Shown here: positions 1 to 64,000 of the stretch, piece after piece
How the letters are laid out: the number at the start of each line of letters is the position of its first letter
Numbering within the stretch: position 1 is the stretch's first letter
IMG/VR virus record: IMGVR_UViG_3300042453_003986
Span: 14,042-78,041 of that record
Length of the DNA stretch: 64,000 nt
Source: a virus
Reading direction: 5' to 3' (one strand)
Position numbers and translations under genes: made by a program
The notes under the pieces: model-generated
Databases searched by the model: none
What the model was told of the DNA's origin: nothing
The model's input: the letters and a program-made list of their open reading frames with translations, nothing else

Positions 1-198
1 TGCCGTAGGCTGAGCCTGTGCAATAAAGTCCAGCGCCAGCGTGGTCTTACCGTGGCCGGGATCTGCTAGCAACTGCACAAGCAGACCGCCGCGAATGCCC
101 CCACCAAGAGCCTGATTGAGTGACTCTACACTTGAGCGGTAGTACGTATAGTCTACCGGAGCATCCCCAAAACCCATACCCGAAGAATCAAATTTCAC
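1..198 (-). CDS. RecA/UvsX-like recombinase, N-terminal part (runs off window; not in ORF track)
   Basis: Manual translation from a GTG overlapping the polA stop gives MKFDSSGMGFGDAPVDYTYYRSSVESLNQALGGGIRGGLLVQLLADPGHGKTTLALDFIAQAQ. This is the RecA-type LxxALGGG motif followed by Walker A. Confidence 0.8.
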   Translation of the reverse strand, partial: MKFDSSGMGFGDAPVDYTYYRSSVESLNQALGGGIRGGLLVQLLADPGHGKTTLALDFIAQAQPTA

Positions 199-2114
199 TT
201 GTCATACCTCATACTAATTGCGGGATCGACAATTACGCTGTTTCCTAGTTTTGGAAGTACCTCCCGCGCGGCTTCTTCCATTGCCTCCTTTAGTATAACA
301 CGAGCTTCAGGAGCATACAACTCTGTAGACTCTACAATAATCTCGTCGTGCACGGTCGATACAATAACCGCCCGTTTACGCTCTAATCGATCGAACGTCT
401 TCACAAGCGCAAGCTTGACCATCGTTGCAGACAACGCTTGAATGGGGAAATTGCTGCCCTCGCGCTCTGCCGCCGCACGCACCCACTGGCGAAAGAATTG
501 ACTCGTATCCCACCAACGCCGCCGACCATAACTGTCCGCAACAAACCCGCGAACAATTACCGAGCGCGAGCTCTGTTCAAGCCATTGGGTGGCTTGAGGA
601 AACAAACGATGCCAGTCCTTGATAATTGCCTCAGCCTTGGGAGCGGCAATCTTTACCCCCAGCGGACCGAGCTGAATAGTCATCTGCTTGGCCAAACTCT
701 CCGCGCCGACTGAGTACGCAATCGAGTAGTTGACCATCTTGGCGACGTCGCGCCAAATCTTAAACGGGTGGCTCTTCTTGTTCTCGTTTGTAATATCCTT
801 TACACCAAGGACATGTTTTGCCACGTACGTGTGTAAATCCTCTAAGTTAGTGATAAGCCCCTCGTCTCCACTCGCATCTGCGATGATCACCAGCTCAATA
901 GTCGAGTAGTCAGCGATAATCAACCGGCGATTTTCTTTGGCCACTTGAAACGCGTGACGAATAGAGTCGTTGATGTTTAGACTCTTCATCTTCTGATCGG
1001 AGGGGATGTTCTGCAGGTTCGGTGCAGAGCTGCTAAAGCGCCCAGTGGCAGCCCCGATTTGTTTGAACGTGCAGTGCACCCGCTTTGTTACCGGATTTTG
1101 CATCTGCTGCAGCCCGACGACGTATGTAGAATGGAGTTTTTTCGCCCCCACGAGGTACGCGTATAAGCGCAGCATTTGATTCTCGTAGCGGCCAAACGCG
1201 TCTACAGACTCAAGAAGATCCCCATCGTTTACCAAGTCCTCCAGTCGATAGTCCGGAGCAGTCTTGCGGTTCCTAAAATCCCACTCAGTCAAGCTCCGCG
1301 CGCTAAGACTGTCGGTATCTATGCCCAACGCGTTAAAGACACGAAGCATTTGCTTCGTTGAAGACGTGTTAATGACCTGCACTCCCTCACGACTTACAAG
1401 CACGCACTCAGCAAGCCCTGACTGCAGCACCATGTCCTGAAGAGCCCGATCAGCGCGCTCAATGACATCTTGAAGTACTGGCTCCAACTGGGCCAAATGC
1501 GCGGCGTTCAAGGGCATACCGTAGTACTCCATCATGGCAACTACGGGCACTAAGCGCATCTCCAGCGAGTATACTTTTAACAGTTCATTCTCTGTAAGAA
1601 GCTGCAAGTGTAAAGGGTATAGACGACGAAGATACACTACGTCAGCGGCCGCGTAGTCTATCTGAGCCTGCGTTAGCGAAGTAAACCCATCAGTAAACCC
1701 ATCACGTACTGTCTTATCTACGTCCTCATCAAATCGACGCTTTACAGTCGCCTGTAAGCTGACTCGCTCATTGAGTCCCGCAGTCAGTAAACTCTCAGTA
1801 ACCATCGTGTCATGGACGTTCTGCAGCAGATACCGCCCAAAGTGAAACAACACCTTAAGGTCGAATGTTGCGTTGTGCAAAACCTTGACGGTACGTTGTT
1901 GCGTCAGCAATTCTTCAAATTCCTGCAAAGAGTCTAAAGGCAGCTTAGTGTAGTCGTAGACGTACACTTCCTGTTCGTCGGCGATCTGCAAAAGCAGCAA
2001 ACGCATTGAGTAGGGGTCTAGGCCTGTAGTCTCGGTATCGATGTACAGTACCGCAGCGCGAGACAACTCCTGCACAGATTGAGTAAGCTCAGCAACATCA
2101 GAAATCAGTTTCAT
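195..2114 (-). CDS. polA: Family A DNA polymerase with 3'-5' exonuclease
   Basis: Exo motifs IDTETTG, HNATFDL and YAAAD; TGRFSSSAPNLQNIP; motif A DYSTIEL; motif B RDVAKMVNYSIAY; motif C VHDEI. Confidence 0.95.
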   Translation of the reverse strand: MKLISDVAELTQSVQELSRAAVLYIDTETTGLDPYSMRLLLLQIADEQEVYVYDYTKLPLDSLQEFEELLTQQRTVKVLHNATFDLKVLFHFGRYLLQNVHDTMVTESLLTAGLNERVSLQATVKRRFDEDVDKTVRDGFTDGFTSLTQAQIDYAAADVVYLRRLYPLHLQLLTENELLKVYSLEMRLVPVVAMMEYYGMPLNAAHLAQLEPVLQDVIERADRALQDMVLQSGLAECVLVSREGVQVINTSSTKQMLRVFNALGIDTDSLSARSLTEWDFRNRKTAPDYRLEDLVNDGDLLESVDAFGRYENQMLRLYAYLVGAKKLHSTYVVGLQQMQNPVTKRVHCTFKQIGAATGRFSSSAPNLQNIPSDQKMKSLNINDSIRHAFQVAKENRRLIIADYSTIELVIIADASGDEGLITNLEDLHTYVAKHVLGVKDITNENKKSHPFKIWRDVAKMVNYSIAYSVGAESLAKQMTIQLGPLGVKIAAPKAEAIIKDWHRLFPQATQWLEQSSRSVIVRGFVADSYGRRRWWDTSQFFRQWVRAAAEREGSNFPIQALSATMVKLALVKTFDRLERKRAVIVSTVHDEIIVESTELYAPEARVILKEAMEEAAREVLPKLGNSVIVDPAISMRYDK

Positions 2115-2424
2115 GTAGCACCTGCATCGTTATACGAGTACCATCTACAAACACCAACGCCAACCCGTCGGCTACACCGACAATAGTAAAATCTTCCCGA
2201 ACTACGCAAAGCGGACAGTGGTCTTCGTACTCAAAAGCAATCACAGGCGGCGTGTACGCCTTTCCTGTATCCGCAGTCCGTTTCTTGGGCGGATACGGAA
2301 GCGCAGTCACTGACTGCGCCCGTACATCTACCAACTTGGCGGCAAAGCGGTACAGGTCTTTTACGTTAACCCGCACTTTCTGCCCTACGAGACCCGCATA
2401 CGGGGCCTTATCCACCTTCACCAT
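2098..2424 (-). CDS. Hypothetical protein
   Basis: 108-aa ORF overlapping both neighbours in the replication operon. Confidence 0.6.
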   Translation of the reverse strand: MVKVDKAPYAGLVGQKVRVNVKDLYRFAAKLVDVRAQSVTALPYPPKKRTADTGKAYTPPVIAFEYEDHCPLCVVREDFTIVGVADGLALVFVDGTRITMQVLHETDF

Positions 2425-3016
2425 CGATTATCTCCTTAAACGCAGCTAACGTCAGGACATAGTATACCACAAAATCAATCACTAGCACCATTGGGTACTG
2501 AAGTGCTTTTGTCATGATGGTTCGATACAGCGGCACAGTCTTGATGGGCTTATTAAGCACAAAACGCGCCTCAGTCTTAAGAGCGTCTAGAGAACACACT
2601 TTGGCCAAATCAATTCCGCGAATAATCACAAAATCAGGAGTGTGATTATGGTAGTGGATAACGAGCACGCCAAATAAGGCACGCATCTGCTCGGCCTCTT
2701 GTTGAATTTTCTTCAGCCATAGCTTACTGATCTTGATGCAGGGCTGCCCCATTGCAAATTGCTCAGTAAGCTTACATTCTACTAAATAGCGTCCGGGACG
2801 TGTCGTAAACGGTACAACTACATCACCTTTAGACGCACCAGCCCCTGAAAGAGGCGTTCGATCCCCTGCTAAATACTTCGCTACTCTACGCTCCATCGCC
2901 TTTGACCGTTGCTTATTCAACCGGTTGCGCTCTCGCTTCTCTTCTTTGAGACGCTCAAGCGCAGCTGGTGACGTAATCGGTTTACTGACTGGAGGTGAAC
3001 TTTTGCGTTGGGCCAT
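2408..3016 (-). CDS. PD-(D/E)XK nuclease, Holliday-junction resolvase-like
   Basis: E(RRVAK)...SGAG..KGDV...LVECK pattern; replication context. Confidence 0.7.
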   Translation of the reverse strand: MAQRKSSPPVSKPITSPAALERLKEEKRERNRLNKQRSKAMERRVAKYLAGDRTPLSGAGASKGDVVVPFTTRPGRYLVECKLTEQFAMGQPCIKISKLWLKKIQQEAEQMRALFGVLVIHYHNHTPDFVIIRGIDLAKVCSLDALKTEARFVLNKPIKTVPLYRTIMTKALQYPMVLVIDFVVYYVLTLAAFKEIIDGEGG

Positions 3017-4178
3017 GAAAAATCACCGTACTTACGGCAAGTTTGCCGTTCCTATTCTTATGAAATCGTAAGTTAATCGCGCGATTGCCATTTGTGTCTG
3101 GAAACTCGTCGATAGGCGACATCTCGATAACAGTGTCAGCCACCTGAGATACTTCGCCCGAGTCACGCACGGCGTCAAGTCCTTCTCCACCCTTGTTCAT
3201 CTGCGAGAGGAGTACGACTGCCAAGTTGTGTTCCTTGGCAATCTCCTTAAGATGAACTGCAACTTCCCCCAAATCCTGATTACGGTTGCCGTTAGCGTGG
3301 TGCCTCACAATCTGGAGATAGTCCAGAAACACCACACGACACCCTTGCCGAGCAGCCGCGGCAATCTCCCGCCGGATAGTGTCCAGCGTCACCGTTGGGT
3401 CGTCAATGACAAACATCGGCAACGTCTGCAAGTAGATCACTACCTCTTCAATTCGTGCCGCAGCGGCGCGGTCTACCCGACCGAATTGAATAGCCGTAGC
3501 GTCCAGCGACAATAGGTATGCTACCCAGCGAGAAATTAGCTGCTCCTTCGACATCTCCAACGAGAAGAACAAACTGCGCGTCTGGTACTGCCGCGCCATT
3601 TCTAGCATAGACTGCCCAACCAAGGCAGTCTTGCCGGTGCCCGGCTTGGCCATGACGATGTTCAACGTCTTAGGCAGCCACTCACCGCCCAACAGCGAGT
3701 CAAGAAACCGAATGCCTGTACGCGTAAAAGAGTACGTACCGTCCAACTTCCGCCCAAGGTCGCCCAGCATGCGCTGAGCTCCGGGAATGAGCGTCGAGTC
3801 GTGCGTAGGAGAAACGGGGTCAAACGCCAAAACCTTCTCCACACGCCGCTCATCAGGCTCGTACTTCGTAGCCTCTGCGGCGAGTACGGTCGCTGCGTTG
3901 TGCAGCTGGCGCCGACGCGCTATACGTGCAAGCTCCTCCAGCAGGGCTCGCGATGAAGCAGTAGCAGGCACAAGCAGTTCTGGAGGAATCTGACCCGCGA
4001 ATGCGATGTGCAGAACCTCAAAACTTAGCTCACCGTAACGAACATAGGCTTCCTTTAAGGCCACAAAGTAGTGCTGCCGCTCCTCCGTAAACACAGCAGA
4101 GCTTACATTGTGCATAAGTTCTGGATTCTGGATAAACGAGGTAAGCAATCGCCACTCAGCTGCTTGATCTTGGTACAT
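2982..4178 (-). CDS. DnaB-like replicative helicase
   Basis: Walker A AKPGTGKT, FSLEMS, FLDYLQ, LSQMN, DSGEVSQVAD, KNRNG. Confidence 0.95.
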   Translation of the reverse strand: MYQDQAAEWRLLTSFIQNPELMHNVSSAVFTEERQHYFVALKEAYVRYGELSFEVLHIAFAGQIPPELLVPATASSRALLEELARIARRRQLHNAATVLAAEATKYEPDERRVEKVLAFDPVSPTHDSTLIPGAQRMLGDLGRKLDGTYSFTRTGIRFLDSLLGGEWLPKTLNIVMAKPGTGKTALVGQSMLEMARQYQTRSLFFSLEMSKEQLISRWVAYLLSLDATAIQFGRVDRAAAARIEEVVIYLQTLPMFVIDDPTVTLDTIRREIAAAARQGCRVVFLDYLQIVRHHANGNRNQDLGEVAVHLKEIAKEHNLAVVLLSQMNKGGEGLDAVRDSGEVSQVADTVIEMSPIDEFPDTNGNRAINLRFHKNRNGKLAVSTVIFHGPTQKFTSSQ

Positions 4179-5085
4179 AGCCGTGTCTCCTCATCAACAC
4201 TGCCCAATTAGTATAGGGCAGCGAATAACCTAAAAGCGACATAAACATCTTCGGACCCTTAGTCAGGATATAGGTGTCCACATCCATTTTACTCCCAGAA
4301 AGCGGTAAAAACAAGATGTTGCACTCTCCAAGGCGCTGGGCTAGCGTGTCAACAGCGGCGTACACATTCTCCGCAACTGCACGATCAGCCTGCGAATCAA
4401 ACATAATCACACGTGTCTGCTGCTGGTACAAACTACGCAATCGCCAGCGCCAAGTGTTGATTCCCGGAAGAGCTACAGCAGAAACGCCGATTTGCTGGCA
4501 CACTAGCGCCTTTATCTCCCCCTCAGTAATCACCACAGTCGCTCCAGTCGGTGGCCGCTGTCCCTGAGGCACATAGGGCCATTCATCTGCTCCACGAAAC
4601 GCCGCCCGTCCGTAGGGACCCTTATATCGTACTTCTGCCTCAGGATCGAGTGACCGCCCCCGTAAGTCGGTCACCTCGCCATCTGGGCTTATATAAGGGA
4701 AAATAATACGGCTCGCCAGCACAGAGCTTCCCCCGTTAGTTGCAATACCTGCATCGCGAGCAATGCTGTCTGTGTACAGCGGATGCGGCCCCGCGGGGCA
4801 GTACCCAATCTGATTCGCGTCAATAATACGGTCGGTAATCCCTCGCGTATGTAAGTATGCGCGAGCTTCTGGAGTAAGGCAGGCGTGGTAGTAGGCCGCG
4901 CACTGTCGATAATACTGTCGAATACCCGCCAGATTTTCTGACACCTTTAGGAGCTGGCCTACTGACTCATTACGAGCCCCTTTGGTGTAGCCGCAATTAA
5001 AACAATGCTCTACCCCGTTATCAGGGGTAACATACAAGTTGTGTCCGTCACACTCTGGACACGTCGCTTTGTATCCTCTTGCCAT
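4156..5085 (-). CDS. DNA primase (Zn finger + TOPRIM)
   Basis: CPEC...HCFNC zinc finger, YLHTRGI, RIIFP, GR, ITEGEIKA, FDS; adjacent to the helicase. Confidence 0.9.
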   Translation of the reverse strand: MARGYKATCPECDGHNLYVTPDNGVEHCFNCGYTKGARNESVGQLLKVSENLAGIRQYYRQCAAYYHACLTPEARAYLHTRGITDRIIDANQIGYCPAGPHPLYTDSIARDAGIATNGGSSVLASRIIFPYISPDGEVTDLRGRSLDPEAEVRYKGPYGRAAFRGADEWPYVPQGQRPPTGATVVITEGEIKALVCQQIGVSAVALPGINTWRWRLRSLYQQQTRVIMFDSQADRAVAENVYAAVDTLAQRLGECNILFLPLSGSKMDVDTYILTKGPKMFMSLLGYSLPYTNWAVLMRRHGYVPRSSS

Positions 5086-5095
5086 GAATGCTCCT

Positions 5096-5142
5096 AAAAA
5101 AAAAAAAAGAAAGCAGCGGCAGGAAACTTCCTGCCGCTGCTT
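5096..5142 (-). terminator. Intrinsic terminator after SSB-like gene
   Basis: 15-bp inverted repeat AAGCAGCGGCAGGAA/TTCCTGCCGCTGCTT (5111-5142) followed on the minus strand by a long T tract. Confidence 0.8.
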
Positions 5143-5149
5143 CGCGGAC

Positions 5150-5962
5150 TTAGAACAGCTCGTCAGCGACTTCCGCCTTAGCGGGCGAGGCTTGGGGTGC
5201 CTCCAGTGCTTGCATGTTCGGAGCTAGTGGAATACGGTAATCCTTGACCACCGTATCGTACTCCTCACCGGCGAGCAAAGCCTTAACCGCTTGAACAGGC
5301 CACGGCTTGCAGTATGCAAACAAGTCGTATACCCGTGCGTACGCTTCGGGGTCCAACACCGTGCGATCAGCTGCGTGTACAGTGATAGTACGCTTCGTCA
5401 AGAGACCCTGACCAACAGTGCGGATTTGAAGGTCGACTGTAGACAACGGGATCAAAGCACCCGTCTCTTCGTCAAACGTCGTCCGCGACAAGTCGTCGAG
5501 ATCGTTAAACAAGCCACGGCCACCACGCTGGCTAACTGAACCCTTGAGCACGACCACTTCGTTGCGACGAGTAGGGCGCTCGGCAATCTCCTTGCCCTCT
5601 ACGACGTACTGGTTCATCGAGTTAGGGTAAATAACCCCGTTTTCCCGGCGCACTACCAGCGTTTTGTCGTACACGTTAATGAAAGCTTGCAGCTTCACAC
5701 CTTCAGCAATTTGAGGGGGAAGAAGACTGCGCGTCTGTTCGTCAACAAAAACAGGACGACGAATTTCCTTGTCATTGCGCTTGAAGGTCATCCACGCCTC
5801 CAGCACCACAGGACCCATCAACGGGAGCTGTGGATTTGCGGGATCAGGCAACAGACGAATGCGGCGGCTGCCCTCGCGCAAGTCCAGAAACGGCAGCGAG
5901 TTGTTCGTAGTAGCAGGCATTCCTTTGAGGTTCGCGGCTTGCTTCAGCATCTCATCAAACAT
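5150..5962 (-). CDS. Putative single-stranded DNA-binding protein
   Basis: IRLLP motif near the N-terminus, acidic-hydrophobic C-terminus (ADELF), and position upstream of primase/helicase. Confidence 0.55.
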   Translation of the reverse strand: MFDEMLKQAANLKGMPATTNNSLPFLDLREGSRRIRLLPDPANPQLPLMGPVVLEAWMTFKRNDKEIRRPVFVDEQTRSLLPPQIAEGVKLQAFINVYDKTLVVRRENGVIYPNSMNQYVVEGKEIAERPTRRNEVVVLKGSVSQRGGRGLFNDLDDLSRTTFDEETGALIPLSTVDLQIRTVGQGLLTKRTITVHAADRTVLDPEAYARVYDLFAYCKPWPVQAVKALLAGEEYDTVVKDYRIPLAPNMQALEAPQASPAKAEVADELF

Positions 5963-5967
5963 CGGGT

Positions 5968-6114
5968 TTACTCCTTCGAGGCGATCTCTCTCGCCATTGC
6001 ATTGAGTCCGTCCATTACTATTCTTCGGACTACGGGATTGACTATACCATGATCTTCAAGCCGTGTCAAGATACGTTTGATATATTTTTGAGCGACATTA
6101 CTCGGAGATACCAT
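5968..6114 (-). CDS. Small hypothetical protein (48 aa)
   Basis: ATG at 6114 preceded by GGAG; MVSPSNVAQKYIKRIL... Confidence 0.5.
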   Translation of the reverse strand: MVSPSNVAQKYIKRILTRLEDHGIVNPVVRRIVMDGLNAMAREIASKE

Positions 6115-7276
6115 CGACAATCTCCATAAACTGATTAGCGATATTCTTCCAGTTAAACTTGTCTTTGCGCATGTGCAAATAGCCAAGGTTTCCAAGGTGA
6201 GTCCGCCGGTTGCGATCGGTGTATAAACGATGCAAAGCAGCAATAGCGCTTTCCATCTCAGTAATGTGGTGCACCGTGTTCAAGCCACGGTCAGTCAAGA
6301 ACGGAACTGGGTATACTTCTGCATACTCGCAGTTATCCTCTGGCCACTCCGCAAGGGCCGAGTGACGTGGAATAATCACGGGTAGACCTGCGGCCATCGC
6401 TTCCGCGACCGGCAAACACCACCCTTCAGCCATCGTCGTAGTGAAGAAAACGTCAGCAGCATTATAAATCCAGTTGATCTGCTCAGCGGGTAATCCCTTA
6501 TCTGGGCGGATGTGTGGAGAACTAATCGCCAAGCGGTCAGCAATGCCTAAGTACTCCGCCCACTGAATAATGTCAATACCAAAATCATGGAGCGACCCAT
6601 GATAATAGAATTTAACACTTTTCGGCAGGTTGTACCGCTTCACCCATTCGGCAAAGTAATACATGGTCATGTCAATTCTCTTGCGTGGCTGGTTTCGTTG
6701 AAGACAAAGTACGCAATACACGTCTTCGTCCATCTTCATCTTTTTCCGTACTTCCTCGCGAGATACTGGGCGAAACGTCTCAGTGTCTACCCCATGAGGG
6801 ACAATGTACAACTTCTTAATAATATCGGCCGTCTTTAAAATCTGTTCGAGACCGAACTGTGTATACGTAACCACTGCATCATACTTAGAGAGCCCTTCAA
6901 CAAATTCCTTCTTAACGTTTTCTGCGTCTACTGGCGTATACGCAACAAACTTTGAAGAGACCTTGTCGCGAATTTGCTCAAACTGCTCGGCGTATTGCAT
7001 GCAAATCCACGGGTCGTTAAGCACAAAAACAACGTCAGGCTGGATGCGCGTAATAAGTTCGTTTAGTCGAGAAAAACCCCAGATGTCCCCTGCCGCAGCA
7101 GCCGGATACACTTTTAGTCCTTCGCAAAGCGGATCGTAATCCCCATGATAATTAACTCCCAAGACGTGAACCTCGTACTTCTCTCGAAAATACTTAATAA
7201 GGTTCGTGCTTACCACTCCAAATCCGGTCTGTATAGGAAAGTCTCCTACATACAGCATTTTGAGTTTCTCTGTCAT
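6098..7276 (-). CDS. GT-B (GT4-like) glycosyltransferase
   Basis: TGFGVVS, VPHGVD, RNQPRKR, YNAADVF..TTMAEGWCLPVAEAMAAGLP. Start at ATG 7276 after AGGAG. Confidence 0.9.
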   Translation of the reverse strand: MTEKLKMLYVGDFPIQTGFGVVSTNLIKYFREKYEVHVLGVNYHGDYDPLCEGLKVYPAAAAGDIWGFSRLNELITRIQPDVVFVLNDPWICMQYAEQFEQIRDKVSSKFVAYTPVDAENVKKEFVEGLSKYDAVVTYTQFGLEQILKTADIIKKLYIVPHGVDTETFRPVSREEVRKKMKMDEDVYCVLCLQRNQPRKRIDMTMYYFAEWVKRYNLPKSVKFYYHGSLHDFGIDIIQWAEYLGIADRLAISSPHIRPDKGLPAEQINWIYNAADVFFTTTMAEGWCLPVAEAMAAGLPVIIPRHSALAEWPEDNCEYAEVYPVPFLTDRGLNTVHHITEMESAIAALHRLYTDRNRRTHLGNLGYLHMRKDKFNWKNIANQFMEIVDGISE

Positions 7277-7283
7277 AATTCTC

Positions 7284-7856
7284 CTAGTAAACTTTTGTTC
7301 CAATTATCACATTTAGCGGCTGCCTGCTGGCAGTAGGCTGCGCTATACGTGTCTTAAATAAGGTGTCAAGCTCTCCCTTTAGTAGCTCTAACACCAAGCG
7401 GGATGACTTTGCAGACTCGGCGTTAGTGTATCGGATGTCCTCAGTCGACCACGAATAGTAGCTATTTGAGTTTCCGGTAAATTTAGACAAGTACGCCAAA
7501 TACGCTGCAGCTAGCACTAACGCGTCCTCATCATCCTGCTCTAAAGTAGGCGGATAGGCCTGCGTAAACTCTAGAAAAGGGTTTCTAAACGCACTGCCAA
7601 TCGACAGTCCGCTGGGTATCGCTCCAAACCCATCAACGGTATTGGCCACCGCAAACCCTTGAGGAGCTTCCCCCGCGACGTAAGTATCTGCACCGACAAC
7701 CTGATATTTACTTTTCCAGCGGCTCATAAGAAAGCGGATGGCTGAAGAAAGACAGGTTCTAATGTACGTGTCCGAATATTCCGTAGCGTCTAGATCCCCT
7801 AAACGAATACGCACTGCGTCGATGTACCCATCGAGATTAGTTGGTGAAGTAAGCAT
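7284..7856 (-). CDS. Putative head-tail connector/adaptor
   Basis: N-terminal IDAVRIRLGD..YSD and SWSTEDIRYTN, resembling phage head-completion proteins. Confidence 0.5.
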   Translation of the reverse strand: MLTSPTNLDGYIDAVRIRLGDLDATEYSDTYIRTCLSSAIRFLMSRWKSKYQVVGADTYVAGEAPQGFAVANTVDGFGAIPSGLSIGSAFRNPFLEFTQAYPPTLEQDDEDALVLAAAYLAYLSKFTGNSNSYYSWSTEDIRYTNAESAKSSRLVLELLKGELDTLFKTRIAQPTASRQPLNVIIGTKVY

Positions 7857-7870
7857 AATCCTCCTAATTG

Positions 7871-7900
7871 ATTATACGCGATAAAGATAAAAAATGTCAA
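7871..7900 (-). promoter_or_regulatory. Sigma70-type promoter
   Basis: On the minus strand, TTGACA-18 nt-TATAAT followed by an AGGAG RBS. Confidence 0.75.
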
Positions 7901-8163
7901 ATAATTAAATACTCTGGAGGGTCCGGTATAACTACCGTGTCTAGGTCAGGAAATATCTCAGGGATACTTCGTATAAACGCACGATAATTTCTGCACTCAA
8001 TAATCTGCTCGTCTGTCAAATCTACATCAGGTAACTGGGTCCAGTCCGTTTTACTTAGGACTCCTATCCTAAACGCTTTTAGTTCTAACCTTCTTGCCTC
8101 AAGACGTCGGTCTTCGGATAAATTAGGATCTACACACTCAGAGTTTTGAAATTGATAAATCAT
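7897..8163 (-). CDS. Tail fibre assembly chaperone
   Basis: R...L.KTDWTQLPDV...YR..IR.IP...P.PP motif, directly after the tail fibre gene. Confidence 0.8.
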   Translation of the reverse strand: MIYQFQNSECVDPNLSEDRRLEARRLELKAFRIGVLSKTDWTQLPDVDLTDEQIIECRNYRAFIRSIPEIFPDLDTVVIPDPPEYLII

Positions 8164-11100
8164 TCAACCTCCTCAACCGTATCACAACGATATGTAAAAA
8201 ACGGGATTCTTACAGCCTTGTTACCTGTGTTACTCCATGTTAAAAGATTAAATCGCGAGTATAGCGCCCAATAGTCATTAGCAGGTACAAAGCGTATAAA
8301 CCCAATATCCGCTTGAGCTGTCCCTGCAATAATTACATTGCAATGTGCGGCGCTATATGTTTCAAAAAAGATCGAATGTCTAATTGGAGGATACACCCAG
8401 AAATATGTCTGGGTTGAGGTAAGTTGAAGAAGTCCCGCTGAAAAAGATACCTGATTTCCCGCCCACATAAAAGTGACGTTAGTGGTTACTGCACTATTAC
8501 CCCCGGATATTTGCAGTAAGCTACTAATGTCGTACCAGCGGTTTTCTTCAAAAAGGTACGGGATATAATGAAATATTGGGTAGTCCAGTGTCAGTAACTT
8601 AGGAAATCGCCGCCAATCCTCCTTAGAGTGATCGTACACTGCATTAAAAAGCGAAGACCACGTCACTCCTGCACTGTTTTGCTCCAATGCCTTTTCGTTA
8701 ACTACCATCGCGTAGCAATTACGAACCCATATGCTGTTGGAGCTTCCTGTAAAGCAAACTTGGCACTTTAAAGAAGTTTCAGTAGAATTTACATAGACTA
8801 CGGTAGAAATCTGTACCCACTGTCCCGTTGTAGTAGTTGCTGTTCCAGAAGTAGTACCAACGTTAGTTTCTATAGAACAGTAGGCGGTATTTGAGGAACT
8901 TTCAAGATAAACCTCGGCCGAAAATCGAACGTGTTTTCCGGCAAAATCATTTAAGTTTCTTGCGGTAACATCTTGAAAAATCATAGAAGTTCCGGTACCA
9001 AGCGGTACTACTTTTAGATTTGCATATATAAGCTTCGCAAACATCTGCCGCACAGCTCTAGTAGAGAGATAATTAACTCCCTTATCTGACCACCAAGTTA
9101 AGGCGTTAACGCGCCCGCTAAACCGTTGATTACCGTTACCTGCGCATCCAATGCCAAATACATTCGAGGTGGTAGAAGCGCGGCTAGTTGCTCCATTATC
9201 CACATAAGCTTTTGTACCATTAACCCATAGCACTAGTCGGTTTATTCCGGGGTCTTTAATATACTGAGCTACGACATGGTACCATTTTCCTGTCTGTACA
9301 AGATGAGGGTGGGTTAATGTTATAACACCCTGCCCACTAGGTAATCTCAGTTGGAAGTAAAAGTAGGAATATCCGTTATTTCCTTGAACGCCTACAGTGG
9401 TTTCGTTGTTGTCGGAGTCATAAAACCCACAGAAGCTTTGTTGATTACTTCCTGAAGTAGGAGGGGCAGTGGCCTGTACTACTGCAGACACGACAAACCC
9501 GTTAGCGTTGTTCATTACTTGACTACTGTCCGTGTAAGTAAAGTAGTTAGCGGTACCGTCAAAAGTCGGAGAATACGCCATAGGACTTTTTCTACTACGT
9601 GTCACGGTGCCCGTCTGGGTAGCGGTTTTAGAAGTACCAGAGTAGTCTAGTGCGTTTCCGCTGGCCTCATTTAAGTACCAATTACCGCGCATTATAAAAT
9701 TGTTTTCTAGTTCTTTAATGCCTGCGTAATCTGTGGTAATAAACGCGCCTCCAAGTAGTTCCGTAAAGTTATCTTGAAACCAGTCGTCAGGAAGTGCCCC
9801 GTATCCAGACTGACTGTTATTGATAAAAGCTCCGTTACTAAGTAAGTTTGGCTGAGGGGCTAGACCAGAAATAGTGTTACTAAACTTAACGGGCACATCT
9901 GCAAGGACTGTCTCAGAGGTTACTGTCAGTAGAGGAGACTCAAAAGTAAATGGAGCGTCACCTACTATTTTGTTCACAACAAAATTTGCCGAGTTAACAG
10001 AAGTGGGTATTGCTAAAGTTAGTTTAGGTTCAAGTCCGTTACCGCTAACTGTAATTTTGTTGTTAAACATTGAAATAAGCCCTGAGGCAGCGCTGGATGC
10101 GGTTGAAAGCAGTAAACTACTCCCCACAGTTGATTTTGAGTTTAAGTATAGTCGATTTGTGGCAGTACTTAAAAAATACTGCCGTCCGCTTTCTGAAGGA
10201 AGCCAACCAGAATCAATAGAAGTGGTGTTGTCATTACCGCCGTCAACAGTAAAACCGGGTCGATAATACTGTTGCTGTCCTATAATCGTACTGTAGCGCG
10301 GGGTTGCATAATCGTAGTATACGGGAACATAAGCGCCGCTAATAAGCGTAGTAGCATCGTAGTAATAAGAAGCAAATTTAATCGAGTTCACATCAGGGGG
10401 GTACTGCTGAACATTAGAAATAACGTCTGTACCCGACTGCCCTCGATAACCCGGGGGAGCTACTGTGACGGGATTTTTAAAGGCTAAGCCGCTTGCGTTT
10501 AAGATCGTATACTCACCGCTTCCAACATATAAGCGACCGTTATCTCCAATACTTATCCCGCTGTTCACTACCAGTGTGCCCATGTTGGCCGCTATTGCAT
10601 CTAGTTGATCTACTTGCAGTTTGTCCGATGTAATAGTACCGGCAGTTATTAAAGCACCCGAAATTGTATTGGCGGCGATTTGACCGCCCGTGATCGTACC
10701 CGCTTGAATTTTACTAGCCGTCAGTGTATTGTCTGCAATTAAAACTCCTGAAATTGTACCTGCAACAATTTGAGCACCGGTCAAAGTACTGTCTGCAATC
10801 TGCCCTGCAGTAAGTGTTTTTGAAGCTAACTTATCAAATGTAATAGTGTTTCCGGCAATTAACGACCCTGAGATGGTGCTCGCGGTAATCCGATTTCCGG
10901 TAATAGACCCGGCCGCAATCTCGTTCGATGTGATAGTGCCGGGAGTAATTAACACGCCGGACACAGTTCCATCAAGAATTTTTGTACCGGTAATACTCTT
11001 GTCTGGAATGTCAGGACTTACCACAATACTTTCACTGACTTGTAATGCAATCGTGTCAATAAAGTCAGCTGACACGTGATATGCTTTAATCGCGTTAACT

Positions 11101-11666
11101 TCAAGATCAAACGCGCCTGTGGCTTTTCTAGGAAGTATTTGAGAAATAGAATAAGTACCGACTCCCGAGTGTACGATTGTAAACGCTCGATTAAACACAG
11201 GCAGAGGCAGCACTACGTTAATTTGCCCAGTTCCTGCAATAGGGAATAACAACTCTGTATATGCTATAGGAGCGTCATCATATTTTGTGGGAAAGTACAG
11301 ATCAGTGCGCTCCGCTGTCCCGGAAGTAGTGTACGGAACCCCGTAAAAATTTGGAACAGGGTCGTTTAACGACTCCCCGATCAGGACACCTAAAGAAATA
11401 CCAGAGCCGCTAAGAATATTTAGCGACACGCTTCCAATCCGCTCAGTACGGTTCATTATTACTGCGGTAGAGTTAAGCCCACCGGAGTACACAAAATACT
11501 GGGTTTCGTCGTCAGTTAACAGCACATTAGGATCGAGCGATCCTGAGTGAGCCGGCCAACTAATTGCTAGTGGCCACTGCACTGCACGACGCGTAGAAGA
11601 ATCTACGTACGTGTAGTCATTAGTAGACCCCGCAACGTCTGGAAAATAAGAATCAATCATGCCCAC
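8160..11666 (-). CDS. Tail fibre / receptor-binding protein with LamG-like domain
   Basis: About 12 tandem 10-aa I(T/S)GxxIxxGT repeats; LamG/concanavalin-like segment (GKWYHVVA..LWVNG..FSGRV); followed by a chaperone gene. Confidence 0.8.
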   Translation of the reverse strand: MGMIDSYFPDVAGSTNDYTYVDSSTRRAVQWPLAISWPAHSGSLDPNVLLTDDETQYFVYSGGLNSTAVIMNRTERIGSVSLNILSGSGISLGVLIGESLNDPVPNFYGVPYTTSGTAERTDLYFPTKYDDAPIAYTELLFPIAGTGQINVVLPLPVFNRAFTIVHSGVGTYSISQILPRKATGAFDLEVNAIKAYHVSADFIDTIALQVSESIVVSPDIPDKSITGTKILDGTVSGVLITPGTITSNEIAAGSITGNRITASTISGSLIAGNTITFDKLASKTLTAGQIADSTLTGAQIVAGTISGVLIADNTLTASKIQAGTITGGQIAANTISGALITAGTITSDKLQVDQLDAIAANMGTLVVNSGISIGDNGRLYVGSGEYTILNASGLAFKNPVTVAPPGYRGQSGTDVISNVQQYPPDVNSIKFASYYYDATTLISGAYVPVYYDYATPRYSTIIGQQQYYRPGFTVDGGNDNTTSIDSGWLPSESGRQYFLSTATNRLYLNSKSTVGSSLLLSTASSAASGLISMFNNKITVSGNGLEPKLTLAIPTSVNSANFVVNKIVGDAPFTFESPLLTVTSETVLADVPVKFSNTISGLAPQPNLLSNGAFINNSQSGYGALPDDWFQDNFTELLGGAFITTDYAGIKELENNFIMRGNWYLNEASGNALDYSGTSKTATQTGTVTRSRKSPMAYSPTFDGTANYFTYTDSSQVMNNANGFVVSAVVQATAPPTSGSNQQSFCGFYDSDNNETTVGVQGNNGYSYFYFQLRLPSGQGVITLTHPHLVQTGKWYHVVAQYIKDPGINRLVLWVNGTKAYVDNGATSRASTTSNVFGIGCAGNGNQRFSGRVNALTWWSDKGVNYLSTRAVRQMFAKLIYANLKVVPLGTGTSMIFQDVTARNLNDFAGKHVRFSAEVYLESSSNTAYCSIETNVGTTSGTATTTTGQWVQISTVVYVNSTETSLKCQVCFTGSSNSIWVRNCYAMVVNEKALEQNSAGVTWSSLFNAVYDHSKEDWRRFPKLLTLDYPIFHYIPYLFEENRWYDISSLLQISGGNSAVTTNVTFMWAGNQVSFSAGLLQLTSTQTYFWVYPPIRHSIFFETYSAAHCNVIIAGTAQADIGFIRFVPANDYWALYSRFNLLTWSNTGNKAVRIPFFTYRCDTVEEVE

Positions 11667-14044
11667 GCTCCTGCAATAGTAAATACTAGTCCGGGAATCA
11701 TTTTATAGTTACTGTCGTAAAGAACAGAGTAGTATAAAATTTTTCCTTTTGCGTCCGTGACCGGGTGAAGAGCCGTAACAAGATACACGGTTGCGCTAAT
11801 TTTTTTACTAGCGGTGTCTCCCGTAACCTGACGGACTATAGAAGAAAAAGTTTCTTGAGCTACAAATCGACCAAGCAGCGGATTAAGGCCACGCGATGCA
11901 AAACTTCCTTGTAGGTCTAGCGAGACTAAATAAGGATTTGGCATACGGTTTTGATAAAAAACAGTTGTCGACCCGACTTTTTTAGACACTGCCACTACCG
12001 CCTGATCTAGTAAGTATCCGTATTGCTCATTTATTTGCCCAAATCGGCGGAAAAATAGGCGCGTAAAAAACGACGTGTTTGCCATAAGTAACATGCCTGT
12101 CACGCTGGTAGGAAGTCCATTGTCCGAAACAACACCGTTTAAAAAAAGCGATTGTTTTGTTAGTTTCACGCTGACTTCTTGCATTTTAGAAAGATCAGAA
12201 GAAAAGGGAGCAGCTGTAATTGACTGAGCTAGTCCTGAAGCTGAAAAGCTAAGTGCTTTAGGCGTGATAGTTGAGGAACCATTAAGAGCCAAAAACGAGT
12301 ATTTTGGAAACCATCTTTTGTACGCGGTTTCATAATTTGCTTCAGGCCTGCTTACTCGCAGTGGGTTTGTGTACGTCGTTGCAGGAGAGTAAACAGTACT
12401 TGCGTCTTTAATAAAAGATCCTTGTGCAACAGTCCGTGTCAATCGATCAAGCAGCTTTACTTGTATTCGTGTTGCGGTCAAGAACGGCCAATAAACGGAA
12501 CCTTCTGGATAATTCAACCACTCAACAAGAAACGAATAAGTGTGCAATTTTGTTTTTGGATCATACGCTTGTGAAAAATTAGTCAACGTACTCACTGCTT
12601 TTTCAGGAGCGAGCGTCTCTACTGTATCATACTGTTGGTCTACTTGGTTTACATTTGTAACTAATCGACAAAACCGCAGTCTTCTGCGAAGATTTACAAA
12701 GTTTTTACTATAGCGGACATTCCGTACAACCTTGTTAGAGTTACTTAACGTCGACACGATTGTAGCGGAGTGTTGAGGGTTAAATAACGCCTCGCTTGTA
12801 GTCATTACAGTTAACTCGGCCATTTCGTTTCTGTAAGCTGCGTCAGTTATTCCGTAACCGCTTACGGGCACAACCCGATCAATAAGCGTGTCAGTATTGT
12901 TGTCCGCTCGAATATGCAACATCGAAAACGCAATAGGCGTTTTTGAAGTAACCTCTGTAGCAAAAAACAGACGACCATCAGTAGAAATTGCTCCTACGGC
13001 GTAAGGATAGTTGCCAAAAAACCAAGACTTTACAGTAATCGGACTAGCAGTTACCGGATCTACATAAAGCCCTAAGTTTACCGGTTCTACAAGCTCCAGC
13101 GAATACCCTAAAGGTTTGTAGGTATACGTTGCATACACGCTCGGGTATTGATCGGTATGTGTTTGTTGTGCAAGTTCAGTAAAAAACTGTTCATAACCGG
13201 CAGAAACAACCAGCTGTTGTGTTGTTGCAGCGGGCATAAGTGTAAAGTCCTGCTGAAAAATTTGATTGCTAATTTCTGTTTTTACTGTAAACACTATGGG
13301 TCTGCGTACTCTGACATCTACAATAAAGTTTTCGTTGACTGACGAGAGTTTAAAGACAGCATCTTGCGGAGCAAAATCTTCTTTTAGGTATGTCAGCAGA
13401 TCGCGCATGGATAAAGAACTAGTTATAGAAAATGCAGGACGTTCACTATTAAAGTAATAATACGTAAACGTCAACGGGATCGCAACTGTGTACAAGTTTG
13501 CTACGACGTAATTAAGCAACGCTTCTGCTGTGTATTGCTGCTCTTCTGTCTGAGCTACTGAGTAATACGCAAAAGCTTCTTGAGCACGGGTGTTAAACAC
13601 ATGCGCGATTAGTTGCGATACCCCGCGACGAGACAACGTTAATCGGTAATTTTTAAGGCTGTCTCCAATAGAGTTTTCAGTAGCAGAAAGTGTGAAAAAT
13701 TGAAAGTCTGCATTATCGCGACTAAACTCTTGGCTAAATCCCTCAAAAACAGGAAGAGTTAGTACCACTTTTTGTAAGGCTTCTACGTCTGGGTTGTAAC
13801 CATAAAAATGAGTTGTCGTAAAGTAGAACGACTTTACAAATCCAGCAACAGGCACTGCTTCAACAAGCTGGAGATTTTCAGCACGCTCTAGTAGCAGCGT
13901 AAGTCGTGCAGCTGACTGATTATCTAAATAGTTACTAGACTGAAACGCATACTGCGTGTCTTTTAAAAACTCGTTAATATCTGGATACTGGGCAGGCCGC
14001 TGTATTTGCGCGTCTAGCCTGAGAAGTGATTTCTTTTTAGACAT
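11657..14044 (-). CDS. Putative tail/baseplate protein
   Basis: 795 aa, beta-rich, in the tail operon. Confidence 0.55.
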   Translation of the reverse strand: MSKKKSLLRLDAQIQRPAQYPDINEFLKDTQYAFQSSNYLDNQSAARLTLLLERAENLQLVEAVPVAGFVKSFYFTTTHFYGYNPDVEALQKVVLTLPVFEGFSQEFSRDNADFQFFTLSATENSIGDSLKNYRLTLSRRGVSQLIAHVFNTRAQEAFAYYSVAQTEEQQYTAEALLNYVVANLYTVAIPLTFTYYYFNSERPAFSITSSLSMRDLLTYLKEDFAPQDAVFKLSSVNENFIVDVRVRRPIVFTVKTEISNQIFQQDFTLMPAATTQQLVVSAGYEQFFTELAQQTHTDQYPSVYATYTYKPLGYSLELVEPVNLGLYVDPVTASPITVKSWFFGNYPYAVGAISTDGRLFFATEVTSKTPIAFSMLHIRADNNTDTLIDRVVPVSGYGITDAAYRNEMAELTVMTTSEALFNPQHSATIVSTLSNSNKVVRNVRYSKNFVNLRRRLRFCRLVTNVNQVDQQYDTVETLAPEKAVSTLTNFSQAYDPKTKLHTYSFLVEWLNYPEGSVYWPFLTATRIQVKLLDRLTRTVAQGSFIKDASTVYSPATTYTNPLRVSRPEANYETAYKRWFPKYSFLALNGSSTITPKALSFSASGLAQSITAAPFSSDLSKMQEVSVKLTKQSLFLNGVVSDNGLPTSVTGMLLMANTSFFTRLFFRRFGQINEQYGYLLDQAVVAVSKKVGSTTVFYQNRMPNPYLVSLDLQGSFASRGLNPLLGRFVAQETFSSIVRQVTGDTASKKISATVYLVTALHPVTDAKGKILYYSVLYDSNYKMIPGLVFTIAGAWA

Positions 14045-16662
14045 TAAGGCAACTCCGTTGTTTCGGCCGCGTAATAAACGGTCCCTTTAAGATAGTATCT
14101 CTGGCCATAATGAAGGCTTTTTAGCGAATCAAACCCAATTACGACTGTTTCAATGTCTTGCCCTACTATAGACTGCTCGTCAGTAAAAGTAAACCGCAAC
14201 TCTCCCGGAAAAAATCCGCGCGGATTGTCTCGGTAAACTGACTCAAAACCGTTCCAACCGATTGACACATTTTTACCGCGCACGACTAAATAGTCGGCTT
14301 GCCGTGTCTGAGAAAAGTAGATTAGCTCAGAATCGATAGAAGTAAAGGATAAGTTATTGTTTCTTCCCTCACCCCCTGCATATTGCCGCTCGTACTGTCG
14401 GTACATGCTTTTAGGGTTAGTCCAAAACAAGGGCACGTTAGCCAATCCGTTGTCTTGCAAAAGCAAGGAATGCGCTTGATTTTGTAACGTGTTAATTTGA
14501 TTTAAGTGGCTTAGCAACCCAGAATAAGCTAACGAACCAAACGAGACTAGTTTTTGATAGGTACTTACTACGTAGTCAGACTTAAACACTGCGGCTTCTA
14601 CAAAGCGCATAAGACCAATGTATGAGGCTTTGTTATATGCGGGGCTGTAGTTTAAAAAAGTATCTACGGCTGCGTCTGGGGCTACTCCTGTATTTGCACT
14701 TTCTTTTACCTGTATATTAAGACTTGTGTACCCGCCGTCAAAGTAACCCACTGCCGAGTTACTTAAGCCGGAAATGTACGCGGCGTAGAGCGCGGGCACG
14801 TAGCGCTCGCCAGAACTGGCCGTCATGGTAAAGTTAAACGTATCTGTATACATGTACGCATTAGGTAGTAGTCGACTACCTAAAAATAGTGATTGCGTTG
14901 TTCCGATTGGTTGCGTAGATTCTGCTGAGTAGTACGGCACGCCCGCGTCCAATACAGACGGGCGAAGAAAGTAAAACCCACCAAATTGTTCAGCTCCTGC
15001 TGTTTGATGTGTACTTAAAAAAATACCATCTCCCAGCAAAAACCCGCTTGGTGCCAAAGCAGCCTCTTTAAAGCAATCGTATCCAGTGCCCAAACCTGTG
15101 TACAGTCCTGATCCGGCGTAAAAGTGTGTAGTAACCAAACCTCCGCCTGCTTTGTACTGAGCAGTGTACGGACCTGCAAAGCGCACAAATCCTCTACGTA
15201 CACGCAAATGGTTTAAGTTAGTAGAGTCTAAAGGTAAAAGTCCTGTGTACGTTACTTTAGATAGCTCGGCAGTCAAAGGAGGTACTTGAATAGCGGAGTT
15301 TGTGTACGCGGTACTTCCGCTTACGTAATCGTCGCTAAGCGACAAAGCCTGATCCCACTCAGGGAGGTTACTTGCAAATGGGCGTAAATCAGTACTTCCA
15401 CGACGAGTTTTTCGCGGTATTTTATACGAGGATGGCGACGACGCCGTAAAAGGAACAATTGCTTGAATATTAAACGCGCTTGCGGGGTTTACATTGGTTG
15501 TGTACGACAGCCGAAGGGTGTCTTTTGTTGTAAACTGCTTTTGAAAATAGTAACGAGCCTCTTCTGCAAATACAGAATGCTTTAAAAATTCTGCGTCGGT
15601 ATCAAGACCAAATCTTTCTAGGTAGGATCGCCATTCATCGTTGTACTGACTAAACGCGCTGGCATAGCTCGCGTTAGCTGTAATCTGGTCCCATAACGCC
15701 GCTCGCAGAGGAGAATCGTATTTACGCAGCCGATCAACAAGATGTTTTTGATTTGCGGCCAACAAAGGTAGCTGGTCTAATCCAGTAATTGTGGGTAAGG
15801 CTTGCCAGCTAAATGGAGTAATTTCATGCTCAACGTGTGCGTACACCATACTAAAATAGTAAGATGTACCCTTTGTTTCCCAAGTCCGCAATTGGCCCGG
15901 TTTTCCTAGTCTAAACTTTACAGTCACTACTTCACCGGGTACAAAATTAAATGAAGACAAATCTAGCTCGTATTGATGGTACCCCTCGCTTGAAAGCTGC
16001 GGTGAGTTTGGCACCCAATACTCCGCAGAAGTTGGCGAACCTACAGTAAAAGGATCTCCAGTATCTGAGGTAAATTTAAACGTCGGAACTTCTGTTCCCG
16101 GGTGCGTGCTTTCCGCTGTACGTGAATAACTCCATCGCCGCACGTACGGTTGAAATTTTTCTAAGTTAATTGCTTGCTGAAGAGGGACGTCAGTGTACCG
16201 CAAAATTAAATATAGACTAATATCCGTGTCTTTAAATGTATTCTTGTTGTTGTAATAGACACTGTTGATGTCTGCAAGATCAATTCCATTTAGATACCGG
16301 TATTCTGCTTGCGTGTCTGCTTTCGGTTCTCGAATTGGGTAAGTCTGAAATCCAAGCTTTAATCGCTTCATACCGGTTCGGTACAAAAACGACCCTTCCC
16401 AGACTTCTAAGTTTGAGACTTTTTGCTCGATAAAATAGCGATCATCGTAAGTATCCGTGTTTTCTAGATCGCCTGCTTTTGTGTCATAGTTAAGCAGCCG
16501 AAAGTACGGCGGAGCAAAACGCCAATGAGCCAGAAACAGCTTAGTAGGGCCTTTTACAATTTGCTCTAAAAAGGACGCATTTTGCATAAGGTTATTTAAG
16601 TCCTGCGCAGACACTTCTTGCCCGTTAACAAACTCCGGTACGGGAGTTAATCCAAATATCAT
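14044..16662 (-). CDS. Putative tail protein
   Basis: 872 aa; N-terminal FVNGQEVSAQDLNNL motif typical of tail appendage proteins. Confidence 0.55.
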   Translation of the reverse strand: MIFGLTPVPEFVNGQEVSAQDLNNLMQNASFLEQIVKGPTKLFLAHWRFAPPYFRLLNYDTKAGDLENTDTYDDRYFIEQKVSNLEVWEGSFLYRTGMKRLKLGFQTYPIREPKADTQAEYRYLNGIDLADINSVYYNNKNTFKDTDISLYLILRYTDVPLQQAINLEKFQPYVRRWSYSRTAESTHPGTEVPTFKFTSDTGDPFTVGSPTSAEYWVPNSPQLSSEGYHQYELDLSSFNFVPGEVVTVKFRLGKPGQLRTWETKGTSYYFSMVYAHVEHEITPFSWQALPTITGLDQLPLLAANQKHLVDRLRKYDSPLRAALWDQITANASYASAFSQYNDEWRSYLERFGLDTDAEFLKHSVFAEEARYYFQKQFTTKDTLRLSYTTNVNPASAFNIQAIVPFTASSPSSYKIPRKTRRGSTDLRPFASNLPEWDQALSLSDDYVSGSTAYTNSAIQVPPLTAELSKVTYTGLLPLDSTNLNHLRVRRGFVRFAGPYTAQYKAGGGLVTTHFYAGSGLYTGLGTGYDCFKEAALAPSGFLLGDGIFLSTHQTAGAEQFGGFYFLRPSVLDAGVPYYSAESTQPIGTTQSLFLGSRLLPNAYMYTDTFNFTMTASSGERYVPALYAAYISGLSNSAVGYFDGGYTSLNIQVKESANTGVAPDAAVDTFLNYSPAYNKASYIGLMRFVEAAVFKSDYVVSTYQKLVSFGSLAYSGLLSHLNQINTLQNQAHSLLLQDNGLANVPLFWTNPKSMYRQYERQYAGGEGRNNNLSFTSIDSELIYFSQTRQADYLVVRGKNVSIGWNGFESVYRDNPRGFFPGELRFTFTDEQSIVGQDIETVVIGFDSLKSLHYGQRYYLKGTVYYAAETTELP

Positions 16663-16665
16663 AGA

Positions 16666-18372
16666 TCACCATGACAAGTTACGCACGTCTGACGAAACGT
16701 AACCTGACCCTATTATGTAAAATGAAGACCTTGGAGATATGTCGCTTATGTCTACGCAAGTAATATCCATAAGGGCTCCTGTTTTTTTCGTGGATATTCC
16801 AACAACCTTAAAATAACCGTTTATGCCGTATGCAGAACTCGCTATTTGTATACGATCTCCAATACGTATGTTTGGGTTGAAGACTACGTCTACCAGCGTG
16901 TGCTCAGGTCGAGGTTTTTTATGTAAATAAGAAACTACGTCAAGCAGTTTGTTTGCTTGCTCACGCGATTGAATATACGGATTTTCGGCGATACTAATTT
17001 CACGAAATCCGCTCGGAATTACTCCTGCCTGCACAAGCCCCGAAAATTGAATAGGAATATCTCGTCGTATAGTAATTTGTTCTGAAGCTTCTACTGCAAC
17101 ACCAAACAGTGTAATCTGTGCTAAATAAAGCGAACGAGCTGGATCATCATTAAAAACTTTTACGTGAAGATACTGCGCCGGAACTCGTGTTGGGTCGGAC
17201 TCGACACCCCACACTCCACTAGTGTACGTAGGTCGTGGGTAGTATAGCGACGAAAGTCGTGGAACTTTTAAATTTGTACTGGCCGTCTCCCCAGTATAAT
17301 CAACCGCAGTAATAAAATCGCGACTGTTAATGTACTCATCAACTCCAAAATATCCCCCACTGGCCCCGTACGAAAGTCCACTAGCGTAATACGTTGGGTT
17401 AGTCAGTCGATCTACCGGCTGCTGCAACTCAATTTCGTGAGTATATTCTTCATTATACTGTAAATACACGCCGATTGAGCCTTCAAACACCGATTTATTT
17501 GGACCAAGATACCTTGGAGTAAACGTAATGATTGCTTTTCCAAAAGTAGTCGCAGCTTCTTCAGCGACAGTCAGCTGACTAAAGTGGCTGTCAGTAAGAG
17601 TGACCCCGTTAAATTCCTGTGCAAACGAGTGCGGATTAACAAACCGCACAACACCGTAAGTATCCTGAGTTAGTTGACCGCCTCCAGCCGCCGCAAGCAT
17701 AGCAGCATCTTCACTGATATTCTCTTGGTTTAACCACGTAAAACGCGGTATAATCGGCGAGCTATCTGCGTCATACCAAAAGCGGGGAACTTCCTCGACA
17801 AGATCAAAGTACGCTTTGTACTTGTAAGGACGCCCTCCAAGCAACCAAAATATTTTGTTAAGCGTACCGGTGTAAAACCCGCTTAACGTCGTAGGGTCTT
17901 GATTTGTTACATAAGCTGCCCAACCGCTGCTTACAGGGTATACTGGATCAGGAATTTTAGTGGCTACCGGATGGTTTTTCCATAGCGGCGTAATCTCTTT
18001 ATAATACTCTAGGTATTTCAAATATCCGGAACATCGAAATGTTACAGTTGCGATGTCTTCAGTACGCGCCTCAATAAATCCCGAAAAAATTGGAGTGTAC
18101 GTCACTCGGTCTATTGAAGAGTAAATTTTTACGTTTGCAAATCTCCAATTATACGTAAATTGTGTGACTTGCGTACTGTTGTTTTTCGCCAACACAATTG
18201 AAGCCGTAGGAGTTGCTGTTCTTCCTAAAGATATTCCCGCTGTAAAGTCAATTTCAGTGCTTTGCTGGACGTCCGCCGAAACAACTGCTTTTGGCAACAC
18301 TAAGTAGTTAGAATTATCTACATTCTGTCCAAGAGGAGCGATGTAAATTCGGTAGTCTAGTAGATAAATCAC
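16666..18372 (-). CDS. Putative tail-tip/hub protein
   Basis: C-terminal ENPYIQS...NPNIRIGDRI..YFKVVGI hub-like pattern; two genes downstream of the tape measure. Confidence 0.6.
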   Translation of the reverse strand: MIYLLDYRIYIAPLGQNVDNSNYLVLPKAVVSADVQQSTEIDFTAGISLGRTATPTASIVLAKNNSTQVTQFTYNWRFANVKIYSSIDRVTYTPIFSGFIEARTEDIATVTFRCSGYLKYLEYYKEITPLWKNHPVATKIPDPVYPVSSGWAAYVTNQDPTTLSGFYTGTLNKIFWLLGGRPYKYKAYFDLVEEVPRFWYDADSSPIIPRFTWLNQENISEDAAMLAAAGGGQLTQDTYGVVRFVNPHSFAQEFNGVTLTDSHFSQLTVAEEAATTFGKAIITFTPRYLGPNKSVFEGSIGVYLQYNEEYTHEIELQQPVDRLTNPTYYASGLSYGASGGYFGVDEYINSRDFITAVDYTGETASTNLKVPRLSSLYYPRPTYTSGVWGVESDPTRVPAQYLHVKVFNDDPARSLYLAQITLFGVAVEASEQITIRRDIPIQFSGLVQAGVIPSGFREISIAENPYIQSREQANKLLDVVSYLHKKPRPEHTLVDVVFNPNIRIGDRIQIASSAYGINGYFKVVGISTKKTGALMDITCVDISDISPRSSFYIIGSGYVSSDVRNLSW

Positions 18373-18788
18373 TGTTCCACCAACCGAAAAGAAACATTGT
18401 AGTACGGTTTGTTTAGTAGACTAACTGTAATCGCGGCTACCGACTGCTGCCATGAATTAGGCTCGATAAGCACCCGGTACTCTTGGTTGTCCATTCCAAA
18501 AACTAGATCGGTGCCAGCCGCGCTGGGGGACAGGTAAAGCTGCTGCAACGTAAGCACCGTAGCTAGCGGGTAGCTTGGAGCTCCAGAATAACAAATGTAT
18601 TCCCACGCAAGATCCCACGAGCGTTTGTGCGCACGATGTAAGTAGCTATTTGACCCGTCCACCGCCGTCAAAAACTCGCCGATGTTTGTAATCGAAGAGG
18701 CAACGCTCGAAGCTTTTAAGTCTGTATAAAAAGCAACCCCTCCGATATACCCGCTAACGTAAATAGGCTTTAGTGTGTAATTACTCAT
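18369..18788 (-). CDS. Putative distal tail protein
   Basis: 139 aa directly after the tape measure; ends VSFRLVEQ. Confidence 0.5.
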   Translation of the reverse strand: MSNYTLKPIYVSGYIGGVAFYTDLKASSVASSITNIGEFLTAVDGSNSYLHRAHKRSWDLAWEYICYSGAPSYPLATVLTLQQLYLSPSAAGTDLVFGMDNQEYRVLIEPNSWQQSVAAITVSLLNKPYYNVSFRLVEQ

Positions 18789-18797
18789 TTTCTCCCT

Positions 18798-18856
18798 TAA
18801 TAGTGGATAGGCTACAGCCTATCCACTATTATACTGTATTTTTATGTTTAGTTCAA
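18798..18856 (-). promoter_or_regulatory. Promoter overlapped by a perfect 16-bp inverted repeat
   Basis: Minus strand TTGAAC-17-TATAAT (18856-18828); IR TAATAGTGGATAGGCT-ac-AGCCTATCCACTATTA (18798-18831). Confidence 0.55.
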
Positions 18857-18857
18857 G

Positions 18858-21800
18858 TTACTGAAGAATACCTTGCCCGCTAGGCATTGGAAAAGGGCGA
18901 TCCTTCGGTGGTTTAGCAGGACTTGTAGTGGACACCGTGTACACGCGCAATGCTTTTCCTTCGGGAGTATCCACGCTGTAAGCATCGAATGCAGTAGGAA
19001 CTTCCCGCGCATTAACCGACAGCTGCGCTTTAAGTGTCTTTGCTTCCGGAGTTTCGGTAGAACCGTACAGAGACAAGGCAAGTCGATTATTTGCGGCGCT
19101 TGCAAGGTTATTAGCTTCGTCAAAACGGCCTCTACTTATCAATCCTTCAACAGCAGTCATATCGTTAGTATACTGCATAATCGCAGCTACACCTTTAGCC
19201 ATAGTTGCCGGTACTTGTGTAGCGATTTCTGTAGCTGCATCAGTAAACGAGCGAACTAAATCATCTTTTTGTCTTGCAAGGTTAATCAGCGCATCTTCAA
19301 TTTGTTGCTTTAGTCCAATATTAAAATCTTCATATTGATTGATAAGACCACTCATTGTAGTACTTGTAGTTTCTTCAATGTTAACGTACCCTTGAGTCCA
19401 GAAGTCTGACCACAGCGGGGCAACGTCAATCATGTTCTGCAATTCTCGGTTAATCTGTTGAATCTCTTCACTTAATCGTTGCTGCTGTATGTTAAAGTCA
19501 GAAAGCGCCCTTGCAGCTTGCTGAATTTGCAAAGGATCTCCTGATTGTTGGGCAGCCTGCATATTCTGCACAAGACCTTGGTACTCAAGACCCGAGTAGC
19601 GCTGCTGACGCAACAAATCCTCTCTGCGTAAACGCAAAGCCTTTTCAGATTCAGCTCGCTGAATCATCGTGGCCACTTGCTGGTCTGCAAACTGCTGTGC
19701 CTGTGCACCGCGTTCTGGGTCTCGGCCAAGCAAAGCAGCCTGTGCTTGAAGATTTGCGCGAGTTTCCGGATCAGCAGTCTTCATTAGCTCAGTCATTTCG
19801 CTTACTACTTGATCTCGATATTTAATAACCTGTGCCCATGCGGCGTCTCGGCCAGCTAAATCAGTGATTGGCAAGCGGTCGTATGCGGTAAAGGCTTTTT
19901 CAAGCAAAGCAGTAGACTCGCTAGAATAGCGCCCTTGAAAGCGCAAAAACGCTGCTGGGTTGCTTTGCTCCGCTTGGTCCGCAAACTTCTTACCTGCTTG
20001 AGCTACTTGATCAATTTTTCGTCGGTCCGATTCAGCCATGTTAGCTGAACCAAGCTGACTGTAGTTTTGAGCAAGAGACTGTCGTTTACTCAACTCTCTT
20101 TGCTGTACCGCTTGCACCATTTGCCGTGTAGCGTTTAAATGGATTCCTTCAAGCTGACGAAACGCGTTTCTTGTAATATCCTCTAGCGAGCGGTTATGGT
20201 TAATGGCCAGATCGCGCATTTGCGTATTATGTTGAAAGTTTCGTTGAGCTAGCTCCGTCTGCGCTTGAATACCCATACTATACACGTTCATCAGTTCAGC
20301 AGGGTTCATTAGTGAAGTGATTGACGCATTACTCGCAATCATGTTTGCATACGCAAGACGGCCTCGAGGTCCTGACGTATAAGGTAGCTGCATTCCAGCT
20401 AGTCGGTCTGCTCCTCGAGCAACCCGCGGGTCAATAGGTTGAAAAGCTCGACGCATTTCGTAGTAGGGGATCTGTGCCAACTGCGCGCTGCTTGAAGCCT
20501 GCGGTAAAAACATTTGCTGACTAATCATAGAACGCCAATCAAGCCCGGAGATTCTGCGCATTTCGTTAAGAGCGAACAATGGGTCACCGTTAGACATGTA
20601 GTCGCGCAGTGTATTTGCTGCCGAACCTGCCCTGCTAAATCCGGCTACGTAGTTAGCAAAAGTAGTCTGAAAAGTTGAAACATATGGACCCATCAATTCA
20701 GCCATTGATTTGTTGTGCTTGCTAACTGCGTTAAACGTTTTAATGCTTTCTTCAACTGCATCATTAAGTGCAGACTTTGCGCCTTCATCAGCAAAACTTG
20801 TACGCATAAACTGCGAGTTCATGACCTGAGACGCACTAAGAGGCCCAGCCGAGCCAAACAATCCCATAGCATTGTTTAGTGCTGTTTGTTCAGCAAACGT
20901 ATTAAATCGTTGCTGCTTTCTTTGCAACTCTTGATCGAATTGCTGGTCCATATACTCTTTTGCTTGTACTTGATAAGTTGGATCATTTAGCAAGCGTTGA
21001 CGCATTGCGTCACTATAGGTTTTTATCTGCTCAGAAGTTAAAAAGCGCGCCATCTGTGTTGCGGTTAACTGCGTAGACACACCTTGAGCAGCTTGTGCAG
21101 CCTCTCGATAGTCTCTCCCAAGGACTGCAGGGCTTTCCAAAAGACCTAGCGCTTCTAATTGATTGTTGTTAAGCCCTAGCTCAGAAGGAGTAATGCCGAG
21201 TCCGTATTTTTGTGCTAACTGTATAATATCGGCATTGTCAATCAGTTCATTACCAACGCCTATCAAACGCTGCGATTCTTTACCAACCGCAGTGTCTCTT
21301 AAATTAGCGTCTTGAGCAAAAGCGAGAGACTGTGTAAGAGCTTCTGTAAGAGAAACCATCTCTGTTCCGTCGGGACTAAGCACCACAGTGCCTAGTATAC
21401 TTTTACCTTGCTCATCTTGTTGGTTGTACAGCTTTTCAATCGCGGTGGAGGCTTCGTCATAAGCAGCTTGCGTAAGTCCTGACGCAGCAAGGGCTTCTGA
21501 AATTTTGGTGTTGGGTATAAAACGACCGCGAGTTTTCTTAAGTTCATTGTTAATAAGTGTTTCGCGATTGCCCGAAAAACCTGCGTTTGCCAAGTAAACG
21601 GAGTCAAATTTATTTTGCATTCTTTGATTTTTTTCAAACTCTGTTTGCATTTTATACAGCTGTCGCATTTTTTCAACACTGACGTCGTTTAAGTCGATTG
21701 CTCGCGTAATTAAAGCGTACCCACCGGCTGCTACTCCGGCCCCGAGAGCTGCCAAGCCTGCAGTTCCTACAATTCCTGCGCCAGCTGCCGCAGAAGCAGC

Positions 21801-24800
21801 AGCGCTGCCTGCAAACATTTTACTACCAGCTAGCGCGCCTATTGTGGCATTGGTGAGCATACCGCCGCCGACCGCAGTGCCGACAGATCCCGCAGTACCT
21901 CCGATACCCCCAAAATAAGTCTGCATGTAGTATGCTCTCTTAACTTCATCAGATATAACCGGAAGTCCTCCAAGACCTGCTTTTGCAGCGGCTTCGTTTA
22001 CTACGCCAATGCCTTGATCAGCTACAAAACTAGCAAAGCTGTTGACTGCTTGGTTGTCAGTCATTGCTCCGGCAATACCTCGCGCGATAAGCTCTGAATT
22101 TATCATTTGCCCTTGTTCGTTGTAAACAACAGCTAGCGTACGTCCATACTTATCAAAACCCCCAGCCTCGTACGTAATGTTTTCATTCTCTCTTAAACCA
22201 ACTTCTACTGCTTTAGACATTGCCTTTATAGCTGCTTTTGATCCAGTTTCCGGTGCGTCAATTCCAACTAAACGCACTCGTTCTCCGCTAGTAGTACGGA
22301 ACGTATCTAAGTCAGTAACTTTACCTATTGTTGCTCTCTTTAACGAGGCGCCTGAGCGCGACGCACTCTCAACTCCCGACGCAATTAAACTACCAACAAG
22401 AAAAGTTGAAGGAGAAGCCAGCGCCGTAAGAATTCCCGGTCTAAATGCCCCGCCCGCTCCTCGTGCTACTTCGTCTATCATTGCTTTTTCAGCATCCGCC
22501 TTTAACTCTGTAAACCTGTCTGACTTAATCATTTGCTCGTAGCTCATGCGATTAGTGGGAAGAAGTTTGCGCTGATTTACAAACTCTTGGTAGGAAGCGT
22601 AGTCCCCACCCATGTCACGAGAAGCTTGCATAAGAGCTTGCTCAGTCGTCATGCCCTTAAACAGCCGATTAGCTTGAGCCATGTTTCGAAACTGAACGCG
22701 TTCTTCAGGTTTCATATTTTCTAAAAGACGGTACGGAGAAACTAAAGGAGTAACTCCAGTAGTTTTTTGGTAGCTTGCGGCTGCTAAGGCAATTTCGTCG
22801 TTAGCTTCCTGAAGTACTTTATCTACCTGCCGCGTAAAAGTAGACAAATCCGGAGCGTACATGTCTACGTCAGCAAGTTTAGAAAGTGCTTTTGAACCGG
22901 TAAACTTTAAACCTTCATCTCGCATTAGGTTAATGGTGCTGGTGTCGGCCATCTCACCTAAAACCGAACTAGGTCCTAGAATCGATTCTAACAAGGGTGT
23001 TGCAACTCCAACTGCAAACTCTGAAACTTTAATTCCCATCGTTTCGAGACGACCCAGCATTTTGTCGTACTGTGCAGCTCTTGAGTTTGCTGCTTCGTTA
23101 ATTAGTTGGTCAGTCACCCCCATTTGTGCAAGAACTTCATCTAGTTTATCCAGCATTTCAGTAGCGTTACCTATGTCAATTTTAGACAAGGCAGACCGGT
23201 TAATTTCAAACCTGCGTGAAAGCGACGCAACATTACCAGACAAGAACTCTTTAATAGCAATGCTCGCCCCCTCCATGCCTTGTGCAGGGTCAAAAGCCGC
23301 CAACTTTCGGGCTACGTTTACTACTTGACTGATGTCTACACCGTAAGCATTTGTAAGCGGAATAAACGAAGTAATATTGCCGATGTTAGACGTCAGGGAT
23401 CCTCCGAAAAGAGCCTGCTGTTCTGAAGCGGCAGCAACTGCCTTGTTAAACACTCCTTGATCACGCGACAAACCCCTAAGAGACGTCATACTTCGTACAG
23501 CGTTTAATGCCGGAGAAGCTGCTTGATCAATTATTCCAGCAATCGTACTGGGTAAACTTAACGCGCTCATCGCCGTCATACCAAGCGTTTGAATATCCCT
23601 GATGCGCGATGCGGCAAAAAACAATGGATCGGCAAAAGGAGTTTGGTTTCTTGTTTGCTGCGTGCGGCTCATCACGTTCTGCAGCTTTTGCAGTTCTTCG
23701 AGACCGATAGGTGCACCCGCGTTACCTAAGTCTTCTTGCAGACGCTTAAGGTCCTCGGCGCTAGCTTCAATAAGGTCAATTCTTCCACCATTTTCAGTAC
23801 GAGCTTGAAACCGCATTGAGCGATCATTGTACATAATGTCCGCGCCTGCTTGCCCAAATCTTTCTTGTGCGTACTCTTTAAGCAACCTTCGTTGAGTAGA
23901 ATCGCGCCGTAAACCAAAGAATCCCGGCCGACCTGCTGCCGCTTGTAGCTGCTCTTCCAGCACACTCATACGCTTACGTTCAGTAGCTTCAATAACTCCA
24001 GCAGTAGGTTTAATGTAGTCAGTCTGCGATGCTCTAGATGTAAATAAAGTCAGAGCGGACATTGCACTTTGTTTTTCCGCGTCAGTAAGTGTAGTACTTG
24101 CGGTAACTCGTTCTTGTAAATCAGCCGCAACTTTTGTTAGCTTTGCAAATGCAGTAGCTGCTTCAGTCAGGTTTGCGTCGTCAGCAGCTTGATTTAGCTG
24201 ATTTAACGCAGCTGTAAATTCACGGACATTATCTGGTTCTGCTGACGCAAGACCAGACACAACAGTACTTAGTGCATCAAGTTCAGTCGTGTCTCTTAAC
24301 GCGTCAACAGTGGTTTTAATTAACTCAGCGCGGCCTACAGCAAACGTCTGTCCGTTAAGCTCACCACCTGCAAGATCAAAAGCAGTTCGAGCTGATCCAA
24401 GAACACCTTTTGCAGTTAGCATTGCGTTTTTTCGAGACTCGTTGGCTACTATGTCTCGCTTTCGCTTGTCGGCTTCATCAACGCGTGCTGCTTCTCGAGC
24501 AGCTGCCTCATCTTCCCGTGCTTTGTTTCGCGCTGCGTTATCAATGGAAGTTTGATCTTTTGAAACAGCAGTCAACGTATAGTAACCCTGCTCTCGTGCA
24601 GATTGCACTGTGCGGTTTAACCCGTCTATTTCAGACTTAGCCGCTTTAGCCACATCTTCCGGAAGAGTCGACGTGTCTAAAGTGTCTACATACTGCTTAA
24701 CTAGCCCTGCTATTGCTTCTAGTCGACTACCGAAATTTGCTGCTACAGCGGCTTCGTTAGCAGGGTCGATCATCTCATCGATGGCCGATTTTAAAGCCAC

Positions 24801-27800
24801 TCGAGGTGCTTCAGCAGCGGTGCCCGCAGTGTACTTGTCAGTCTGCAAAACGTCTGACTGTATCAGTCTAAGCGACTCTTTAATAAAGTCGCTGGTTTGT
24901 TGCTTAAGCTGTTGCTGAGCAGCAGCATCATCAAGCCCCGCGAATTGTCCTCGGCGTTCTTGAAAGTTGTTGCGCAAAACGCTGAGTTCGTTTTCTCGTG
25001 CGAGTAATGCAGGGTTTTTGCCGTAGTAGCCGCCACCGCCTCCTCCTCCAAAACCACCACCGCCAAAAACTGCTCCGGGAGCAGATTGAATATTTTGCCG
25101 CGCAACTGAACCAGCGTGGTAATTTTCTATTGTAAGTGGAGAACGGCTTTTAGATGAAACAGCTTCTTTAGTAAGAATTTGCTTAACTTCAATAGACCCC
25201 AACGATGCACCTGAATGTAAACTTAAGTTTACATTTGTTGCGTTAATTGTAGCTTTTTCAATAGAAGCAACTTCTAGATTTCTAGCGTCTAAATTAGTAA
25301 TTGTTACAGGGCCGCTAAACTCAGCACCGCCACTAATTGTTGCAGAGACTGCTCCGCCACCGCCACCACTTCCGCTTCCGCTGCTTCCAGAACCTACGGA
25401 CTCGGCACTCTCGTGTTTTTTACGCGATTCTTTTCCTGAAGCTCGAGGTTTACGTGTTCTTGTGGAAGTTATCTCTCCGGCCATTTCGGCCACAGCTTTA
25501 TCGTCTAAAGTGGACTCTACTACAGTTACAGAAGATTCAGGTGTATCGGAAACACTAGCTACGGAGGGCTCGCTTACAGCTAATTTTTCTTCTTCATACG
25601 CTTCTTTTTTAGTGGTGATAAGCTCAAGCGCAGAAACAGCTTCGCTTTTTTCTGCAAAAGCCGCCTCTTTTTCTGCAGTTGCTGCAGTTACCACGGTCTC
25701 CATTTCTTTAAGTGTTTGCTCAGCCTTGCGTAAATTATCTTCCCCGTGCGCAACCTTTGCATTGATGCTGATTAACCTGCTGGGGTATTTTGCATATCTC
25801 CTAGTCATCCAATCTTTTATTTTTTGCACTCTAGCCACGTAGGCACTTGCATCGTTGACCGCTTGTTCTTGACGTTTTAGTTCTTCACTACTTTGGGTTG
25901 CTTTTTCTTCAGCAATACCTATTAACTCATCTGCGCGAAGCACCCTTTCTGCAGCGGCTCCCCTTTCCCCAGTCAACGTTGCTTTTGTTATGTCTACTCC
26001 AGAAACTTCTGCTGGTTTTCGCTCAGTACTCGGTCGAGCAGTTATTGTGGGTGCTGTCGCATCTGTCAAAGCACTTGCTAGGACAGCGGCTCCTGCTGCT
26101 GCGGGTGTAGTAACCTTATCCATGTCGCCATGTGCGGAGAACGATCCCCAGCGAGACAGCAAGCTTCTAAGAGCCGCCGGGTCTAAGCTCATATCTGCCG
26201 CACCTACTAAACTGCGAAGGTATGAAAACGCTTCAGTTGTATAGCGAGAAGCTCCTACACCAGCCGGTCCTTTTCCGACGACGCTACCAGCTACAGAGTT
26301 AAACAAGTTGTATACAGTGTCTAAACTACCATCAACACGGTAAGGATCAAACATCGAGGTAACTTTAGCGGCCTCGTCTTGCATTCTTCTTAATTCTTCA
26401 GGGCTTATTTCTGTGTCAAGCGTATGGCCGAACATAGCAAGCACGCTTTTTATGTAGTTTTGATCGGTAATCGGCCGATTCTCGCTGTCAAATAGCTGTA
26501 ACTCACCTTTTCCGCTTATACTCGCAGTTTTTAGTGCGTCTAATCTACGCGCATGTGCTAGCATGTATGCTAAGTTTGCTGAGGTTTGTTTTACTTTATC
26601 TGTTGCATATCCTCTACGAGCGGTAACTAACGGCTGAAGTAATTTCTTTTGCTCATCAGTCAGCTGCGACTGAGCAAAAAATCTTTTTAACATGTTTTTA
26701 GAAAACTGGTCGGCGTTGCTTTTTTGCTCTTGCTGCGCTTTTACCAGCTCGTGATACAAACGCACATTTAAATCAGTGTCGTAAGCAGCTTCGTGAAGCC
26801 GGGTAGGATCATACTCTAATCCAAACAGTGTAGCTAAACTTCCCAATGTGCGTGATCCGGGCAGCTGTAGCTCATTAGCCATCTGCAGCGTATCTACTGC
26901 TTGATTTTGTACGATTGTCGGCACATTTTCAGCACCGCCGAATAAAATAGGTAAGTCAAACTCTTTAATGTTATGCCCAACAATTGTTTTACCGCTTTCC
27001 GCCGATCGTTGAAGGCGACTTCGAGCTTTCTGTATTTCTTTGGCACTAAGAGCAGGTCCTTCTTTTGACCCCATAGTAGACTGAACTTCAGTTGCAAAAG
27101 CACCAGTCGCTGTTTTACCTCCACCGACTGAAGCAAACTCGAGAATTTGTGCAGTTTCTCCGGGTTTCGGTATAGTAGTTTCTAGGTCAAACCCTACAAC
27201 GTCGATTACTGCTGCAATTCCCGCATCTATAGTATCTCGTCTTTCTTTACGTGCTGCATCTTCTCTGTCTCGCTGTTTTTTAATCACGTTATCTAGCTCA
27301 TCTTGCTTTTTTTTAGTTAACTCATCGTTTTTGTCTCGTCTTTCTTTACGTGCTGCATCTTCTCTGTCTCGCTGTTTTTTAATCACGTTATCTAGCTCAT
27401 CTTGCTTTTTTTTATCTAACTCATCTATATTATCTCGTCTTTCTTTACGTGCTGCGTCTGGCTCGTCTCGTCTTTCTTTACGTGCTGCATCTTCGCTGTC
27501 TCGTTGTTCTTTAAGCGCTGCGTCTTCTTTATCTCGTTGGCTTTTAATTGCCGCGTCTAGCTCATCTTGCTTTTTTTTATTTAACTCATCGTTTTTGTCT
27601 CGTCTTTCTTTAATTTCTGCGTCTGACTCGTCTTGCTGTTCTTCTGCGGCTAAGCGCGAAACTAAAGCGTCTCCCACTTGTTTTTGTATTTTTTGGGCTT
27701 GACTTACTGTGCGGTTCATCTCCTCCTTGGATGCCTGTGCTTTTTGATAGTCTTCCAGTGTTCCCCCGAAAAGGTGGACTTCTCCTACTATTTTTGATGC

Positions 27801-30800
27801 AGCATCGTATTGCTTGTCAAGCTGATCGAGCTCTGCTAGAGCGCTTTCTACTTCAGGCGGAATTTCTTCTCCTATATAAAACCTTTTTAGGTATTCTGCA
27901 AAGTAGTGTGGATTGGCCCATGTTGTTTGTATGTCTTCGCCCGAGGCCTGTACTTCTAGTGCTAGTGCTTTCATTTTACTTTTTTCTTTACGTGCTGCAT
28001 CTTCTCTGTCTCGATATTCTTTAAGTGCAGCTTTTCTTTCGTCTCGTTTTTCTTTACGTGCTGCGTCTTCTTCGTCGCGTCTTTCTTTAATTTCTGCATC
28101 TTCTTTATCTCGTTGGCTTTTAAGTGCTGGTTCTTCTTTATCTCGGTATTCTCTAAGTGCAGCTTCTCTTTCGTCTCGTCTTTCTTTACGTGCCGCGTCT
28201 TCTTCGTCGCGTCTTTTTTTAATTTCTGCATCTTCTCTATCTCGGTATTCTCTAATCGCTGCTTCTTTTCTGTCTCGTCTTTCTTTACGTGCTGCATCTT
28301 CTTCGTCTCGTCTTTTTTTAATTGCTTTATCTAGCTCGTCTTGCTTTTGTTTAGTTGCAGCAGTTCTGCCGCTTGTTGAGGCTGCAGAAGTGCCACTTCT
28401 TCTTTTATCAGCGGCAACTTCTGCCGCAGCTATTTGCACTGCGTCAGTAATTTGCGCTTCTTGCATTCCTTTACCAATTTCACTCGTAGCTAAAGCTAAG
28501 CCCGGGTTTGTTTCTTCCTGAAGTACTGCAATAGCTTCGTTAATAATTGCACGGTCCGCAGCGGGCAAACTTGCAATAGCCCGATCTAGAGCTCTGCCTG
28601 AAGTTCGCGGGTTCATTATCATAGCAAGCGCTTGGAAAGAAGCGGGATCAGTTAGTTCCGCAATTGAAGCAAGCAAGTTACGGATGCGCACATCTTTTGC
28701 AATCATTTCTGGTTTGTCACCAGTCAGGTTGTAGTCTTGCGGCAAACTTGCGTACAAAATCTTTAAAAAGTCAACAAGCGGTTCAGCACTAGGTTGATTG
28801 GTTACTAATTGATGAGCTTTGCGTATTTGTGCGTTTCGCTCGTACTTTCGGTATTGCGAATAGTCTGCCTGCTCTTGCATAGTAAGGCTATCGCCGCGAC
28901 TTTTCTTTGCTTGTAGCATTTGAAGTGCACGTCTGTTTTCAGCCTCGTCAAAATTCTCTGGTAAAGCGTAGTCGCTTTCTCTAGCTCTTTGGAGGTAAGA
29001 AGCAAGTGCCTGCGTAGTAAACTCACGGTCTGCTTCTGTAGGACCCACAGCTTCTTGCTCGGCCATGTCTTGCTTTAGCAACAACGTATCAAATAAAGCA
29101 TTCATTTTTTCATCGTCATAGTCAAGGTCAAAGCGCAGTTGCTGATAAAGAGGAGACGAAGTAATAAGACGAGTCAGCAGGCGTGCTGCTTGCGGACTGC
29201 TAGTTTCTTTCCTTTGCCTGTACAACCCTAACAACGAATCTTTAGGGTTAATGTTCAACTGTGAATAAAGATACTGCCTTCTTCTAAACAAGCTAGTGCG
29301 CAGTCTTTCTGCAGCTACGCGCGAAACTAACGCGTCTCCCGCTTGTCTAGGTATTTTTGCAGCTTGAGCTTTTAAGCTTTCAATCTGCTGGTCGATTGTT
29401 TTTAAAGCAGTGTTTACTACCTGTGGATCTTCTTGCTCCGCTTCTTTTTCTAGTTGCATTAAGTAGCTTATTTTAGCGTGATAGTCTGCATCTGCAGGAA
29501 CAGTGCCCGCACGAGCTGCTTCTCGCAAATCTGCTAACTCTCTTCTAATTTTTTCTAAACGAACAGGAGCAGCAGAAGCCGCTATGCTTTTTCTTTCCTG
29601 TAATTTAGCTTCAACCTGCTCTTGAAGCTGTGCTAACTCTGTTTGAGCGCTTTCTAGTTCAGGTGGAATTTCTTTTCCTGTAAAAGACTGACTTAATGCT
29701 GTCGCGATGTCTTTTGGTTCTGTACCCTCTACTCTCGCAACCCATTCGTTTGGTAGTTTATAGTAGTCAATGCCTACTACAGGGTAAGATACTGATCTTT
29801 TTGTATCATCCCTTTTTTCTTCTGCAAGTTTTTTGCTATGCTTGAGAAGCCCGGTGTAGTGTTGGCGTTGAATCTCACCCAGTGCGTACTGCCTTTCATG
29901 TTCTATCGACTTTGCGTTGATTTCGGCTTGTCCGAGCTCGAGCTTAAGTGGCTGAAGGTCCATAGAGACGTTAAACTTGTCGTAGTCTGTTTCTGTATCT
30001 TGGCCCTCTCTATTTTCTATAGCTGCTATCTGGGTTTTAAGACTTTGTATTTTTTCGTTAACTGGAGAAATTTCTTCATCTGCTGCTTTATTGACTTGAT
30101 CTTTTTTCTTTTTTGCTTGAGTTTCTATTTCGTTTATTTCGGTTTCATACGCGTTTATTTCAGCTTCTAGCTTTAGTATGTCTTCTTTAGCGGACTGGAC
30201 TTCCCAAGACGTGCTCGAGTCCTTAGGAAGCTCAGCAAGTTGTTTTTGAGCTGCTTTAGAAGCTTCTGCGGCACTGTACGACGTGTCACCAAACAATAAA
30301 GTGTCTAAATCAAACGCAGAGCGACGGTATGTTTGATCAGAAACCTCAACGCTACGTACCATTCGTGCAAGTGGCGTACCTTTAATAACTTCTTCAACAA
30401 AGTCGTCAACTGCGTAAGAATCACGCATTTCTGCTTGAGGATCAAAGCTAAGGGCTCCTTGTGCTTCAAATCCTTCTGAAGCTCGTCCGTAGAAAACCGA
30501 GCTTTCTTGTGCGTACTGAGCCGCGCGGATTCTTCGCTCTTTTTCCAACTCTAAAAACTTATCGTATTTACCTCGTTCTTCTTCAGTAAGCGTCTCTGCT
30601 CTTTTAAATATTTGCTCTGCCAGCTTCTCTTTTTCTTTACTGTCGGTTTCATAAAAAGCTCGATTATGTAATTGCTGCAGCTCTGCAGGTATGGCACTTT
30701 CCGCATCTTGGTATTCTATTTTTCGCCGCATGCGTGCGAGAAAATCGTCAGTACCGAAACCCTCGTCAAGACCTACATCAGAAAACCTGTATTTATTAAA

Positions 30801-33800
30801 GGCTTCTTCACGAATAGCCAGCTCAGTGCCTAGCTGAGCTCTTTGTTGACTAGATAAGTCATCTCTGCTTAACTGAGCGCGCAACCGCTCAATAGGTGCC
30901 ATTGGTCGTTCTTCGTCATCTATAGCAAGTTTTGTGCGCTTAATTTGGTCCTCAAGGTAGGTAATTGACGCTTGAGTAGCGCCGTTTACGCGCAACACGG
31001 CCAATTGATCTTGTAAGTTTCGCAGCTCGAGCAGTCGTTTTTGCTTTTGAGCTGTCCGGCGTTCAGGGAAAACACCTACTGCTTGCCGAAGCTGCTCACC
31101 AGCTGCCTGTGCGACTGGATACCGCTGCTGCGCCAGCTCTTCAATAGTTAATGGAGCTTGCTCTTGTTGTCTGCGGACTTCAGCTAATTGATCTTGTGTG
31201 CCAAGTATAGCTGCCATGAAGTCTAACGGAGATTCAGCCATCTCAGCCGCCGAAGCGCCGCTGGCTAAATACGTTAAACCTTGTACAAATGTATTATTTG
31301 GGTTGTTTAGTTCCTCTGCAGAGAGCATTTTATACGTTTTTGACAGCTGTAAAAACTCAGGTGCCACTGTGTCTGATTCTAATATTTTACGAGCTTCTTC
31401 AGGAGAACCTACGCCAAGCACACCGCTAGCATACTGCGTGTATGCTGCTTGCAGCATTGGGGAAATAGCCTGAAGAATACCGCGCATTCTTTCCACAGTA
31501 GAATCTTTTTTAGAAGCCGCCGCAAGACCCTCTCGTGCACGAGAACTGTTCAACACTTGTGCAATACCGGGTGCTACTTTAGCAATTTCTTCAAGTAAAA
31601 AAGGCACTTCTTTAGCAGGCACTGAAGACAGTGATTTCACGATACCTAGCAACGGCAAGTCTCGGCGGCCTACGTCGGTCATCGCATAAAAAAGTGTTTG
31701 CAGGTTATTTAAAGTCATCTGCGGATTTGTTGCGTAAGCTTCCCGAGCTCGCGTAACGTCAAAATTCCCGCTCTCGTCTAAATAAGCACTGGCAATTTGC
31801 GCGGCGGGTAGACTTCCTCCAGCAGAACCTCTCTGCACACCTAGTCCAAAGTAATCAGAAAAAAACTCTAGAGCGGCATACGGTTGGCCTCCAGCTGTGC
31901 GCTCTCGAGCACGCTCAAATCCTTCTATACCCAATCCTTTAATTTTTGCGATTGGGTCGGCTGTTCTCCCGTCCTCTGAGGTGTAACCCGCCAGTGCATT
32001 TTCAAGGTACACTGCGCTGCTTTGCGTTTCGTAAGGACGTTCTCTTCCCGCTAATCCTTGTTCTTGAAGATTTTGAAGCAGACCAGCTGCATAGTCTACA
32101 ATTTCTGGTGCTGCCGCAGGAAACGGAGTAAAAACGTGACTTCCATACAGTGTCGCTAAAGCAGTGTCGATGCTAATACCCTCTCCTGACTGCACTCCGG
32201 TGACAAGGTAAGCGCGCTCTTGTGGGCTGGTCTCGCTTGATGTTATTTTTCTTACAAAGGCTATTTGGTTTTTTACCTCTCGAGCACGATGGTTTAACAA
32301 CGCTCGAGATTCGCCGCTAGCTGCCTGTACAGCCTCTCTTTCAAGTTTTACACTCTGTCGTTCTAAATCCTCTAAAAGGCGCTGTATAAACAATTGAGCA
32401 GGAGTAATTTCAGTGTCCTTTGAAGATTCTCCAAAAAGCTGTGCAACAAATTCTTCTGGATCCGCACTTACATCTCCGTTTTGTACATAATTATTGATAA
32501 GTTCCGCTGCGTACAGGTTACTGACTTGCTGCACTCCTCCAGCGCCGCCAAACATGCTTGTAAACGACTTTCCAGTAATTCCACCACCGAGCACGCCCGA
32601 ATATGTAGAGGCTCTTTTTGTAGCTTGCACAGCTGGAGCAAACTGCTCTGCAAGAGCGCGAGGTAGCTGCACTGCTTTACCTCCAACGGAAACAGTTACT
32701 ACGTCTTTTTTCTCGATCTGCTCTTGTACTATTTTTCTTAACTGGGTAGTAGCAGCTTCTGCACTAAGAAGAAACTGAGTCGGAAAAACTGCACTACTTT
32801 GGAATCCAGTAATTTGAGAGCCTACTTTAGTGTCAATACCCTGTGCTTCTTGCCTGTATCGTCTACGCGGATTTAAGTTTTGAACAAACGATTCTATTGC
32901 CCTAAATGTGCTAGAAAATCGCTGAGTAATTGCAGAATTTACTTCGTCAGTATGGTCTGTATCGGTGGAGAGGTACACTGTTGCTCGTCCGTCGTCAGAC
33001 AAGATGTCCTCGAGTCCCACTTTTAACGTCTGCTCAACTTGGTTCACGCCTTGAGGAGGGAGAGTCCGTCCAGCTGCAGTCAATCGTTTAGTGTTTACGA
33101 CTGCTTGACGTAGGATTTTACGAAGCCGGTTTCCTACATTTTCTGTAAGCTTGACTACTGCACTGGCCGTTCCTCCAACTAGCTGTGGAGCTGTCATTCC
33201 CCCGCCCTCTAAAGCATAGCCGATTGAAGAAAGCATTGTCGAAGCTATTTGTTTTAACAGTGCAGAAATTTGCTCTTGTACATCTTTTTCGTCAGGCGCT
33301 TCTTTAAACGTTTCTTTAATCGCATTTTTAAGCACTGTTAAGTCTGCCGTTGCTACTGCTTTGTACAAGGAAGGCTGCTCTGCTTCAGGTACTGTAGTTA
33401 AGTAATCTTTCAACAATGCGGCAAACGTTTCATAGTCTTTAGAACTATTTCGCAAGCTTGGAGAAAACCCAAAAACGCGCCTAAACAAAGAGTTGTCTAT
33501 TGAAAAGTTGGAAGGACGTTCCGAATAAATAAGCGGGACTGGTCTTTCTGCGGGCGCATCAGTGCTTTCCGTTTCTTTATAAAACCGACTGCGTCTGCTT
33601 GACGGTGCTGTAGATTCGGTTGGTCGTTCGGTGATTCTACGCGTGTCGGTTACCTCGCTCATCGAAGAAGCAGCCGTTTTTAAATCTCGCGTTACAGCCT
33701 GCACCATACTTTGGATAGTTCTAAGAGTATCCGCACGATCAGCTGGTGTAATAGCGTTGTTTCGAACGTCGTCCACAAACTGCTCTAACGCAAAAACAGC

Positions 33801-33983
33801 GAGAGTTACACGCTCTTGAAAATCTGATCCCAAACGCGCTGTCGGGTTTACTCGCTTAGCCTCAGCACCAAAATCTGCAGAAACACCAGACAGTGCGCTT
33901 TTAGCTTCCTCTGAATTTTTTTCAACAGCCGTAAGCAAGTTTACGATTTGCGTTAATTGACTAATTGTTTCTTCCATAATCAC
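18858..33983 (-). CDS. Giant tape-measure-like protein (5041 aa) with DEDDh exonuclease and thermonuclease domains
   Basis: Follows major tail and chaperone genes; helical and Ala/Gln-rich; TMP-like motif AFDPAQGMEGASIAIKEFLSGN..SLSRRF; embedded nuclease motifs. Confidence 0.85.
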   Translation of the reverse strand: MIMEETISQLTQIVNLLTAVEKNSEEAKSALSGVSADFGAEAKRVNPTARLGSDFQERVTLAVFALEQFVDDVRNNAITPADRADTLRTIQSMVQAVTRDLKTAASSMSEVTDTRRITERPTESTAPSSRRSRFYKETESTDAPAERPVPLIYSERPSNFSIDNSLFRRVFGFSPSLRNSSKDYETFAALLKDYLTTVPEAEQPSLYKAVATADLTVLKNAIKETFKEAPDEKDVQEQISALLKQIASTMLSSIGYALEGGGMTAPQLVGGTASAVVKLTENVGNRLRKILRQAVVNTKRLTAAGRTLPPQGVNQVEQTLKVGLEDILSDDGRATVYLSTDTDHTDEVNSAITQRFSSTFRAIESFVQNLNPRRRYRQEAQGIDTKVGSQITGFQSSAVFPTQFLLSAEAATTQLRKIVQEQIEKKDVVTVSVGGKAVQLPRALAEQFAPAVQATKRASTYSGVLGGGITGKSFTSMFGGAGGVQQVSNLYAAELINNYVQNGDVSADPEEFVAQLFGESSKDTEITPAQLFIQRLLEDLERQSVKLEREAVQAASGESRALLNHRAREVKNQIAFVRKITSSETSPQERAYLVTGVQSGEGISIDTALATLYGSHVFTPFPAAAPEIVDYAAGLLQNLQEQGLAGRERPYETQSSAVYLENALAGYTSEDGRTADPIAKIKGLGIEGFERARERTAGGQPYAALEFFSDYFGLGVQRGSAGGSLPAAQIASAYLDESGNFDVTRAREAYATNPQMTLNNLQTLFYAMTDVGRRDLPLLGIVKSLSSVPAKEVPFLLEEIAKVAPGIAQVLNSSRAREGLAAASKKDSTVERMRGILQAISPMLQAAYTQYASGVLGVGSPEEARKILESDTVAPEFLQLSKTYKMLSAEELNNPNNTFVQGLTYLASGASAAEMAESPLDFMAAILGTQDQLAEVRRQQEQAPLTIEELAQQRYPVAQAAGEQLRQAVGVFPERRTAQKQKRLLELRNLQDQLAVLRVNGATQASITYLEDQIKRTKLAIDDEERPMAPIERLRAQLSRDDLSSQQRAQLGTELAIREEAFNKYRFSDVGLDEGFGTDDFLARMRRKIEYQDAESAIPAELQQLHNRAFYETDSKEKEKLAEQIFKRAETLTEEERGKYDKFLELEKERRIRAAQYAQESSVFYGRASEGFEAQGALSFDPQAEMRDSYAVDDFVEEVIKGTPLARMVRSVEVSDQTYRRSAFDLDTLLFGDTSYSAAEASKAAQKQLAELPKDSSTSWEVQSAKEDILKLEAEINAYETEINEIETQAKKKKDQVNKAADEEISPVNEKIQSLKTQIAAIENREGQDTETDYDKFNVSMDLQPLKLELGQAEINAKSIEHERQYALGEIQRQHYTGLLKHSKKLAEEKRDDTKRSVSYPVVGIDYYKLPNEWVARVEGTEPKDIATALSQSFTGKEIPPELESAQTELAQLQEQVEAKLQERKSIAASAAPVRLEKIRRELADLREAARAGTVPADADYHAKISYLMQLEKEAEQEDPQVVNTALKTIDQQIESLKAQAAKIPRQAGDALVSRVAAERLRTSLFRRRQYLYSQLNINPKDSLLGLYRQRKETSSPQAARLLTRLITSSPLYQQLRFDLDYDDEKMNALFDTLLLKQDMAEQEAVGPTEADREFTTQALASYLQRARESDYALPENFDEAENRRALQMLQAKKSRGDSLTMQEQADYSQYRKYERNAQIRKAHQLVTNQPSAEPLVDFLKILYASLPQDYNLTGDKPEMIAKDVRIRNLLASIAELTDPASFQALAMIMNPRTSGRALDRAIASLPAADRAIINEAIAVLQEETNPGLALATSEIGKGMQEAQITDAVQIAAAEVAADKRRSGTSAASTSGRTAATKQKQDELDKAIKKRRDEEDAARKERRDRKEAAIREYRDREDAEIKKRRDEEDAARKERRDEREAALREYRDKEEPALKSQRDKEDAEIKERRDEEDAARKEKRDERKAALKEYRDREDAARKEKSKMKALALEVQASGEDIQTTWANPHYFAEYLKRFYIGEEIPPEVESALAELDQLDKQYDAASKIVGEVHLFGGTLEDYQKAQASKEEMNRTVSQAQKIQKQVGDALVSRLAAEEQQDESDAEIKERRDKNDELNKKKQDELDAAIKSQRDKEDAALKEQRDSEDAARKERRDEPDAARKERRDNIDELDKKKQDELDNVIKKQRDREDAARKERRDKNDELTKKKQDELDNVIKKQRDREDAARKERRDTIDAGIAAVIDVVGFDLETTIPKPGETAQILEFASVGGGKTATGAFATEVQSTMGSKEGPALSAKEIQKARSRLQRSAESGKTIVGHNIKEFDLPILFGGAENVPTIVQNQAVDTLQMANELQLPGSRTLGSLATLFGLEYDPTRLHEAAYDTDLNVRLYHELVKAQQEQKSNADQFSKNMLKRFFAQSQLTDEQKKLLQPLVTARRGYATDKVKQTSANLAYMLAHARRLDALKTASISGKGELQLFDSENRPITDQNYIKSVLAMFGHTLDTEISPEELRRMQDEAAKVTSMFDPYRVDGSLDTVYNLFNSVAGSVVGKGPAGVGASRYTTEAFSYLRSLVGAADMSLDPAALRSLLSRWGSFSAHGDMDKVTTPAAAGAAVLASALTDATAPTITARPSTERKPAEVSGVDITKATLTGERGAAAERVLRADELIGIAEEKATQSSEELKRQEQAVNDASAYVARVQKIKDWMTRRYAKYPSRLISINAKVAHGEDNLRKAEQTLKEMETVVTAATAEKEAAFAEKSEAVSALELITTKKEAYEEEKLAVSEPSVASVSDTPESSVTVVESTLDDKAVAEMAGEITSTRTRKPRASGKESRKKHESAESVGSGSSGSGSGGGGGAVSATISGGAEFSGPVTITNLDARNLEVASIEKATINATNVNLSLHSGASLGSIEVKQILTKEAVSSKSRSPLTIENYHAGSVARQNIQSAPGAVFGGGGFGGGGGGGYYGKNPALLARENELSVLRNNFQERRGQFAGLDDAAAQQQLKQQTSDFIKESLRLIQSDVLQTDKYTAGTAAEAPRVALKSAIDEMIDPANEAAVAANFGSRLEAIAGLVKQYVDTLDTSTLPEDVAKAAKSEIDGLNRTVQSAREQGYYTLTAVSKDQTSIDNAARNKAREDEAAAREAARVDEADKRKRDIVANESRKNAMLTAKGVLGSARTAFDLAGGELNGQTFAVGRAELIKTTVDALRDTTELDALSTVVSGLASAEPDNVREFTAALNQLNQAADDANLTEAATAFAKLTKVAADLQERVTASTTLTDAEKQSAMSALTLFTSRASQTDYIKPTAGVIEATERKRMSVLEEQLQAAAGRPGFFGLRRDSTQRRLLKEYAQERFGQAGADIMYNDRSMRFQARTENGGRIDLIEASAEDLKRLQEDLGNAGAPIGLEELQKLQNVMSRTQQTRNQTPFADPLFFAASRIRDIQTLGMTAMSALSLPSTIAGIIDQAASPALNAVRSMTSLRGLSRDQGVFNKAVAAASEQQALFGGSLTSNIGNITSFIPLTNAYGVDISQVVNVARKLAAFDPAQGMEGASIAIKEFLSGNVASLSRRFEINRSALSKIDIGNATEMLDKLDEVLAQMGVTDQLINEAANSRAAQYDKMLGRLETMGIKVSEFAVGVATPLLESILGPSSVLGEMADTSTINLMRDEGLKFTGSKALSKLADVDMYAPDLSTFTRQVDKVLQEANDEIALAAASYQKTTGVTPLVSPYRLLENMKPEERVQFRNMAQANRLFKGMTTEQALMQASRDMGGDYASYQEFVNQRKLLPTNRMSYEQMIKSDRFTELKADAEKAMIDEVARGAGGAFRPGILTALASPSTFLVGSLIASGVESASRSGASLKRATIGKVTDLDTFRTTSGERVRLVGIDAPETGSKAAIKAMSKAVEVGLRENENITYEAGGFDKYGRTLAVVYNEQGQMINSELIARGIAGAMTDNQAVNSFASFVADQGIGVVNEAAAKAGLGGLPVISDEVKRAYYMQTYFGGIGGTAGSVGTAVGGGMLTNATIGALAGSKMFAGSAAASAAAGAGIVGTAGLAALGAGVAAGGYALITRAIDLNDVSVEKMRQLYKMQTEFEKNQRMQNKFDSVYLANAGFSGNRETLINNELKKTRGRFIPNTKISEALAASGLTQAAYDEASTAIEKLYNQQDEQGKSILGTVVLSPDGTEMVSLTEALTQSLAFAQDANLRDTAVGKESQRLIGVGNELIDNADIIQLAQKYGLGITPSELGLNNNQLEALGLLESPAVLGRDYREAAQAAQGVSTQLTATQMARFLTSEQIKTYSDAMRQRLLNDPTYQVQAKEYMDQQFDQELQRKQQRFNTFAEQTALNNAMGLFGSAGPLSASQVMNSQFMRTSFADEGAKSALNDAVEESIKTFNAVSKHNKSMAELMGPYVSTFQTTFANYVAGFSRAGSAANTLRDYMSNGDPLFALNEMRRISGLDWRSMISQQMFLPQASSSAQLAQIPYYEMRRAFQPIDPRVARGADRLAGMQLPYTSGPRGRLAYANMIASNASITSLMNPAELMNVYSMGIQAQTELAQRNFQHNTQMRDLAINHNRSLEDITRNAFRQLEGIHLNATRQMVQAVQQRELSKRQSLAQNYSQLGSANMAESDRRKIDQVAQAGKKFADQAEQSNPAAFLRFQGRYSSESTALLEKAFTAYDRLPITDLAGRDAAWAQVIKYRDQVVSEMTELMKTADPETRANLQAQAALLGRDPERGAQAQQFADQQVATMIQRAESEKALRLRREDLLRQQRYSGLEYQGLVQNMQAAQQSGDPLQIQQAARALSDFNIQQQRLSEEIQQINRELQNMIDVAPLWSDFWTQGYVNIEETTSTTMSGLINQYEDFNIGLKQQIEDALINLARQKDDLVRSFTDAATEIATQVPATMAKGVAAIMQYTNDMTAVEGLISRGRFDEANNLASAANNRLALSLYGSTETPEAKTLKAQLSVNAREVPTAFDAYSVDTPEGKALRVYTVSTTSPAKPPKDRPFPMPSGQGILQ
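27230..28350 (-). repeat. 33-nt (11-aa) tandem charged repeats inside the giant protein
   Basis: Units such as DEEDAARKERR, DREDAEIKKRR and DERKAALKEYR; recurring nucleotide string tctcgtctttctttacgtgctgc. Confidence 0.9.
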
Positions 33984-34358
33984 CTACATAAATAATTTAA
34001 AAATTTGCTCTTCTGTTTCAAGAGCCTTTTTCTCGAGCTTCTCTAGCTCTTTTTCTTTTCGCCGAATGCTCGACTGGATAGCATGCGCTTTTGCTGAAAT
34101 TAGTGCGGCCATTTCTATATAGGTCACCAGTCCTACACGTTTAATGTGTAGAACTGATAGCTGTCCAGTTGAAAGAAAATGATCAATCCACAGTGCAAGT
34201 TCTTCTTTTGTTGCCTTAGCTTGGAGAACTAGTAGATGAATCCCTTTCCTTTTCGATAGCGGAGGTAAGATCGGCATCCTTCTGAAGTGCTTCGACAAAC
34301 TTGTCGAATTCGCCTTTGCTAATCTTCCCGATTGTCCAAATCTGCTCGCCAAGCTCAC
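33984..34358 (-). CDS. Second tail assembly chaperone ORF (possible frameshift extension)
   Basis: Overlaps the 3' end of the chaperone ORF in another frame, has no convincing start of its own, and abuts the tape measure start. Confidence 0.45.
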   Translation of the reverse strand: MSLASRFGQSGRLAKANSTSLSKHFRRMPILPPLSKRKGIHLLVLQAKATKEELALWIDHFLSTGQLSVLHIKRVGLVTYIEMAALISAKAHAIQSSIRRKEKELEKLEKKALETEEQIFKLFM

Positions 34359-34650
34359 GCACTACCTCCCCGTTAACGTCAAGCAGTCGACGTGCTTGCG
34401 AGATCGTCAGTTTTGGCCGAACGATGCCCTCCACCAGCGTATGCAAAGTAAACTCTGTATTATCAAGTTCACCGCTCTTAGTCGCCTGCTGGTTGATCTT
34501 TTCCATTTGTGCAAAAGTCAACGCGCGAATACGCACGCGCTTCTGCAATCCCCGAATAACGACATCTAGCTCGTTCGGTGCCGCCGCCTGTTCGAGTTCG
34601 TCGATACTCTCAAAATAGTCAGCGTTTGTGCCGACTGCAAAGTCAATCAT
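34216..34650 (-). CDS. Tail assembly chaperone
   Basis: Between major tail and tape measure; VRIRALT..GIVRPKLT motif; ATG 34650 after GGAGG. Confidence 0.7.
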   Translation of the reverse strand: MIDFAVGTNADYFESIDELEQAAAPNELDVVIRGLQKRVRIRALTFAQMEKINQQATKSGELDNTEFTLHTLVEGIVRPKLTISQARRLLDVNGEVVRELGEQIWTIGKISKGEFDKFVEALQKDADLTSAIEKERDSSTSSPS

Positions 34651-34665
34651 TGAAACCTCCATAAC

Positions 34666-34728
34666 AAAAAAAGTTCCCTCTACATAATAACACAAACTGT
34701 AATTGTTTGCTCATGTAGAGGGAACTTT
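34666..34728 (-). terminator. Terminator/attenuator after major tail gene
   Basis: 16-bp IR AAAGTTCCCTCTACAT/ATGTAGAGGGAACTTT followed by a T tract on the minus strand. Confidence 0.6.
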
Positions 34729-34736
34729 AAAAAGTT

Positions 34737-35171
34737 TTACTCGTAGTCGCCGGTGACTGCTGGGGCCGTGGTGAACCCGCCGTTGTCCATAAAGTCAAAA
34801 GAAATAGTGACTTGATCGTTGCTTGAGTTGGTCAGCTGGTAACCCGTCAAGATTGCTGACGGAATTACCATTGTGTAACCGCCTTTTGAAACTAGCTGCA
34901 AAGCGATGTACTCACCCGAGTTTGAAATGTTGATCAAACGAGTGTGCGTAGTCTGCTGATCGAGCGGAAGCGTGATCTGGAACGAGCCGTTCACACGACG
35001 CGAGAACGTAAACGAGTACATCTTACCGTTGTCGTTCAAAAACGGACCGGCGTCTACCTGCTGGGTTTGCAGAGAAGCCTGCCACTGGGACACAAATCGA
35101 ATGTTGTCATAGCCAGCGCCGCTGACCTTGGCCATACGCAGATAGCCCTCAATACCCTTTACAATTGCCAT
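34737..35171 (-). CDS. Major tail (tube) protein
   Basis: 144 aa, beta-rich, canonical position after the tail terminator. Confidence 0.7.
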   Translation of the reverse strand: MAIVKGIEGYLRMAKVSGAGYDNIRFVSQWQASLQTQQVDAGPFLNDNGKMYSFTFSRRVNGSFQITLPLDQQTTHTRLINISNSGEYIALQLVSKGGYTMVIPSAILTGYQLTNSSNDQVTISFDFMDNGGFTTAPAVTGDYE

Positions 35172-35252
35172 AGTTTAATTTTCTCCGTTTAAGCTGACGC
35201 TCGCTTTTTAATGTAAATAATTTAATACTCTACTGCGTCTGTAGAGGTGCAG

Positions 35253-35684
35253 TTAAGCAGCCGGCGTAACGTATGCTTCTAATCCGACCGCACTAGTGTA
35301 TACTGCGCGGTTATTAAGCTGATCTACAGGAAAGTAGTACGTTTTATACGGATACAACTGCACGTGATAAGGAATCGCAATGTTTGCTATACCAGACACT
35401 GTCAGCGGACCGTTAAGCAAGTTAAGGGTAGCTGCAAGGGTATCGGCCGCATCTGCCATTGACGAGGACACCGAGCGTAGAGTTACTAAGCCTTTCCATG
35501 CCGATTCTTGCAGCATTGGATACGCAATTCCTAGACTCGAGTCTGATTGATAAATAAGATAAGGATAGGCCACATCTAGTGGAGCGGTATTCAAAAACAC
35601 TCTGCCGCTATACGCAACTGACACCTGAGAAAGTGCTCGCGCTAGAATTCGCCAAATATTTGGATATAGTGCGTTTACTATCAT
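35253..35684 (-). CDS. Tail terminator protein
   Basis: GRVF..AP...YPYLIY motif; position. Confidence 0.65.
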   Translation of the reverse strand: MIVNALYPNIWRILARALSQVSVAYSGRVFLNTAPLDVAYPYLIYQSDSSLGIAYPMLQESAWKGLVTLRSVSSSMADAADTLAATLNLLNGPLTVSGIANIAIPYHVQLYPYKTYYFPVDQLNNRAVYTSAVGLEAYVTPAA

Positions 35685-36271
35685 GTAGATCTCCCAACGG
35701 AGTCTGCTACGGTCTTGGCTACGTACGCCTCAATTTGAGGCTTTGCTCTAGTAAAGTAAGCGTTTGCCGCTTTCTGTATGACGATGTCAGTAAGCTCAGA
35801 AAATTGCCTGCGAACTTCTGAAAGATGCTCGTCAGTGATTGCCTGAGTAACGGCTTTTTCTGCTACATATGTAAGCGAAGGTCCGTCTATTTTTTGAGCG
35901 GTGATTAACGAGCTGATTTCAGCGGCCATCTTGAATAGCTGTAAGATTGAATCGTCAATCAATGCGACGCGCAACGGGTTTTGCAAAACATGCTGATTTA
36001 CTGCTTCATCACCGATACGGTGCTTTAAATCTTGGTTTACCGTCTTAAATGCGACAAGTCGTTCACGATACTTTACGTTAGCCGATTGGTCACTCACACG
36101 CCCGCGACGATTTAGAATGCGTATTTCTTCGTCAGGACTAATGTTATCTAACGTGTCTAAGTACTCTTCGACATTCTTAATGACTACCGCTTCTAGTGCT
36201 TTACTGAGGTGGGTCGGACCTTGCTGTAGAAAAGCCACAAACTCCCGCAAGTCTGTAACTACGTCGGTCAT
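35681..36271 (-). CDS. Putative tail completion/neck protein
   Basis: Synteny between head closure and tail terminator. Confidence 0.4.
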   Translation of the reverse strand: MTDVVTDLREFVAFLQQGPTHLSKALEAVVIKNVEEYLDTLDNISPDEEIRILNRRGRVSDQSANVKYRERLVAFKTVNQDLKHRIGDEAVNQHVLQNPLRVALIDDSILQLFKMAAEISSLITAQKIDGPSLTYVAEKAVTQAITDEHLSEVRRQFSELTDIVIQKAANAYFTRAKPQIEAYVAKTVADSVGRST

Positions 36272-36642
36272 TGTGTCCTCTCGACATCAACAATAAAGGC
36301 TCCCATCAAACTGTGCTTCACGGGAACAACTACTAAATCAAATCGGGTTCCTGAATACACTATCTTGTCAGAAAGCGATAAGCTTGTTGAATAGGGCAAC
36401 TGGATTCTGAAGGAGGTAGAGCTGACCTGCAGCTGTACCTCCTCTGACTGGCCTGCCATGTTCGTAGTAAGGCGACCAGAACGATTGATCATGCGACAAG
36501 GCACCCCGCTTTCCGTAGTGTACGAAGTAGCGTATTCACCATCAGTAACGGTGTGCCCCGCAAAATGCTCAATTGTGCAGGTGTCCGTGAGCCACTGTTC
36601 GCTTTGCTGACGAATCACCGCGGCGTCACGTTGCAAGTTCAT
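36268..36642 (-). CDS. Head closure / head-tail adaptor
   Basis: DTCTI...PCR...IQLP...DKI pattern; synteny. Confidence 0.6.
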   Translation of the reverse strand: MNLQRDAAVIRQQSEQWLTDTCTIEHFAGHTVTDGEYATSYTTESGVPCRMINRSGRLTTNMAGQSEEVQLQVSSTSFRIQLPYSTSLSLSDKIVYSGTRFDLVVVPVKHSLMGAFIVDVERTQ

Positions 36643-37142
36643 GCAGACAGCTCCTCGGTACGTGCTTCAATAGCACGAATTTTTGTGACTGACACGCCTG
36701 AGTCTTCTGCGCGCTCTTTAATACGCGCGAGTGTGGTGAGACTAGTAAACCGCTTGAGAGCCTTCTTAAAGTCCGCAATCGATTTCATCTCTACAAGATT
36801 GACAATTTCGTCATCGTTGATAAAGTTTTCACTAATCTCGTGATTGTTTGTTCCTACGTACTCGCGTAACAACCCTTTATCTAGAAGAGTCTTATTAAGA
36901 CGGCGAAAAACCTTGTCCTCAGACTCCGAGTAGATTTCGATTACTTCGTTTTCGTAAACAAAGTTTACTCGCTTCTTACTCACTAGATCATAGTCACTTT
37001 CAGCAGTTGAAAGAGTCCACCCAATTTGAACACGTGGATCAGTTGGATCTGGCCGCAGTCCTGCGACAATGTTGACAGGAACTTTAGCATAACGCCGATA
37101 CACACTGTCACTTAGTGGTAGGTAAATGTTGTTTTTAGGCAT
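36639..37142 (-). CDS. Hypothetical virion-operon protein
   Basis: Directly after the capsid gene. Confidence 0.5.
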   Translation of the reverse strand: MPKNNIYLPLSDSVYRRYAKVPVNIVAGLRPDPTDPRVQIGWTLSTAESDYDLVSKKRVNFVYENEVIEIYSESEDKVFRRLNKTLLDKGLLREYVGTNNHEISENFINDDEIVNLVEMKSIADFKKALKRFTSLTTLARIKERAEDSGVSVTKIRAIEARTEELSA

Positions 37143-37150
37143 ACGTACTC

Positions 37151-38095
37151 CTAGGTAAGCTTAATTACGCCGATGTTTTCCGGCATATCTACTACCATAC
37201 CATAAGACTGGTAAGCATGCAAGACATAGTCAGGAGGCTGAATAGCATTATCGGTATAGTCCTGATAGCGCATGTCTCCGTAGGTAATAATCTCACCAGC
37301 GTTTTCGCCGATCACCAAAATCTTATCGTCAGGGATCAAGCGCTCACGCAAGTTCGGCAATTGGTTACGAAATACCTGAGGCAGTTCAATAATAGGCACG
37401 CCCTTGTAGGCGGCGATTCGATTGGTGTTCAAGTATTCCATAAGCTTGTCAGTTACTGGATAAGCAATCAGACCGCTTCCGTCCGTATAAGCATACTCGC
37501 GAAAACCGGCAAACTCGTACATAGGACGAAGAGCGCGGCGCGTGCCCATAATTGCACGAACGTTACCCGCTGTGTCCATCACGTTTTCAATCAATTCCTC
37601 AACGACAGCCCCCGTCAACGTGGCCGTTTCGACATAATGCGTAGGAGTGTCGATACTGTTCCACACCGTTGAAAGCAGCGTAAAGACCTTGGTGACCAAA
37701 GCATCGGTAATGTCCAGCTGCAGCTGATTACGCAAATCCTGAACAGTCTGCGTCTTGCCCTGCTGCACGTTCCACAAACTTTCGCGCACACCGCTAATCA
37801 AACGATCGTACACGTATGAATGGTAGTCGTGCAACTGAGTGGGCTGATTGGTAAGATGGTTCGTACCGGGGACCATTGACTGGACTGCGTAACGACCACG
37901 TCGAACGCGTTTAATGACGACGTCTCCCTCTTGGGCGTTACGCGTCGGCATAAAAGTACTAAACAAATCGAGCGTAAGATGCTGCGGCTCGAGCAACTCA
38001 ATGATGAGCTCGGCATAAGCAGACTTTTGGTTTGACGAAGTACCAGCAGTTTTTGCGACTTCGGCTACACTTTTTAGTAGTTCATTTTGATTCAT
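37151..38095 (-). CDS. Major capsid protein
   Basis: 314 aa after scaffold and decoration genes; YKGVPIIELP, IPDDKILVI and YGMVV C-terminal HK97-like pattern. Confidence 0.8.
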   Translation of the reverse strand: MNQNELLKSVAEVAKTAGTSSNQKSAYAELIIELLEPQHLTLDLFSTFMPTRNAQEGDVVIKRVRRGRYAVQSMVPGTNHLTNQPTQLHDYHSYVYDRLISGVRESLWNVQQGKTQTVQDLRNQLQLDITDALVTKVFTLLSTVWNSIDTPTHYVETATLTGAVVEELIENVMDTAGNVRAIMGTRRALRPMYEFAGFREYAYTDGSGLIAYPVTDKLMEYLNTNRIAAYKGVPIIELPQVFRNQLPNLRERLIPDDKILVIGENAGEIITYGDMRYQDYTDNAIQPPDYVLHAYQSYGMVVDMPENIGVIKLT

Positions 38096-38105
38096 TGATA
38101 ATCTC

Positions 38106-38636
38106 CTAGTTTAACTCGATGTATAGCATACCGGTAGCCGCTTGGTAGCTATCGACAATACCCACCGCATGGTTTGCCGTTGAAGTGTACGTAAACATAC
38201 CTGACGCACCTACAGCCACCATTGCCCCGGGAACACGGATGTTTGCGCTATCCACAAAACAACCTGAGGTAATCCCGACTTTTCCGCGATGGAGTGCGAC
38301 CAACTCACCCGAGTACACGGGCGGCTCTAGCCACATTGAACGCGGAACTAGATACTGAAGCTTGTCAAATACTGGATCTCCGTACAGACTACCGTCATTT
38401 AGGTTGTACACTCGAGTCGACGGCACCGTGTACATATCAGCATACGTAGGACGGTTAAAGTCGTCGGGAGGGAAAAAGGCCACATACACGCCTAGCGTGG
38501 TATTGGCGCTCGCATATGAAACACCGGGAAGATCATTACGAATACCCGAGGCCCCCACTACGACTGCGCGACCCTCCATTAGAGTCGCCGTTGCGACGCC
38601 TTGACGGCTCGCATTACTAGTTACAATTACAGCCAT
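38106..38636 (-). CDS. Capsid decoration/cement protein
   Basis: 176 aa, Gly/Ala-rich, between scaffold and capsid; AVGIV end motif. Confidence 0.6.
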   Translation of the reverse strand: MAVIVTSNASRQGVATATLMEGRAVVVGASGIRNDLPGVSYASANTTLGVYVAFFPPDDFNRPTYADMYTVPSTRVYNLNDGSLYGDPVFDKLQYLVPRSMWLEPPVYSGELVALHRGKVGITSGCFVDSANIRVPGAMVAVGASGMFTYTSTANHAVGIVDSYQAATGMLYIELN

Positions 38637-38646
38637 TTAATTCCTC

Positions 38647-40221
38647 TTACTTTGAATTTTTTAGTTGACGCAATTCCTTGGCCAACTGCTTGATACCCTT
38701 CTCTACCACATCATTTGAAGCCTGTGGCTCTGGAAGATCGGGCGCTTGGTTTTCTTGACGCTGACTCGCTTGTTCTTTCTTCATCGTGCGAACCATGTCA
38801 TGGAGCACTGTTTGAAGCACGTTGTCTTCCAGACCTTCGTAAAACGAAAGTCGTTTTTCTACCTCAGCCTCCGGAAAGACTTCTGCAAGAGCTTGTCTTA
38901 CTTTTTCTTTCCGGGCTTCGGCGCGGGCGGCATGCTCTGCTTGCCGGTAGGCTTCGACTTCTTGCCGTAGTTCATTGATCGTTTCCTCCTGATCCTTCAC
39001 TTGTTGAAGGAGTTGCTCTAGTTCTTTTTGCATTTTTTCCTCTGCTACACTAAGTAGTGGCGTTCGATTTCCATAAGCAGGAGTATCTACGATACACGTG
39101 CCTGCAAATGTAACGTTTTTTAACCAGCGGGTTCCTTCTCGTTCATCTACTTCCGTGTAATAGAGCTCCCACGAAGTTCCGATAAACGTACTGGCTCCGT
39201 ACTGTGCTTTTAAAAGATTGTAAATTCCGGGAAATTCTTGTTTCCATACAAAAGCTTTTGCTTTGACTACTTCTCGACCGTCTACTGTGTCGAGAAATGC
39301 CTCAGTAATAGCTCCGATGGGGTGTGCGGCTTCGTGACCTCCGTAAAAAGATACAGTGTCAGTTACATACGCACTGATCTTGAGAGGGGTGTTTACGGCG
39401 GTTTTTATAATGTTTTCGGCCTCTGTCCGCGGGATTCCCTCGCCGTTTTTATTCGGCTCAAAGTCGGTAAGGATGAGCTCTACTTCCTTCACGAACGGGT
39501 TCTCAACCTCAGACAAGGAAAACCGTAAAGAACCCCTCACTGATGCCGATGTTTTTTTGTCAGCTGCGTCCATTTGTCGTACTAATCGTGCAAACCATGC
39601 TCGACCAGCGGCTCCTCCCCAGAGAAGCCAGCTTACCCACGCTGGAGAATCTTTAGGAGCGTTCGCAAACCGTGCGTTTCTCCCGTAAAATCGATTACCC
39701 ATACGAGCTCGAGCAGGAGACACTGATTCTCCTTGTGCGTATTTTCTGGCCCAAAGTACGGTAGCAGATTCTAGGCCTTTACCGCTTAAGCCTTTCTCAT
39801 GCAGGGCTAGCCCTCGACGTGCTGCACTGCGTACTCCTGCCGGAGGAGAAAAGTTGATATTAGAGTATTTTGCAGACCACGAACGTTTTTGGGCACTTTC
39901 ACTCGGATCGTCTGAATATTCTTCTTCGTTTTCTTCTTCTTCTGGTTCTGCGGGAATCTCTACGTCGAGTTCTTCATTTTCGATCACCCAAAACTTACAA
40001 ATAGCGTCTGGCTCTAGCACACCCGCTACAATTGCGCAGCTGTTACTCTCTTTAGCAAAGAAAACACAGTTTGCGCACACCAGCCCTTGCTCTTTGAAAG
40101 GGTTATCTTGAGCAGGAGTATAGTGAGACCCGTCTCCGTCCATACCCCAGTTGAACTTACCATACTCATCCGTAATTTCAACGAGACTATCTATAAGTTC
40201 TTGTTGTTTTTCTGTAAGCAT
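38647..40221 (-). CDS. Prohead protease/scaffold fusion with extra N-terminal domains
   Basis: PNKNG..I, GH...PIG.I, TSWELY, FAGTCIVDTPAY protease-like core; C-terminal coiled-coil scaffold. Confidence 0.7.
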   Translation of the reverse strand: MLTEKQQELIDSLVEITDEYGKFNWGMDGDGSHYTPAQDNPFKEQGLVCANCVFFAKESNSCAIVAGVLEPDAICKFWVIENEELDVEIPAEPEEEENEEEYSDDPSESAQKRSWSAKYSNINFSPPAGVRSAARRGLALHEKGLSGKGLESATVLWARKYAQGESVSPARARMGNRFYGRNARFANAPKDSPAWVSWLLWGGAAGRAWFARLVRQMDAADKKTSASVRGSLRFSLSEVENPFVKEVELILTDFEPNKNGEGIPRTEAENIIKTAVNTPLKISAYVTDTVSFYGGHEAAHPIGAITEAFLDTVDGREVVKAKAFVWKQEFPGIYNLLKAQYGASTFIGTSWELYYTEVDEREGTRWLKNVTFAGTCIVDTPAYGNRTPLLSVAEEKMQKELEQLLQQVKDQEETINELRQEVEAYRQAEHAARAEARKEKVRQALAEVFPEAEVEKRLSFYEGLEDNVLQTVLHDMVRTMKKEQASQRQENQAPDLPEPQASNDVVEKGIKQLAKELRQLKNSK

Positions 40222-40979
40222 TAAGCACCTCGCACAATATGTACTTCGAGTGTTCCTGCAACTGAAGCAGCGGGAACAAAAGAAATAATGATTCCATTAG
40301 TCGGAGAGCTCAACGCGGGCAGATGTTTGAATGCCGCACCTGAAACAGCAGTGCTTAAAACTGCATAGCGAGCGTCTGCTGCTACAGCAAAGCTAGTCAA
40401 CAATAAGTCTGCTTCTAAAGCTCCGTAATCTCCGTACACTCTTAGCTCACCGCTTGCGGCTGACTTGAATGAAAAAGATACTGATCTCCAACCTGAACGA
40501 ATAAGCGGAACATACACAAACCGAGTGTTAGTTCTCGACGTATCAAAAAACGTACCGCTAATAGAAAGCGGAGACAGTGAGCCAGCATTAAACGAATCTT
40601 CAGTAACGTAGATGTCGTCATAACCGGTACTAATTGACGAGACTAGCTCATTAACGTGACCATCACCAGCTGTTTTTAAAGATCCCCGTGCAGTTAAGCG
40701 TAGCGGAGAAAGTTCGTCTTCAGCCAACTCAGTCAGTGTATTTGCGGTTGTTTCTCCGCGGTAGACACCGCCTACAGGTAAAACTGACTTATCAGCACTG
40801 TAGTTGTATGTATACCCAGATACTGCAAAATCTACTGGAAGTGGGGCGGTATACGTTCCCAGTGCTTGTCCTGAATCATCGCTGAGTACAAACTGCTGAT
40901 AATGAACAGTAACTCCGTTTTCCTGTAGTTCTACTGTAGCTAGATTAGAAGCACTAGTAGATGGAATTTCTAAGGGCAT
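40221..40979 (-). CDS. Hypothetical (probable virion) protein
   Basis: First long gene of the structural operon; AGGAGG RBS. Confidence 0.5.
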   Translation of the reverse strand: MPLEIPSTSASNLATVELQENGVTVHYQQFVLSDDSGQALGTYTAPLPVDFAVSGYTYNYSADKSVLPVGGVYRGETTANTLTELAEDELSPLRLTARGSLKTAGDGHVNELVSSISTGYDDIYVTEDSFNAGSLSPLSISGTFFDTSRTNTRFVYVPLIRSGWRSVSFSFKSAASGELRVYGDYGALEADLLLTSFAVAADARYAVLSTAVSGAAFKHLPALSSPTNGIIISFVPAASVAGTLEVHIVRGA

Positions 40980-41005
40980 AAAAGTCCTCCTAATAATGTC
41001 AATAA

Positions 41006-41395
41006 TTATTTGTCAGCTTTAATCTTATTCACAATCGACCTAACGGTTTCTCGAGAAACCGTCAATCCGTGAGAATAGCAAAGCTTTGTGATGTATCTAA
41101 TTGAAAAAGAGGGGTTGTAGATTGCACGAATATACGCTTCTATTGTTTCTGGATGACGAGGCCGTCCTCTCTGCCGGGAAGAACCGTATTGCGTTTGCAG
41201 GGAACTCGCAAAAAACAAGTCGGTGTAATCGGTAGATTCAAGACGATCTATGTAGTACTGCCGTTTTTGCAAGCGCACTAGTTCTTTAAACCAATCGGTG
41301 TCTACGTACGGACTATAGAGCGGATGACAGACTGAGCAAAGGATTGAAGAAGATGAACGAAGAGATTCGCACATCAAGCACTTATTAACATTCAT
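41006..41395 (-). CDS. Zn-finger/HTH protein, possible transcription regulator
   Basis: CLMC..CSVC, RGRPR, C-terminal SIRYITK..VSRETVRSIV HTH-like segment. Confidence 0.55.
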   Translation of the reverse strand: MNVNKCLMCESLRSSSSILCSVCHPLYSPYVDTDWFKELVRLQKRQYYIDRLESTDYTDLFFASSLQTQYGSSRQRGRPRHPETIEAYIRAIYNPSFSIRYITKLCYSHGLTVSRETVRSIVNKIKADK

Positions 41396-41547
41396 AGGTA
41401 TCCATTGACAAAAAATTTCGGCAATACTGCCGCTTCTATTTTACCAAAGCGGACTTTAAAAAGCAAGTAAAAACAAAAAATGCTGAAGATGAGCGGAATA
41501 TGAGTAAAATATAAGAAAATTCTCATCTAATTCTCATGAAAATGCTC

Positions 41548-41576
41548 TTGCGGAACTTGACAAGAAAAATTATAAT
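41548..41576 (+). promoter_or_regulatory. Sigma70-type promoter
   Basis: TTGCGG-17-TATAAT. Confidence 0.5.
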
Positions 41577-41783
41577 TGAACTACCCGAAACCCCTTAAAC
41601 CGTTAAAGAAAAAAGTTTTCAGAATAAATAGAAATATGCTTAGAAATAAGTAAGAATAAAGATCTCTTTAAAAATATGTAAATAAACAAATATACTTAAA
41701 TAAAAAGAAGAACAAGTAAACAGTAGTATTTAAGGAATAGTCTATCTATATATCTATATATAGATAGTGTTCTTTTTTTTTTT

Positions 41784-41812
41784 TTGAAATTTTGCCGTTT
41801 TTCCTGTATAAT
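41784..41812 (+). promoter_or_regulatory. Sigma70-type promoter for the mazG-nrdJ operon
   Basis: TTGAAA-17-TATAAT with an upstream T tract. Confidence 0.6.
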
Positions 41813-41880
41813 ACTTGAAGGGTTAGTCTTTGCTTGTGGTAGTCCGCTTTAGTTTCCGATTATTTTTTTTAAGGAGTTTT

Positions 41881-42222
41881 ATGCCTAATGTGTCTTTTGA
41901 GCAGTATGCTCAGTTAGTAGAGGATACTCGTGTGTATCCTGAAACGTATGCCGTCATCTATCCAAGCCTTGGTCTTGCAAACGAAGCAGGTGAAGTACTT
42001 GGAAAGGTTAAAAAGGCACTCCGCGATAACAACATTGATGCTCCGTTTACTCCGCAAGTAATCAGCGATGTTGCCGATGAGCTTGGTGACGTTCTTTGGT
42101 ACATCACTTGTCTTGCACGAGATCTGGGTGTTTCTTTAGATGAGATCGTAGAACGGAATTATGTAAAGTTAACGGATCGCAAAGCGCGAAACGTACTTAA
42201 AGGAAGTGGAGATAAGCGATGA
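41881..42222 (+). CDS. MazG-like nucleotide pyrophosphohydrolase
   Basis: LGLANEAGEV..KVKK..RD...DELGDVLWY...N..KL..R; ATG 41881 after AAGGAG. Confidence 0.9.
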   Translation: MPNVSFEQYAQLVEDTRVYPETYAVIYPSLGLANEAGEVLGKVKKALRDNNIDAPFTPQVISDVADELGDVLWYITCLARDLGVSLDEIVERNYVKLTDRKARNVLKGSGDKR

Positions 42223-42524
42223 ACTTAGTAAATGGGTCACAGCGCCCTGTACAGCGCTATACTGTAATCGGATGGGATGCGAACTCAGACGGATCGTTTT
42301 CTGTGGAGTTTGCCGTTACCAGTCCAAATCAAGAAGAGTACGAAGCGTATAGAATAAATATTCCGTTTCAGGGAGAAGATCCGGCGTTGTTTTTCGCCAA
42401 GCTCCGAAACTACATGGTTAGTCATGTAGCTTATTTAGACAGTCTTTCAGCCATTAAGCAGCAGTTGGGCGGGTTTACGTTTACCGACTGTATTATACAA
42501 GGAGTTTCCAATGTTTCTCAGTAG
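42219..42524 (+). CDS. Hypothetical protein
   Basis: ATGA-coupled to the MazG gene. Confidence 0.6.
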   Translation: MNLVNGSQRPVQRYTVIGWDANSDGSFSVEFAVTSPNQEEYEAYRINIPFQGEDPALFFAKLRNYMVSHVAYLDSLSAIKQQLGGFTFTDCIIQGVSNVSQ

Positions 42525-44625
42525 CTCATTTCTCGCCAAGTACGGCGACAACCCTCAGTGGCCAACTCTGCTGGGTCAGTTTGTATATCTCCGCACGTAT
42601 TCTCGATTTCTTCCAGAAGAAGGCCGCCGAGAAACGTGGAAGGAAACTGTTCGACGTGTGGTCGAGTACTCAATTGGTTTGGACAAACACAGCAGTCCCG
42701 ACCGTCTTACCGAAGAGGCTCGCTTACTTTTTGATTACATGTTTAACTTAAAGGTATTTCCTGCAGGGCGCACGTTGTGGACTGGAGGAACTGAAGCTGC
42801 TAAGCAGTACCCGATGTCCAACTTTAACTGCAGTTTTGTAGTGGTGGACAGCTTTACCGCGTTTTTCGATGCGTTCTATCTAATGATGCTGGGGACTGGC
42901 GTAGGTTTTCGTGTGCTTCCTGACGACGTAAAAAAGCTGCCAAAGATTGGCCGACTTGTGTATTCGGAAGTTCCGTACGTACCCGTTTCAAAAGCGGAGC
43001 GTGCTCAAGAGACGTCTGTGCGTGCCGTAGAGCCACACGTGTACGAAGTACACATTGGAGATACTAAGGAAGGCTGGGTTGAGGGACTTCGCGTGCTAAT
43101 GGAAAAAGCCGAAGTCGCTTACGAGGAGCGTGTTCCCGTTACTCTAGTGTTTAATTACAACAGCGTGCGTCCTGCTGGCGAGCCTTTGCGTGTCTTTGGC
43201 GGACGTGCTTCGGGACCTGAAGCTTTGCGCGATATGTACCGTCAAATTATTGCAGTAATCAACAGCGTTCCTGCAAAGCAGCACCGACTTCGCACCGTAG
43301 ACGCAATGGATATTATGAACTTGATCGGACAAGCGGTGGTAGTGGGCGGAGTTCGTCGTTCTAGCGAAATCACGTTGTTTTCTGTAGAGGATCAAAGTGT
43401 GTTGGAGGCAAAAACGGGTCTGTGGACCGATCCGGCAAAAGCCGACAAGCGCTATCGTGCAATGTCTAATAACTCGGTGTTTTTTACAGAAAAGCCATCG
43501 CGAAAAATCCTCGAGGATATTTTTGCCCGCATTATGGACAACGGAGAACCCGGATTTATCAACGCAGCCGCTGCATCAAAGCGCCGTAAGTGGTACGCTG
43601 GCACTAACCCGTGTGCAGAGATTTTGTTGGCCAACAACGGCGTGTGTAACCTTTCCGAAGTAAACGTTGCCGCTTTCGTAAACGAAGACAATCAATTTAA
43701 CACTCAAGAGTTTCTAGTCGCTGTTGCTCTTGCAACGCGGATCGGTGTCCGGATGGCTTCGGTTGACCTAGAACTTCCTCACTGGGATGCCGTGCAAAAA
43801 CGCGATCGACTGACTGGAGTTTCTTTGACTGGATACGTAGAAGCGATGAATCGCGTGGGCTTGTCCACCACTGAAGAAAGTGATGATTTATGCGACGTAG
43901 TGCTAGCGCAGGCACGTAAAGCTGCTCACGATGTCGCTAACAACTATTCGGCTCATCTAAAGATAACCGCTCCGCTGCTGACTACGTGTGTTAAGCCTTC
44001 TGGAACAATCGCACAGCTTCCAACAGTGAGCTCTGGTGCACACGCGTCATATGCTCCGTACTACATTCGCCGTGTACGCATTAGCAGCACAGACCCGCTG
44101 GCAAAGGCTATGCGAAGCCTTGGCTTTGTCACATATCCAGAAGCAACGTACGCGCTTCCGCATCAGTTTGAGGCGATGAGTTTGGAAGAGCGCACTGTGT
44201 TGATGCAAGAGGCAAAAACGTGGGTTATTGAGTTTCCGGTTAAAACGGCTGCACAACGCCCCGCTTCAGCAGAATCTGCACTTGAGCAGCTAAACCGTTA
44301 CTTTATTCTGCAGAAGCATTGGACTGATCACAATACTTCAATCACTGTGACAATCAAGCCAGAAGAGGTAGAGCAGGTAATTGACTTACTTCTTGAGCGC
44401 TGGGATGACTACATCGGTGTTTCGTTCTTACCCGCCTCGACTGGAGCGTATCCATTGATGCCGTACGAAGAAATTACGCAAGCGGAATACGAACGGCGCG
44501 CTGCTGGTATTGCAGACATCACAGGCGACGTGTTGACAGCACGTCTAGATATTTTTGAGTCTGGTGGAAATCCGGACGAGATTTTGGATTCTGATTGCGA
44601 AGGCGGCGCTTGTCCGATTCGCTGA
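42511..44625 (+). CDS. nrdJ: Class II (B12-dependent) ribonucleotide reductase, monomeric RTPR type
   Basis: YLRTYSR, GRTLW, FNC, GGVRRS, TNPCAEI, CNLSE, KPSGT, C-terminal CEGGACPIR. Confidence 0.95.
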   Translation: MFLSSSFLAKYGDNPQWPTLLGQFVYLRTYSRFLPEEGRRETWKETVRRVVEYSIGLDKHSSPDRLTEEARLLFDYMFNLKVFPAGRTLWTGGTEAAKQYPMSNFNCSFVVVDSFTAFFDAFYLMMLGTGVGFRVLPDDVKKLPKIGRLVYSEVPYVPVSKAERAQETSVRAVEPHVYEVHIGDTKEGWVEGLRVLMEKAEVAYEERVPVTLVFNYNSVRPAGEPLRVFGGRASGPEALRDMYRQIIAVINSVPAKQHRLRTVDAMDIMNLIGQAVVVGGVRRSSEITLFSVEDQSVLEAKTGLWTDPAKADKRYRAMSNNSVFFTEKPSRKILEDIFARIMDNGEPGFINAAAASKRRKWYAGTNPCAEILLANNGVCNLSEVNVAAFVNEDNQFNTQEFLVAVALATRIGVRMASVDLELPHWDAVQKRDRLTGVSLTGYVEAMNRVGLSTTEESDDLCDVVLAQARKAAHDVANNYSAHLKITAPLLTTCVKPSGTIAQLPTVSSGAHASYAPYYIRRVRISSTDPLAKAMRSLGFVTYPEATYALPHQFEAMSLEERTVLMQEAKTWVIEFPVKTAAQRPASAESALEQLNRYFILQKHWTDHNTSITVTIKPEEVEQVIDLLLERWDDYIGVSFLPASTGAYPLMPYEEITQAEYERRAAGIADITGDVLTARLDIFESGGNPDEILDSDCEGGACPIR

Positions 44626-44699
44626 CAAATTAACTCTGTAGTTAGTAGAGGGCAAGCTGTCTGTTTTGGGCAGCTTGTCCTTTCAAAGGACAGCAATAC

Positions 44700-45347
44700 A
44701 TGGCAAAAAGTCGTCGATTTCAGGAGATACTGGATAGTTACTCAGACAAGTATGACTTGGCTACGCTATCGTCTCCGAACGACCGAGCAAACCTTGAGAT
44801 GCTCATCAACAATCAAGTAATCGTTGAAAGTATTCAAGCAAAGCTTCAAGAGCTGACGGAAGACGATCCAGTGGAGAATATTGACATTATTCAGCGTTTA
44901 GGCTCGTCTCTTAAAGACATTATTGAGCGAAATTTGCAACTGGAGCGTGCACTTGCTCTTGATCGAAAGACTCGCAACACTAACACGTCTGAGTCGGTCG
45001 CGGAGTACCTTGTAAATTTAAAGCAGGTGGCTTTAGACTTTTTAGAGAAGCGCCTACTGCGCGTGTACTGCCCTGATTGTAAAATCATGGTTGCGCGTCT
45101 TTCGATTGTGCAAGAGCACAGCCCATTTTCACTTCGTGTCAAGTGCAGTCAATGTGAAAAAGATGTAATTATAGAGCGAGAAGAAAAAGACATCTTTTTT
45201 GACGTAGCCGACTCTGCGTGGAGAAGAAAGTACCAATACAAGGTTCAGAAGGCAAAGAAAACCGAATCTTCCATTGAAGAGGTTGAAGACGACCTGCTGC
45301 TTGTTGACCCTGAGGAGGACAGCGATGCTCATTCCGAAGCTCAGTGA
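44700..45347 (+). CDS. Putative terminase small subunit
   Basis: Directly upstream of and overlapping the large terminase; helical with CPDC..CSQC. Confidence 0.5.
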   Translation: MAKSRRFQEILDSYSDKYDLATLSSPNDRANLEMLINNQVIVESIQAKLQELTEDDPVENIDIIQRLGSSLKDIIERNLQLERALALDRKTRNTNTSESVAEYLVNLKQVALDFLEKRLLRVYCPDCKIMVARLSIVQEHSPFSLRVKCSQCEKDVIIEREEKDIFFDVADSAWRRKYQYKVQKAKKTESSIEEVEDDLLLVDPEEDSDAHSEAQ

Positions 45348-47922
45348 GGCCGAGTATGCTCTGTTAGAGGTGATTGAGGACCCTATCTGGCTAAACGAGT
45401 TTCTGCGGTCGACTAATTATGGTGACATGAACAAAAGTAATTGGCCGGCAGAGGAGTTTTCGTTTCGTCCGTATCAGCGTGAGCTGCTTACAGACCAATC
45501 GCCGCATATTGTAGTTACTGGGGGACGTGCTATTGGAAAGTGTCAGCCAGCACATGCACGCGTGTACACTACCGAAGGATACAAAACTATCACGCAGTTG
45601 AAGAAACAGCCGTCTTTTGTGACATACGGATACTCGGAAGAAACAAAGACATTTACTAAACGACGAGCGTACATTCGCAGGGACAAGTGGAAACGTTGTT
45701 TTCACATTAAGTCAGCGACAGCACGCGATCTTATCGTCACAGATGCTCACCCAGTCCTCACGCCTAAAGGGTACGTTATGGCTGGTCATCTGCGTGTCGG
45801 CGACCTCATTGCTACAATGAATCAGTTACCGACTGAGCACTGTCAAGACACAACGATGAAGTGGGCAGAAGCGCGAGCATTAGGTTACTTTTCTGTAAAC
45901 AGCTTATATGTCCGTTCTTCCGGAGGAATTAAGCCCAGATTTCGCAAGATTGAGGCGGAATTGCACGCAATTGCAGAAGATCTGTACTTGCAGGTAAGAA
46001 AGCTTGACGATGGCCGCGTATACTTAGATCGACTAAAAGCCAGCGGAGTAAAACATACCGTAACTCAGCTTCGGCTAGAGTTGGGTTTGCTTAAAGAAGA
46101 AGATCGTCGAGTAAACCGCCTTGACTGGTTAAAGACATACTCTTTACCGACAATCAAGGCATTTATTGAGGCTGCTTTTGCTCAGTACGGTAACTTGTCG
46201 TTAGACCGAGTATCTCTAAAAGTAACCAATCGGGCGTACGTAGAAGATTGGCGAGAAATTTTGCTATACTTCGGAGTTTCCACTACAATTACAAAATTAG
46301 CCGATCATACCGACGAACGTCATGACCTAGACATTGACGACAGCGTCTGGCTGCTGGAAACTGCTACAAAACGAGATGCTCGCGTGTTTTGGGGTCAGTT
46401 TACTCTGCCGGGTGTGGCTATTTCAGAAAAAGCAGCAGAGCCGATGGCCTCTGAATGGTTTCGATGGGAACCTATTACCGAAATCAGCATTACTAATCGA
46501 TTTAATTTGACCTACTCCATTCATGTGTACCAAGACGAAACGTACATTTCAGAAAACATCGTGGTGCATAACTCGGTCATTCTGGAAGACTTGTTGACGT
46601 ATCAGGTGTTAAATTCAAATATTGAATTTCCAAAAACACCTGAACAACTACTCGTTACGCCAAATACTTCGCAGATGACCCCATTACTGGATCGACTAGT
46701 GTTGAAGTTTACTACTTCTCCGATGCTAAAAGATTTTCTTAAAAATCAAATTAACCGATCAAAAGGAACGCTTGACTTTAGTATGGGAGCGCGACAGCAT
46801 CGTTTGTACGCACGTATTGCCGGTAGCAAAGAGGCAAACAACCTTGTAGGTCTGCACATTCCTAAGGTATGCGGAGATGAGTTCCAGCTTTTTTCTATGT
46901 CTGCGTTTAACCAGCTGCAGCCTACTATCAACACTTGGGAAAGCAAAGTACAGGAGGTATATTTCGGAGTACCAAACGGTATGCGAAATATGGCGATTTA
47001 CGTGCTAGACATGAAGATGGCCAAGTTTAAAAAGTACCGCATTCCTGCACCCAATAACCCGTACTTCACTCGCGATGACTGGAATGACGCGCTGGCAAAA
47101 TTTGGTGGAGAAGACAGCGACACCTTCCAACAACTAATTCTTGGCCGTCACGGCTCTCCTTCGTTTCAGCTACTTTCTCGCGATCAGATGAAAACGGTCC
47201 CGATTGACTTCTACCGGTATCGATACGCGCAAGCCGACAAAGAATCGGGTAAATCGTATCGAGATGCTCTTCCGGTCATTAAGCTTCCTCCTCACTTAGA
47301 TGTCGTATTCTCGATTGACACCGGATTTTCTGATCCAACAATTATCCAAGTACTTATCCGTACCGAGACTTACTGGGTATGCGTACGGCGATACCGTATT
47401 CAGCGCATCGACTATCCAGAGCAAGAACAGATTATTGACTACCTTGTAAAAGCGTATCTTCCCTCACTCGTGGCAGTAGACGTAGGTGCTGGAGGCGGTG
47501 GTGCAGGAATTATCCAAAGTTTGAAAACAAGGCCTGAGTATGCTGCGATGAACTACGCAAAGCGAATTCTCCCTGTGCAGTTTAATGAAAAAGTGGTGCT
47601 GGGTGCTGCGGACGAAATTGAAGTCAGTGAATCATTTAAATCGTGGGGCACTGGCGAGCTTGTCAAGAATATCTATAGCGGTAATTTAGTATTTTCTGAA
47701 GTAGACGCGGAAGGCATCTCGCAGCTTGAACGCTTGGCTCGTCAACGACGTACTAGCGGAGCAATGCACTACTTTATTACTTCGCCCCGAGGCTTTGGAG
47801 AGACAGCCGATGATCACATTTACGCAAGCTACTTATGTTTTATTGCCGCTCTTCGTGAGCCAAAGCAAGCGGCCTTAGTTCCGTCCTTGGCAAGGGCGAC
47901 CAGTCAATTTACACAGAGGTAA
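45325..47922 (+). CDS. Terminase large subunit with intein
   Basis: RPYQ, Walker A GGRAIGK|S split by the intein, GDE Walker B, GVPNG, SIDTGFSDPT nuclease, DDH. Confidence 0.9.
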   Translation: MLIPKLSEAEYALLEVIEDPIWLNEFLRSTNYGDMNKSNWPAEEFSFRPYQRELLTDQSPHIVVTGGRAIGKCQPAHARVYTTEGYKTITQLKKQPSFVTYGYSEETKTFTKRRAYIRRDKWKRCFHIKSATARDLIVTDAHPVLTPKGYVMAGHLRVGDLIATMNQLPTEHCQDTTMKWAEARALGYFSVNSLYVRSSGGIKPRFRKIEAELHAIAEDLYLQVRKLDDGRVYLDRLKASGVKHTVTQLRLELGLLKEEDRRVNRLDWLKTYSLPTIKAFIEAAFAQYGNLSLDRVSLKVTNRAYVEDWREILLYFGVSTTITKLADHTDERHDLDIDDSVWLLETATKRDARVFWGQFTLPGVAISEKAAEPMASEWFRWEPITEISITNRFNLTYSIHVYQDETYISENIVVHNSVILEDLLTYQVLNSNIEFPKTPEQLLVTPNTSQMTPLLDRLVLKFTTSPMLKDFLKNQINRSKGTLDFSMGARQHRLYARIAGSKEANNLVGLHIPKVCGDEFQLFSMSAFNQLQPTINTWESKVQEVYFGVPNGMRNMAIYVLDMKMAKFKKYRIPAPNNPYFTRDDWNDALAKFGGEDSDTFQQLILGRHGSPSFQLLSRDQMKTVPIDFYRYRYAQADKESGKSYRDALPVIKLPPHLDVVFSIDTGFSDPTIIQVLIRTETYWVCVRRYRIQRIDYPEQEQIIDYLVKAYLPSLVAVDVGAGGGGAGIIQSLKTRPEYAAMNYAKRILPVQFNEKVVLGAADEIEVSESFKSWGTGELVKNIYSGNLVFSEVDAEGISQLERLARQRRTSGAMHYFITSPRGFGETADDHIYASYLCFIAALREPKQAALVPSLARATSQFTQR
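45541..46572 (+). mobile_element. Intein (344 aa) in the terminase Walker A motif
   Basis: Starts CQPAHARV, block B VTDAHPVLT, ends YISENIVVHN followed by Ser; central LAGLIDADG-like remnants. Confidence 0.9.
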
Positions 47923-47926
47923 CACT

Positions 47927-49342
47927 ATGACTTTATCAAAAGCGGTGGCCGGGTTCAGCCCGAATCCGGTTTACACTTATAACCTAAACGTAGTTGGTTA
48001 CTACGATCCCCTGCAGGCTCCTTTCGACAACACTAAACGATACACGTACCACGAGCTTATTCGATTCTGTCGTTACTTCTTTGAAACAGACACTATCGCG
48101 CGAACAGTTATTAACCGTATGGTTGATATGTCGATTACGGAGCTACAAAACGAGCCGAGTGCAGATATTGACCGCACTGTCCAAGTGTTCTACGACGCAG
48201 TGGCTAAAAAACTTCAACCCTACTTAGAGATGGTTGCTCTTGAGTATCTCGTGAACGGGATGGCTGTTCCTGAGCTTGTGTATTCGACAACGATGCTTAA
48301 TCGGCTTGATCGGTCTCTTGGCCGAAAGCGAGTAGAGCTTCCCGAGTCAGTGTGGGTGCGTAATCCTTCAAATTTACGCCTTAAACGGCGTCCTGCTGGG
48401 ATGGAGCGTACAGTGTACCTCGAAATTCCCCCAGAAGACGTTGAATACGTTCAAAACAAAGGAAAACGCGCTGATGGTACTGAAGATGTCGAAGGGTATA
48501 AAGAGCTTGTCAAGTCATATCCTGAATATGTACGAGCGGTTGCAAAAGGCCAGCGCTTGTTTATGCTACCAAACGCGTACGTTATTTACGGAGATGTACT
48601 CAGCCACGCAGACTACCCCATTCCGCTGCTAAAAAATGCACTAAAAGCTATGCAGCACAAAGAGTATTTGAAGCTGATGGACCAGACTATTGTATCTCGG
48701 TCTATCGAACTTATTCGCCAAGTAAAAGTCGGTTCGGATGTTTTTCCTGCAACCGATGACGACCTCACGGCTACTAAAATTGCACTTGCCGAGGCAGCTG
48801 CTAGTGGAGACCGTGTATTTAACCTGTTTACTAACCACACTGTAGACATCAAGTGGGTACTTCCCCCGCTTGACGCTCTACTTAGCGATGTTAAGTATGT
48901 CGAGCCAAACGCAGAAATTTTTCTAGCGCTTGGGTTTCCTCGAGTGCTTACTGTCGGAGAATCGTTGCGAAGCAATTCGTCAGATAGTCGAATTGCCTCG
49001 TTGGGTCCTATGTCGCGGTTGTTGAGAATGCGCGAAAAATTGCTCCGTTGGGTAGAGTTTGTCTATCAGGAACTTGCTGAACGAAACGGCTTTACGGTTT
49101 GGCCGAAACCCGTGCTTAGTCCTGTGCAGTTCCAAGACATGACCGCTTTGACACAATTTGCTATTCAGGCTCAACAAGCAGGAGCGATCAGCAAAGATGT
49201 GATTGCTCAAATGTACGGAACTACCTATCAAAAAGAACTCGAAAAAATTCAGCAGGAGTCCGCGAATGATCAACAAGAGCCCGCAACACCAGAAGAACCT
49301 GATCCTTCCTCCGGGACAGGGATACCTCCTACGCAAGAGTGA
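47927..49342 (+). CDS. Portal protein
   Basis: 471 aa directly after the terminase; helical, CRYFF..D.IA..VIN pattern. Confidence 0.8.
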   Translation: MTLSKAVAGFSPNPVYTYNLNVVGYYDPLQAPFDNTKRYTYHELIRFCRYFFETDTIARTVINRMVDMSITELQNEPSADIDRTVQVFYDAVAKKLQPYLEMVALEYLVNGMAVPELVYSTTMLNRLDRSLGRKRVELPESVWVRNPSNLRLKRRPAGMERTVYLEIPPEDVEYVQNKGKRADGTEDVEGYKELVKSYPEYVRAVAKGQRLFMLPNAYVIYGDVLSHADYPIPLLKNALKAMQHKEYLKLMDQTIVSRSIELIRQVKVGSDVFPATDDDLTATKIALAEAAASGDRVFNLFTNHTVDIKWVLPPLDALLSDVKYVEPNAEIFLALGFPRVLTVGESLRSNSSDSRIASLGPMSRLLRMREKLLRWVEFVYQELAERNGFTVWPKPVLSPVQFQDMTALTQFAIQAQQAGAISKDVIAQMYGTTYQKELEKIQQESANDQQEPATPEEPDPSSGTGIPPTQE

Positions 49343-49976
49343 TGATACGTACAAGTCATTCATTGTACACACAACCAACGGAGCAGCTGGGTCAAAATCT
49401 GAAAACGAACTACGCTTTCTCGCCACATCTCGACTAGTTAGCGCACATTATCTCATTGGAAAAACTGGAGAAATCTTTCAAGTACTTGATCCGGAGTCGT
49501 ACATTGCGTGGCATACCGGAGCAACAGCATCTCCAGAGACAGCAAACCGAGCAAGCATCGGCGTCGAAGTCCACTTCACACCCGCAGAAATTGATTGGAA
49601 CGTCGAACTGTGGATTGGCTTGACCCGGCTAGCCCGCATATATCAGCATTTAGAAATCTTGACTCATCGAGAAATTGCAATCCCTAAAGGACGCAAAATT
49701 GATCCATCCGGAGTGACTGACGCGCAGTTTTCCGCATGGAAAAAATCACTTAATGAACCGTTGCTGACCGCACGACTAAAAGTAAACTCGAACGTACGCA
49801 GCAGTCCGTATCTTCAGGACAATATTGTACGCACATATCAAAAAAACAAGGTTGTACTAGTTCAAAAAAATCCAGTTTTAGGTGATACCGTTTACAATAA
49901 TGGCCAAGTATGGTATTATTGTAACTGGCTAGGCTACATACACTCTTCTCTAATCGAACTCGGAGGTGAGGTATGA
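49266..49976 (+). CDS. Endolysin: N-acetylmuramoyl-L-alanine amidase + SH3-like domain
   Basis: IVHTT, SAHYLI, AWHTG, SIGVE, THREI..RKIDP; C-terminal NVRSSP...W..GYIHSSL. Confidence 0.9.
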   Translation: MINKSPQHQKNLILPPGQGYLLRKSDDTYKSFIVHTTNGAAGSKSENELRFLATSRLVSAHYLIGKTGEIFQVLDPESYIAWHTGATASPETANRASIGVEVHFTPAEIDWNVELWIGLTRLARIYQHLEILTHREIAIPKGRKIDPSGVTDAQFSAWKKSLNEPLLTARLKVNSNVRSSPYLQDNIVRTYQKNKVVLVQKNPVLGDTVYNNGQVWYYCNWLGYIHSSLIELGGEV

Positions 49977-50305
49977 GCAGCGAATCGATGTATGCCGCAA
50001 TTTCGGCAGTTGTTTCTTTTTTGATCGCGTGGATTGGGTTTAAGAAAAGTTCTCAAGAAGCTGACGCACGCTTTCAAACCAATTTGCTGGCACGCATAGA
50101 AACGTTAGAGGACGACAACCAAGCGCTTCGTCAGAAAAACGAAGACTTGCTCCGCATTAACTTGGAAGAGCGACAGCGGCAGCTCGAGCTTGAGCGGAAG
50201 ATTAGCGTAATGGAGGATGAAAAATTACGCATGTTAGATCGCATTCAAGATTTGGAGCGTGTGGTAGAGGGCCTTCGAGCTAAATTGACACAAATGGAGG
50301 CATAA
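49973..50305 (+). CDS. Membrane-anchored coiled-coil protein (lysis cassette)
   Basis: N-terminal hydrophobic helix plus a long coiled coil, between endolysin and holin-like gene. Confidence 0.55.
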   Translation: MSSESMYAAISAVVSFLIAWIGFKKSSQEADARFQTNLLARIETLEDDNQALRQKNEDLLRINLEERQRQLELERKISVMEDEKLRMLDRIQDLERVVEGLRAKLTQMEA

Positions 50306-50739
50306 TGACCCTTGAACAAGCACAGCAGCTCTTTGATCTGCTTGTCGGTGTAGTAATTCCGGTTTTAGTTAGCCGCATCAAGTTGGTGGAGTGGCCAAGC
50401 CAATGGAAGTTTGGATTGGTCTTTGCGATGTCTTTGCTCGCTTCTGCGGTAGTGCCCGTCGCTACAATCAGTAATGAAGGCTTTGATTGGCAGCGCATGC
50501 TCGACTCGTTGGTTCTGATTTTCACAACTACGCAGGTAGTGTATCACAGTGCGTTTAAGCTGCTCGATACGGAAACGCAATTGAACCCTCGAGTAGCGCT
50601 GCTCCGCCTTATTAAGGAGCAAGTGGCATTTTACGTAGCCAGCCTTGATGACAAGGATGTTGCCGAAATTCTTGATCCCGAAAGTGACCGGGGTCTTAGT
50701 GTAATTTTTGACGACGTGACCTTGACGAACGAGGATTAA
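50305..50739 (+). CDS. Putative holin
   Basis: Two to three hydrophobic segments; in the lysis cassette. Confidence 0.6.
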   Translation: MTLEQAQQLFDLLVGVVIPVLVSRIKLVEWPSQWKFGLVFAMSLLASAVVPVATISNEGFDWQRMLDSLVLIFTTTQVVYHSAFKLLDTETQLNPRVALLRLIKEQVAFYVASLDDKDVAEILDPESDRGLSVIFDDVTLTNED

Positions 50740-50744
50740 GCAGT

Positions 50745-50789
50745 GTCCCCCTTACAGCAAAAGACCGCTTGTAAGGGGGACTTTTTTTT
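50745..50789 (+). terminator. Intrinsic terminator
   Basis: GTCCCCCTTACA...TGTAAGGGGGAC followed by T8. Confidence 0.8.
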
Positions 50790-50797
50790 GGAGGATT

Positions 50798-51157
50798 ATG
50801 ATTTCGCTTACTGAATTGTGGATTGTTGTAGGGCTTGCTGTACTGTTCGGTGTAGCTTACACGCTTGTAGTTCATTTTCTTAGCGGTCTAATGCGTCGAT
50901 TAGGTAATCATCCTAAAATACGCGCTGCATACCGCAAAATTTTACGCCGTCGGGCAAAAGGACCTAAGGATTATGGTGTGCCCGTGCTGCTCGAGGCGGT
51001 GCACACACCTACCGATCGGTACGTTGAGTATGTGTGGAACTCGCGCTGCTCTTCGCCTTATTTAATTTATGTCGACGGTATTCTTATTCGCTGGGCCGAC
51101 ACAAAAGAGCGCGGCCAAGCTATCTTTATTGAAACTGTTCAGGAGGAATCTTTGTGA
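50798..51157 (+). CDS. Hypothetical membrane protein
   Basis: N-terminal TM helix; GGAGG RBS. Confidence 0.6.
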   Translation: MISLTELWIVVGLAVLFGVAYTLVVHFLSGLMRRLGNHPKIRAAYRKILRRRAKGPKDYGVPVLLEAVHTPTDRYVEYVWNSRCSSPYLIYVDGILIRWADTKERGQAIFIETVQEESL

Positions 51158-51816
51158 TCGAATACGCTATTCCAACTCTTAATCAACTTCCTTGGGTTCG
51201 AGATAAGCACCTACCGTCTTTGGACTTTTCGCTGTTTTCAAGAGTTTCTCTAATCGTCAGCGAGATGGACGAGCAAAAGGCGGCTATTTGTCAAGAGCTA
51301 ATAACCCGCTATCCTTTGCAAATTACGTATGCTGATTACAATGTAGGGGTTGCTGGTTCTTGGAACGCGTTTATGTCGCAGGCAATGCTTCGTAACGCCC
51401 ACGCCATTATTCTTGCAAACGACGACATTGAGCATAAAGGAAAAGCATTGGCGAGTCTGTGCGAAGCGTTGAAAGACCACCCGTTTGCTTACATTGCTGC
51501 CCCGGCAAGTAATATGTATAGTTGCTTCGGCCTGCAGTTAAGTGTGCCTCGGTACGTTGGTATGTTTGACATCGAGTTTAGCCCGGCATACTTTGAAGAC
51601 AACGACTATGACTACCGTCTAAAACTCGCAGGAGTTCCCGTGCACCGCGTTGAGGGTGACTATTTTCACAAAGGAAGTGCTACTCTCGGTTTGTTTGATT
51701 GGCAGCGACGGCAGATGCACCACCATAACTTCCGTAAAAACGCGGAATATTACGTACGAAAGTGGGGAGGTATGCCCGGCGATGAACGATACACCGTTCC
51801 GTTCAATGGTGAATAA
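51154..51816 (+). CDS. GT-A (GT2-like) glycosyltransferase
   Basis: N.GVAGSWN, LANDD, G.FD..FSPAYFEDNDY..R, H.GS.T, Y..KWGG. Confidence 0.85.
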   Translation: MIEYAIPTLNQLPWVRDKHLPSLDFSLFSRVSLIVSEMDEQKAAICQELITRYPLQITYADYNVGVAGSWNAFMSQAMLRNAHAIILANDDIEHKGKALASLCEALKDHPFAYIAAPASNMYSCFGLQLSVPRYVGMFDIEFSPAYFEDNDYDYRLKLAGVPVHRVEGDYFHKGSATLGLFDWQRRQMHHHNFRKNAEYYVRKWGGMPGDERYTVPFNGE

Positions 51817-51820
51817 GATA

Positions 51821-52045
51821 ATGGTGACCCTTGTCATTGACCCGAAGACGTATAGCCACAACGAGCTTACGCTGCTGTTACGGACACTTGAGCGTGCGTG
51901 CCGCAGCGTGGGCTTTTCTGCATACTCTGCTGATCAGCTCGTTTGGCAAATCATTGTGGAGGATTTTGACGAGGCGTTTTGGAAAAAGATGGCCGACGCA
52001 AACAATTTTAAGCTGTACACACATTCGATGACGCAGCATTGGTAA
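51821..52045 (+). CDS. Hypothetical protein
   Basis: Non-overlapping 3' part of ORF 51650-52045. Confidence 0.45.
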   Translation: MVTLVIDPKTYSHNELTLLLRTLERACRSVGFSAYSADQLVWQIIVEDFDEAFWKKMADANNFKLYTHSMTQHW

Positions 52046-52050
52046 AGGAC

Positions 52051-52079
52051 TTGCAGATTCATTTGTTCTGTGCTACACT
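52051..52079 (+). promoter_or_regulatory. Sigma70-type promoter
   Basis: TTGCAG-17-TACACT with a TGn extension. Confidence 0.5.
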
Positions 52080-52115
52080 CTAGGCAGGATTCAGTTAACT
52101 TGAGAGGAGAACCTT

Positions 52116-52283
52116 GTGGATCTTTTCGCTACACGCTACTACATCCGCCGAAACAAAAACATTTGGGAGGTTTGGAAGTCGACGTTGCTGACTTCGCGAC
52201 TAATGGCATGGGCGTTAACCAAAAAAGACGCTCAGGCCATTTTGAACACACTCGCTCAGCGAGATCAGGAGTTTGAACAATGA
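52116..52283 (+). CDS. Small hypothetical protein (55 aa, not in ORF track)
   Basis: GAGGAG RBS, GTG start, MDLFATRYYIRRNKNIWEVWK...; ATGA-coupled to the next gene. Confidence 0.55.
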   Translation: MDLFATRYYIRRNKNIWEVWKSTLLTSRLMAWALTKKDAQAILNTLAQRDQEFEQ

Positions 52284-52885
52284 AGTATTCTGTAGATTCC
52301 CCGATTGTAGGTGCTCCACAGCGAAAGTGGGTAACGCAAGAGCATGTAGTAAACCGCATTATGCAGCGTATTCCTACACCGCTGTATACGCGGCACGATT
52401 TCGAGAAGTCGATTGTGCCTGCATACTTCCAAGTGTGTGAGCTCACCCTAGTAGACCCGTTGATCGCAATCGCGCAGTGTATGCACGAGACAGGGAACTT
52501 TACGAGCTGGTGGTCACAACGCCCCCGCCGTAATCCTGCAGGTATTGGAGTTACGGGCCATACCTCCGCCGCTCGCCCAGCAGACGTGACCACGTGGGCA
52601 TATGACACCGAGGCGCGGTTGTGGCGTGCGGGTCTTTCGTTTGCTTCGTGGAGTAGTGCCGTTGAAGTGCATGTAGGGCGTCTTGTAGCATACGCGCTGA
52701 AGGGGTCGGCACACACAAGCGCGCAGCGGTACTACAGCGAGCTTGCTTTGGCTTATCGACCGTTGCCAGAAAAGTACCATGGTTGTGCACCGACGCTTCG
52801 CGGACTTGGGGGCACATGGGCGTATCCGGGGTTTACTTATGCGGGTAGACTTGCAGCGTACGCAGACTGGTTAGCAGAAGGGTAA
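52280..52885 (+). CDS. Glucosaminidase-like (lysozyme fold) peptidoglycan hydrolase
   Basis: DPLIAIAQCMHETG..RNPAGIG..F.SW...L.GTWA.PG..Y pattern. Confidence 0.7.
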   Translation: MKYSVDSPIVGAPQRKWVTQEHVVNRIMQRIPTPLYTRHDFEKSIVPAYFQVCELTLVDPLIAIAQCMHETGNFTSWWSQRPRRNPAGIGVTGHTSAARPADVTTWAYDTEARLWRAGLSFASWSSAVEVHVGRLVAYALKGSAHTSAQRYYSELALAYRPLPEKYHGCAPTLRGLGGTWAYPGFTYAGRLAAYADWLAEG

Positions 52886-52894
52886 TCACCGGTT

Positions 52895-52980
52895 GCCGGG
52901 TTGGCGGAATGGCAGACGCGACTGTTTTAGGGGCAGTTGGGCTTACGCTCATGCGGGTTCGACTCCCGCACCCGGCACCA
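52895..52980 (+). tRNA. tRNA-Leu (anticodon TAG)
   Basis: Acceptor GCCGGGT/ACCCGGC-A-CCA; D arm GCGGAATGGCAGACGC; anticodon arm ACTGT-TTTAGGG-GCAGT; long variable arm; T arm GCGGG-TTCGACT-CCCGC. Confidence 0.92.
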
Positions 52981-52998
52981 CTAGAAAGGAATAACTGT

Positions 52999-53277
52999 AT
53001 GGAGATCATGGTGTACATTATCGAAAGCACTTCAGCTGAGGTAAGCGCGGTGCTTTCTATTCACGATGCGGGTAAGTATGAAGTAATTGACATCCGCACG
53101 CAGACGCAGCCTTCACCCAAGGGCCACCCATGTACGCTTGTGTACCGAGGATACCGCGGAGCATTTTACTGTGACGGTCTCGGTGACGCCCCAGCGGAGG
53201 CAATTGCGCACCTTCGCAACACCCGTGGTTTCCCATTTACCAGTCCGGTAAGCAGCGTTAAGTATCTTCGTGTCTAA
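52999..53277 (+). CDS. Hypothetical protein
   Basis: GAAAGGA RBS then ATG 52999, downstream of the tRNA. Confidence 0.6.
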   Translation: MEIMVYIIESTSAEVSAVLSIHDAGKYEVIDIRTQTQPSPKGHPCTLVYRGYRGAFYCDGLGDAPAEAIAHLRNTRGFPFTSPVSSVKYLRV

Positions 53278-53285
53278 GGAGTCAC

Positions 53286-53660
53286 ATGTACCATCTTACT
53301 TACTCCTCGTGTGAACTGATTGCCCGAGAAACAGACTACTTGCGGTTCGGCTTGTGGGGTTTTTACTGGAAGGAGCTGGAAAAAGATCGCAGGTACACTA
53401 CTGGTTACTTTTCTGTGCATGCTTATCGGAATCGCGAGCATGCTCCGCTTTACCTCGCGGTTGTCGCGGCTTCGACAGAAAGGCTCGGCACCGAGATTTT
53501 GACGCATACACCTAAAAAAGCGTGTAACTCGCTTGATGCGATTCACGCGTTAGTGGCCAAGCAGCTAAAAACGAAGGAGTATGTGGTAACCCCAGACTCC
53601 CAGCCTATTCTTTCGTGGTTTGAAGTTGTTCAGCACCAAGAACTTACGGAGGTTCGATGA
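53286..53660 (+). CDS. Hypothetical protein
   Basis: AAGGAG RBS; operon packing. Confidence 0.6.
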   Translation: MYHLTYSSCELIARETDYLRFGLWGFYWKELEKDRRYTTGYFSVHAYRNREHAPLYLAVVAASTERLGTEILTHTPKKACNSLDAIHALVAKQLKTKEYVVTPDSQPILSWFEVVQHQELTEVR

Positions 53661-54319
53661 TTAACAAGTATATTATTGACTGCAGCCACACACGCACCGA
53701 ATTGTGCAATATTGGGGCAGCGGCTGGTACCGACAAGTCGCCGTTCAGTGAAAATACGCCGAGTGGGCACAGACACGCGTACACTGCTGTATACGATCTG
53801 CTCTTTGGGCAGATTCGGAACGAGCTTATTACTGTCGGAGAGATTGGGATTGAGCGCAATCAGTCAATGCACATGTGGCGAGCGTATTTTTCAAACGCGT
53901 TTTTACTTGGGTGGGAGTACGATGAGCAAAAAATTGAGCGAGCGCGCGGTGCAGAGCTTTTTCGCACTGAATACCACTTTATGGACGTTCGCTCAGTAGA
54001 CTCAATAGTGCGGGGGTTTGAAGCTGACGGTCGACTTCTTGACGTACTGATTGAAGATTCTAGCCATGAATTTGATGATCAAGTTCGAGTGCTATCAGTA
54101 GCTCACCGATTTTTGAATCCCGGCGCTTACTTTGTAATTGAGGATGTCTACAAGCGAAATTCTGAGGCTGCTTACGAGGAGGCGCTGTCTTCAGTCTCTA
54201 AGTACTACAGTTCAATGTTTTTTGTCGAGCCACTACATCCGCTGCAGTACTCTGGGGATGCACAAAGCGATAAACTTTTGGTTCTTCGGCGAAACGAGGA
54301 TTACGTAGGTGATGTATGA
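53657..54319 (+). CDS. Class I SAM-dependent methyltransferase (sugar O-methyltransferase-like)
   Basis: GTDK..H.Y...Y, EIGI...S..MW..YF, DVLIEDSSH, LNPGAYFVIED. Confidence 0.8.
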   Translation: MINKYIIDCSHTRTELCNIGAAAGTDKSPFSENTPSGHRHAYTAVYDLLFGQIRNELITVGEIGIERNQSMHMWRAYFSNAFLLGWEYDEQKIERARGAELFRTEYHFMDVRSVDSIVRGFEADGRLLDVLIEDSSHEFDDQVRVLSVAHRFLNPGAYFVIEDVYKRNSEAAYEEALSSVSKYYSSMFFVEPLHPLQYSGDAQSDKLLVLRRNEDYVGDV

Positions 54320-54498
54320 AGATTGCAAACTGTCTTTGCCGTCAATGCCGCCTTAGCAGCCGCCGACGTCAGACGTATCTGAACCAACGGCGTGCAGCAC
54401 GCCGCAATGTCAAAGAGCGAATCCGCTACGAGACCCATCGCAAAGCGTACAACGAGATCGACCCTCCCAAAACGTACCGCGGGAAATATGCCGCTTGA
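54316..54498 (+). CDS. Small basic Cys-containing protein
   Basis: ATGA coupling; CLCRQCR; Arg-rich. Confidence 0.5.
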   Translation: MKIANCLCRQCRLSSRRRQTYLNQRRAARRNVKERIRYETHRKAYNEIDPPKTYRGKYAA

Positions 54499-54524
54499 CA
54501 ACTACTTAGTGGTTTAGGTACAAT
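54495..54524 (+). promoter_or_regulatory. Sigma70-type promoter
   Basis: TTGACA-18-TACAAT. Confidence 0.65.
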
Positions 54525-54583
54525 AGGAACAAAGCCTGCGTGAACTATCCTAGGCTATGGGCACGCAGGCTTTGTATAATTAC

Positions 54584-54645
54584 GGGGCGGTATATCAGTG
54601 GTAGAGAATTAGTGCGCGGGGTTCGATTCCCCGCCCGCCCCACCA
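54584..54645 (+). ncRNA. tRNA-like RNA lacking the anticodon arm
   Basis: GGGGCGG/CCGCCCC-A-CCA acceptor, D-loop AGTGGTA, T arm GCGGGG-TTCGATT-CCCCGC; only about 8 nt between D and T arms. Confidence 0.75.
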
Positions 54646-54773
54646 TTTTCGTGAGGTCACGAAATAGATACGAGGAGACAACTTCGTCAGGCGACTTGAT
54701 GAAGAGTTGTCAAAAGATACTCACTAGTGTGTTTTCATTTATACACGCCAGACCGGTGTGTAAAGGAGAAGAG

Positions 54774-55121
54774 ATGAACATTGTAAACTTGACGCCGCAC
54801 ACGATCAGCATTGTGCGGAAGGACGGGGAAACCATTCAAGTTGCTCCGACGGCTCCGGCCGCGCGTGTCCAGCAGCAGAACGTAGTGGTCGACGAGGTTT
54901 TTGGGATCGCAGTTAGCGCGGTGCAATACGGCGAGGTGGAAAACCTTCCCCCTCCTCAAGAGGGCACGATTTACGTCGTGAGTGCAGTGGTAGCACAGCA
55001 ATGCACCCTTCGTTCGGATGTGTATGCTCCTGATACAGGGCCGTCAGCGATTCGCAACGAAGCAGGGCAGATCACTGCGGTTCGTGGATTAGTAAGCACT
55101 GCGTGGGCCGCCCGATTCTAG
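54774..55121 (+). CDS. NLTPH-motif protein (possible Crn4-like ring nuclease)
   Basis: MNIVNLTPH...AR...LP.P..G.IYVVS..VA...R.D..AP...R...G.I..V..L; AAAGGAG RBS. Confidence 0.5.
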   Translation: MNIVNLTPHTISIVRKDGETIQVAPTAPAARVQQQNVVVDEVFGIAVSAVQYGEVENLPPPQEGTIYVVSAVVAQQCTLRSDVYAPDTGPSAIRNEAGQITAVRGLVSTAWAARF

Positions 55122-55133
55122 AGCAAATTCGAT

Positions 55134-55162
55134 TTGCATTCTATTTTGGGTTGTGATATACT
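55134..55162 (+). promoter_or_regulatory. Sigma70-type promoter
   Basis: TTGCAT-17-TATACT with a TGn extension. Confidence 0.65.
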
Positions 55163-55173
55163 ACGTATCAATA

Positions 55174-55223
55174 GGGATGGTTGCAGCACTTCTACTGCTC
55201 TATCAATGCAACAAAACCATCCC
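55174..55223 (+). ncRNA. Small structured RNA 1 upstream of the DUF2828 gene
   Basis: GGGATGG/CCATCCC terminal stem, TTGCA/TGCAA upper stem, loop GCAC...TCAA. Confidence 0.6.
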
Positions 55224-55233
55224 GCATAACAAT

Positions 55234-55292
55234 GGAGTGGGTGCAGCACACAACTTCAACCTTGTCAATGCACGACCAGTCAAACCCACTCC
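55234..55292 (+). ncRNA. Small structured RNA 2 (paralogue of RNA 1)
   Basis: GGAGTGG/CCACTCC terminal stem, GTGCA/TGCAC upper stem, loop GCAC...TCAA; compensatory changes relative to RNA 1. Confidence 0.6.
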
Positions 55293-55352
55293 GAGTATCT
55301 TATCTTCTGTGCACGGGATCCCTCGTGCACTTTCGATGCAAAGGAGTCTCGT

Positions 55353-56810
55353 ATGCTGAAAGCACTCGTACAGAATGAGACGGTCACCAACAACGGCATG
55401 GCGGCCTACCGCTCAACAAACTCGGCCTGTTTAGACCTGTTCTACAAGATCGGGGCAAGCCGCGGGAAGGACATCACTCAGCCGTTTTTTGCTGCCTATC
55501 AGGAAAACCGCGAATTAGCTCTTCGCATTGCCCTTTGGGCACGAGACGCACGTGGAGGTGCGGGCGAACGCCAAGTGTTTCGCGACATCTTGGTTATGCT
55601 CGAAGAGCTTGACCCAATGCTGGTGCGGCTCTTAATCCCACGCATTCCTGAGCTTGGCCGCTGGGATGACCTGCTGGTGTTCAAGACCAACTGGGTGAAA
55701 TCTGCTGTCTACAGCTTTATTGCCGTAGCCCTTGAAGCAGGGGATCGCCTCTGTGCCAAGTGGATGCCGCGAAAAGGCCCTGTCGCAGCGGAACTGCGGC
55801 GCGTATTGGGGAAGTCTCCTCGCGAGTACCGCAAGTACTTGGTAGAGCGCACCCATGTCGTAGAGTCGCAGATGTGCGCCCGTCAATGGGACCGCATCGT
55901 GTTCGACACCGTACCCAGCTTGGCTAGCGCCCGGTACCGCAAGGCGTTTTGGCGGAACGCCGAAGAGGCATACCGCACGTACGTTGAGGGCTTGGCCAAC
56001 AAGACCCGCAAGGTACATGGCAACTTGTTTCCTCACGACGTGGTTCGCTCAGTGCTCTTCTCAGAAGCCACTGATCCTGCGTTTCGCGCACTTGAGGAGC
56101 AGATGATCGAAGCGCAGTGGGCCGCTTTGCCGACCTACTTGCAAGATGCTCGTATTCTTCCGTTAGTCGACGTCAGCGGGTCGATGACCTCGCCGATTTC
56201 GGGGAAGCTGCGGGCGATGGACGTGGCCATTTCTTTGGGTTTGTACTGCGCAAGCAAAAACACTGGCCCATTCAGTGACTTGGTCATGACTTTTTCAGAG
56301 GTACCGACGCTGCTGTCTCTGGAAGGATCGGTCGTCGAAAAAGTGCGTCAGCTGGAGAGCGCTCCTTGGGGTATGAACACCAACTTTGCTGCCGCCTTGC
56401 AAGAGCTGCTGAGCCTTGCCCAGCGAGAGTCTGTGCCCCAGTCAGAGATGCCGGAAGTACTGTTGGTGTTGTCCGACATGCAGTTCGACTCGGTGGAGTC
56501 ATACCGCAGCAAGAAGACAACTGCTCTTGCAGAGGTACGTGAGAAATACGTGCTTCACGGGTACACGCCGCCCACGATCGTGTTCTGGAACCTCAAAGAT
56601 GAGGACAACGTACCGGCCACCCTGCGGCACGACAACACGGTCTTGGTAAGCGGCTACTCACCCGCGTTGCTCAAGAGCCTCTTGGCCACGTTACAGGCGG
56701 TTCGCGGACAGGACGCGCACGCTCGTACACAAGCGCTGCAGAACCTCTCGCAGGCCATGATGTACCTTACGGTAGACGTCCCACGGTACGATCCTCCGGT
56801 ATCCGTCTAG
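55353..56810 (+). CDS. DUF2828-family TROVE-like + vWA domain protein
   Basis: T.NG..ST.SACLDLF, ARD.RGG.GER, GRWDDL, AKW.PR, MIDAS DVSGSM, WGMNTNF, SDMQFD, IVFWNL, VSGYSP. Confidence 0.85.
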   Translation: MLKALVQNETVTNNGMAAYRSTNSACLDLFYKIGASRGKDITQPFFAAYQENRELALRIALWARDARGGAGERQVFRDILVMLEELDPMLVRLLIPRIPELGRWDDLLVFKTNWVKSAVYSFIAVALEAGDRLCAKWMPRKGPVAAELRRVLGKSPREYRKYLVERTHVVESQMCARQWDRIVFDTVPSLASARYRKAFWRNAEEAYRTYVEGLANKTRKVHGNLFPHDVVRSVLFSEATDPAFRALEEQMIEAQWAALPTYLQDARILPLVDVSGSMTSPISGKLRAMDVAISLGLYCASKNTGPFSDLVMTFSEVPTLLSLEGSVVEKVRQLESAPWGMNTNFAAALQELLSLAQRESVPQSEMPEVLLVLSDMQFDSVESYRSKKTTALAEVREKYVLHGYTPPTIVFWNLKDEDNVPATLRHDNTVLVSGYSPALLKSLLATLQAVRGQDAHARTQALQNLSQAMMYLTVDVPRYDPPVSV

Positions 56811-56870
56811 TCGACTAGCGCAACGGCCTCAGATTGGCCACCAGCCGCGATCTGCGGCACTTCTCCCTCT

Positions 56871-56902
56871 CCCCCTTACTCAGAGTAAGGGGGTGCTTTT
56901 TT
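56871..56902 (+). terminator. Intrinsic terminator
   Basis: CCCCCTTACT/AGTAAGGGGG hairpin then TGCTTTTTT. Confidence 0.75.
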
Positions 56903-57140
56903 GTGCCCGCAAAACGGCGCTGGTGATGGCCACGACCGAACGAGGGGCTGACAGGAGCAGGGGCCAAAACGGGTCGGTGGGTTTTTAAAATTTGTGAGGG
57001 TCACAGGGGAAATAGGGGGGAGACTTGTGACTACTTTGTGACTACCATGCACAGTAGTCAACGGTCAGACTAACAGTTAGTACTGACTGCTTGTGACTTG
57101 CAAATGTCAAGTCACCGACGTCCGCAGAAAGGACAGTACC

Positions 57141-57449
57141 GTGAAGATCATCATCCACCCCACCGCCACCGCCGACCTTGCCCGCATCCCCGCCGCCCAC
57201 ATCCTCGTCAGCCTCCGGGCTGACGGCATGTACGAGGTCTCGATCTCGGTCGACCCCGAGGTCGAGGTCTTCGAGACCATCGACCCCGAGATCGAGGTCT
57301 TCGAGACCATCGACCCCGAGATCGAGGCGATGGACGACGAGATCGAGGTCGCCATCGACCCTGAGGTCGAAGTCGACGTTGACGACCAGTATGAGTACTG
57401 GTACGAAGACGAAGACGACTGGGAAGTCGTCGACGTTGAGGTCGAGTAA
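57141..57449 (+). CDS. Highly acidic repeat protein
   Basis: GAAAGGA RBS + GTG; (I/V)DPE(I/V)EV repeats (30-nt tandem units). Confidence 0.7.
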   Translation: MKIIIHPTATADLARIPAAHILVSLRADGMYEVSISVDPEVEVFETIDPEIEVFETIDPEIEAMDDEIEVAIDPEVEVDVDDQYEYWYEDEDDWEVVDVEVE

Positions 57450-57450
57450 G

Positions 57451-57560
57451 CAGCGAAACACGTCTCACTCAGTGCGATTGAGTGAGACGTGTCTACGGTT
57501 GTTGCTCATAAGAGTAACGTAAAATTGATCCGTACTGATGAGCTGTTTCAGTATTCTTAC
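57451..57560 (+). ncRNA. Type II hammerhead ribozyme, copy 1
   Basis: CAGC-GAAA, 14-bp stem III, GTC site (cut after 57493), stem I TACGG/CCGTA, CTGATGA, GCTG; loop I TAAGAGTA pairs with 3' tail TATTCTTA. Confidence 0.92.
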
Positions 57561-57575
57561 AGCAAGGAGTTTGTC

Positions 57576-58016
57576 ATGTTGAAGTTGCTTAAGCTTGTGT
57601 TTGTATTCATCGTCCGCGCAATCATCGTCGCCGCAGCAGTCGCAGCGGCTGTCGGCACCATCGTCGAGCTTTCGCTCGGTGAGGGTGTTGGCTACTTGGT
57701 AGCTATTGTCCTCGGCGTCGTTATGCTAATCACGCCTGCTGTTGAGGCAGTCGTGCGGTCAACACAGCTCATCAAGGCGGGTAACCGCTTCGAGGCGGCT
57801 GTCGCAGCCTTCATGGCTGCGCAAAGCGAGTACGCCGAGCGCAAGGCGTTGGCTGAGGTCCGCGCTGAGTGGAAAGCAGTCCACGGGGTCCTCTGGGAAG
57901 TTGAAAAGTGGTACGGCTGTTCAGCAGCTGCAAAGCGGATGACCGCCGACGTCCAGTCACGCGTATTCGCTTGCGAGCGCGCACACGAGAACAGCCGGCA
58001 CGGCAACAACTGGTAG
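57576..58016 (+). CDS. Two-TM membrane protein, paralogue A
   Basis: AAGGAG RBS; two hydrophobic helices; LWEVEKWYGC. Confidence 0.7.
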   Translation: MLKLLKLVFVFIVRAIIVAAAVAAAVGTIVELSLGEGVGYLVAIVLGVVMLITPAVEAVVRSTQLIKAGNRFEAAVAAFMAAQSEYAERKALAEVRAEWKAVHGVLWEVEKWYGCSAAAKRMTADVQSRVFACERAHENSRHGNNW

Positions 58017-58025
58017 TTGTTGCCC

Positions 58026-58057
58026 CTGCAACGCTCACCTGCAGATATGGATGTGAG
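58026..58057 (+). ncRNA. Pseudoknot motif B, copy 1
   Basis: CTGCA-acg-CTCAC-c-TGCAG-atatggat-GTGAG. Confidence 0.6.
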
Positions 58058-58116
58058 AAGTATTGTCTGCGGACTACACAGTGTAGATCCGCTTAGCTCT
58101 TGAAAGGAGCACGGCT

Positions 58117-58350
58117 ATGCCAATCTACTTCATCTTGACCAACGGCTGTATCCGCGGCTTCGGCAGCGAGGAGATTTACCACATCGGGGTTGACCCCGAG
58201 GTGGAAATCAGCCAGCTCCGTCGGGGCGAATTCGTTCGCCTCGAGTGGAGCCTCTACCGCGTTATCTCGGTAGACGGGAACGAGGCTGTGTTGGCGCGGT
58301 CCAAGCGGTCGAAAGGCCGCTGGGCGCGCGCAACGCGCATCGGCCGCTAG
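58117..58350 (+). CDS. Hypothetical protein
   Basis: GAAAGGAG RBS; 77 aa. Confidence 0.65.
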   Translation: MPIYFILTNGCIRGFGSEEIYHIGVDPEVEISQLRRGEFVRLEWSLYRVISVDGNEAVLARSKRSKGRWARATRIGR

Positions 58351-58460
58351 CAGCGAAACACGTCTCACTCAGTGCGATTGAGTGAGACGTGTCTACGGTT
58401 GTTGCTCATAAGAGTAACGTAAAATTGATCCGTACTGATGAGCTGTTTCAGTATTCTTAC
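58351..58460 (+). ncRNA. Type II hammerhead ribozyme, copy 2
   Basis: Identical to copy 1, 900 nt downstream; predicted cut after 58393. Confidence 0.92.
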
Positions 58461-58475
58461 AGCAAGGAGTTGGTC

Positions 58476-58961
58476 ATGTCTACACTGTTCAAGATGATGT
58501 TCGTGTTCGTCACGATGGCGTTGCGTGCCATGGCGATCGCCATGGCGATCGCCATTCCGTTCGGGGTCGGCTACGAGTGGTGGTTAGGCCACGGCAGCGG
58601 ATACTTGATGGCTGCGGCCATCGTGGTCCTTCTGCCAACATTCGCTTTCCTCCACGGCCTCTGGGTCGTGGGGAGCCTGATCCTCGCGAGCAAGCGCCTT
58701 CAGGAGGAGTTCAACATCCTCCGCGACATGCTTGCGGAAGGCGCCGGTTGGAGTCTGCGGGAGCAGCTCCGCGACGTTGTCGACGCCCGAAACGCCGTCT
58801 TCCAGAATCTCTGGGAGATGGAGAAGTGGTGGCTTTGCGATGTGATCGCGCGCGACATGATGTCGCGCATCGATCGCGAACGCCGCACCCTCGAATACGC
58901 CGTAGAGCGTAACATCGAGGCGGCACAGGCACGTCGCAACTCCAGCGATTTCCGCTGGTAG
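58476..58961 (+). CDS. Two-TM membrane protein, paralogue B
   Basis: Same RBS context as paralogue A; LWEMEKWWLC. Confidence 0.7.
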   Translation: MSTLFKMMFVFVTMALRAMAIAMAIAIPFGVGYEWWLGHGSGYLMAAAIVVLLPTFAFLHGLWVVGSLILASKRLQEEFNILRDMLAEGAGWSLREQLRDVVDARNAVFQNLWEMEKWWLCDVIARDMMSRIDRERRTLEYAVERNIEAAQARRNSSDFRW

Positions 58962-58970
58962 TTGTTGCCC

Positions 58971-59002
58971 CTGCAACGCTCACCTGCAGATATGGATGTG
59001 AG
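58971..59002 (+). ncRNA. Pseudoknot motif B, copy 2
   Basis: Identical to copy 1. Confidence 0.6.
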
Positions 59003-59031
59003 AGTATTCACGTTTAGCCTTTAGAAAGGAG

Positions 59032-59217
59032 GTGAACACCATGTACGATCCCGACAAGGACGAGGTCATCGAGGAAGAGATGGCAGAGTTTTCAGCTCTT
59101 GAGCAGGTCGCAGCTGAGCTGCGCGCGCAAGGGCTGGGCTGGGAATGTCCCTACTGCTGCAGCGACGTCGCTGCAGCGATGGAGGCATGCCGCGAGTGCG
59201 GCTATCCCAGCCTCTAG
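59032..59217 (+). CDS. Small acidic Zn-ribbon protein
   Basis: GAAAGGAGG RBS; CPYC..CREC. Confidence 0.65.
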   Translation: MNTMYDPDKDEVIEEEMAEFSALEQVAAELRAQGLGWECPYCCSDVAAAMEACRECGYPSL

Positions 59218-59225
59218 CTGTCCGC

Positions 59226-59255
59226 CTGCAACGCTCACCTGCAGTAGGATGTGAG
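59226..59255 (+). ncRNA. Pseudoknot motif B, copy 3
   Basis: Same stems, shorter linker (taggat). Confidence 0.6.
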
Positions 59256-59286
59256 AAGCATTTGCGTCTAGCTTCTTGGAAAGGGG

Positions 59287-59499
59287 GTGAATAGCATGGC
59301 GCGATTAAGCCTCCCGATCATGGAGGCCGTGGCCTTGGCTCAGGTCCATTACGGATCGAACGCCAAGATCCGGCCGCAATGGTCGGCTGAGCACGCGCTG
59401 TGGGTAGTGGTGCTGCCACCCAACCCGCAGCGTGGGCTTGTCGCCGCAGCCTTCGAGGCTGCTGGCGTATTGGTGCTGGCCGAGATCCGGCCAGCGTAG
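59287..59499 (+). CDS. Hypothetical protein
   Basis: Purine-rich RBS; fits between spacers. Confidence 0.55.
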   Translation: MNSMARLSLPIMEAVALAQVHYGSNAKIRPQWSAEHALWVVVLPPNPQRGLVAAAFEAAGVLVLAEIRPA

Positions 59500-59557
59500 T
59501 TCGCCGGGGCGTACTCGTTACGTAGTGCGCAATGCGTAGCGAGTATGCTCCCTGTCC

Positions 59558-59586
59558 TTGCGGCCTTCATAGTATGCCGCTATAAT
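59558..59586 (+). promoter_or_regulatory. Possible sigma70-type promoter
   Basis: TTGCGG-17-TATAAT, the same hexamers as the promoter at 41548. Confidence 0.45.
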
Positions 59587-59666
59587 AGAATTACTATGAC
59601 CACTGCGGAATACAAGGTACCGTTCCGCGACCTTATTCTAGGTACCTGATGAAAGGAGCTTGCCGT

Positions 59667-59909
59667 ATGGCAAGTCTATTCATCGCGGCCTTGGCCGCAC
59701 TAGTGGCCGCATCGGCCACAGCCGCGTACTACCGCGGCACCATCGCCGCCCACGCCGCCGTCCGCTTGGCCTTGCGGGCCAAGCGTGCGGGCCGACGCGC
59801 CCGCGCCAGCCGCATTGCGCGCTGGCATCGCAAATCAGCGCTTCGCCGCGCTGAGGCGCGCGGTGCACGAAAGGCCAAAGCGCAGGTTCGCCTGCGCCTA
59901 GGCCTCTAG
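59667..59909 (+). CDS. Small membrane-anchored Arg/Ala-rich protein
   Basis: GAAAGGAG RBS; hydrophobic N-terminus and very basic tail. Confidence 0.6.
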   Translation: MASLFIAALAALVAASATAAYYRGTIAAHAAVRLALRAKRAGRRARASRIARWHRKSALRRAEARGARKAKAQVRLRLGL

Positions 59910-60038
59910 GCAGCCGGAGTAATGGGCGTGTACTCCGTTAACAAAACTCTGCCCACCATTGCAGACGTGATGCACCTGCGACAATGATCTTGCATCCTGG
60001 CCTACGGGCCAGCGAACGACGAGAAAGGAGGACGTCCT

Positions 60039-60161
60039 ATGGCTAGACTACACGGGTTACGGCTACCGTGCCCTCGTACGCCTAGCCGCAGTGCATGGCT
60101 AGTCCGCTTCTGGGCCCTCGCAGACGGACTGGCAGGTTACAGGAGGGCAGAAAGGAGGTAG
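60039..60161 (+). CDS. Possible 40-aa peptide (not in ORF track)
   Basis: GAAAGGAGG RBS; MARLHGLRLPCPRTPSRSAWLVRFWALADGLAGYRRAERR. Confidence 0.4.
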   Translation: MARLHGLRLPCPRTPSRSAWLVRFWALADGLAGYRRAERR

Positions 60162-60162
60162 G

Positions 60163-60576
60163 ATGATCGAAATCCTCCTCGCCTTGGTGTGCTACTCAGG
60201 CGGCAGGTGCGAAGAGCCCTCGTTGCCGATGGCATACGAGGCGGCGGTCGTCGCGATGTGCGAGAGCGGCGACACGCTACGATTGGGCTCCCTCGACTGG
60301 GAGGCCGTCAACGTCAACGCCGACGGCACGCGTGATACGGGCGCGTTCCAAATGAACTCGTATTGGGTGTGGTCCGGAGAGGACCGCTGGTTCATCAACC
60401 AGCTCGCGTGGGAATTGAAAATGTCCCCCGACACCCTGCTTGCAGCGTGGCCAACTGCAGGTGATGCGCCCCCGGCAGCGCAACTCAGGGCCTTTTATCT
60501 GTTATGGGACGAGGGCCGTGGCTCGTCCCATTGGGCGGCATCTCAGCACTGCTGGGGTCCGCTACTGGGGAAATAG
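60163..60576 (+). CDS. Secreted lysozyme-fold / lytic transglycosylase-like protein
   Basis: Signal-like N-terminus; CESG, N.N.DGT.DTGAFQMN..W, G.SHW....C. Confidence 0.65.
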   Translation: MIEILLALVCYSGGRCEEPSLPMAYEAAVVAMCESGDTLRLGSLDWEAVNVNADGTRDTGAFQMNSYWVWSGEDRWFINQLAWELKMSPDTLLAAWPTAGDAPPAAQLRAFYLLWDEGRGSSHWAASQHCWGPLLGK

Positions 60577-60578
60577 CT

Positions 60579-60800
60579 ATGTCTAATGAACATTACGTGC
60601 TTAGCGCACGTAGCCCAGAGTGGCTGGTCGCACAAATTCGCCGCGCAGGTCTCTGGGCACGTGTTGGCGAGGACTATGGGACGGTGATCGTCCCGGCCGA
60701 CCGGAAACGCCTCGCCGAAATCTGGAGAGCGCTGGGCGGCGGCCCTAGTTACCGCCCGTGGGAAATGCTGAGCGAAATCGACGGCAACTTCGCAGAGTAG
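60579..60800 (+). CDS. Hypothetical protein
   Basis: ATG 2 nt after the previous stop. Confidence 0.55.
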   Translation: MSNEHYVLSARSPEWLVAQIRRAGLWARVGEDYGTVIVPADRKRLAEIWRALGGGPSYRPWEMLSEIDGNFAE

Positions 60801-60806
60801 CTCAGC

Positions 60807-60838
60807 CCGCAAGGCTCACCTGCGGATATGGATGTGAG
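60807..60838 (+). ncRNA. Pseudoknot motif B, copy 4
   Basis: CCGCA/TGCGG (compensatory change) plus CTCAC/GTGAG. Confidence 0.6.
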
Positions 60839-60871
60839 AGTATTAGACGCGCAGAAAGAAAGGAATCTAAC

Positions 60872-61642
60872 ATGCGCACAATTTCAGCTGGGATGGGCTT
60901 CGGCCTGTCCATCCAAAACGGCCAGTTGGTTGGCCACAACATCAGCGTGGGGCGCTTCGCCTGCGACCACGTCGCGGCAGGTGCCGTGGGCGTCGCTGTC
61001 AACTCGGCTACGGCTGAGCTGACGGCGTTTGTCCGCCGCCCCAGCGAACAGCTCGGGGCGTTGGTAAGCAGGTTCACCGACGAAGTGTGCAAGCTCAACT
61101 TGTACATTATTACCGACGTAGCGGTCTCTGACCGCGCGATCGGTCTCATTGGGCAAGACGCTTACGGATACCGCTTGGTCGTGGTAGGCTACGCGGGCCT
61201 ACCGCATCAGTCGGCTGTCAGCGACCTTATAGTCGACGACGGTCGGCTGTTCCAGCCAGACCCGTCAACGACAGGGTGGCTACTTGCCGTCAAGTCGCCG
61301 CTGCGCTGGCAGGTCACTAACGTCGCTCCGGCGTTGACAGTCACCAACGAGTGGCTGTACTCTCCTGAGGGGGAAAAAGCGCCGTTTAGCCACTACAGTC
61401 CCGACACCGGGCTGGAGTGGACGCACTCCGAGTACCACGGGGAGTGCGTAGCGGCATACGCTGACTACGTAGCCACCCTGAACGGCGGCGTGGTCTACCC
61501 CTCAGCCAACTTGGGCAATCAGTACCAAGTGCGGTACATGCCCACATGGAGGGGCTGGAAAGACTTGGCCTTCGGTCATCAGTGCGGCATCGGCCGTGCT
61601 GAGGACGGTTCTGTGCACTTCTGGGGTACGCAGCCCCAGTAA
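60872..61642 (+). CDS. Hypothetical protein
   Basis: GAAAGGA RBS; 256 aa. Confidence 0.65.
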   Translation: MRTISAGMGFGLSIQNGQLVGHNISVGRFACDHVAAGAVGVAVNSATAELTAFVRRPSEQLGALVSRFTDEVCKLNLYIITDVAVSDRAIGLIGQDAYGYRLVVVGYAGLPHQSAVSDLIVDDGRLFQPDPSTTGWLLAVKSPLRWQVTNVAPALTVTNEWLYSPEGEKAPFSHYSPDTGLEWTHSEYHGECVAAYADYVATLNGGVVYPSANLGNQYQVRYMPTWRGWKDLAFGHQCGIGRAEDGSVHFWGTQPQ

Positions 61643-61647
61643 GTGCA

Positions 61648-61683
61648 CCGTGGAGTCGAGTAACCACGTTAAAATACTTTCAG
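61648..61683 (+). repeat. Intergenic motif D, copy 1 (36-nt exact repeat with 63037-63072)
   Basis: CCGTGGAGTCGAGTAACCACGTTAAAATACTTTCAG; CGTGG/CCACG stem. Confidence 0.75.
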
Positions 61684-61706
61684 TGTTATTAGTATGGAGG
61701 TGCGTT

Positions 61707-61808
61707 ATGTTGATCAACAAGTTGATGAAGGCAGGGTTTAAGCCCCGCCGGTCGACAGTGAACCGCTGGCTCGCTCCCGTGCGGAAGTTCCGCCGGGTAG
61801 TATGGTAA
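61707..61808 (+). CDS. Small basic peptide (33 aa)
   Basis: GGAGG RBS; MLINKLMKAGFKPRR... Confidence 0.5.
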   Translation: MLINKLMKAGFKPRRSTVNRWLAPVRKFRRVVW

Positions 61809-61818
61809 GGAGAAAACT

Positions 61819-62238
61819 GTGGAAAACATCATCATGCAGGCGGGCGACGAGGTCCGCGTGTACTGGAACAGCCGGAAACGGGTGTTTTCAGTACAAGTTC
61901 GCGACACCCAGAACCGCTGGGTCGTCGCCGGCTACACGAATAGCCTTGTGCTGACCGACGTCACCTTTACGGTGAGCAAGGCCGGGTTGGCCCGTGCTCG
62001 TCGCGAAGGTGTCAAGAATGTCCACGCCTATGTGCGTGGGACCGTGCCCGCTGATGATCTGTTCACGCGCTGGGGCGTGGACAACTGCACGGCCAGCGTG
62101 TACTACAGTTACCACGTCGGTAGCTTCCACACCCGCGCAGGTGTCCATATCGACGACGCACGGTACGCCGTGTTAGCCGTCGAAGACGCCCGCCCCGTCA
62201 TCCGCGTGGCCCCGGTCACTGAGGTGGCCGAGGTCTAG
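61819..62238 (+). CDS. Conserved phage hypothetical protein
   Basis: VRVY.N....FSV...L.DV.F.VS.AG..R..REG.KNVHA.V.G, recognised as a common phage family of unknown function. Confidence 0.65.
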   Translation: MENIIMQAGDEVRVYWNSRKRVFSVQVRDTQNRWVVAGYTNSLVLTDVTFTVSKAGLARARREGVKNVHAYVRGTVPADDLFTRWGVDNCTASVYYSYHVGSFHTRAGVHIDDARYAVLAVEDARPVIRVAPVTEVAEV

Positions 62239-62243
62239 TTCAT

Positions 62244-62270
62244 CCGGAGCAGGTAACCGGTCAACCTTGC
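62244..62270 (+). ncRNA. Pseudoknot motif C, copy 1
   Basis: CCGG-aGCAGGTaa-CCGG-tca-ACCTTGC. Confidence 0.55.
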
Positions 62271-62295
62271 GCTTTAGTAACAGTAGGAGTGTGCC

Positions 62296-62772
62296 ATGGA
62301 AATCAAGCTCACTTACCAAGTCACCGACACTCACGGCAATGCCGTCGAATTGGAGGTGCAGCAGTTGCTGCTGGCGGTTCCTTCCCAGAAGGAGCTGTTG
62401 GAATGGTGCTGGTCCGTTGTCCGCAACCAGCGTTGGGAGTTCGTCTCCCAATGGATACTGGAAGTTGACAAGGAGGTCGTGGACATCCCCGAGTGGGGGT
62501 TGAAATTCGTGCATACGTCCGTCACCAATGGCTTTGCCATCGAAGACGGTGGAGTCGAGGAGTCAGTCTTTTGGCTTACTAAGCCGTTCGTCTCCTTTAC
62601 GGCCGAGGAGCTGAGCAGTATTGAAAGGGAGTGGTCCCATCGAGATGATAACTGCGTGTACAAAGCACCCGGGATGCACTCGGGCGGCGTCCTCATGGAC
62701 GGCTTGCCCACCGGGGCGCCAGTAATCGAGTTGTCGGTTTACGTCCGCGACGTTTTGCCGTACAGCCGCTAG
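62296..62772 (+). CDS. Hypothetical protein
   Basis: AGGAG RBS; acidic, 158 aa. Confidence 0.65.
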   Translation: MEIKLTYQVTDTHGNAVELEVQQLLLAVPSQKELLEWCWSVVRNQRWEFVSQWILEVDKEVVDIPEWGLKFVHTSVTNGFAIEDGGVEESVFWLTKPFVSFTAEELSSIEREWSHRDDNCVYKAPGMHSGGVLMDGLPTGAPVIELSVYVRDVLPYSR

Positions 62773-62777
62773 TTTGT

Positions 62778-62804
62778 CTGGAGCAGGTAACCAGTTAACC
62801 TTGC
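62778..62804 (+). ncRNA. Pseudoknot motif C, copy 2
   Basis: CTGG-aGCAGGTaa-CCAG-tta-ACCTTGC. Confidence 0.55.
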
Positions 62805-62826
62805 GCTTTAGTACAAGAGGTGCATT

Positions 62827-63030
62827 ATGTGGCAACTTCTCTACGCAAACGCGCTTCTCGCTGTGTACATGCAGGACACCGCTAAGGTGCCTGCGTATCG
62901 GGTGGTGTTTAAGGGCGAGCAGAAGGTGTTCCGGGGGCCGAACGCTCGCTGGGACGCCGCCGCCTACATCCGTGAGCTGGACTGGGATACGTGGGCATCC
63001 ATGATTTCCCACGAGATTGACTGGGAGTAG
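62827..63030 (+). CDS. Hypothetical protein
   Basis: GAGGTG RBS; 67 aa. Confidence 0.6.
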   Translation: MWQLLYANALLAVYMQDTAKVPAYRVVFKGEQKVFRGPNARWDAAAYIRELDWDTWASMISHEIDWE

Positions 63031-63036
63031 TACTCC

Positions 63037-63072
63037 CCGTGGAGTCGAGTAACCACGTTAAAATACTTTCAG
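63037..63072 (+). repeat. Intergenic motif D, copy 2
   Basis: Exact copy of 61648-61683. Confidence 0.75.
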
Positions 63073-63093
63073 CTCTACTGTATGGAGGTTGTT

Positions 63094-63510
63094 ATGGAAT
63101 GGACACGAGGCGAGTGGGCAAACCGCGGCTACGTAGATAGCCGCCCCCGGCCGTTCGACGCCCCCGACATCCGGGCTACGGAGCAGCTGCTCCGCAACAT
63201 CAACCCGCAGACTCCGATCGACCCCGAAGGAGCGGTCGGATACTGGGAAGTTCCCAACTTCACTTACCGGCCTATTTGGGCACACGTCACCGTAGTGACA
63301 CCCCGTCGCTATGCGACATGGGAGGTAATGATGGTTCCGGTACGGGATCTCAAGTGGCAAGGCGACCCGAACGTCGAGCGCGCTATTGAGCGTCTCTGGC
63401 CCCGGGCTACGAGGACCGTTGTTTGGTGGCGTGGGTTTTTCGGGAACCGCACGCCGACCACTGTCGACTACGTCAAGCGGTTGCTCCACTACCGCAACGT
63501 CGTAGAGTAG
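63094..63510 (+). CDS. Hypothetical Trp-rich protein
   Basis: GGAGG RBS. Confidence 0.65.
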   Translation: MEWTRGEWANRGYVDSRPRPFDAPDIRATEQLLRNINPQTPIDPEGAVGYWEVPNFTYRPIWAHVTVVTPRRYATWEVMMVPVRDLKWQGDPNVERAIERLWPRATRTVVWWRGFFGNRTPTTVDYVKRLLHYRNVVE

Positions 63511-63515
63511 CTGTA

Positions 63516-63542
63516 ACGGAGCTGGTAACCGTATAACCTAGC
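63516..63542 (+). ncRNA. Pseudoknot motif C, copy 3
   Basis: ACGG-aGCTGGTaa-CCGT-ata-ACCTAGC; compensatory changes in both stems. Confidence 0.55.
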
Positions 63543-63564
63543 AGTGTAGTAAGAGGAGATTGTT

Positions 63565-63933
63565 ATGGGTTACAAAGTTATTGTGGTTTCGCGAAGTAAG
63601 GAAGTGTTCTCGGCGTTCACGCTGGACGTGTACCCGGTAGCTTCTCACGAGGAGGCTATTAAGCTGGTTGAAGATGCAGACCACAGTCTGCGCCAATCGT
63701 ACGCGTGGGTCCCCGGAGGGGATTGGTTCTACGCCGCGAACATCCTAGCCTTTGAGGTCACTCCTCGGGGCGACTGCGAGTTTGGGTTGCGGTATTTCTG
63801 TTTAACCGATGAAGAGGTCGCTAAGGAGTGTGCAGCGCGCAAAATGGACGTAGCTAAGTGTATGGAAACCCGCGCGGCTATACGCGCTAAGCCCGCGGAA
63901 CCGTACGCGTTTATTGCTCGGTTCAAGAACTAG
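63565..63933 (+). CDS. Hypothetical protein
   Basis: GAGGAG RBS; 122 aa. Confidence 0.65.
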   Translation: MGYKVIVVSRSKEVFSAFTLDVYPVASHEEAIKLVEDADHSLRQSYAWVPGGDWFYAANILAFEVTPRGDCEFGLRYFCLTDEEVAKECAARKMDVAKCMETRAAIRAKPAEPYAFIARFKN

Positions 63934-64000
63934 TTTTCCGAACGCCGATGAAACGTACTTTCGGCATACATCAAAGGAGGTACTCATATGGAGTACACAG

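Follow-up and report, generated by a model that had tools for sequence, protein, structure and literature searches.

Of all phage molecules, tape measure proteins enter the host first, and several of them carry enzyme domains, namely the Rpf-like motif of mycobacteriophage TM4, the peptidase of T5 pb2 and the domains of SLT-bearing tape measures. In these proteins the catalytic domain forms part of the tape, with which it is presumably ejected to act as infection begins, and their genes occupy the same position, after that of the tail assembly chaperone, as the giant gene described here. To our knowledge, the enzymatic cargo of known tape measures acts on the cell wall, whereas the protein considered here contains two nuclease domains, one of the DEDDh and one of the staphylococcal nuclease (SNase) type. 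Tape measure cargo in enterococcal phages has been covered previously (PMC10194240). No description of a DEDDh/DnaQ, nuclease or thermonuclease domain fused to a tape measure was found in the literature searched; thus, while a tape measure with an enzyme as cargo is already known, a DEDDh domain in this setting is apparently new. The preliminary description of this DNA regarded nucleases as unusual tape cargo, which is fair for the literature searched but overlooks the tape-position proteins of the Chaseviridae, which carry a YqaJ/lambda-exonuclease. We confirmed this domain, along with an SLT domain, in gp62 of phiEcoM-GJ1, for whose exonuclease no published description was found in the literature searched. 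As in the giant ORF, the exonuclease of gp62 is located in the middle of a protein encoded after the tail assembly chaperone; however, it belongs to the unrelated PD-(D/E)XK fold and has 5'-3' polarity, and the protein, of 1,239 aa, comes from a phage with a contractile tail.

Two further systems offer partial parallels. The Thermus phages P74-26 and P23-45 encode a giant tape measure of 5,006 aa and have a tail of about 0.9 μm (PMC10034513). It resembles the giant protein in its comparable size, lack of cysteine, genome of about 80 kb and gene position; however, the P74-26 protein shows no detectable sequence similarity to it and has no exonuclease, and its record instead annotates a metallopeptidase domain. 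The polyvalent proteins (Iyer et al. 2017, PMC5512222) are likewise large polypeptides that combine several effector enzymes and presumably accompany the DNA into the host. Their hallmark processing peptidase, MPTase, is absent from the giant protein, and tape measures, DnaQ and SNase domains go unmentioned in that work.

The window, by which we mean the entire 64,000-nucleotide stretch of DNA analyzed, belongs to the 78-kb genome of an uncultured freshwater phage. Its largest gene is a single minus-strand ORF (Table 1) starting at either GTG 33983 or ATG 33977, which is likewise unbroken in nine homologues (4,355-5,665 aa) whose phage contigs reach 94 kb. At least eight relatives of the source phage bear the exonuclease. 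The nine giant proteins compared below are those of the window, P0003, P0004, P0005, P0006, P0008, P0009, L007 and L004, and an alignment of the whole protein spans 6,729 columns. The window protein does not contain a single cysteine, against a frequency of 0.58% in the other ORFs of the phage, a further point in favor of a tape measure in view of the cysteine-free P74-26 protein.

Table 1. Features of the giant gene and its upstream neighbors, in positions of the window
Feature	Position	Strand	Basis or remark
Giant ORF, read as tail tape measure protein	18858..33983	-	5,041 aa, single ORF
Tail-assembly-chaperone-like ORF, 159 aa, directly upstream of giant gene	34216..34695	-	Phage_TAC_5, PHROG 389
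ORF overlapping the chaperone gene in the +1 frame, ending at the start of the giant gene	33984..34358	-	
Second array of charged 11-residue repeats (33 nt)	27981..28362	-	Tandem Repeats Finder
First tandem array of charged 11-residue repeats (33 nt), adjoining the exonuclease on its N-terminal side	27224..27633	-	Tandem Repeats Finder
DEDDh (DnaQ-like) 3'-5' exonuclease domain, aa ~2258-2415	26739..27212	-	Pfam RNase_T, AlphaFold2, Foldseek, VIA-align
ExoI motif VVGFDLETT, aa 2262-2270; catalytic D2264 and E2266	27174..27200	-	
ExoII motif IVGHNIKEFDL, aa 2334-2344; H2337, N2338, catalytic D2343	26952..26984	-	
ExoIII motif RLHEAAYD, aa 2395-2402; DEDDh type, H2397-x4-D2402	26778..26801	-	
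Conserved tape-measure core, aa ~3534-3716	22836..23384	-	tblastn; match to P0058
Hydrophobic segment N-terminal of SNase, aa 3849-3872	22368..22439	-	Kyte-Doolittle, 19-residue window, maximum 1.6
Staphylococcal-nuclease (SNase) domain	22059..22280	-	Pfam PF00565, NCBIfam
Gly/Ala-rich hydrophobic segments C-terminal of SNase, aa 4056-4097	21693..21818	-	Kyte-Doolittle scan

Examination of the gene neighborhood reveals an order that is consistent with a tape measure. The ORF directly upstream of the giant gene is weakly related to tail assembly chaperones (Pfam Phage_TAC_5, E=7e-4, below the cut-off; the XkdN-like PHROG 389, 4.9e-4) and is itself preceded by a tail-completion-like ORF. The second ORF that overlaps it might represent a chaperone extension, though no canonical -1 slippery heptamer was seen in the overlapping pair. 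Downstream of the giant gene lie four large tail or fiber ORFs of 568-1,168 aa, the last of them tail-fiber-like. A tblastn search with aa 3300-3800 against GenBank phages recovered 18 records (best E=7e-11), and in these cultured phages every match to the core falls within a gene whose annotation reads tail length tape measure protein. Among the giants this core is 75-99% identical, and it also matches P0058, a tape measure by PHROGs 1533, 2335, 339 and 1538 as well as the Pfam model TMP_3 (PF20155). In the window protein itself, PF20155 gives two weak 12-bit matches at the N-terminus (E=0.005 genome-wide), the only ones in the 78-kb genome, and PF10145 gives none. Pfam, PHROG and NCBIfam scans of the protein, cut into five 1,000-aa pieces and smaller ones, returned no significant tape-measure match (for Pfam and PHROG, none at E<=0.01), while the ESM Atlas pointed to tape-measure clusters only below its threshold (score 0.86). 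Given that the curated tape-measure profiles do not reach significance, membership of the family rests on BLAST-level homology of one core of about 180 aa together with synteny. Taken with the 11-residue (hendecad) repeats, which are typical of tape sequences, the position next to the chaperone and the homology of the core make it very probable that the giant protein is the tape measure. The same three lines of evidence bear out the identification of the host protein of the exonuclease in the preliminary description.

The exonuclease domain is recognizable both in sequence and in predicted structure, well beyond what could arise by chance. The segment matches the Pfam RNase_T model (PF00929) over its full length (model positions 1-164 of 164; E=5.4e-8; 34 bits against a gathering cut-off of 24) and PHROG 192, 'DNA polymerase exonuclease subunit', at 2.4e-11. 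At the level of NCBIfam equivalogs no assignment is reached (TIGR01406 dnaQ_proteo, 25.7 bits against a cut-off of 222.7), and a phmmer search of the PDB sequences returned nothing at E<=0.01, so that a fold search was needed. AlphaFold2 models aa 2240-2440 with a pLDDT of 87 and a pTM of 0.81, and Foldseek retrieves RNase T, TREX and the exonuclease domains of polymerases with this model, all at a probability of 1.0. In VIA-align the best superposition is with Pol III epsilon (2gui; Z=14.9, rmsd 2.8 Å over 145 residues), with ExoI, ExoX, the DinG exonuclease domain and RNase T just behind (Z of about 13-15). Model and structure comparison thus agree on an RNase H-like alpha/beta fold. The domain shares this fold (Z 13-15), the ExoI, ExoII and ExoIII motifs and the H-x4-D signature with the DnaQ-like DEDDh enzymes, such as Pol III epsilon, ExoX, ExoI, RNase T and TREX1/2; however, those act as free enzymes or polymerase subunits, whereas here the domain is embedded at residue ~2260 of a predicted virion protein of 5,041 aa.

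Several proposals made from the sequence alone at the outset thereby hold up. The three motifs are present where they had been placed, all on the minus strand inside the 5,041-aa ORF; the RNase_T match, the five catalytic residues and the predicted fold substantiate an intact DnaQ-fold DEDDh domain; modeling by AlphaFold2, suggested there as a check, predicts the segment as DnaQ-like at the pLDDT given above; the charged repeats reported directly before the exonuclease are confirmed as 33-nt tandem arrays; and a survey of homologues, likewise suggested, finds the domain in all nine giants and not in the shorter relatives. The nearest sequence relatives of the domain (E below 1e-30) are confined to other giant tape measures, and neither tblastn against GenBank phages nor a pattern scan of IMG/VR uncovered any relatives of the segment. 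An AlphaFold2 model of aa 2238-2720 shows no confident second domain, only a small element C-terminal to the exonuclease, and renders the adjoining sequence as a low-confidence helix. Two other large proteins with an internal exonuclease, P0021 and P0019, show nothing that would tie them to tape measures and were left uncounted.

The second nuclease, the SNase domain, is supported by PF00565 (E=2.1e-10; 41.5 bits against a cut-off of 21) and by the NCBIfam model for the thermonuclease NucI (5.4e-9), and it is also found in the shorter relatives. SNase leaves 3'-phosphate ends, which DEDDh enzymes generally cannot use, and for this reason a simple endonuclease-exonuclease relay between the two domains is unlikely. 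With regard to the proteolytic release considered in the preliminary description, Pfam and motif scans of the giant protein detected no peptidase domain, peptidase family match or HExxH motif, the sole HExxH-containing insert among the relatives being that of P0004, and Pfam and PHROG scans found no muralytic domain.

In light of the above contextual connections, we propose that the giant protein is a tape measure with an extended N-terminal module, whose exonuclease could be ejected and act at entry on free 3'-OH ends, a reading to which we give roughly even odds. Storage in the tail would pose a structural puzzle for a globular enzyme: the lumen is only about 4 nm wide, and three folded 20-kDa domains at one level would not fit, so the model requires that the protein be stored unfolded or extended. 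If it behaves like other tape measures, the protein might be held in the lumen as about three copies in a non-native, extended form, which would leave the tail before the DNA at infection and regain their fold in the envelope or cytoplasm of the host. The exonuclease would then be on hand from the first moment of infection and could trim the free 3'-OH ends of nucleic acids. Virion presence, ejection, refolding, activity and substrate are all steps that we infer. Both host DNA or RNA ends and the DNA ends of the phage itself may be targets. The likeliest substrates would be the DNA or RNA of the host or of a competitor, which implies an anti-host or anti-defense role, with the phage's own genome ends a close second. 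Defense-signaling oligonucleotides had also been suggested as a target in the preliminary description; since DEDDh exonucleases require a free 3'-OH end, cyclic defense signals are unlikely to be attacked.

The strongest of the alternatives, though in our view still unlikely, is that the exonuclease, delivered with the phage DNA, serves the incoming genome, by resecting the 3' strands of the linear molecule, for example at terminal repeats, or by trimming damaged ends. Such resection would expose complementary single strands for annealing, circularization or recombination-dependent replication. It is consistent with the IMG/VR classification of the genome record as having direct terminal repeats, although repeated ends of a contig usually reflect the circular closure of an assembly rather than physical repeats in the virion. 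The closest structural relatives of the domain, Pol III epsilon, ExoI and ExoX, act on DNA, and the unrelated end-resecting YqaJ/lambda-exonuclease (5'-3') in the tape-position protein of the Chaseviridae suggests convergence on the processing of DNA ends at entry. However, the domain lies in the middle of the protein (aa 2260 of 5,041), away from the head-proximal N-terminal end at which the end of the DNA would be located.

The proposed tape measure is modular in its architecture. In alignments, the shorter relatives (1,600-2,760 aa) cover nothing but aa ~2970-5030 of the giant protein, which appears to consist of two modules: some 2,070 C-terminal aa that form the 'tape measure proper', and an N-terminal extension, specific to the clade, of roughly 2,900 aa. 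The former, common to the ordinary-sized relatives, includes the conserved core, the SNase domain and the hydrophobic segments; the latter, missing from the shorter relatives, is mostly made up of helical or charged repeats, with the DEDDh domain as its single compact element. In L004/L005, an N-terminal half of the P0005 type, including the exonuclease, is joined to a C-terminal half of the P0003/P0004 type, the junction falling in a Gly-rich variable linker (aa ~2460-2985), and by this comparison of sequences the N-terminal extension is a module that recombines as a unit. A search with aa 300-1230 recovered no shorter homologues of the N-terminal module; lacking any stand-alone counterpart, it is therefore always made as a fusion. 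These features could be explained if the N-terminal 2,900 aa worked outside the tail lumen, whether cleaved off, made as part of a polyprotein acting in the producing cell or packed elsewhere in the virion, with the C-terminal 2,070 aa alone measuring the tail. The existence of relatives that correspond to the C-terminal module alone, the independent recombination of the two halves in the linker and the consistently fused state of the N-terminal module are all compatible with this arrangement. We nevertheless consider it quite improbable: the extreme N-terminus carries the only, if weak, TMP_3 matches of the genome, the hendecad repeats typical of a tape lie within the extension, and the protein is devoid of a peptidase domain or motif. 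Size alone is no objection to a full-length tape either, as the 5,006-aa tape measure of P74-26 accompanies a tail of ~0.9 μm (PMC10034513). Were all 5,041 aa to measure the tail, its predicted length would be about 0.75 μm.

The exonuclease domain itself is conserved. The catalytic D, E, D, H and D are unchanged across the nine giant proteins, as are the HN of ExoII and the DT motif, at an overall identity of ~35-60% for the domain, and the catalytic residues are equally invariant in alignments with 13-15 stand-alone exonucleases. Over the 100 aa that contain ExoII and ExoIII, identity reaches 53% with P0005 and 38% with P0008, against 0-36% and 15-29%, respectively, in the flanks. The exonuclease is thus a local peak of conservation and the most conserved element of the variable, repeat-rich middle region. 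In P0005 and P0006 the upstream repeat array (the equivalent of 27224-27633) is deleted and the exonuclease is kept. We judged selection from conservation at the protein level, the nearest pair of DNA sequences in this region having a nucleotide identity of ~70%, which is too distant for dN/dS. By this measure, the domain is under purifying selection. In conjunction with the retention of a complete two-metal active site, this implies that it is most likely catalytically competent. The weakest alternative, a non-catalytic role (spacer, module for folding or plugging, or handle for nucleic-acid ends) in which the motifs bind metal or a 3' end without turnover, draws on the tolerance of tape measures for many insertions (the family ranges over 4,355-5,665 aa) and on the low-confidence helix predicted next to the domain, but is very unlikely: the invariance of these catalytic and motif residues in the nine giants is not what one would expect of a mere spacer, and no other element of the variable middle region is as conserved as the domain.

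On a broader scale, we tentatively advance, as a possibility that we rate below the reading of an ejected exonuclease itself, that the tape measure of this family of ~80-kb freshwater phages delivers a DEDDh and membrane-flanked SNase payload at time zero, before phage gene expression, which would either destroy host, competitor or defense nucleic acids or process the ends of the entering genome. Together with the YqaJ-bearing tape measures of the Chaseviridae, these proteins might then constitute an unrecognized class of tail-lumen nuclease effectors. Although the phage is uncultured, the exonuclease domain is small and could be expressed alone, so that its activity is directly testable. If the proposal is true, some phages would send ready-made enzymes acting on nucleic acids ahead of their DNA, which would bear on the survival and processing of the incoming genome and on counter-defense prior to phage gene expression.

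The giant ORF of this virus, whose 78,041-bp IMG/VR record has terminal repeats, is complete by CheckV and is covered by the window from 14042 to 78041, encodes a protein with an internal nuclease domain that carries the ExoI, ExoII and ExoIII motifs (see table). The RNase_T profile of Pfam (PF00929) matches residues ~2263-2410 across the whole model with 34 bits (gathering score, 24), and a further match, at 2.4e-11, is to PHROG 192 'DNA polymerase exonuclease subunit'; the domain belongs to the DEDDh type because its ExoIII motif reads H-x4-D. An AlphaFold2 model of residues 2240-2440, predicted from an alignment with 15 stand-alone exonucleases (mean pLDDT 87, pTM 0.81), retrieved RNase T, TREX1/2 and polymerase proofreading domains in Foldseek searches, all with probability 1.0. 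VIA-align comparison of the model gave Z=14.9 and an rmsd of 2.8 A over 145 residues for Pol III epsilon (2gui), and Z ~14 for ExoI, ExoX, the exonuclease domain of DinG and RNase T. The intact DEDDh exonuclease that the preliminary description had read here is thus borne out by motifs, profile score and a predicted DnaQ-like fold.

Positions of the giant protein's modules and motifs and of related features
Feature	Residues (aa)	Coordinates	Strand	Remarks
Giant ORF	1-5041	window 18858-33983	minus	one ORF, 5,041 aa
Extension, part 1	1-1230			conserved module without assigned function
Extension, part 2				variable coiled, charged region including repeats, N-terminal of exonuclease
Extension, part 3: exonuclease	2258-2415			within N-terminal extension
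ExoI motif	2262-2270	window 27174-27200	minus	
ExoII motif	2334-2344	window 26952-26984	minus	
ExoIII motif	2395-2402	window 26778-26801	minus	
Extension, part 4				conserved helical stretch after exonuclease; model low-confidence except one small element
Extension, part 5				Gly-rich linkers
SNase domain		window 22059-22280	minus	Pfam 41.5 bits, above cut-off
Hydrophobic Gly/Ala-rich segments flanking SNase		window 22368-22439 and 21693-21818	minus	
124-aa ORF		window 33984-34358	minus	overlaps chaperone-like ORF 34216-34695 (minus) in +1 frame, not the usual -1
phiEcoM-GJ1 gp62	YqaJ at 459-591	L008:13232-16951		YqaJ and SLT domains; cultured coliphage

Protein collections contain the giant homologues P0003 (5,151 aa), P0004 (5,621 aa), P0005 (4,355 aa) and P0006 (4,382 aa) and the more distant P0008 (5,424 aa) and P0009 (5,665 aa), to which a metagenome scan added L006 (the locus of P0008), L007 (another giant, 5,158 aa or longer) and L004/L005 (a circular 76.6-kb contig, JACCEC013131957.1). 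A survey of these, as the preliminary description had proposed, found D-x-E, HN...D and H-x4-D retained in every giant homologue; in P0008, P0009 and L007, ~50 inserted residues follow ExoI. In the whole-length alignment, identity over the 100-aa stretch with ExoII and ExoIII is 53% with P0005 and 38% with P0008, and over the neighbouring 100-aa stretches 0-36% and 15-29%, respectively. The flanking charged repeats are entirely missing from P0005 and P0006, both of which keep the exonuclease. When a library of 1.84 billion representatives was searched for similar proteins, E-values below 1e-30 were confined to other giants, and the best stand-alone exonuclease reached 3e-10. Given these observations, we take the exonuclease as a catalytic domain that appears to be under purifying selection and a stable part of the giant protein family. 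Internal RNase_T-type domains also occur in two large unannotated metagenome proteins, P0021 (3,016 aa) and P0019 (1,954 aa), without other similarity to this family.

No curated tape-measure profile was significant on the giant protein; PF20155 gave two weak 12-bit hits, the sole ones in the genome, both in the N-terminus of this ORF. Its identity as a tape measure is supported by four lines of evidence. First, its most conserved stretch (residues ~3534-3716) has tblastn matches in 18 GenBank phage records (best E=7e-11), in all 18 within genes annotated as tail length tape measure protein. Second, this core recurs at residues ~140-340 of many ~1,000-aa proteins, one of which, P0058, is assigned to the tape measures by Pfam TMP_3 and by four PHROG families. 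Third, the gene order is typical for a tape measure, with a tail-completion-like ORF, a 144-aa ORF, a chaperone-like ORF (Phage_TAC_5, E=7e-4) and an overlapping 124-aa ORF upstream, and four large ORFs downstream, the last coding for a tail-fibre-like protein. Fourth, the protein has two arrays of 11-residue repeats and no cysteine among its 5,041 residues, for which the chance is ~2e-13 at the 0.58% average of the other window ORFs; six giant homologues checked (P0003-P0006, P0008, P0009) likewise lack cysteine. The 124-aa ORF stops exactly where the giant gene's start codon lies, and its 143-nt overlap with the chaperone-like ORF shows no canonical slippery heptamer. As this gene order includes no sheath-sized gene, the tail is probably non-contractile.

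Shorter relatives (1,600-2,760 aa) align only with residues ~2970-5030, so the giant protein appears to be an ordinary module, already with the SNase domain, joined to a 2,900-aa extension at its N-terminus. These SNase-bearing relatives lack the exonuclease, and no shorter homologues of the module at residues 1-1230 were found. In the giant gene of L004/L005 (L004:190-10520 plus L005:1-4550), the first ~2,460 residues, exonuclease included, share 68-78% identity with P0005 and P0006, and the last 1,515 residues share 99% with P0003 and P0004. This mosaic indicates recombination within the gene near the Gly-rich linker, with the N- and C-terminal halves behaving as exchangeable modules. P0004 additionally has an N-terminal insertion of ~330 aa (residues ~141-470) with a HExxH zinc-peptidase-like motif, missing in the window protein and other relatives.

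To our knowledge, known tape-measure cargos are cell-wall hydrolases. A literature search found no DEDDh, SNase or YqaJ domain described in a tape measure, and among GenBank phages neither the exonuclease nor the SNase query matched a tape measure gene. A paper on polyvalent proteins makes no mention of tape measures, DnaQ or SNase domains (PMC5512222). This phage is not the only one with an exonuclease in a tape measure, since gp62 of phiEcoM-GJ1 (Chaseviridae), a protein in tape-measure position, matches YqaJ/lambda-exonuclease (E=3.8e-11) beside its SLT domain; its record annotates it merely as 'virion structural protein'. Tapes of ~5,000 aa are also already known from Thermus phage P74-26, whose tail is nearly 1 um long (PMC10034513) and whose tape measure of 5,006 aa, as in the window protein, has no cysteine but shows no detectable similarity to it. 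As far as we found, the novelty lies in the DEDDh type of the exonuclease, in its combination with SNase and in the giant modular protein.

Tape measures fill the tail lumen and are expelled before the DNA, and enzymatic motifs within them, reportedly from work on TM4, would contribute to tape length and hence be stored non-natively. From these points we infer that the exonuclease might be carried in an extended state, be ejected and then refold, and could, as soon as infection begins, trim free 3'-OH ends; the chances that it is so delivered and active seem to us about even. Processing of the phage's own genome ends is a lesser possibility, and it is rather improbable that the N-terminal half, exonuclease included, does not function in the tail lumen. 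Set beside the motifs retained throughout the giants, a non-catalytic role of the domain is the least probable. Cyclic signalling nucleotides are unlikely substrates, since they have no free 3' end, and a simple endonuclease-exonuclease relay from the SNase to the DEDDh domain is unlikely because SNase products end in 3'-phosphate. The closest structural relatives in the VIA-align comparison act on DNA. For a delivered, active exonuclease, host or competitor nucleic acid would be a somewhat more likely target than the phage's own ends.

What the first reader, a model, noticed from the sequence alone, without database searches (positions are those of the whole stretch)
55134..56810. TROVE/Ro60-like DUF2828 gene preceded by two covarying Y-RNA-like hairpins under their own promoter
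Seen: a promoter, then two 50-59 nt units whose 5' and 3' ends pair (GGGATGG/CCATCCC vs GGAGTGG/CCACTCC). Each has an upper stem (TTGCA/TGCAA vs GTGCA/TGCAC), a 3' A-rich bulge and conserved loop edges GCAC...TCAA. Both stems show compensatory changes. A third hairpin (55309-55330) precedes the RBS. Established: Ro60/Rsr is a TROVE+vWA ring that binds end-paired Y RNAs encoded next to its gene and acts in RNA decay and repair. Inference: DUF2828 has a similar helical+vWA layout, so this could be an uncharacterised phage ribonucleoprotein with cognate small RNAs. The hairpins could instead be autoregulatory binding sites.
Basis: partly seen in the sequence, partly recalled or inferred. Interest (0 to 1): 0.85.

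Follow-up and report, generated by a model that had tools for sequence, protein, structure and literature searches.

The report
Phage Ro60-like protein with partner RNAs
A 78-kb phage carries a small operon in which two short folded RNAs sit just ahead of a gene for a ring-shaped protein built like the RNA-surveillance protein Ro60; the same RNA-protein pairing recurs in many unrelated phages, so the RNAs are most likely the protein's partners.

Summary
A sigma-70-type promoter (55133-55162) is followed by two end-paired RNA units (55174-55223, 55233-55293), a third hairpin, an RBS, a 485-aa DUF2828/DUF7788 gene and a terminator.

The AlphaFold model of the protein matches Ro60 structures over its full length (Xenopus Ro60 Z 17.7; Thermus phage phiRo60 Z 16.1). 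Sequence searches do not reach Ro60.

Both units are divergent, minimal members of a conserved RNA "handle" family: a covarying closing stem, then CAGCA(A/C) 11 nt from the stem base, and an A-rich 3' strand. A covariance model trained without this window finds only these two sites in the 64 kb. In relatives, all 109 hits lie on the gene's strand. Five phages that lack the gene have none. Relatives' units often carry YrlA/tRNA-like inserts; these two do not.

Binding and processing are inferred, not shown. Phage Ro60/Y-RNA particles are already published. I found this handle family neither in Rfam 15 nor in the papers I searched.

This scan has reported the same pairing many times on other DNA. 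This window is therefore a new, compact member, not a first sighting.

The parts
55133..55162 (+). Sigma-70-type promoter (TTTGCA / TG-n-TATACT); predicted start near 55169, about 5 nt before unit 1
   Evidence: 9 of 12 matches, TG before the -10 hexamer; sequence. No other promoter is predicted between here and the gene.
55174..55223 (+). RNA unit 1 (50 nt): 9-bp closing stem GGGATGGTT/AACCATCCC, CAGCAC at 55184-55189, 24-nt interior, A-rich 3' strand
   Evidence: -17.3 kcal/mol, z -4.4. R1 gives 30.4 bits. R2, trained without the window, gives 26.5 bits, E 2.2e-4.
55233..55293 (+). RNA unit 2 (61 nt): 10-bp closing stem TGGAGTGGGT/ACCCACTCCG with an outer U-G pair, CAGCAC at 55244-55249, 33-nt interior
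   Evidence: -19.1 kcal/mol. R1 gives 28.4 bits. R2 gives 19.9 bits, E 0.011.
55309..55330 (+). Third hairpin (9 bp, loop AUCC) between the RNA units and the RBS. It is not a canonical terminator, because only three U follow it. Possible processing site or 5' stabiliser of the mRNA.
   Evidence: -15.1 kcal/mol, z -4.9. Not called as a terminator. No counterpart seen in relatives.
55341..55346 (+). Ribosome-binding site AAGGAG, 6 nt before the ATG
   Evidence: Sequence.
55353..56810 (+). Gene for a 485-aa Ro60-fold protein (DUF2828 helical repeats + DUF7788/vWA with a MIDAS motif DxSGS at D273-S277)
56871..56903 (+). Intrinsic terminator (10-bp stem, 6 G-C pairs, then a T-run) that closes the operon

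Best explanation
This is a compact phage operon, about 1.75 kb, for a Ro60-like ribonucleoprotein.

- One promoter drives a transcript that carries two small RNAs, then a hairpin, then the mRNA of a ring-shaped Ro60-fold protein. The protein has DUF2828 helical repeats closed by a vWA/MIDAS domain.
- Each RNA consists of a 'handle' and a variable interior. The handle is the paired 5' and 3' ends, an unpaired CAGCA(A/C) placed 11 nt from the stem base, and an A-rich 3' strand.
- I infer that the protein recognises the handle, as Ro60 recognises the stem of Y RNAs.
- I infer that the units are cut out of the leader as discrete RNAs of about 50-60 nt. Hairpin 3 would then be left at the new mRNA 5' end.
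- I infer that the interior is a 'cargo' that presents something to other factors. In relatives it is an anticodon-arm-like hairpin or a YrlA-type tRNA-like domain. Here it is only a short irregular hairpin.
- By analogy with Rsr-Y RNA-PNPase and phiRo60-Yrl-PNPase, the particle probably gates or redirects a host RNA enzyme. Because the gene sits in or beside phage tRNA arrays, that role is probably tied to tRNA metabolism.

What is shown: the anatomy, the fold, the RNA family, its covariation, and its co-occurrence with the gene on the same strand. What is inferred: binding, processing and the downstream function.
For: **Protein**
- Full-length structural match to Ro60 only.
- The MIDAS motif is invariant in 50 homologues.
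- PHROG 850 'RNA-binding protein', E 1e-123.

**RNA family**
- 8-bp closing stem: 94.9% of cells paired in 98 units, 208 compensatory cells, 0 of 500 shuffles as good; slid controls 26-45%.
- An apical 5-bp hairpin that I did not select for also covaries.
- The model trained without the window hits only units 1 and 2 in 64 kb. The whole 78-kb genome has only these two.

**Linkage to the gene**
- 109 of 109 hits in 324 kb of relatives' loci lie on the gene's strand.
- 57 of 64 loci have units within 520 nt upstream.
- In whole genomes of Alf5, P100, Rose5 and RSP15, all 12 hits lie within about 5 kb of the gene on its strand.
- T4, T5, Bxz1, SPO1 and phiKZ (860 kb) have neither the RNA nor the protein.
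- Units lie downstream of the gene in Alf5, Rose5 and RSP15. They therefore cannot be only 5'-UTR elements.

**Link to Y RNAs**
- Relatives' units give sub-threshold matches to YrlA (RF02553): 37.6 bits over the full model in L078.

**Precedent**
- phiRo60 binds two upstream Yrl RNAs and host PNPase (PMC12135203).
- YrlA genes lie within 4 kb of Ro60 genes on the same strand (PMC4201824).

**Strain variants**
- Variants from other metagenomes change the leader at five places. None is in a closing stem or in CAGCA (small sample).
Against: - There is no direct evidence of binding, of discrete small RNAs, or of expression in this phage.
- The window's units are divergent. They have CAGCAC rather than CAGCAA, a 1-nt linker, and no UGUU tail. 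Unit 2 scores only 19.9 bits (E 0.011) with the independent model.
- The handle is not the canonical Ro60-binding helix. The protein is not a sequence member of TROVE: no Pfam TROVE hit, and a profile search against PDB gives E 0.26 at best.
- The units used for the first covariation count were picked by requiring a stem, so the pairing percentage is partly circular. The strand bias, location, register and independent-model tests are not circular.
- No terminator or second promoter separates the units from the gene. They are first of all part of the mRNA leader.
- The co-occurrence control is small: 5 genomes against 5.
Confidence: 0.7

Rival explanations
1. The two hairpins are only cis-acting operator sites in the mRNA leader. 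The Ro60-like protein, or another factor, binds them to repress or stabilise its own message, and no free small RNAs are made.
For: - The units lie between the only predicted promoter and the gene, with no terminator between them.
- In 43 of 64 relatives the last handle ends 10-29 nt before the start codon, so the Shine-Dalgarno sequence abuts the 3' arm. This is a classic layout for translational autoregulation.
Against: - In Alf5, Rose5 and RSP15 the same units lie downstream of the gene or up to about 5 kb away among tRNA genes. 14 of 64 loci have units after the gene.
- Units come in arrays of one to four, with elaborate tRNA-like cargos that an operator does not need.
- In this window the last unit ends 59 nt before the ATG, with another hairpin in between.
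- This role is compatible with the main explanation as a second function.
Confidence: 0.15
2. The handle RNAs work independently of the DUF2828 protein, for example as processing punctuation or decoys of phage tRNA operons. They sit next to the gene only because both reside in the tRNA region.
For: In 7 of 8 cultured phages examined, the gene lies in or beside a tRNA array. Many units carry tRNA parts.
Against: - Here the units abut the gene, and the only tRNA gene called by ARAGORN is 2.2 kb away.
- Rose5 has no tRNA nearby, yet three units directly follow the gene.
- Five tRNA-bearing phages without the gene have no hit.
Confidence: 0.1
3. Chance hairpins or a local duplication without function.
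For: The two units are only 50-61 nt long. Unit 2's fold is only moderately better than shuffles (z -2.3).
Against: - The independent covariance model finds exactly these two sites in 64 kb.
- The stems differ by compensatory changes.
- The family is conserved across phages of different host phyla.
Confidence: 0.02

Closest known systems
Bacterial and mycobacteriophage Ro60 (Rsr) with YrlA/YrlB Y RNAs (Chen et al. 2014, PMC4201824; Rfam RF02553)
   Same: - A ring protein of helical repeats closed by a vWA domain.
- Partner RNAs encoded within a few kb on the same strand.
- RNA ends paired into a stem.
- In relatives of this phage, a tRNA-like domain (T arm, D arm) inside the RNA, giving sub-threshold RF02553 hits.
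   Different: - The protein is not detectable as TROVE by sequence.
- The conserved RNA element is a different handle: a UAGG-type stem plus CAGCA(A/C).
- The window's own units have no tRNA-like domain and no RF02553 match.
- Bxz1, a mycobacteriophage of the group reported to carry Ro60 orthologues (my recollection; its Ro gene was not checked here), has no handle hit.
phiRo60 with Yrl1/Yrl2 of Thermus phage phiLo (PMC12135203; PDB 9kop, 9l5y)
   Same: - A phage-encoded Ro60-fold protein with two small stem-bulge RNAs encoded just upstream of its gene.
- It is the best Foldseek hit of the model (E 1e-10; Z 16.1).
- Binding of the RNAs and of host PNPase was shown there.
   Different: - About 15-18% sequence identity.
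- The Yrl RNAs were defined by a CGAA motif, not by CAGCA.
- phiRo60 is annotated as a TROVE-domain protein.
- Nothing has been measured for the protein in this window.
Listeria phage CKA15 gene 055 and nearby abundant non-coding transcripts (PMC12282133)
   Same: - CKA15_055 most likely belongs to the same family. P100 gp165 is a homologue (32% identity), and its 5' end and upstream region match CKA15 at 95.6%.
- The authors saw Rsr by HHpred and proposed that nearby abundant RNAs are Y RNAs.
- The protein was found in purified virions.
   Different: - The authors did not define an RNA motif.
- By my mapping, the three handle units of P100 (L084 3613-3879) correspond to CKA15 positions of about 25,287-25,553. 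That is not the 26,236-26,727 region the paper names.
- The paper does not give the positions of the other two abundant regions.
Class I RNAs of dictyostelid social amoebae (PMC7919456)
   Same: As that paper describes them:
- About 60 nt long, often in clusters.
- A short covarying stem joins the 5' and 3' ends.
- An unpaired 11-nt motif sits next to the 5' arm, with conserved T3, C6, C9, A10 and A11.
- They start with AAG and end with CUGU, whose C pairs with the 5' G.
- The rest is variable.

The phage consensus UAGG...uuCAGCAA...CCUGUU fits this description closely.
   Different: - They are eukaryotic genes with their own DUSE promoter, and were reported as unique to Dictyostelia.
- The known binder is an RRM protein (Rnp1A).
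- I compared against the paper's text only, with no sequences.
- The window's units match fewer of the conserved positions: unit 1 four of five, unit 2 three of five, and neither has the CUGU end.

Membership tests
Ro60 / TROVE-vWA proteins | Ring of alpha-helical (HEAT-like) repeats closed by a C-terminal vWA domain | tested here: met
   AF2 model with pLDDT 87.3. Full-length matches to 1yvp (Z 17.7, 411 aligned), 9l5y (Z 16.1) and 2nvo (Z 12.9), above all vWA-only hits. The top 13 Foldseek hits are all Ro60.
Ro60 / TROVE-vWA proteins | Sequence membership in the TROVE domain family (Pfam PF05731) | tested here: not met
   Pfam scan at E 0.01 or better gives DUF7788, DUF2828, VWA_2 and VWA_CoxE, and no TROVE. 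phmmer against PDB finds no Ro60. A profile of 50 homologues reaches phiRo60 only at E 0.26, over 35 residues of the vWA domain.
Ro60 / TROVE-vWA proteins | MIDAS motif (DxSxS) in the vWA domain | tested here: met
   D273, S275, G276 and S277 are invariant in 50 homologues.
Ro60 / TROVE-vWA proteins | Binds Y RNA stems and single-stranded ends of misfolded RNAs | not testable with these tools
   Needs EMSA, RIP or a structure.
Y RNAs of the YrlA type (Rfam RF02553) | 5' and 3' ends pair into a stem; encoded within about 4 kb of the Ro60 gene on the same strand | tested here: met
   The units end 59-129 nt before the gene on its strand.
Y RNAs of the YrlA type (Rfam RF02553) | Match to the family covariance model, including the tRNA-like T and D arms | tested here: not met
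   No RF02553 hit in the leader even at E 10 on a 181-nt search. Units of relatives give sub-threshold hits of 25.8-37.6 bits against a gathering score of 69.
CAGCA-handle RNAs beside DUF2828 genes (defined here by models R1/R2; I found no published family) | Match to a covariance model trained without the window's sequences | tested here: met
   R2 gives 26.5 bits (E 2.2e-4) for unit 1 and 19.9 bits (E 0.011) for unit 2. These are the only hits in 64 kb.
CAGCA-handle RNAs beside DUF2828 genes (defined here by models R1/R2; I found no published family) | Closing stem with near-invariant G-C (pair 3) and U-A (pair 6); C(A/C)GCA beginning 11 nt after the stem base | tested here: met
   Alignment A2, rows 1-2. 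Pair statistics.
CAGCA-handle RNAs beside DUF2828 genes (defined here by models R1/R2; I found no published family) | Consensus details: 2-3 nt U-rich linker, CAGCAA, and a 3' ...CUGUU tail | tested here: not met
   The window has a 1-nt linker G, CAGCAC, and tails ...CCCGCA and ...TCCGAG. It is a divergent member.
Dictyostelid Class I RNAs | About 60 nt, a terminal 6-bp stem, an 11-nt motif (T3 C6 C9 A10 A11) beside the 5' arm, and a CUGU end | tested here: inconclusive
   Compared only with the description in PMC7919456. Length and stem fit. The motif fits at 4 of 5 positions (unit 1) and 3 of 5 (unit 2). The CUGU end is absent. No sequence-level test was possible.
Dictyostelid Class I RNAs | Gene in a dictyostelid genome behind a DUSE promoter element | tested here: not met
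   This is a phage genome with a sigma-70-type promoter.

The most novel reading that the evidence does not exclude
DUF2828-type proteins and CAGCA-handle RNAs would form a second, ancient branch of the Ro60/Y-RNA particle, shared by thousands of phages and by eukaryotes. The unexplained Class I RNAs of social amoebae would be its eukaryotic RNA partners. That would name a candidate protein partner and function for Class I RNAs. It would also give phage biology a new RNA-guided tool that acts on tRNAs or host RNases. The amoeba link rests on a published description and on earlier scan notes.
Probability: 0.15. Interest if true: 0.85.

Novelty: new variant of a known kind. Interest (0 to 1): 0.55.

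Why it matters
Ro60/Y-RNA particles are known from animals, some bacteria and a few phages, and their partner RNAs have been hard to find.

- The protein family is large. It has 8,377 clusters at 50% identity and occurs in 710 of 50,697 phage records, including Felix O1-type, P100/A511-type and KVP40-type phages.
- It turns out to have the Ro60 fold and its own partner-RNA family, which is recognisable by a simple handle.
- This window offers about the smallest natural version: one promoter, two minimal RNAs without tRNA-like cargo, one protein and one terminator, in 1.75 kb. That is a convenient construct for testing binding, processing and structure.
- If the particle acts on tRNAs or on host RNases such as PNPase, it bears on how phages protect their translation supply against host defences.

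Tried and rejected
- **Rfam 15 on the leader.** Run at E 10 or better, both on 3 kb and on 181 nt. Nothing relevant turned up: no Y_RNA, no YrlA, no Class I-like family. A consensus unit of RSP15 also matched no handle-like family.
- **Nucleotide search.** blastn of 54500-57000 against 50,697 phage records gave no match.
- **Literal motif search.** The family became visible only through a stem-plus-C[AC]GCA search.
- **Background of the first regex.** The loose regex search had a high background: 445 hits on the gene strand, 299 on the reverse strand, 165 in shuffled sequence. I used it only to seed alignments. Conclusions rest on the covariance models.
- **Sequence searches against PDB.** phmmer and a profile search gave no significant Ro60 hit.
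Not supported as a conserved feature (alignment).
- **Hairpin 3 as a terminator.** Rejected: only three U follow it, and one search does not call it.
- **Expression.** No RNA holder is listed among public runs for this stretch, so nothing can be said about expression.
- **Strain-level contigs.** Coverage of the leader was limited. Parts without cover are not interpreted.
- **Mapping to the CKA15 RNA-seq peak.** The P100 handle array does not correspond to the 26,236-26,727 peak that the paper names. That paper therefore gives no direct expression evidence for handle RNAs.
- **KVP40, Citrobacter Ci1 and Bacillus Thrax4.** They gave no R1 hit at E 1 or better. The regex search found five handle-like units in Thrax4 and one unit around a pseudo-tRNA in Ci1.
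- **Campylobacter phage QDYZ.** It was hit by R1 but not by R2 at E 0.01 or better.
Full report
**Setting.**
The window is bases 14042-78041 of a complete 78,041-bp IMG/VR phage genome with direct terminal repeats. It encodes a DNA polymerase, a ribonucleotide reductase, a portal-like protein, tail-fibre-like proteins and one 5,041-aa ORF. No nucleotide-level relative exists among 50,697 deposited phage genomes. Near-identical DNA occurs in lake and estuary metagenomes.

**Anatomy.**
- After the stop of the upstream gene (55121) comes a promoter, TTTGCA-18-TATACT with a TG extended -10 (55133-55162).
- About 5 nt after the predicted start lies unit 1 (55174-55223). It has a 9-bp closing stem GGGATGGTT/AACCATCCC, one G, CAGCAC (55184-55189), a 24-nt interior and an A-rich 3' strand.
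- Ten nt later lies unit 2 (55233-55293). It has a 10-bp stem TGGAGTGGGT/ACCCACTCCG with an outer U-G pair, one G, CAGCAC (55244-55249) and a 33-nt interior.
- The two stems differ at three positions, each compensated on the partner strand.
- Hairpin 3 follows at 55309-55330 (-15.1 kcal/mol, z -4.9). It is not a canonical terminator.
- Then come the RBS AAGGAG (55341-55346), the 485-aa ORF (55353-56810) and a strong intrinsic terminator (56871-56893).
- The 198-nt leader stretch 55155-55352 folds far better than shuffles (z -4.3).
- No promoter or terminator is predicted between the units and the gene. All parts therefore belong to one primary transcript.

**The protein.**
- Pfam gives DUF7788 (vWA-like, E 7e-45) and DUF2828 (E 9e-26), but not TROVE.
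- PHROGs gives family 850, 'RNA-binding protein' (E 1e-123).
- Sequence searches against PDB do not reach Ro60. The profile search gives E 0.26 to phiRo60 over 35 vWA residues.
- An AlphaFold2 model built from 50 homologues is confident (pLDDT 87.3, pTM 0.85).
- By Foldseek its 13 best PDB matches are all Ro60: phiRo60 of Thermus phage phiLo at E 1e-10, Xenopus and human Ro60 at about 1e-8, and Deinococcus Rsr at 4e-7. Only vWA domains follow.
- The Foldseek-independent search agrees: 1yvp_A Z 17.7 (411 residues aligned), 9l5y_B Z 16.1, 2nvo_A Z 12.9, then vWA-only hits at Z 10 or less.
- The MIDAS motif DxSGS is invariant.
- The protein therefore has the Ro60 architecture but is a separate sequence family.
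- The family is large: 8,377 clusters at 50% identity. It occurs in 710 cultured-phage records, including Felix O1-type coliphages, KVP40, Listeria P100/A511, and Campylobacter, Staphylococcus, Enterococcus and Bacillus phages.
- Some mycobacteriophage records already call it 'Ro-like RNA binding protein'.

**The RNA family.**
- I fetched 80 IMG/VR loci with homologues of 45-52% identity.
- Their upstream regions show the same architecture again and again. The 5' part reads (uu)U[A/G]G[G/A][A/U]U-NNN-(u)u(u/a)-C[A/C]GCA[A/C]. A variable interior of 10-220 nt follows. Then comes an A-rich strand, and the 3' part reads NNN-A[U/A][C/U]C[U/C]G-uu.
- In an alignment of 52 short units (A2) the 8-bp closing stem is 94.5% paired. 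It has 111 compensatory cells; 0 of 500 shuffles reach this, and slid controls give 28-47%.
- These units had been picked by requiring a stem, so that figure is partly circular. The following tests are not.
  - A 5-bp apical hairpin that I did not select for also covaries (71% paired, all five pairs with double changes). It often has a 7-nt loop of the form CU-NNN-AA, like an anticodon loop.
  - Model R1 finds 109 hits at E 0.01 or better in 324 kb of relatives' loci searched on both strands. All 109 are on the gene's strand, including many far from the training region and some downstream of the gene.
  - Model R2 was rebuilt from 98 hits that exclude the window (stem statistics). It finds exactly two sites in the 64-kb window, unit 1 (26.5 bits, E 2.2e-4) and unit 2 (19.9 bits, E 0.011). 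The whole 78-kb genome holds no others.
In Campylobacter QDYZ there are two directly upstream. In Listeria P100 there are three within 340 nt upstream. In E. coli Alf5 there are several within 1.5 kb downstream, among tRNA genes. In mycobacteriophage Rose5 there are three directly downstream. In Ralstonia RSP15 there are six within about 5 kb.
  - Five phages without the gene have no hit at E 0.1 or better in 860 kb: T4, T5, SPO1, phiKZ and Bxz1. From memory all five carry tRNA genes, and Bxz1 belongs to the mycobacteriophage group reported to carry Ro60 orthologues; I checked neither point here.
- Of 64 non-redundant loci, 57 have one to four units within 520 nt upstream.

**Relation to Y RNAs.**
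- Several relatives' units enclose a permuted tRNA-like domain. They give sub-threshold matches to Rfam YrlA (RF02553): L078 37.6 bits over the whole model, then L006, L009, L062 and RSP15.
- The family thus overlaps in cargo with bacterial Y RNAs (PMC4201824), but its handle is different.
- The window's two units are the minimal form. They have no T arm or D arm and no RF02553 match. They deviate from the consensus in having CAGCAC, a 1-nt linker and no UGUU tail.
It overlaps the CAGCA motif and competes with pairs 8-9 of the family-wide stem.

**Mechanism.**
- Shown: the anatomy, the Ro60 fold, the RNA family with covariation, and its strand-specific co-location and co-occurrence with the gene.
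- Inferred: the protein binds the handle; the units are cut from the leader into RNAs of about 50-60 nt; and the interior serves as a displayed cargo.
- The inference rests on precedents. Ro60/Rsr binds end-paired Y RNAs encoded beside its gene (PMC4201824). phiRo60 binds two upstream Yrl RNAs and, with them, host PNPase (PMC12135203).
- The gene sits in or next to tRNA arrays in 7 of 8 cultured phages examined. That points to a role in tRNA metabolism or its defence, but this is the weakest step.
In 43 of 64 relatives the last handle ends 10-29 nt before the start codon. Units downstream of the gene or kilobases away argue against a purely cis role.
- Strain variants from other metagenomes change the leader at 55149, 55192, 55255 and 55303, and insert CA after 55246. 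None of these touches a closing stem or CAGCA. The sample is small.

**What is known already.**
- Phage Ro60 homologues with Y-like RNAs are published: mycobacteriophages in 2014, Thermus phage phiLo in 2025, and a brief mention for jumbo phages in PMC7824862.
- For Listeria phage CKA15 the authors noted an HHpred match of gene 055 to Rsr, found the protein in virions, and guessed that nearby abundant RNAs are Y RNAs (PMC12282133). P100 gp165 is a homologue of this window's protein, and its upstream region matches CKA15 at 95.6%, so CKA15_055 is most likely of the same family.
- I found no description of the CAGCA handle in Rfam 15 or in the searched literature.
- The description of dictyostelid Class I RNAs fits the phage consensus strikingly well (PMC7919456). 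Those RNAs are about 60 nt and have a covarying terminal stem. They carry an unpaired 11-nt motif next to the 5' arm with conserved T3, C6, C9, A10 and A11. They start with AAG and end with CUGU.
- That lead came from earlier notes of this scan. I checked it only against the paper's text.

**Earlier findings of this scan.**
The same protein-RNA pairing has been reported many times on other DNA: 1,733 notes hold the search words. A later check of one such report upheld what was seen but gave its bold reading low odds. This window is therefore another member. It is compact, divergent and free of tRNA-like cargo, but it is not a first discovery.

**Verdict.**
Relative to published knowledge this is a new variant of a known kind: a Ro60/Y-RNA-type particle with a sequence-divergent protein branch and an undescribed RNA handle. 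I put the RNA-protein partnership at about 0.7. The downstream function is open.

Noticed in passing
window 54495-54664 (+): A near-consensus promoter (TTGACA-18-TACAAT, 54495-54524) is followed by a perfect 14-bp hairpin (54529-54575). After it comes a 62-nt tRNA-like minihelix (54584-54645): a 7-bp acceptor stem GGGGCGG/CCGCCCC, a D-loop-like AGUGGUAGA, a T arm CGGGGUUCGAUUCCCCG and a 3' ACCA, with no anticodon arm. ARAGORN does not call it. Rfam gives only sub-threshold tmRNA-end and mascRNA-like hits. It may be a free-standing tRNA mimic related to the cargo that relatives place inside their handles.
   Followed up: partly
window 54540-55121 (+): The mechanical 193-aa ORF probably starts at ATG 54774, which is preceded by AAGGAG. 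That gives 115 aa. The PHROG matches (30542, 21731; unknown function) cover only this part, and the first 234 nt are the structured RNA region noted above.
   Followed up: partly
window 52895-52980 (+): The only tRNA gene that ARAGORN calls in the window is a tRNA-Leu (anticodon UAG), 2.2 kb upstream of the operon. In cultured phages the DUF2828-type gene usually lies inside or beside a large tRNA array.
   Followed up: partly
L002 1328-1544 (IMGVR_UViG_3300047160_000980): A viral contig with a homologue of the gene has, about 1 kb upstream of it, a sub-threshold match to bacterial RNase P RNA class A. The match scores 67.2 bits against a gathering score of 100, at E 2e-18. It spans the whole 367-position model within only 217 nt. 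It could be a miniaturised phage RNase P-like RNA.
   Followed up: no
L082 5923-6123 (Citrobacter phage Ci1, OR515478.1 77137-77337): The feature annotated 'tRNA-Pseudo-AAC' (L082 5991-6104) lies inside a handle-like unit: TTTCTCTA-CAGCAAA...TAGAGAGG. It is probably a handle RNA with tRNA-like cargo, mis-called as a pseudo-tRNA.
   Followed up: no
window 18858-33983 (-): A single open reading frame of 5,041 aa, very large for a 78-kb phage. I did not examine it.
   Followed up: no
Listeria phage CKA15 (PMC12282133) and records of phages CBB and 7t3: CKA15_055, probably the CKA15 member of this Ro60-like family, was detected in purified virions (57% sequence coverage). In two jumbo-phage records the homologue is annotated 'structural protein'. 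The protein may therefore be packaged and delivered with the DNA.
   Followed up: no
Homologue loci L003-L081, just before the start codons: In 43 of 64 relatives the 3' arm of the last handle (…AACCUG) is followed directly by the Shine-Dalgarno sequence (…AAAGGA…). The spacing to the start codon is tight, 10-29 nt. That suggests translational coupling or autoregulation. This window lacks the arrangement: 59 nt, with an extra hairpin.
   Followed up: partly

Follow-up and report, generated by a model that had tools for sequence, protein, structure and literature searches.

The window, a stretch of 64 000 nucleotides, is the right end of a 78-kb, circularly permuted IMG/VR genome from an uncultured freshwater phage. 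It holds part of an array of genes that forms one operon of about 13 kb and about 29 genes, bracketed by its only two strong terminators. The array is larger than first noted and runs across the contig ends as far as genome position ~6367. In the part lying within the window, a structured element was found at 13 of the 16 gene junctions. Stop codons in the array were TAG (23 of 28) or TAA (five); TGA was never used (P = 2.5e-8 for TAG/TAA-only use). A search for cultured relatives in a phage collection gave neither a DNA match nor a portal-protein match. All the elements listed in the first-pass annotation (two hammerheads, four copies of motif B, three of motif C, two of motif D and the one-off pseudoknots) were recovered at their positions. 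The boundary and the promoter of the window part are:

56871..56903, + strand: intrinsic terminator (10-bp GC-rich stem and T-tract) at the end of the Ro-like gene that precedes the array, whose upstream boundary it forms
59558..59586, + strand: internal sigma-70-like promoter TTGCGG-17-TATAAT in a 167-nt spacer; identified by reading, under the threshold of the promoter scan

In the terminator scan, the first of these was the sole strong + strand terminator within 56700-64000. The array had been described as one or two long transcripts with few promoters and without internal U-tract terminators. The long-transcript picture holds, strong terminators being present at the two operon ends only. 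Promoters are indeed generally few, except that one is found at 59558-59586; it is kept in relative G001 as TTGACG-17-TATAAT.

Hammerheads in the array

Judged from their sequence, two spacers hold genuine type II hammerheads, self-cleavage itself being predicted:

57451..57559, + strand: type II hammerhead 1 (RF02276 alignment 1-66/66 over 57451-57551, 25.6 bits; descriptor match; stems covary in G001 and G003)
58351..58459, + strand: type II hammerhead 2 (full-length RF02276 alignment over 58351-58451; 125 nt identical to hammerhead 1; descriptor match)

Stem II of hammerhead 1 begins 1 nt past a TAA stop and its stem III is 16 bp long; hammerhead 2 begins directly after a TAG. Cleavage is predicted after C57493 and C58393, respectively. 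Both elements contain the RF02276 core (CUGAUGA, CGAAAC) and a UH cleavage site, here GUC; in relatives, the core of the hammerheads reads CUGACGA, position N7 being free, and the cleavage site is GUA. The topology is that of RF02276, with three covariation-backed helices, of which I and III are closed and II is open. Loop I of hammerhead 1, UAAGAGUA (57509-57516), pairs with the tail UAUUCUUA (57552-57559), directly 5' of the Shine-Dalgarno sequence (SD). Such a loop I/3'-tail pseudoknot has been described for type II hammerheads (PMC3088659), and is formed by AAGAGU/GCUCUU in G001. Three sequence versions were compared and all stems covaried: stem II is CAGC/GCUG or CGGC/GCCG, and stems I and III of G003 are wholly different, yet pair. 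The score of 25.6 bits (27.6-28.9 in relatives) is below the gathering threshold of 37 bits in spite of a full-length alignment because of insertions in stem III (12-16 bp) and loop I (~31 nt). The hammerhead descriptor gave 23 matches versus 0 in reversed sequence. All 23 lie 0-4 nt past a stop, and their stem III of 12-16 bp far exceeds the Rfam consensus. A hammerhead-shaped element with a broken catalytic core is also retained in G001.

Clustered type II hammerheads flanking phage or prophage genes were reported by Perreault et al. (2011; PMC3088659). Those described here share with them the type II topology, the complete core, the loop I/3'-tail pseudoknot and the location between small phage genes of varying identity, for which processing of a long transcript was proposed. 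In contrast to the published arrays, only two of the ~27 spacers hold hammerheads, and the remaining elements are H-type pseudoknots or hairpins. Arrays of hammerheads have been on record from 2011 onwards; the novelty appears to lie in the pseudoknot families.

Pseudoknot families and one-off elements

The other elements of the window are listed below (S1 and S2, stems; L3, loop). Pair counts were made on families B, C and D; the extra hairpin and the one-off pseudoknots were identified by reading.

58026..58057, + strand: family B copy 1, S1 CUGCA/UGCAG, S2 CUCAC/GUGAG, 9 nt past TAG
58069..58092, + strand: extra hairpin GCGGA-CUACACAGUGUAG-AUCCGC between B copy 1 and the SD
58971..59002, + strand: family B copy 2
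59226..59255, + strand: family B copy 3, with a short L3 UAGGAU
59605..59646, + strand: one-off leader pseudoknot, in which a GCGGAA/UUCCGC hairpin has its loop GGUACC paired to a downstream GGUACC
59915..59955, + strand: one-off pseudoknot a, S1 CGGAGUA/UACUCCG, S2 UGGGC/GCCCA, A-rich L3
59960..59996, + strand: one-off pseudoknot b, S1 UGCAG/CUGCG, S2 GAUGCA/UGCAUC
60807..60838, + strand: family B copy 4, compensatory S1 CCGCA/UGCGG
61650..61679, + strand: family D copy 1, GUGG-AGUCGAGUAA-CCAC, then GUUAAAA, then UACUU
62244..62270, + strand: family C copy 1, S1 CCGG/CCGG, S2 GCAGGU/ACCU-UGC, 5 nt past TAG
62778..62804, + strand: family C copy 2, S1 CUGG/CCAG
63039..63068, + strand: family D copy 2
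63516..63542, + strand: family C copy 3, S1 ACGG/CCGU, S2 GCUGGU/ACCU-AGC
63944..63965, + strand: hairpin of family E, GCCGA-UGAAACGUACUU-UCGGC; it opens the series of elements continuing in genome 1-5.6 kb

Family B comprises 70 distinct sequences, in which 98.8% of 677 cells are paired and six of ten pairs are changed on both sides. S2, not part of the model, was 99.1% paired. The loop nucleotides A.G, C and GAU are invariant. All 34 non-redundant metagenomic members lie 5-13 nt past a stop, which is TAG or TAA and never TGA, with an SD downstream at a variable distance (about 13 to 50 nt). Copies 1 and 2 are identical, the last codons included. The extra hairpin recurs behind family B in spacers of G001 and in 6 of 35 metagenomic contexts. 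The family B core pattern was searched in 185 579 bacterial and archaeal genomes and gave 11 matches, none in a convincing pseudoknot context, so that no prophage and no host was identified. Pairing is broken in ten of them; the other (L211) is fully paired but has GC-rich surroundings without stop or SD, like a likely false match (L182).

Family C has three copies in the window and three more past the contig junction; its 17 distinct sequences are 97.6% paired and five of ten pairs are changed on both sides. In family D (37 distinct sequences), S1 is 100% paired and the position of the S2 partner is constant, although 18 different complementary pairs occur there. The best-helix test of stem 2 was weak for the 5-bp versions (mean 5.9 versus 4.7 in shuffles), and stem 2 of the window's own subtype is ambiguous (GAGUA/UACUU or AGUC/GACU). 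A near-exact motif D pattern had no match in viral contigs. Families C, D and F form a superfamily of architecture S1-AG-S2-GNAA-S1'-..ACUU-S2', in which the loop nucleotides AG, GNAA and ACUU are invariant. The E/F hairpin descriptor gave 110 matches versus 64 in the control, and only members with the conserved loop were used.

The one-off pseudoknots are located in the 59500-59666 and 59910-60038 spacers and their pairings are kept in G001 by compensatory changes: AGUACC/GGUACU in the leader pseudoknot, UGCGG/CCGCA and GUAAUGC/GCAUUAC in pseudoknot b. Pseudoknot a is a relative of the 8-bp subtype of family D, with a G001 ortholog at L006 5105. In all, the pseudoknots fall into at least two unrelated superfamilies plus many one-off versions, with only the compact H-type topology in common.

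In families B, C and D, 91-100% of cells are paired, and covariation exceeded that of all 500 shuffles and all slid registers. These families were found in dozens of metagenomic phage contigs, in the same arrays and orientation as hammerheads. The first-pass annotation had proposed that the pseudoknots fill the hammerhead slot and had called for a covariation test; the slot, strand and arrays are the same, and the three families covary strongly. With their strand specificity, G.U pairs and compensatory changes, the elements belong to the RNA level. None of the pseudoknots matches a family of Rfam 15; such a match would have undone the proposal of unnamed RNAs. The Rfam search covered 20 spacers alone with the laxest filters (E <= 1) and 7.2 kb at E <= 10. 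No pseudoknot matched the covariance models of the twister, twister-sister, pistol, hatchet, HDV-like and hairpin classes, or those of the small pseudoknot riboswitches (preQ1, SAM-II, guanidine-III). These pseudoknot families look undescribed; the 2023 IMG/VR csRNA catalogue (PMC10690425) may list them unnamed.

Several candidates were discarded. A generic H-type pseudoknot descriptor was too loose and gave mostly noise; covariance models were used instead. Integron attC-like sites were rejected (no RYYYAAC/GTTRRRY cores, no integrase), as were ToxI-like antitoxin repeats, nut/put antiterminators and tRNA-like RNase P substrates (no Rfam match, wrong arrangement).

Comparison with known RNA elements

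The RNase III signals of the T7 early region (R0.3-R1.3) and REP hairpins are intercistronic elements that process or stabilize mRNA. Like the elements of the array, they are structures between cistrons, in T7 those of a long early phage transcript; they set where an mRNA ends and shield the 3' end upstream. They are, however, long and irregular hairpins that a host enzyme cuts, whereas H-type pseudoknots of 27-34 nt with conserved loops are found here. Pseudoknots that stimulate -1 frameshifting or readthrough (luteovirus, MuLV) are also compact, two-stemmed and placed 5-13 nt past a specific codon, and the A-rich L3 of family D recalls them. Programmed recoding was nevertheless rejected, the pseudoknot being in no conserved phase with the stop. 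An extension frame is not conserved either, and the elements occur at nearly every gene boundary.

Motif D was compared with coremin/xrRNA-C, an Xrn1-stalling element of plant viruses (Dilweg et al., 2019, 2023; PMC6546385, PMC10520033). Both are small, with a suspected pseudoknot, and consist of a short hairpin and, behind it, the spacer GUUAAA(C/A)UAC, nine of whose ten positions are identical in the motif D of the window. A coremin hp1 was defined as 3-5 bp with a loop YGAD, YGNNAD or a tolerated heptaloop. The hp1 of motif D is GUGG/CCAC, and its loop ends in CGAGUAA, a tolerated heptaloop reported as Xrn1-resistant, with three extra 5' nucleotides relative to coremin. The 10-nt coremin spacer GUUAAACUAC, in which A15-A20 are essential, is GUUAAAAUAC in the window, with A in place of C18, and GUUAAACACC or GUUAAACCCC in relatives, where positions 18-20, with U19 and A20 among them, are not retained. 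[quoted passage not shown] The organisms and nucleases are also unlike. All that the exonuclease-blocking cap proposed earlier gains is this resemblance of motif D to coremin, which falls short of membership. When coremin-like elements were sought by a generic signature (a hairpin with YG..AD loop, then G[UG]UAAA), there were 16 matches versus 10-16 in shuffles, which is not significant; among such signatures, only the family with loop-tail pairing is real.

DUF805 RNA (RF03081) aligned with motif D only, at 24.1 bits versus a gathering threshold of 51.1. What the two share is a GUGG..CCAC hairpin on the 5' side whose loop is similar, then UUAAAA, and an SD further downstream. This RNA is absent from the main text of PMC5737381, and no description of it was found in the literature searched.

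Possible roles of the elements

The array elements may cut or cap a long message into gene-sized, stabilized units, by end protection and insulation between cistrons beside hammerhead cleavage; a probability of about 0.45 is given to this reading, the likeliest of those considered. A long early or accessory operon would be transcribed in which each intercistronic spacer encodes a compact, autonomously folding RNA between the stop and the ribosome-binding site that follows. In two of the spacers, the type II hammerhead would cut itself in vivo. This would leave the upstream mRNA with the 16-bp hairpin and a 2',3'-cyclic phosphate at its end, and give the downstream mRNA a 5'-OH start inside stem I. 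Elsewhere, the small H-type pseudoknots or hairpins (family B, the C/D/F superfamily, family E), taken as non-catalytic, would be mechanical end-caps stopping exonucleases that arrive 3'-5' from downstream or 5'-3' (RNase J) from upstream. They would also insulate, limiting how far decay or folding extends from cistron to cistron. A host endonuclease might first cut the AU-rich linker ahead of the SD. The outcome would be gene-sized units whose stability and translation are set individually.

Since the unrelated families share only the H-type topology, a structural role (nuclease- or ribosome-blocking, insulating) fits better than several new catalytic cores, as expected if shape and not chemistry matters. 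The position of the elements is tied to the stop and not to the SD, in support of end-caps. Ordinary GC-rich hairpins are enough to block bacterial 3' exonucleases, so end-capping leaves the need for pseudoknots unexplained; it also leaves unexplained the invariant loop nucleotides of the B and C/D/F pseudoknots, which, from sequence conservation, point to a specific partner or a tertiary fold. The TAG/TAA-only stops point to some tie with the termination of translation, which a model built on stability alone would not foresee.

An action of the stop-anchored pseudoknots on ribosomes instead of nucleases, by which each cassette would be translated independently of its neighbours, was considered somewhat unlikely. 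The elements could block post-termination sliding or re-initiation, insulate each SD from folding upstream, recruit 30S or S1, or be operators for an RNA-binding regulator. With the stop in the A site, a distance of 5-13 nt corresponds to the mRNA entrance of the ribosome, and frameshift and readthrough stimulators have the same geometry. Only RF1-read stops are used, and invariant loops with covarying stems are as for protein or rRNA contact. The leader pseudoknot behind the internal promoter has no upstream cistron to protect, and coremin, which motif D resembles, stalls scanning ribosomes besides Xrn1 (PMC10520033). Against this, the pseudoknot-SD distance varies and the SD lies outside the structures, hammerheads, which break RNA continuity, use the same slot, no candidate regulator was identified, and the inconstant phase means that no recoded extension is conserved.

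It is improbable that the repeats serve chiefly as linkers at the DNA level, by which genes are shuffled as modules, with RNA folding secondary. T4-type phages do use promoter-stem-loop cassettes as such linkers; here, the hammerhead spacers are 100% identical over 125 nt in front of genes that are 30% identical, B copies 1 and 2 are identical into the coding sequence, and the same families stand beside different genes in different phages. Recombination, however, requires identity only and not pseudoknots; compensatory changes keep pairing and not sequence, G.U pairs make the structure sense-strand-specific, and the position relative to stop and SD is conserved.

That family B or the AG/GNAA/ACUU superfamily, or both, are new self-cleaving classes doing the job of the hammerheads is very improbable: the elements are tiny (27-34 nt, two helices of 4-6 bp) and no natural self-cleaving class is known to be as small, many unrelated one-off pseudoknots occupy the same slot, and most structured motifs found near ribozymes and put to the test are not known to cleave. 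The pseudoknot fold, the absence from Rfam, the slot and arrays shared with hammerheads and the several unpaired nucleotides invariant over the 70 family B sequences speak for catalysis, but diversity is confined to one phage group, which makes loop conservation weak evidence. Twister-sister, pistol and hatchet were discovered in such contexts (PMC5737381, PMC6765202), and three other motifs near ribozymes did not cleave (PMC5737381).

In a wider and doubtful extension of the cutting and capping of the long message, the B and AG/GNAA/ACUU pseudoknots would be a phage toolkit of mechanically or catalytically active RNAs: either they stall RNase J-type or 3' exonucleases as bacterial counterparts of viral xrRNAs, or they are new self-cleaving classes of miniature size. 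With the hammerheads, they would turn the 13-kb early transcript into individually capped monocistronic mRNAs, the RF1-read stops being part of the mechanism. Should any pseudoknot prove to cleave, or to stall RNase J, it would represent a new class of ribozyme or the first xrRNA from a phage; compact portable insulators would serve synthetic operons. The TAG/TAA-only rule suggests an unrecognized link between termination and downstream RNA structure. The role of self-cleaving ribozymes in phage operons has been a question since 2011, and the hammerheads are here a minority solution in a pseudoknot-filled slot. If the pseudoknots do the same task without cleavage or via a host nuclease, the selected function, then directly testable with a handful of 30-nt elements, would be the punctuation and capping of long early transcripts.

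Layout of the gene array

The virus record is complete (78,041 bp), and the window covers its positions 14042-78041. A 73-nt repeat shared by the two ends marks the contig as circularly permuted. DNA polymerase, ribonucleotide reductase, portal- and capsid-like proteins and the product of a 5041-aa ORF (one ORF, window 18858-33983, minus strand) are among the products of the genome. DNA of this phage was present in lake and estuary metagenomes. The array of structured spacers reported in the first-pass annotation is present and is larger than stated there: about 29 small genes on the plus strand, covering about 13 kb, cross the contig junction and end at genome position 6367. Few of these genes are recognisable (L5 gp82-like, ArdC-like anti-restriction and GP88-like), and they are of typical early or accessory types. 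The following transcription signals were located.

Window 56871-56903: strong intrinsic terminator, upstream end of the gene run
Window 59558-59586: predicted internal promoter, TTGCGG-17-TATAAT (TTGACG-17-TATAAT in the relative genome G001)
Genome 6380-6416: strong intrinsic terminator, downstream end of the gene run

The two terminators, one per end of the run, were the only strong intrinsic ones, and promoter-like sites within the array were no more frequent than expected by chance, with the exception of the one listed. The description of the array as free of internal terminators and poor in promoters was thus borne out.

The G+C content was 57.5 % in the array region (window 56000-64000) versus about 47 % in the remainder of the genome, which suggests a different origin of the module or different constraints on it. 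The first array gene (window 57228-57374) contains five tandem coding repeats of 21-30 nt, giving acidic peptide repeats of the DPE(I/V)EV type. At window 59667-59909 an 80-aa protein is encoded whose N-terminus is hydrophobic and whose C-terminal half is extremely rich in arginine, as might suit either a membrane protein or an RNA-binding peptide of the arginine-rich type. The gene adjoining the array on its upstream side (window 55353-56810) encodes a 485-aa protein with DUF2828 and DUF7788/VWA domains, assigned to PHROG 850 ('RNA-binding protein', Ro60-like). The arrays of G001 and L096 are likewise preceded by this conserved gene, of which 334 relatives were counted in viral contigs. The putative Ro-like RNA chaperone may be linked to the structured-RNA array.

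Hammerhead ribozymes

One 125-nt spacer sequence is present twice, at 57451 and at 58351. Both copies were aligned over their full length with Rfam Hammerhead_II, and CGAAAC, GUC and CUGAUGAG are all in place. The score stayed below threshold (25.6 bits versus a cut-off of 37), a deficit due to long insertions in stem III (16 bp) and loop I (about 31 nt). Equivalent hammerheads in G001 and in two further relatives, G002 and G003, retain the core, and all three stems differ in sequence. An explicit type II descriptor recovered 23 elements at 16 loci (none in the reversed-sequence control), all starting 0-4 nt past a stop codon and having a stem III of 12-16 bp. Cleavage was predicted after C57493 and after C58393. 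Loop I can pair with the tail located 3' of stem II (UAAGAGUA/UAUUCUUA here, AAGAGU/GCUCUU in G001). The same tertiary pseudoknot is present in the hammerheads of Perreault et al. (PMC3088659), where it is required for fast cleavage; those elements flank prophage genes, and transcript processing was proposed for them. With full-length alignment, core, covarying stems and loop I/tail pairing, the two hammerheads noticed at first reading are confirmed as structurally complete.

Two further observations concern these elements. The 125-nt spacers (57451-57575 and 58351-58475, 100 % identity) are followed by paralogous membrane-protein genes that are only 30 % identical, which implies either that gene conversion took place or that just the spacer was copied recently. 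G001 also carries (L006:4051-4166) a hammerhead-shaped element with intact stems and a broken core, CUGACUUCG replacing CUGANGAG; it may be either a decaying copy or a structural version without cleavage.

Pseudoknot families

Family B (S1 of 5 bp, A-N-G, S2 of 5 bp, C, S1', N2-6 + GGAU, S2') is present in four copies here. In metagenomes, pattern scanning gave 43 instances with complete pairing, spread over 27 contigs, and a covariance model gave 93 instances (70 distinct). In the alignment, 98.8 % of 677 cells were paired, 6 of 10 pairs had changed on both sides and 68 cells were compensatory; every shuffle and slide control was far lower. S2 was 99.1 % paired, with three covarying pairs, in an alignment that was not fitted to it, the model having encoded S1 alone. 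The family appears to be restricted to phages, since no convincing member of its core was found among 185,579 bacterial and archaeal species (one representative genome each). For family C (6 copies in this genome, 19 hits overall), pairing was 97.6 % and half of the 10 pairs had changed on both sides. Family D gave 50 hits (37 distinct). Its S1 shows covariation, with 100 % of seed cells paired, and its loop-tail pairing, at a fixed position, is made by 18 different complementary pairs (e.g. GUAAGCGG/UUGCUUAC, GUCAACGG/UUGUUGAC and GUGGGCGG/UUGCCCAC); in the subtype of the window, stem 2 is shorter and ambiguous. Families E and F, mostly outside the window, are hairpins with covarying stems and the loop G-N-A-A-C-(A)-G-U-(A)-A-C-U-U. 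In family F, a 5' pseudoknot shows one compensatory change between G000 and G001. A plan common to C, D and F can be written S1, AG, S2, (G)GNAA, S1', ..ACUU, S2'. The one-off pseudoknots of the 59500 and 59910 spacers can form in G001 too, compensatory changes having preserved the pairings.

On metagenome contig L175 (Ga0315905_10006159), one array carries eight family E hairpins. Their stems all differ, and the loop GGUAACGUACUU and an upstream GAG(C/U) are common to all eight. Loop-to-loop kissing between copies is conceivable because the loop holds the 4-nt palindromes ACGU and GUAC.

Within each contig, all families and the hammerheads point the same way, and the stems of the pseudoknot families contain G.U pairs; for these reasons the predicted structures are assigned to the sense RNA, not to duplex DNA. 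At gathering thresholds, Rfam 15 returned only a tRNA. When 20 spacers were searched alone (E <= 1), just the hammerhead and a resemblance of motif D to DUF805 RNA (24.1 bits versus a cut-off of 51.1) were obtained, and twister, twister-sister, pistol, hatchet, HDV-like, preQ1 and other models gave no match. Motif D also resembles the Xrn1-stalling coremin xrRNA of plant viruses (a hairpin followed by GUUAAA(A/C)UAC, its loop, which has 3 extra nucleotides, ending in CGAGUAA). Membership was rejected because the essential spacer positions and the second hairpin both fail and a loose coremin-like signature was not more frequent than in shuffles. Of the checks proposed at first reading, the comparison with Rfam and the covariance-model searches of metagenomes came out in favour of the pseudoknots as RNA structures: apart from the sub-threshold DUF805 resemblance they match no Rfam family, and B, C and D covary and recur in metagenomic contigs. 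They may already be included among the 8,495 unnamed structured-RNA candidates catalogued from IMG/VR in 2023 (PMC10690425).

Stop codons and possible role of the elements

The gap between stop codon and element is 0-13 nt (hammerhead 0-4, C 5, D 6-8, B 5-13), and that between element and ribosome-binding site of the next gene is variable (about 10-50 nt). Stop codons of the 28 array genes considered (window 57093-64000 and L005:1-6367, beyond the junction) were TAG in 23 cases, TAA in 5 and TGA in none, versus 7, 20 and 17 among the 44 genes outside the array that encode 120 aa or more (Fisher p = 2.5e-8). Before 34 non-redundant metagenomic members of family B, 24 TAG, 10 TAA and no TGA were counted. 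TAG and TAA are both read by RF1.

Intercistronic punctuation is the favoured, still tentative, reading (probability about 0.45). The hammerheads would cut themselves and leave hairpin-capped ends. The pseudoknots would serve as caps or insulators without catalysis of their own, halting exonucleases and curbing the passage of decay and misfolding from one cistron to the next, a host endonuclease possibly cutting the AU-rich linker beforehand. What has to be explained is one or two long transcripts with a module in nearly all spacers, the exchange of hammerheads and pseudoknots in one slot anchored to the stop codon, the compact topology common to several unrelated families, a stem III hairpin of unusual length that would stay on the upstream fragment, and the dead-core element of G001. 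The main rival, considered less probable, is a role at the ribosome (translation insulation, a block of post-termination sliding or the operator of a regulator). It accounts better for the stop codons used, for loop nucleotides that do not vary and for the pseudoknot that follows the internal promoter. An improbable reading, DNA-level linkers for shuffling, would account for the identical hammerhead spacers before divergent genes and leaves the covariation without account. That the pseudoknots are new self-cleaving classes is possible but unlikely, given their size and diversity.

The initial interpretation is supported in part: RNA-level pseudoknots foreign to Rfam do occupy the hammerhead slot, and no sign of self-cleavage, one of the roles offered for them, was seen. 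The hammerheads are genuine and of a kind described before. Beside them are set pseudoknot families, predicted RNA structures that are well supported, have no Rfam entry and, judging from the contigs searched, are widespread within a group of uncultured aquatic phages.

Follow-up and report, generated by a model that had tools for sequence, protein, structure and literature searches.

The 64,000-nt stretch of viral DNA analysed here (the window) carries two type II hammerhead ribozymes at two junctions of an array of small genes, and these are genuine and conserved and are confirmed as sequence motifs by the Rfam match, the predicted fold, genome shuffles and a scan of unrelated loci. Active hammerheads of this type probably cut a terminator-poor phage transcript co-transcriptionally at both junctions, giving discrete mRNAs. 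The window corresponds to bases 14042-78041 of a 78,041-bp IMG/VR virus record that has 73-bp identical ends and is rated complete. As the record encodes a DNA polymerase, a ribonucleotide reductase, a portal protein, a probable terminase and tail-fibre-like proteins, we assign it to a tailed phage. This phage and diverged relatives are represented by DNA contigs in lake, estuary and freshwater metagenomes. Two further ORFs of the window deserve mention: an 882-aa ORF (45274-47922), with weak matches to Terminase_6C and Intein_splicing that are both under the Pfam cut-offs, may be a large terminase subunit split by an intein, and one 5041-aa ORF on the minus strand (18858-33983) has tandem repeats with a 33-nt unit in two blocks (27142-27665 and 27949-28373).

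Sequence and fold of the two hammerheads

The conserved core (C3 U4 G5 A6 N7 G8 A9, G12 A13 A14, A15.1-U16.1 and H17) is complete in both copies, and the helix order and the position of the core are those of the type II permutation of the hammerhead (Table 1). Three helices surround the core, with 5 bp in stem I, 6-7 bp in stem II and 14-16 bp in stem III (14 Watson-Crick pairs, or 16 if the extra loop-closing pairs are counted); stems I and III are looped and stem II is open. With standard pairs adjoining the core (G10.1-C11.1, U1.1-A2.1 and A15.1-U16.1), both copies agree with the acceptance rule of Perreault 2011, which allows no mispair there. Direct reading of the letters therefore upholds the preliminary description, which had reported two complete type II hammerheads with core and stems I-III. 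Folding 131 nt to minimum free energy produced the three-way junction of a hammerhead (z = -4.3). All parts of hammerhead 2 lie at +900 relative to those of hammerhead 1, and the block that is identical between the two (57449-57570 versus 58349-58470) begins at the stop codon and reaches as far as the ribosome-binding site. The predicted cuts, after C57493 and C58393, are spaced by exactly 900 nt, so the coordinates also agree with the earlier statement that cutting both copies would free exactly 900 nt with two ORFs and motif B, one of the structured repeats described below.

Table 1 Coordinates of the hammerheads and neighbouring features. Positions are those of the window unless a contig is named; variant b is the form of both window copies and variant a the form at the first junction of the relatives.
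Feature	Positions	Strand	Basis or remark
Strong intrinsic terminator closing the DUF2828 gene	56871-56903	+	10-bp stem, then T-run
Acidic repeat protein gene	57141-57449	+	ORF list; immediately precedes hammerhead 1
Hammerhead 1, type II, variant b	57448-57548	+	Sequence, RF02276, minimum-free-energy fold, descriptor scan and shuffles
Hammerhead 1 stem II 5' strand, AAGCAGC	57448-57454	+	Overlaps upstream stop TAA 57447-57449
Hammerhead 1 G12 A13 A14	57455-57457	+	Direct sequence reading
Hammerhead 1 stem III hairpin	57458-57492	+	A15.1 at 57458 to U16.1 at 57492; 7-nt loop
Hammerhead 1 C17	57493	+	Predicted cut directly after
Hammerhead 1 stem I	57494-57534	+	TACGG 57494-57498 / CCGTA 57530-57534; closes 31-nt loop I
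Hammerhead 1 core CTGATGA	57535-57541	+	Direct sequence reading
Hammerhead 1 stem II 3' strand, GCTGTTT	57542-57548	+	Direct sequence reading
Hammerhead 1 3' tail	57552-57569	+	Pyrimidine tract TATTCTTA 57552-57559; Shine-Dalgarno AAGGAG 57564-57569
Gene A, 146-aa predicted membrane protein	57576-58016	+	ORF list; first ORF of the 900-nt unit
Motif B, putative H-type pseudoknot, ~31 nt	58025-58057, 58970-59002, 59225-59255, 60806-60838	+ (copy 1)	Four-copy alignment
Gene B, 77-aa ORF	58117-58350	+	ORF list; second ORF of the 900-nt unit
Hammerhead 2, type II, variant b	58348-58448	+	100% identical to hammerhead 1; predicted cut after C58393
Gene A', 161-aa paralogue of A	58476-58961	+	First ORF after the hammerhead 2 cut
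Motif D	61645-61703, 63034-63092		Weak RF03081 (DUF805 RNA) match
Motif C	62235-62279, 62769-62813, 63507-63551		Repeat in the window
Variant a hammerhead region	L087 8174-8309; L091 8919-9054	-	Pattern scan of contigs

The Rfam Hammerhead_II search proposed in the preliminary description came out partly in its favour: RF02276 was the best Rfam family for both copies and its model was matched over the full length (positions 1-66), but the score of 25.6 bits is below the 37-bit gathering cut-off. Scanning 151 nt gave an E-value of 0.0016 and searching the whole 78-kb genome one of 2e-4 for each copy; the family was reported neither by the whole-window scan at the gathering threshold nor by a 4-kb E-value scan. 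We attribute the sub-threshold score to the 16-nt insertion in stem III and to the 29-31-nt loop I (about 10 in the model), not to the core. The window elements and RF02276 have the same core, the same helix order, the G10.1-C11.1 pair and the C15.2-G16.2 pair. A descriptor scan of the 78-kb genome found two sites only, hammerheads 1 and 2. Across 100 dinucleotide shuffles of the genome, a mean of 0.21 minimal matches was obtained and none of the shuffles gave a match with helices of at least 4/4/4, while about 1 Mb of unrelated phage loci contained only weak chance matches with 3-bp stems I and III.

Two other features of the same letters were considered and dismissed. Stem III was rejected as an intrinsic terminator because a T-run is absent 3' of the hairpin. 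An ORF that starts at a GTG in stem III, crosses the ribozyme and continues into gene A was judged to be due to chance, given the short stretch involved and the strong Shine-Dalgarno sequence 6 nt before the ATG at 57576.

The gene array and its diverged relatives

Both hammerheads are on the coding strand, and each fits exactly between the stop codon of one gene and the ribosome-binding site of the next. The small genes of the array are all on the plus strand, and nearly every spacer has a structured repeat between stop codon and ribosome-binding site. Since a strong terminator closes the DUF2828 gene upstream, no comparably strong one follows from 56903 to the end of the window, and the genes share one strand, the hammerheads lie inside a long polycistronic unit. 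Just past the terminator, the segment 56967-57135 is 92% identical to the relatives, above its surroundings, and has four TTGTGAC repeats within three inverted repeats; it is probably the regulated promoter/operator region of the hammerhead-bearing unit. The gene before the terminator (55353-56810), about 640 nt upstream of hammerhead 1, encodes a DUF2828/DUF7788/VWA protein assigned to PHROG 850 ('RNA-binding protein') and lies in a separate transcription unit.

Genes A and B had no Pfam or PHROG match and obtained no function from the ESM Atlas; seven homologues of the A/A' proteins were found. Proteins A and A' are 30% identical. In L091, one of two related contigs, gene A is 94% identical, the counterpart of gene B is divergent and encodes 76 aa, and the homologue of the extremely acidic protein, which is built from DPE(I/V)EVF repeats, differs in repeat number.

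Other spacers hold further repeats. Motif B (CYGCA...CTCAC...TGCRG...GTGAG) stands just past a stop codon in each of its copies, the first of which lies between genes A and B; copy 4 has a compensatory T-A to C-G change, the motif also occurs in both related contigs, and it matched no Rfam family. Motifs C and D have in common a hairpin with a GGAG...GTAACC core and both end at a ribosome-binding site. The match of motif D to RF03081 reached 24.1 bits against a cut-off of 51.1, with an E-value of 0.24 in 3.3 kb.

A pattern scan of metagenome contigs returned six matches, two of which (L087 and L091) are true relatives and four of which are due to chance. The two contigs are syntenic with 56560-64000 of the window at 77-92% nucleotide identity. 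In each of them both gene junctions are again occupied by a hammerhead, at a spacing of 875 nt, although the flanking genes are only 77-82% identical to those of the window. The second hammerhead of both contigs is variant b, its tail differing by two substitutions. The first is variant a, which has another stem I (CACGGT/ACCGTG), a 7-nt loop I and a different tail. Its core and its stems II and III are unchanged relative to variant b, its 1.1-2.1 pair is C-G versus U-A in variant b, a compensatory change, and it scores 26.1 bits against RF02276 (cut-off 37). In all six copies (two in the window and four in the relatives) the eleven core nucleotides and the core-adjacent pairs are intact, and 96.8% of the helix cells of the alignment are paired, compared with 25-46% when the partners are slid. 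Covariation amounts to a single pair among five distinct sequences, and on this alignment we regard the comparative support for the hammerheads as real but thin.

Searches elsewhere gave no additional copies. A blastn search with 56800-59300 against 50,697 phage records returned no match, and eighty IMG/VR loci with relatives of the DUF2828 protein (45-52% identical) contained no real hammerhead. Four DNA patterns and an A/A' protein profile likewise found no relatives in IMG/VR, in a collection that possibly does not include the window's own record. Six pattern matches in GTDB genomes were chance occurrences lacking helices.

The array also bears traces of exchange at the DNA level. Evidently, either the second copy of the window replaced the first or the reverse took place in the relatives. 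Because the paralogues A and A' are only 30% identical, the perfect identity of the two copies points to recent conversion and not to a constraint on length or sequence. Furthermore, variant a of L087 has the 7-nt stem III loop in inverted orientation (ATCGCAC versus GTGCGAT), a palindrome-mediated DNA event. One could then suppose that the element works as DNA, for instance as a palindrome that binds a protein or serves recombination and was spread by gene conversion, and that its likeness to a hammerhead is incidental. This supposition draws on the perfect long DNA palindrome with its loop inverted in L087 and on the recently converted stretch of ~120 nt that is 100% identical between such dissimilar genes, but a complete core with three placed helices was reached in 0 of the 100 genome shuffles, and the core was kept in variant a despite a different stem I and loop I and together with a compensatory change. 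Conversion between copies is compatible with a function in RNA, and we consider a purely DNA-level element extremely improbable.

Probable processing of the transcript and possible control of translation

The conserved core across six copies is hard to explain without selection for catalysis. Cleavage is known from comparable hammerheads: the clustered prophage hammerheads cleave in vitro and the array of A. tumefaciens also cleaves in E. coli (Perreault 2011, PMC3088659), and D. vulgaris has three type II hammerheads that are active in vivo (PMC8782182). We infer from the motifs site-specific cleavage at both junctions of the window. Double cleavage would yield an acidic-protein mRNA, a 900-nt dicistronic mRNA (A, motif B and B) and an RNA starting at A'. 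At their 3' ends the upstream products would carry stem III, a very stable hairpin of 14-16 bp, and a 2',3'-cyclic phosphate, and hammerhead 1 would in this way set the 3' end of the acidic-protein mRNA. The downstream products would begin with a 5'-OH, the stem I hairpin and a fixed, structured leader of 82 nt before the Shine-Dalgarno sequence. RNase E and RNase J depend on the ends of their substrates, and on this basis we infer that the product ends are shielded from 3' exonucleases and from 5'-monophosphate-dependent RNases. With their ends so defined, the ribozymes would act as natural insulators that give each segment its own ends, stability and translation context.

Some features speak against this reading. 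Fast cleavage at physiological Mg2+ needs a tertiary contact that the sequences do not secure, and the loop I/tail pairing is absent from variant a. The upstream stop codon is inside stem II, so that terminating ribosomes would compete with folding of the ribozyme. The contact, which holds stems I and II parallel, is usually a loop I/3'-tail pseudoknot, as claimed for both copies in the preliminary description. The complement does exist: loop I TAAGAGTA (57509-57516) can form 8 bp with the tail TATTCTTA at -8.0 kcal/mol. This energy was, however, matched by 207 of 2000 shuffled tails (~10%), and comparison with the relatives does not secure the pairing either, as in variant b of L087 one substitution changes G-U to G-C and another breaks a G-C, and in variant a the tail partner for loop I is absent. 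A pseudoknot in the window is therefore only plausible. Variant b has competing structures as well, since its tail can pair alternatively with the Shine-Dalgarno sequence (-4.4 kcal/mol), the arrangement chosen in the 131-nt minimum-free-energy fold, and within its loop I a hairpin of 8 bp is predicted. Loop I of variant a, ACUCUUA, has its complement in the Shine-Dalgarno region (-5.4 kcal/mol), with 50 of 2000 loop shuffles reaching an equal energy. ACUCUUA is also perfectly complementary to a stretch within loop I of variant b, UAAGAGU. Both variants might be taken to keep a complementarity between loop I and downstream sequence with the purine and pyrimidine strands swapped, but this is suggestive only.

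These pairings raise the question of whether the hammerhead fold is kept mainly as a structured 5' leader that controls translation, with cleavage slow or secondary. Such a role would accord with the choice of the variant b tail between loop I (-8.0) and the Shine-Dalgarno sequence (-4.4 kcal/mol), with the complementarity of variant a loop I to the Shine-Dalgarno region (-5.4 kcal/mol) and with the position of every intergenic element of the array, which ends just before a ribosome-binding site. The pairing energies are nevertheless small and weakly significant, variants a and b would affect Shine-Dalgarno access in opposite ways, and the core and core-adjacent pairs, intact in 6 of 6 copies, point to catalysis. 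We therefore consider a leader whose cleavage is secondary or slow rather unlikely and prefer co-transcriptional processing into discrete mRNAs.

The 900-nt cassette and known hammerhead systems

The preliminary description had suggested that the excised unit could be circularised and that ligating its ends would regenerate the ribozyme. The second point holds by construction, the copies being identical. As to the first, the excised 900-nt RNA might be circularised by host RtcB or by self-ligation of the hammerhead, or else the outer fragments might be spliced without the cassette. With identical ribozymes, the halves would reassemble into a complete hammerhead via the 6-7 bp stem II, and in the relatives the meeting halves are likewise compatible, variants a and b sharing the upstream half and the GCUG strand. 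Hammerhead cleavage leaves RtcB-compatible ends (PMC8782182), and the possibility of circles had been raised by Perreault 2011 (PMC3088659). A reassembled hammerhead with ends that RtcB can join makes the circle chemically possible. On the other hand, Perreault 2011 looked at comparable prophage arrays for circular and for spliced RNAs and saw neither (PMC3088659), a search of the phage genome showed that it encodes neither RtcB nor an RNA ligase, and the length of the unit is not conserved (900 nt here versus 875 nt in L087 and L091, two contigs whose flanking ribozymes are also non-identical). The pair probability of the end-to-end stem II is ~0.02 in the predicted ensemble of the 900-mer, which is a weak argument because the prediction ignores tertiary structure. 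The 900-nt back-joint was not seen in the DNA contigs, which cannot reveal an RNA circle, and a literature search found no report of circular phage mRNAs made by flanking hammerheads. No evidence obtained here favours a circle over plain linear processing, and 900 nt is just the length of the cassette. Taken together, circularisation or splicing of any of these kinds is very unlikely, and so is a cassette RNA joined end to end into a circular, translatable dicistronic phage mRNA. If true, the 900-nt circle would be an exonuclease-proof dicistronic mRNA and the first natural counterpart, in a bacterial virus, of retrozyme-type RNA circles.

The analogy with retrozymes, also put forward in the preliminary description, extends to topology only. 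Retrozymes and viroid-like RNAs, like the window, have two same-sense hammerheads that bound a unit of several hundred nucleotides and yield ends that are substrates for ligases (PMC4918200, PMC7761336). Their hammerheads are of type III or I, however, their units are non-coding, with LTR, PBS and PPT in plant retrozymes, or RNA-replicating, and their circles have been demonstrated (PMC4918200, PMC7761336), whereas the window has type II hammerheads around a two-ORF coding cassette in the operon of a dsDNA phage.

A further comparison is with engineered insulators. In RiboJ, a hammerhead just before the ribosome-binding site removes upstream RNA and leaves a hairpin-protected standard 5' leader. 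This synthetic insulator was reportedly engineered from a satellite RNA ribozyme by Lou et al. in 2012. The elements of the window differ in being natural and in that the upstream product, too, would carry a long hairpin at its 3' end.

The closest precedent is the set of clustered prophage hammerheads described by Perreault 2011 (PMC3088659), which were read as processing long phage transcripts into gene-length mRNAs. In those arrays as in the window, type II hammerheads follow each other on one strand over a few kb and enclose one or two small genes of varying identity, and pairing of loop I with the 3' tail as a pseudoknot was proposed for both. The window belongs with such clusters, having two copies 900 nt apart around two ORFs, a layout repeated in L087 and L091. 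It departs from the published arrays in its unusually long stem III (14-16 bp), its 31-nt loop I and the identity of its copies, and its lineage is known solely from uncultured freshwater and estuarine metagenomes, from sequence alone. By analogy, the acidic repeat protein encoded upstream of hammerhead 1 is a possible parallel to the anti-restriction gene ardA, which is flanked by the hammerhead array of A. tumefaciens (PMC3088659).

Work published in 2011 already contained the layout as well as the pseudoknot and circle ideas, and the window adds no new question to them. Rather, it is a clean, conserved example of the still unexplained hammerheads that punctuate phage operons. Owing to the long stem III, the occurrence of variants a and b at the same junction and the pairings with the ribosome-binding site, it may serve as a test case for whether such hammerheads act on mRNA ends and stability or tune translation.
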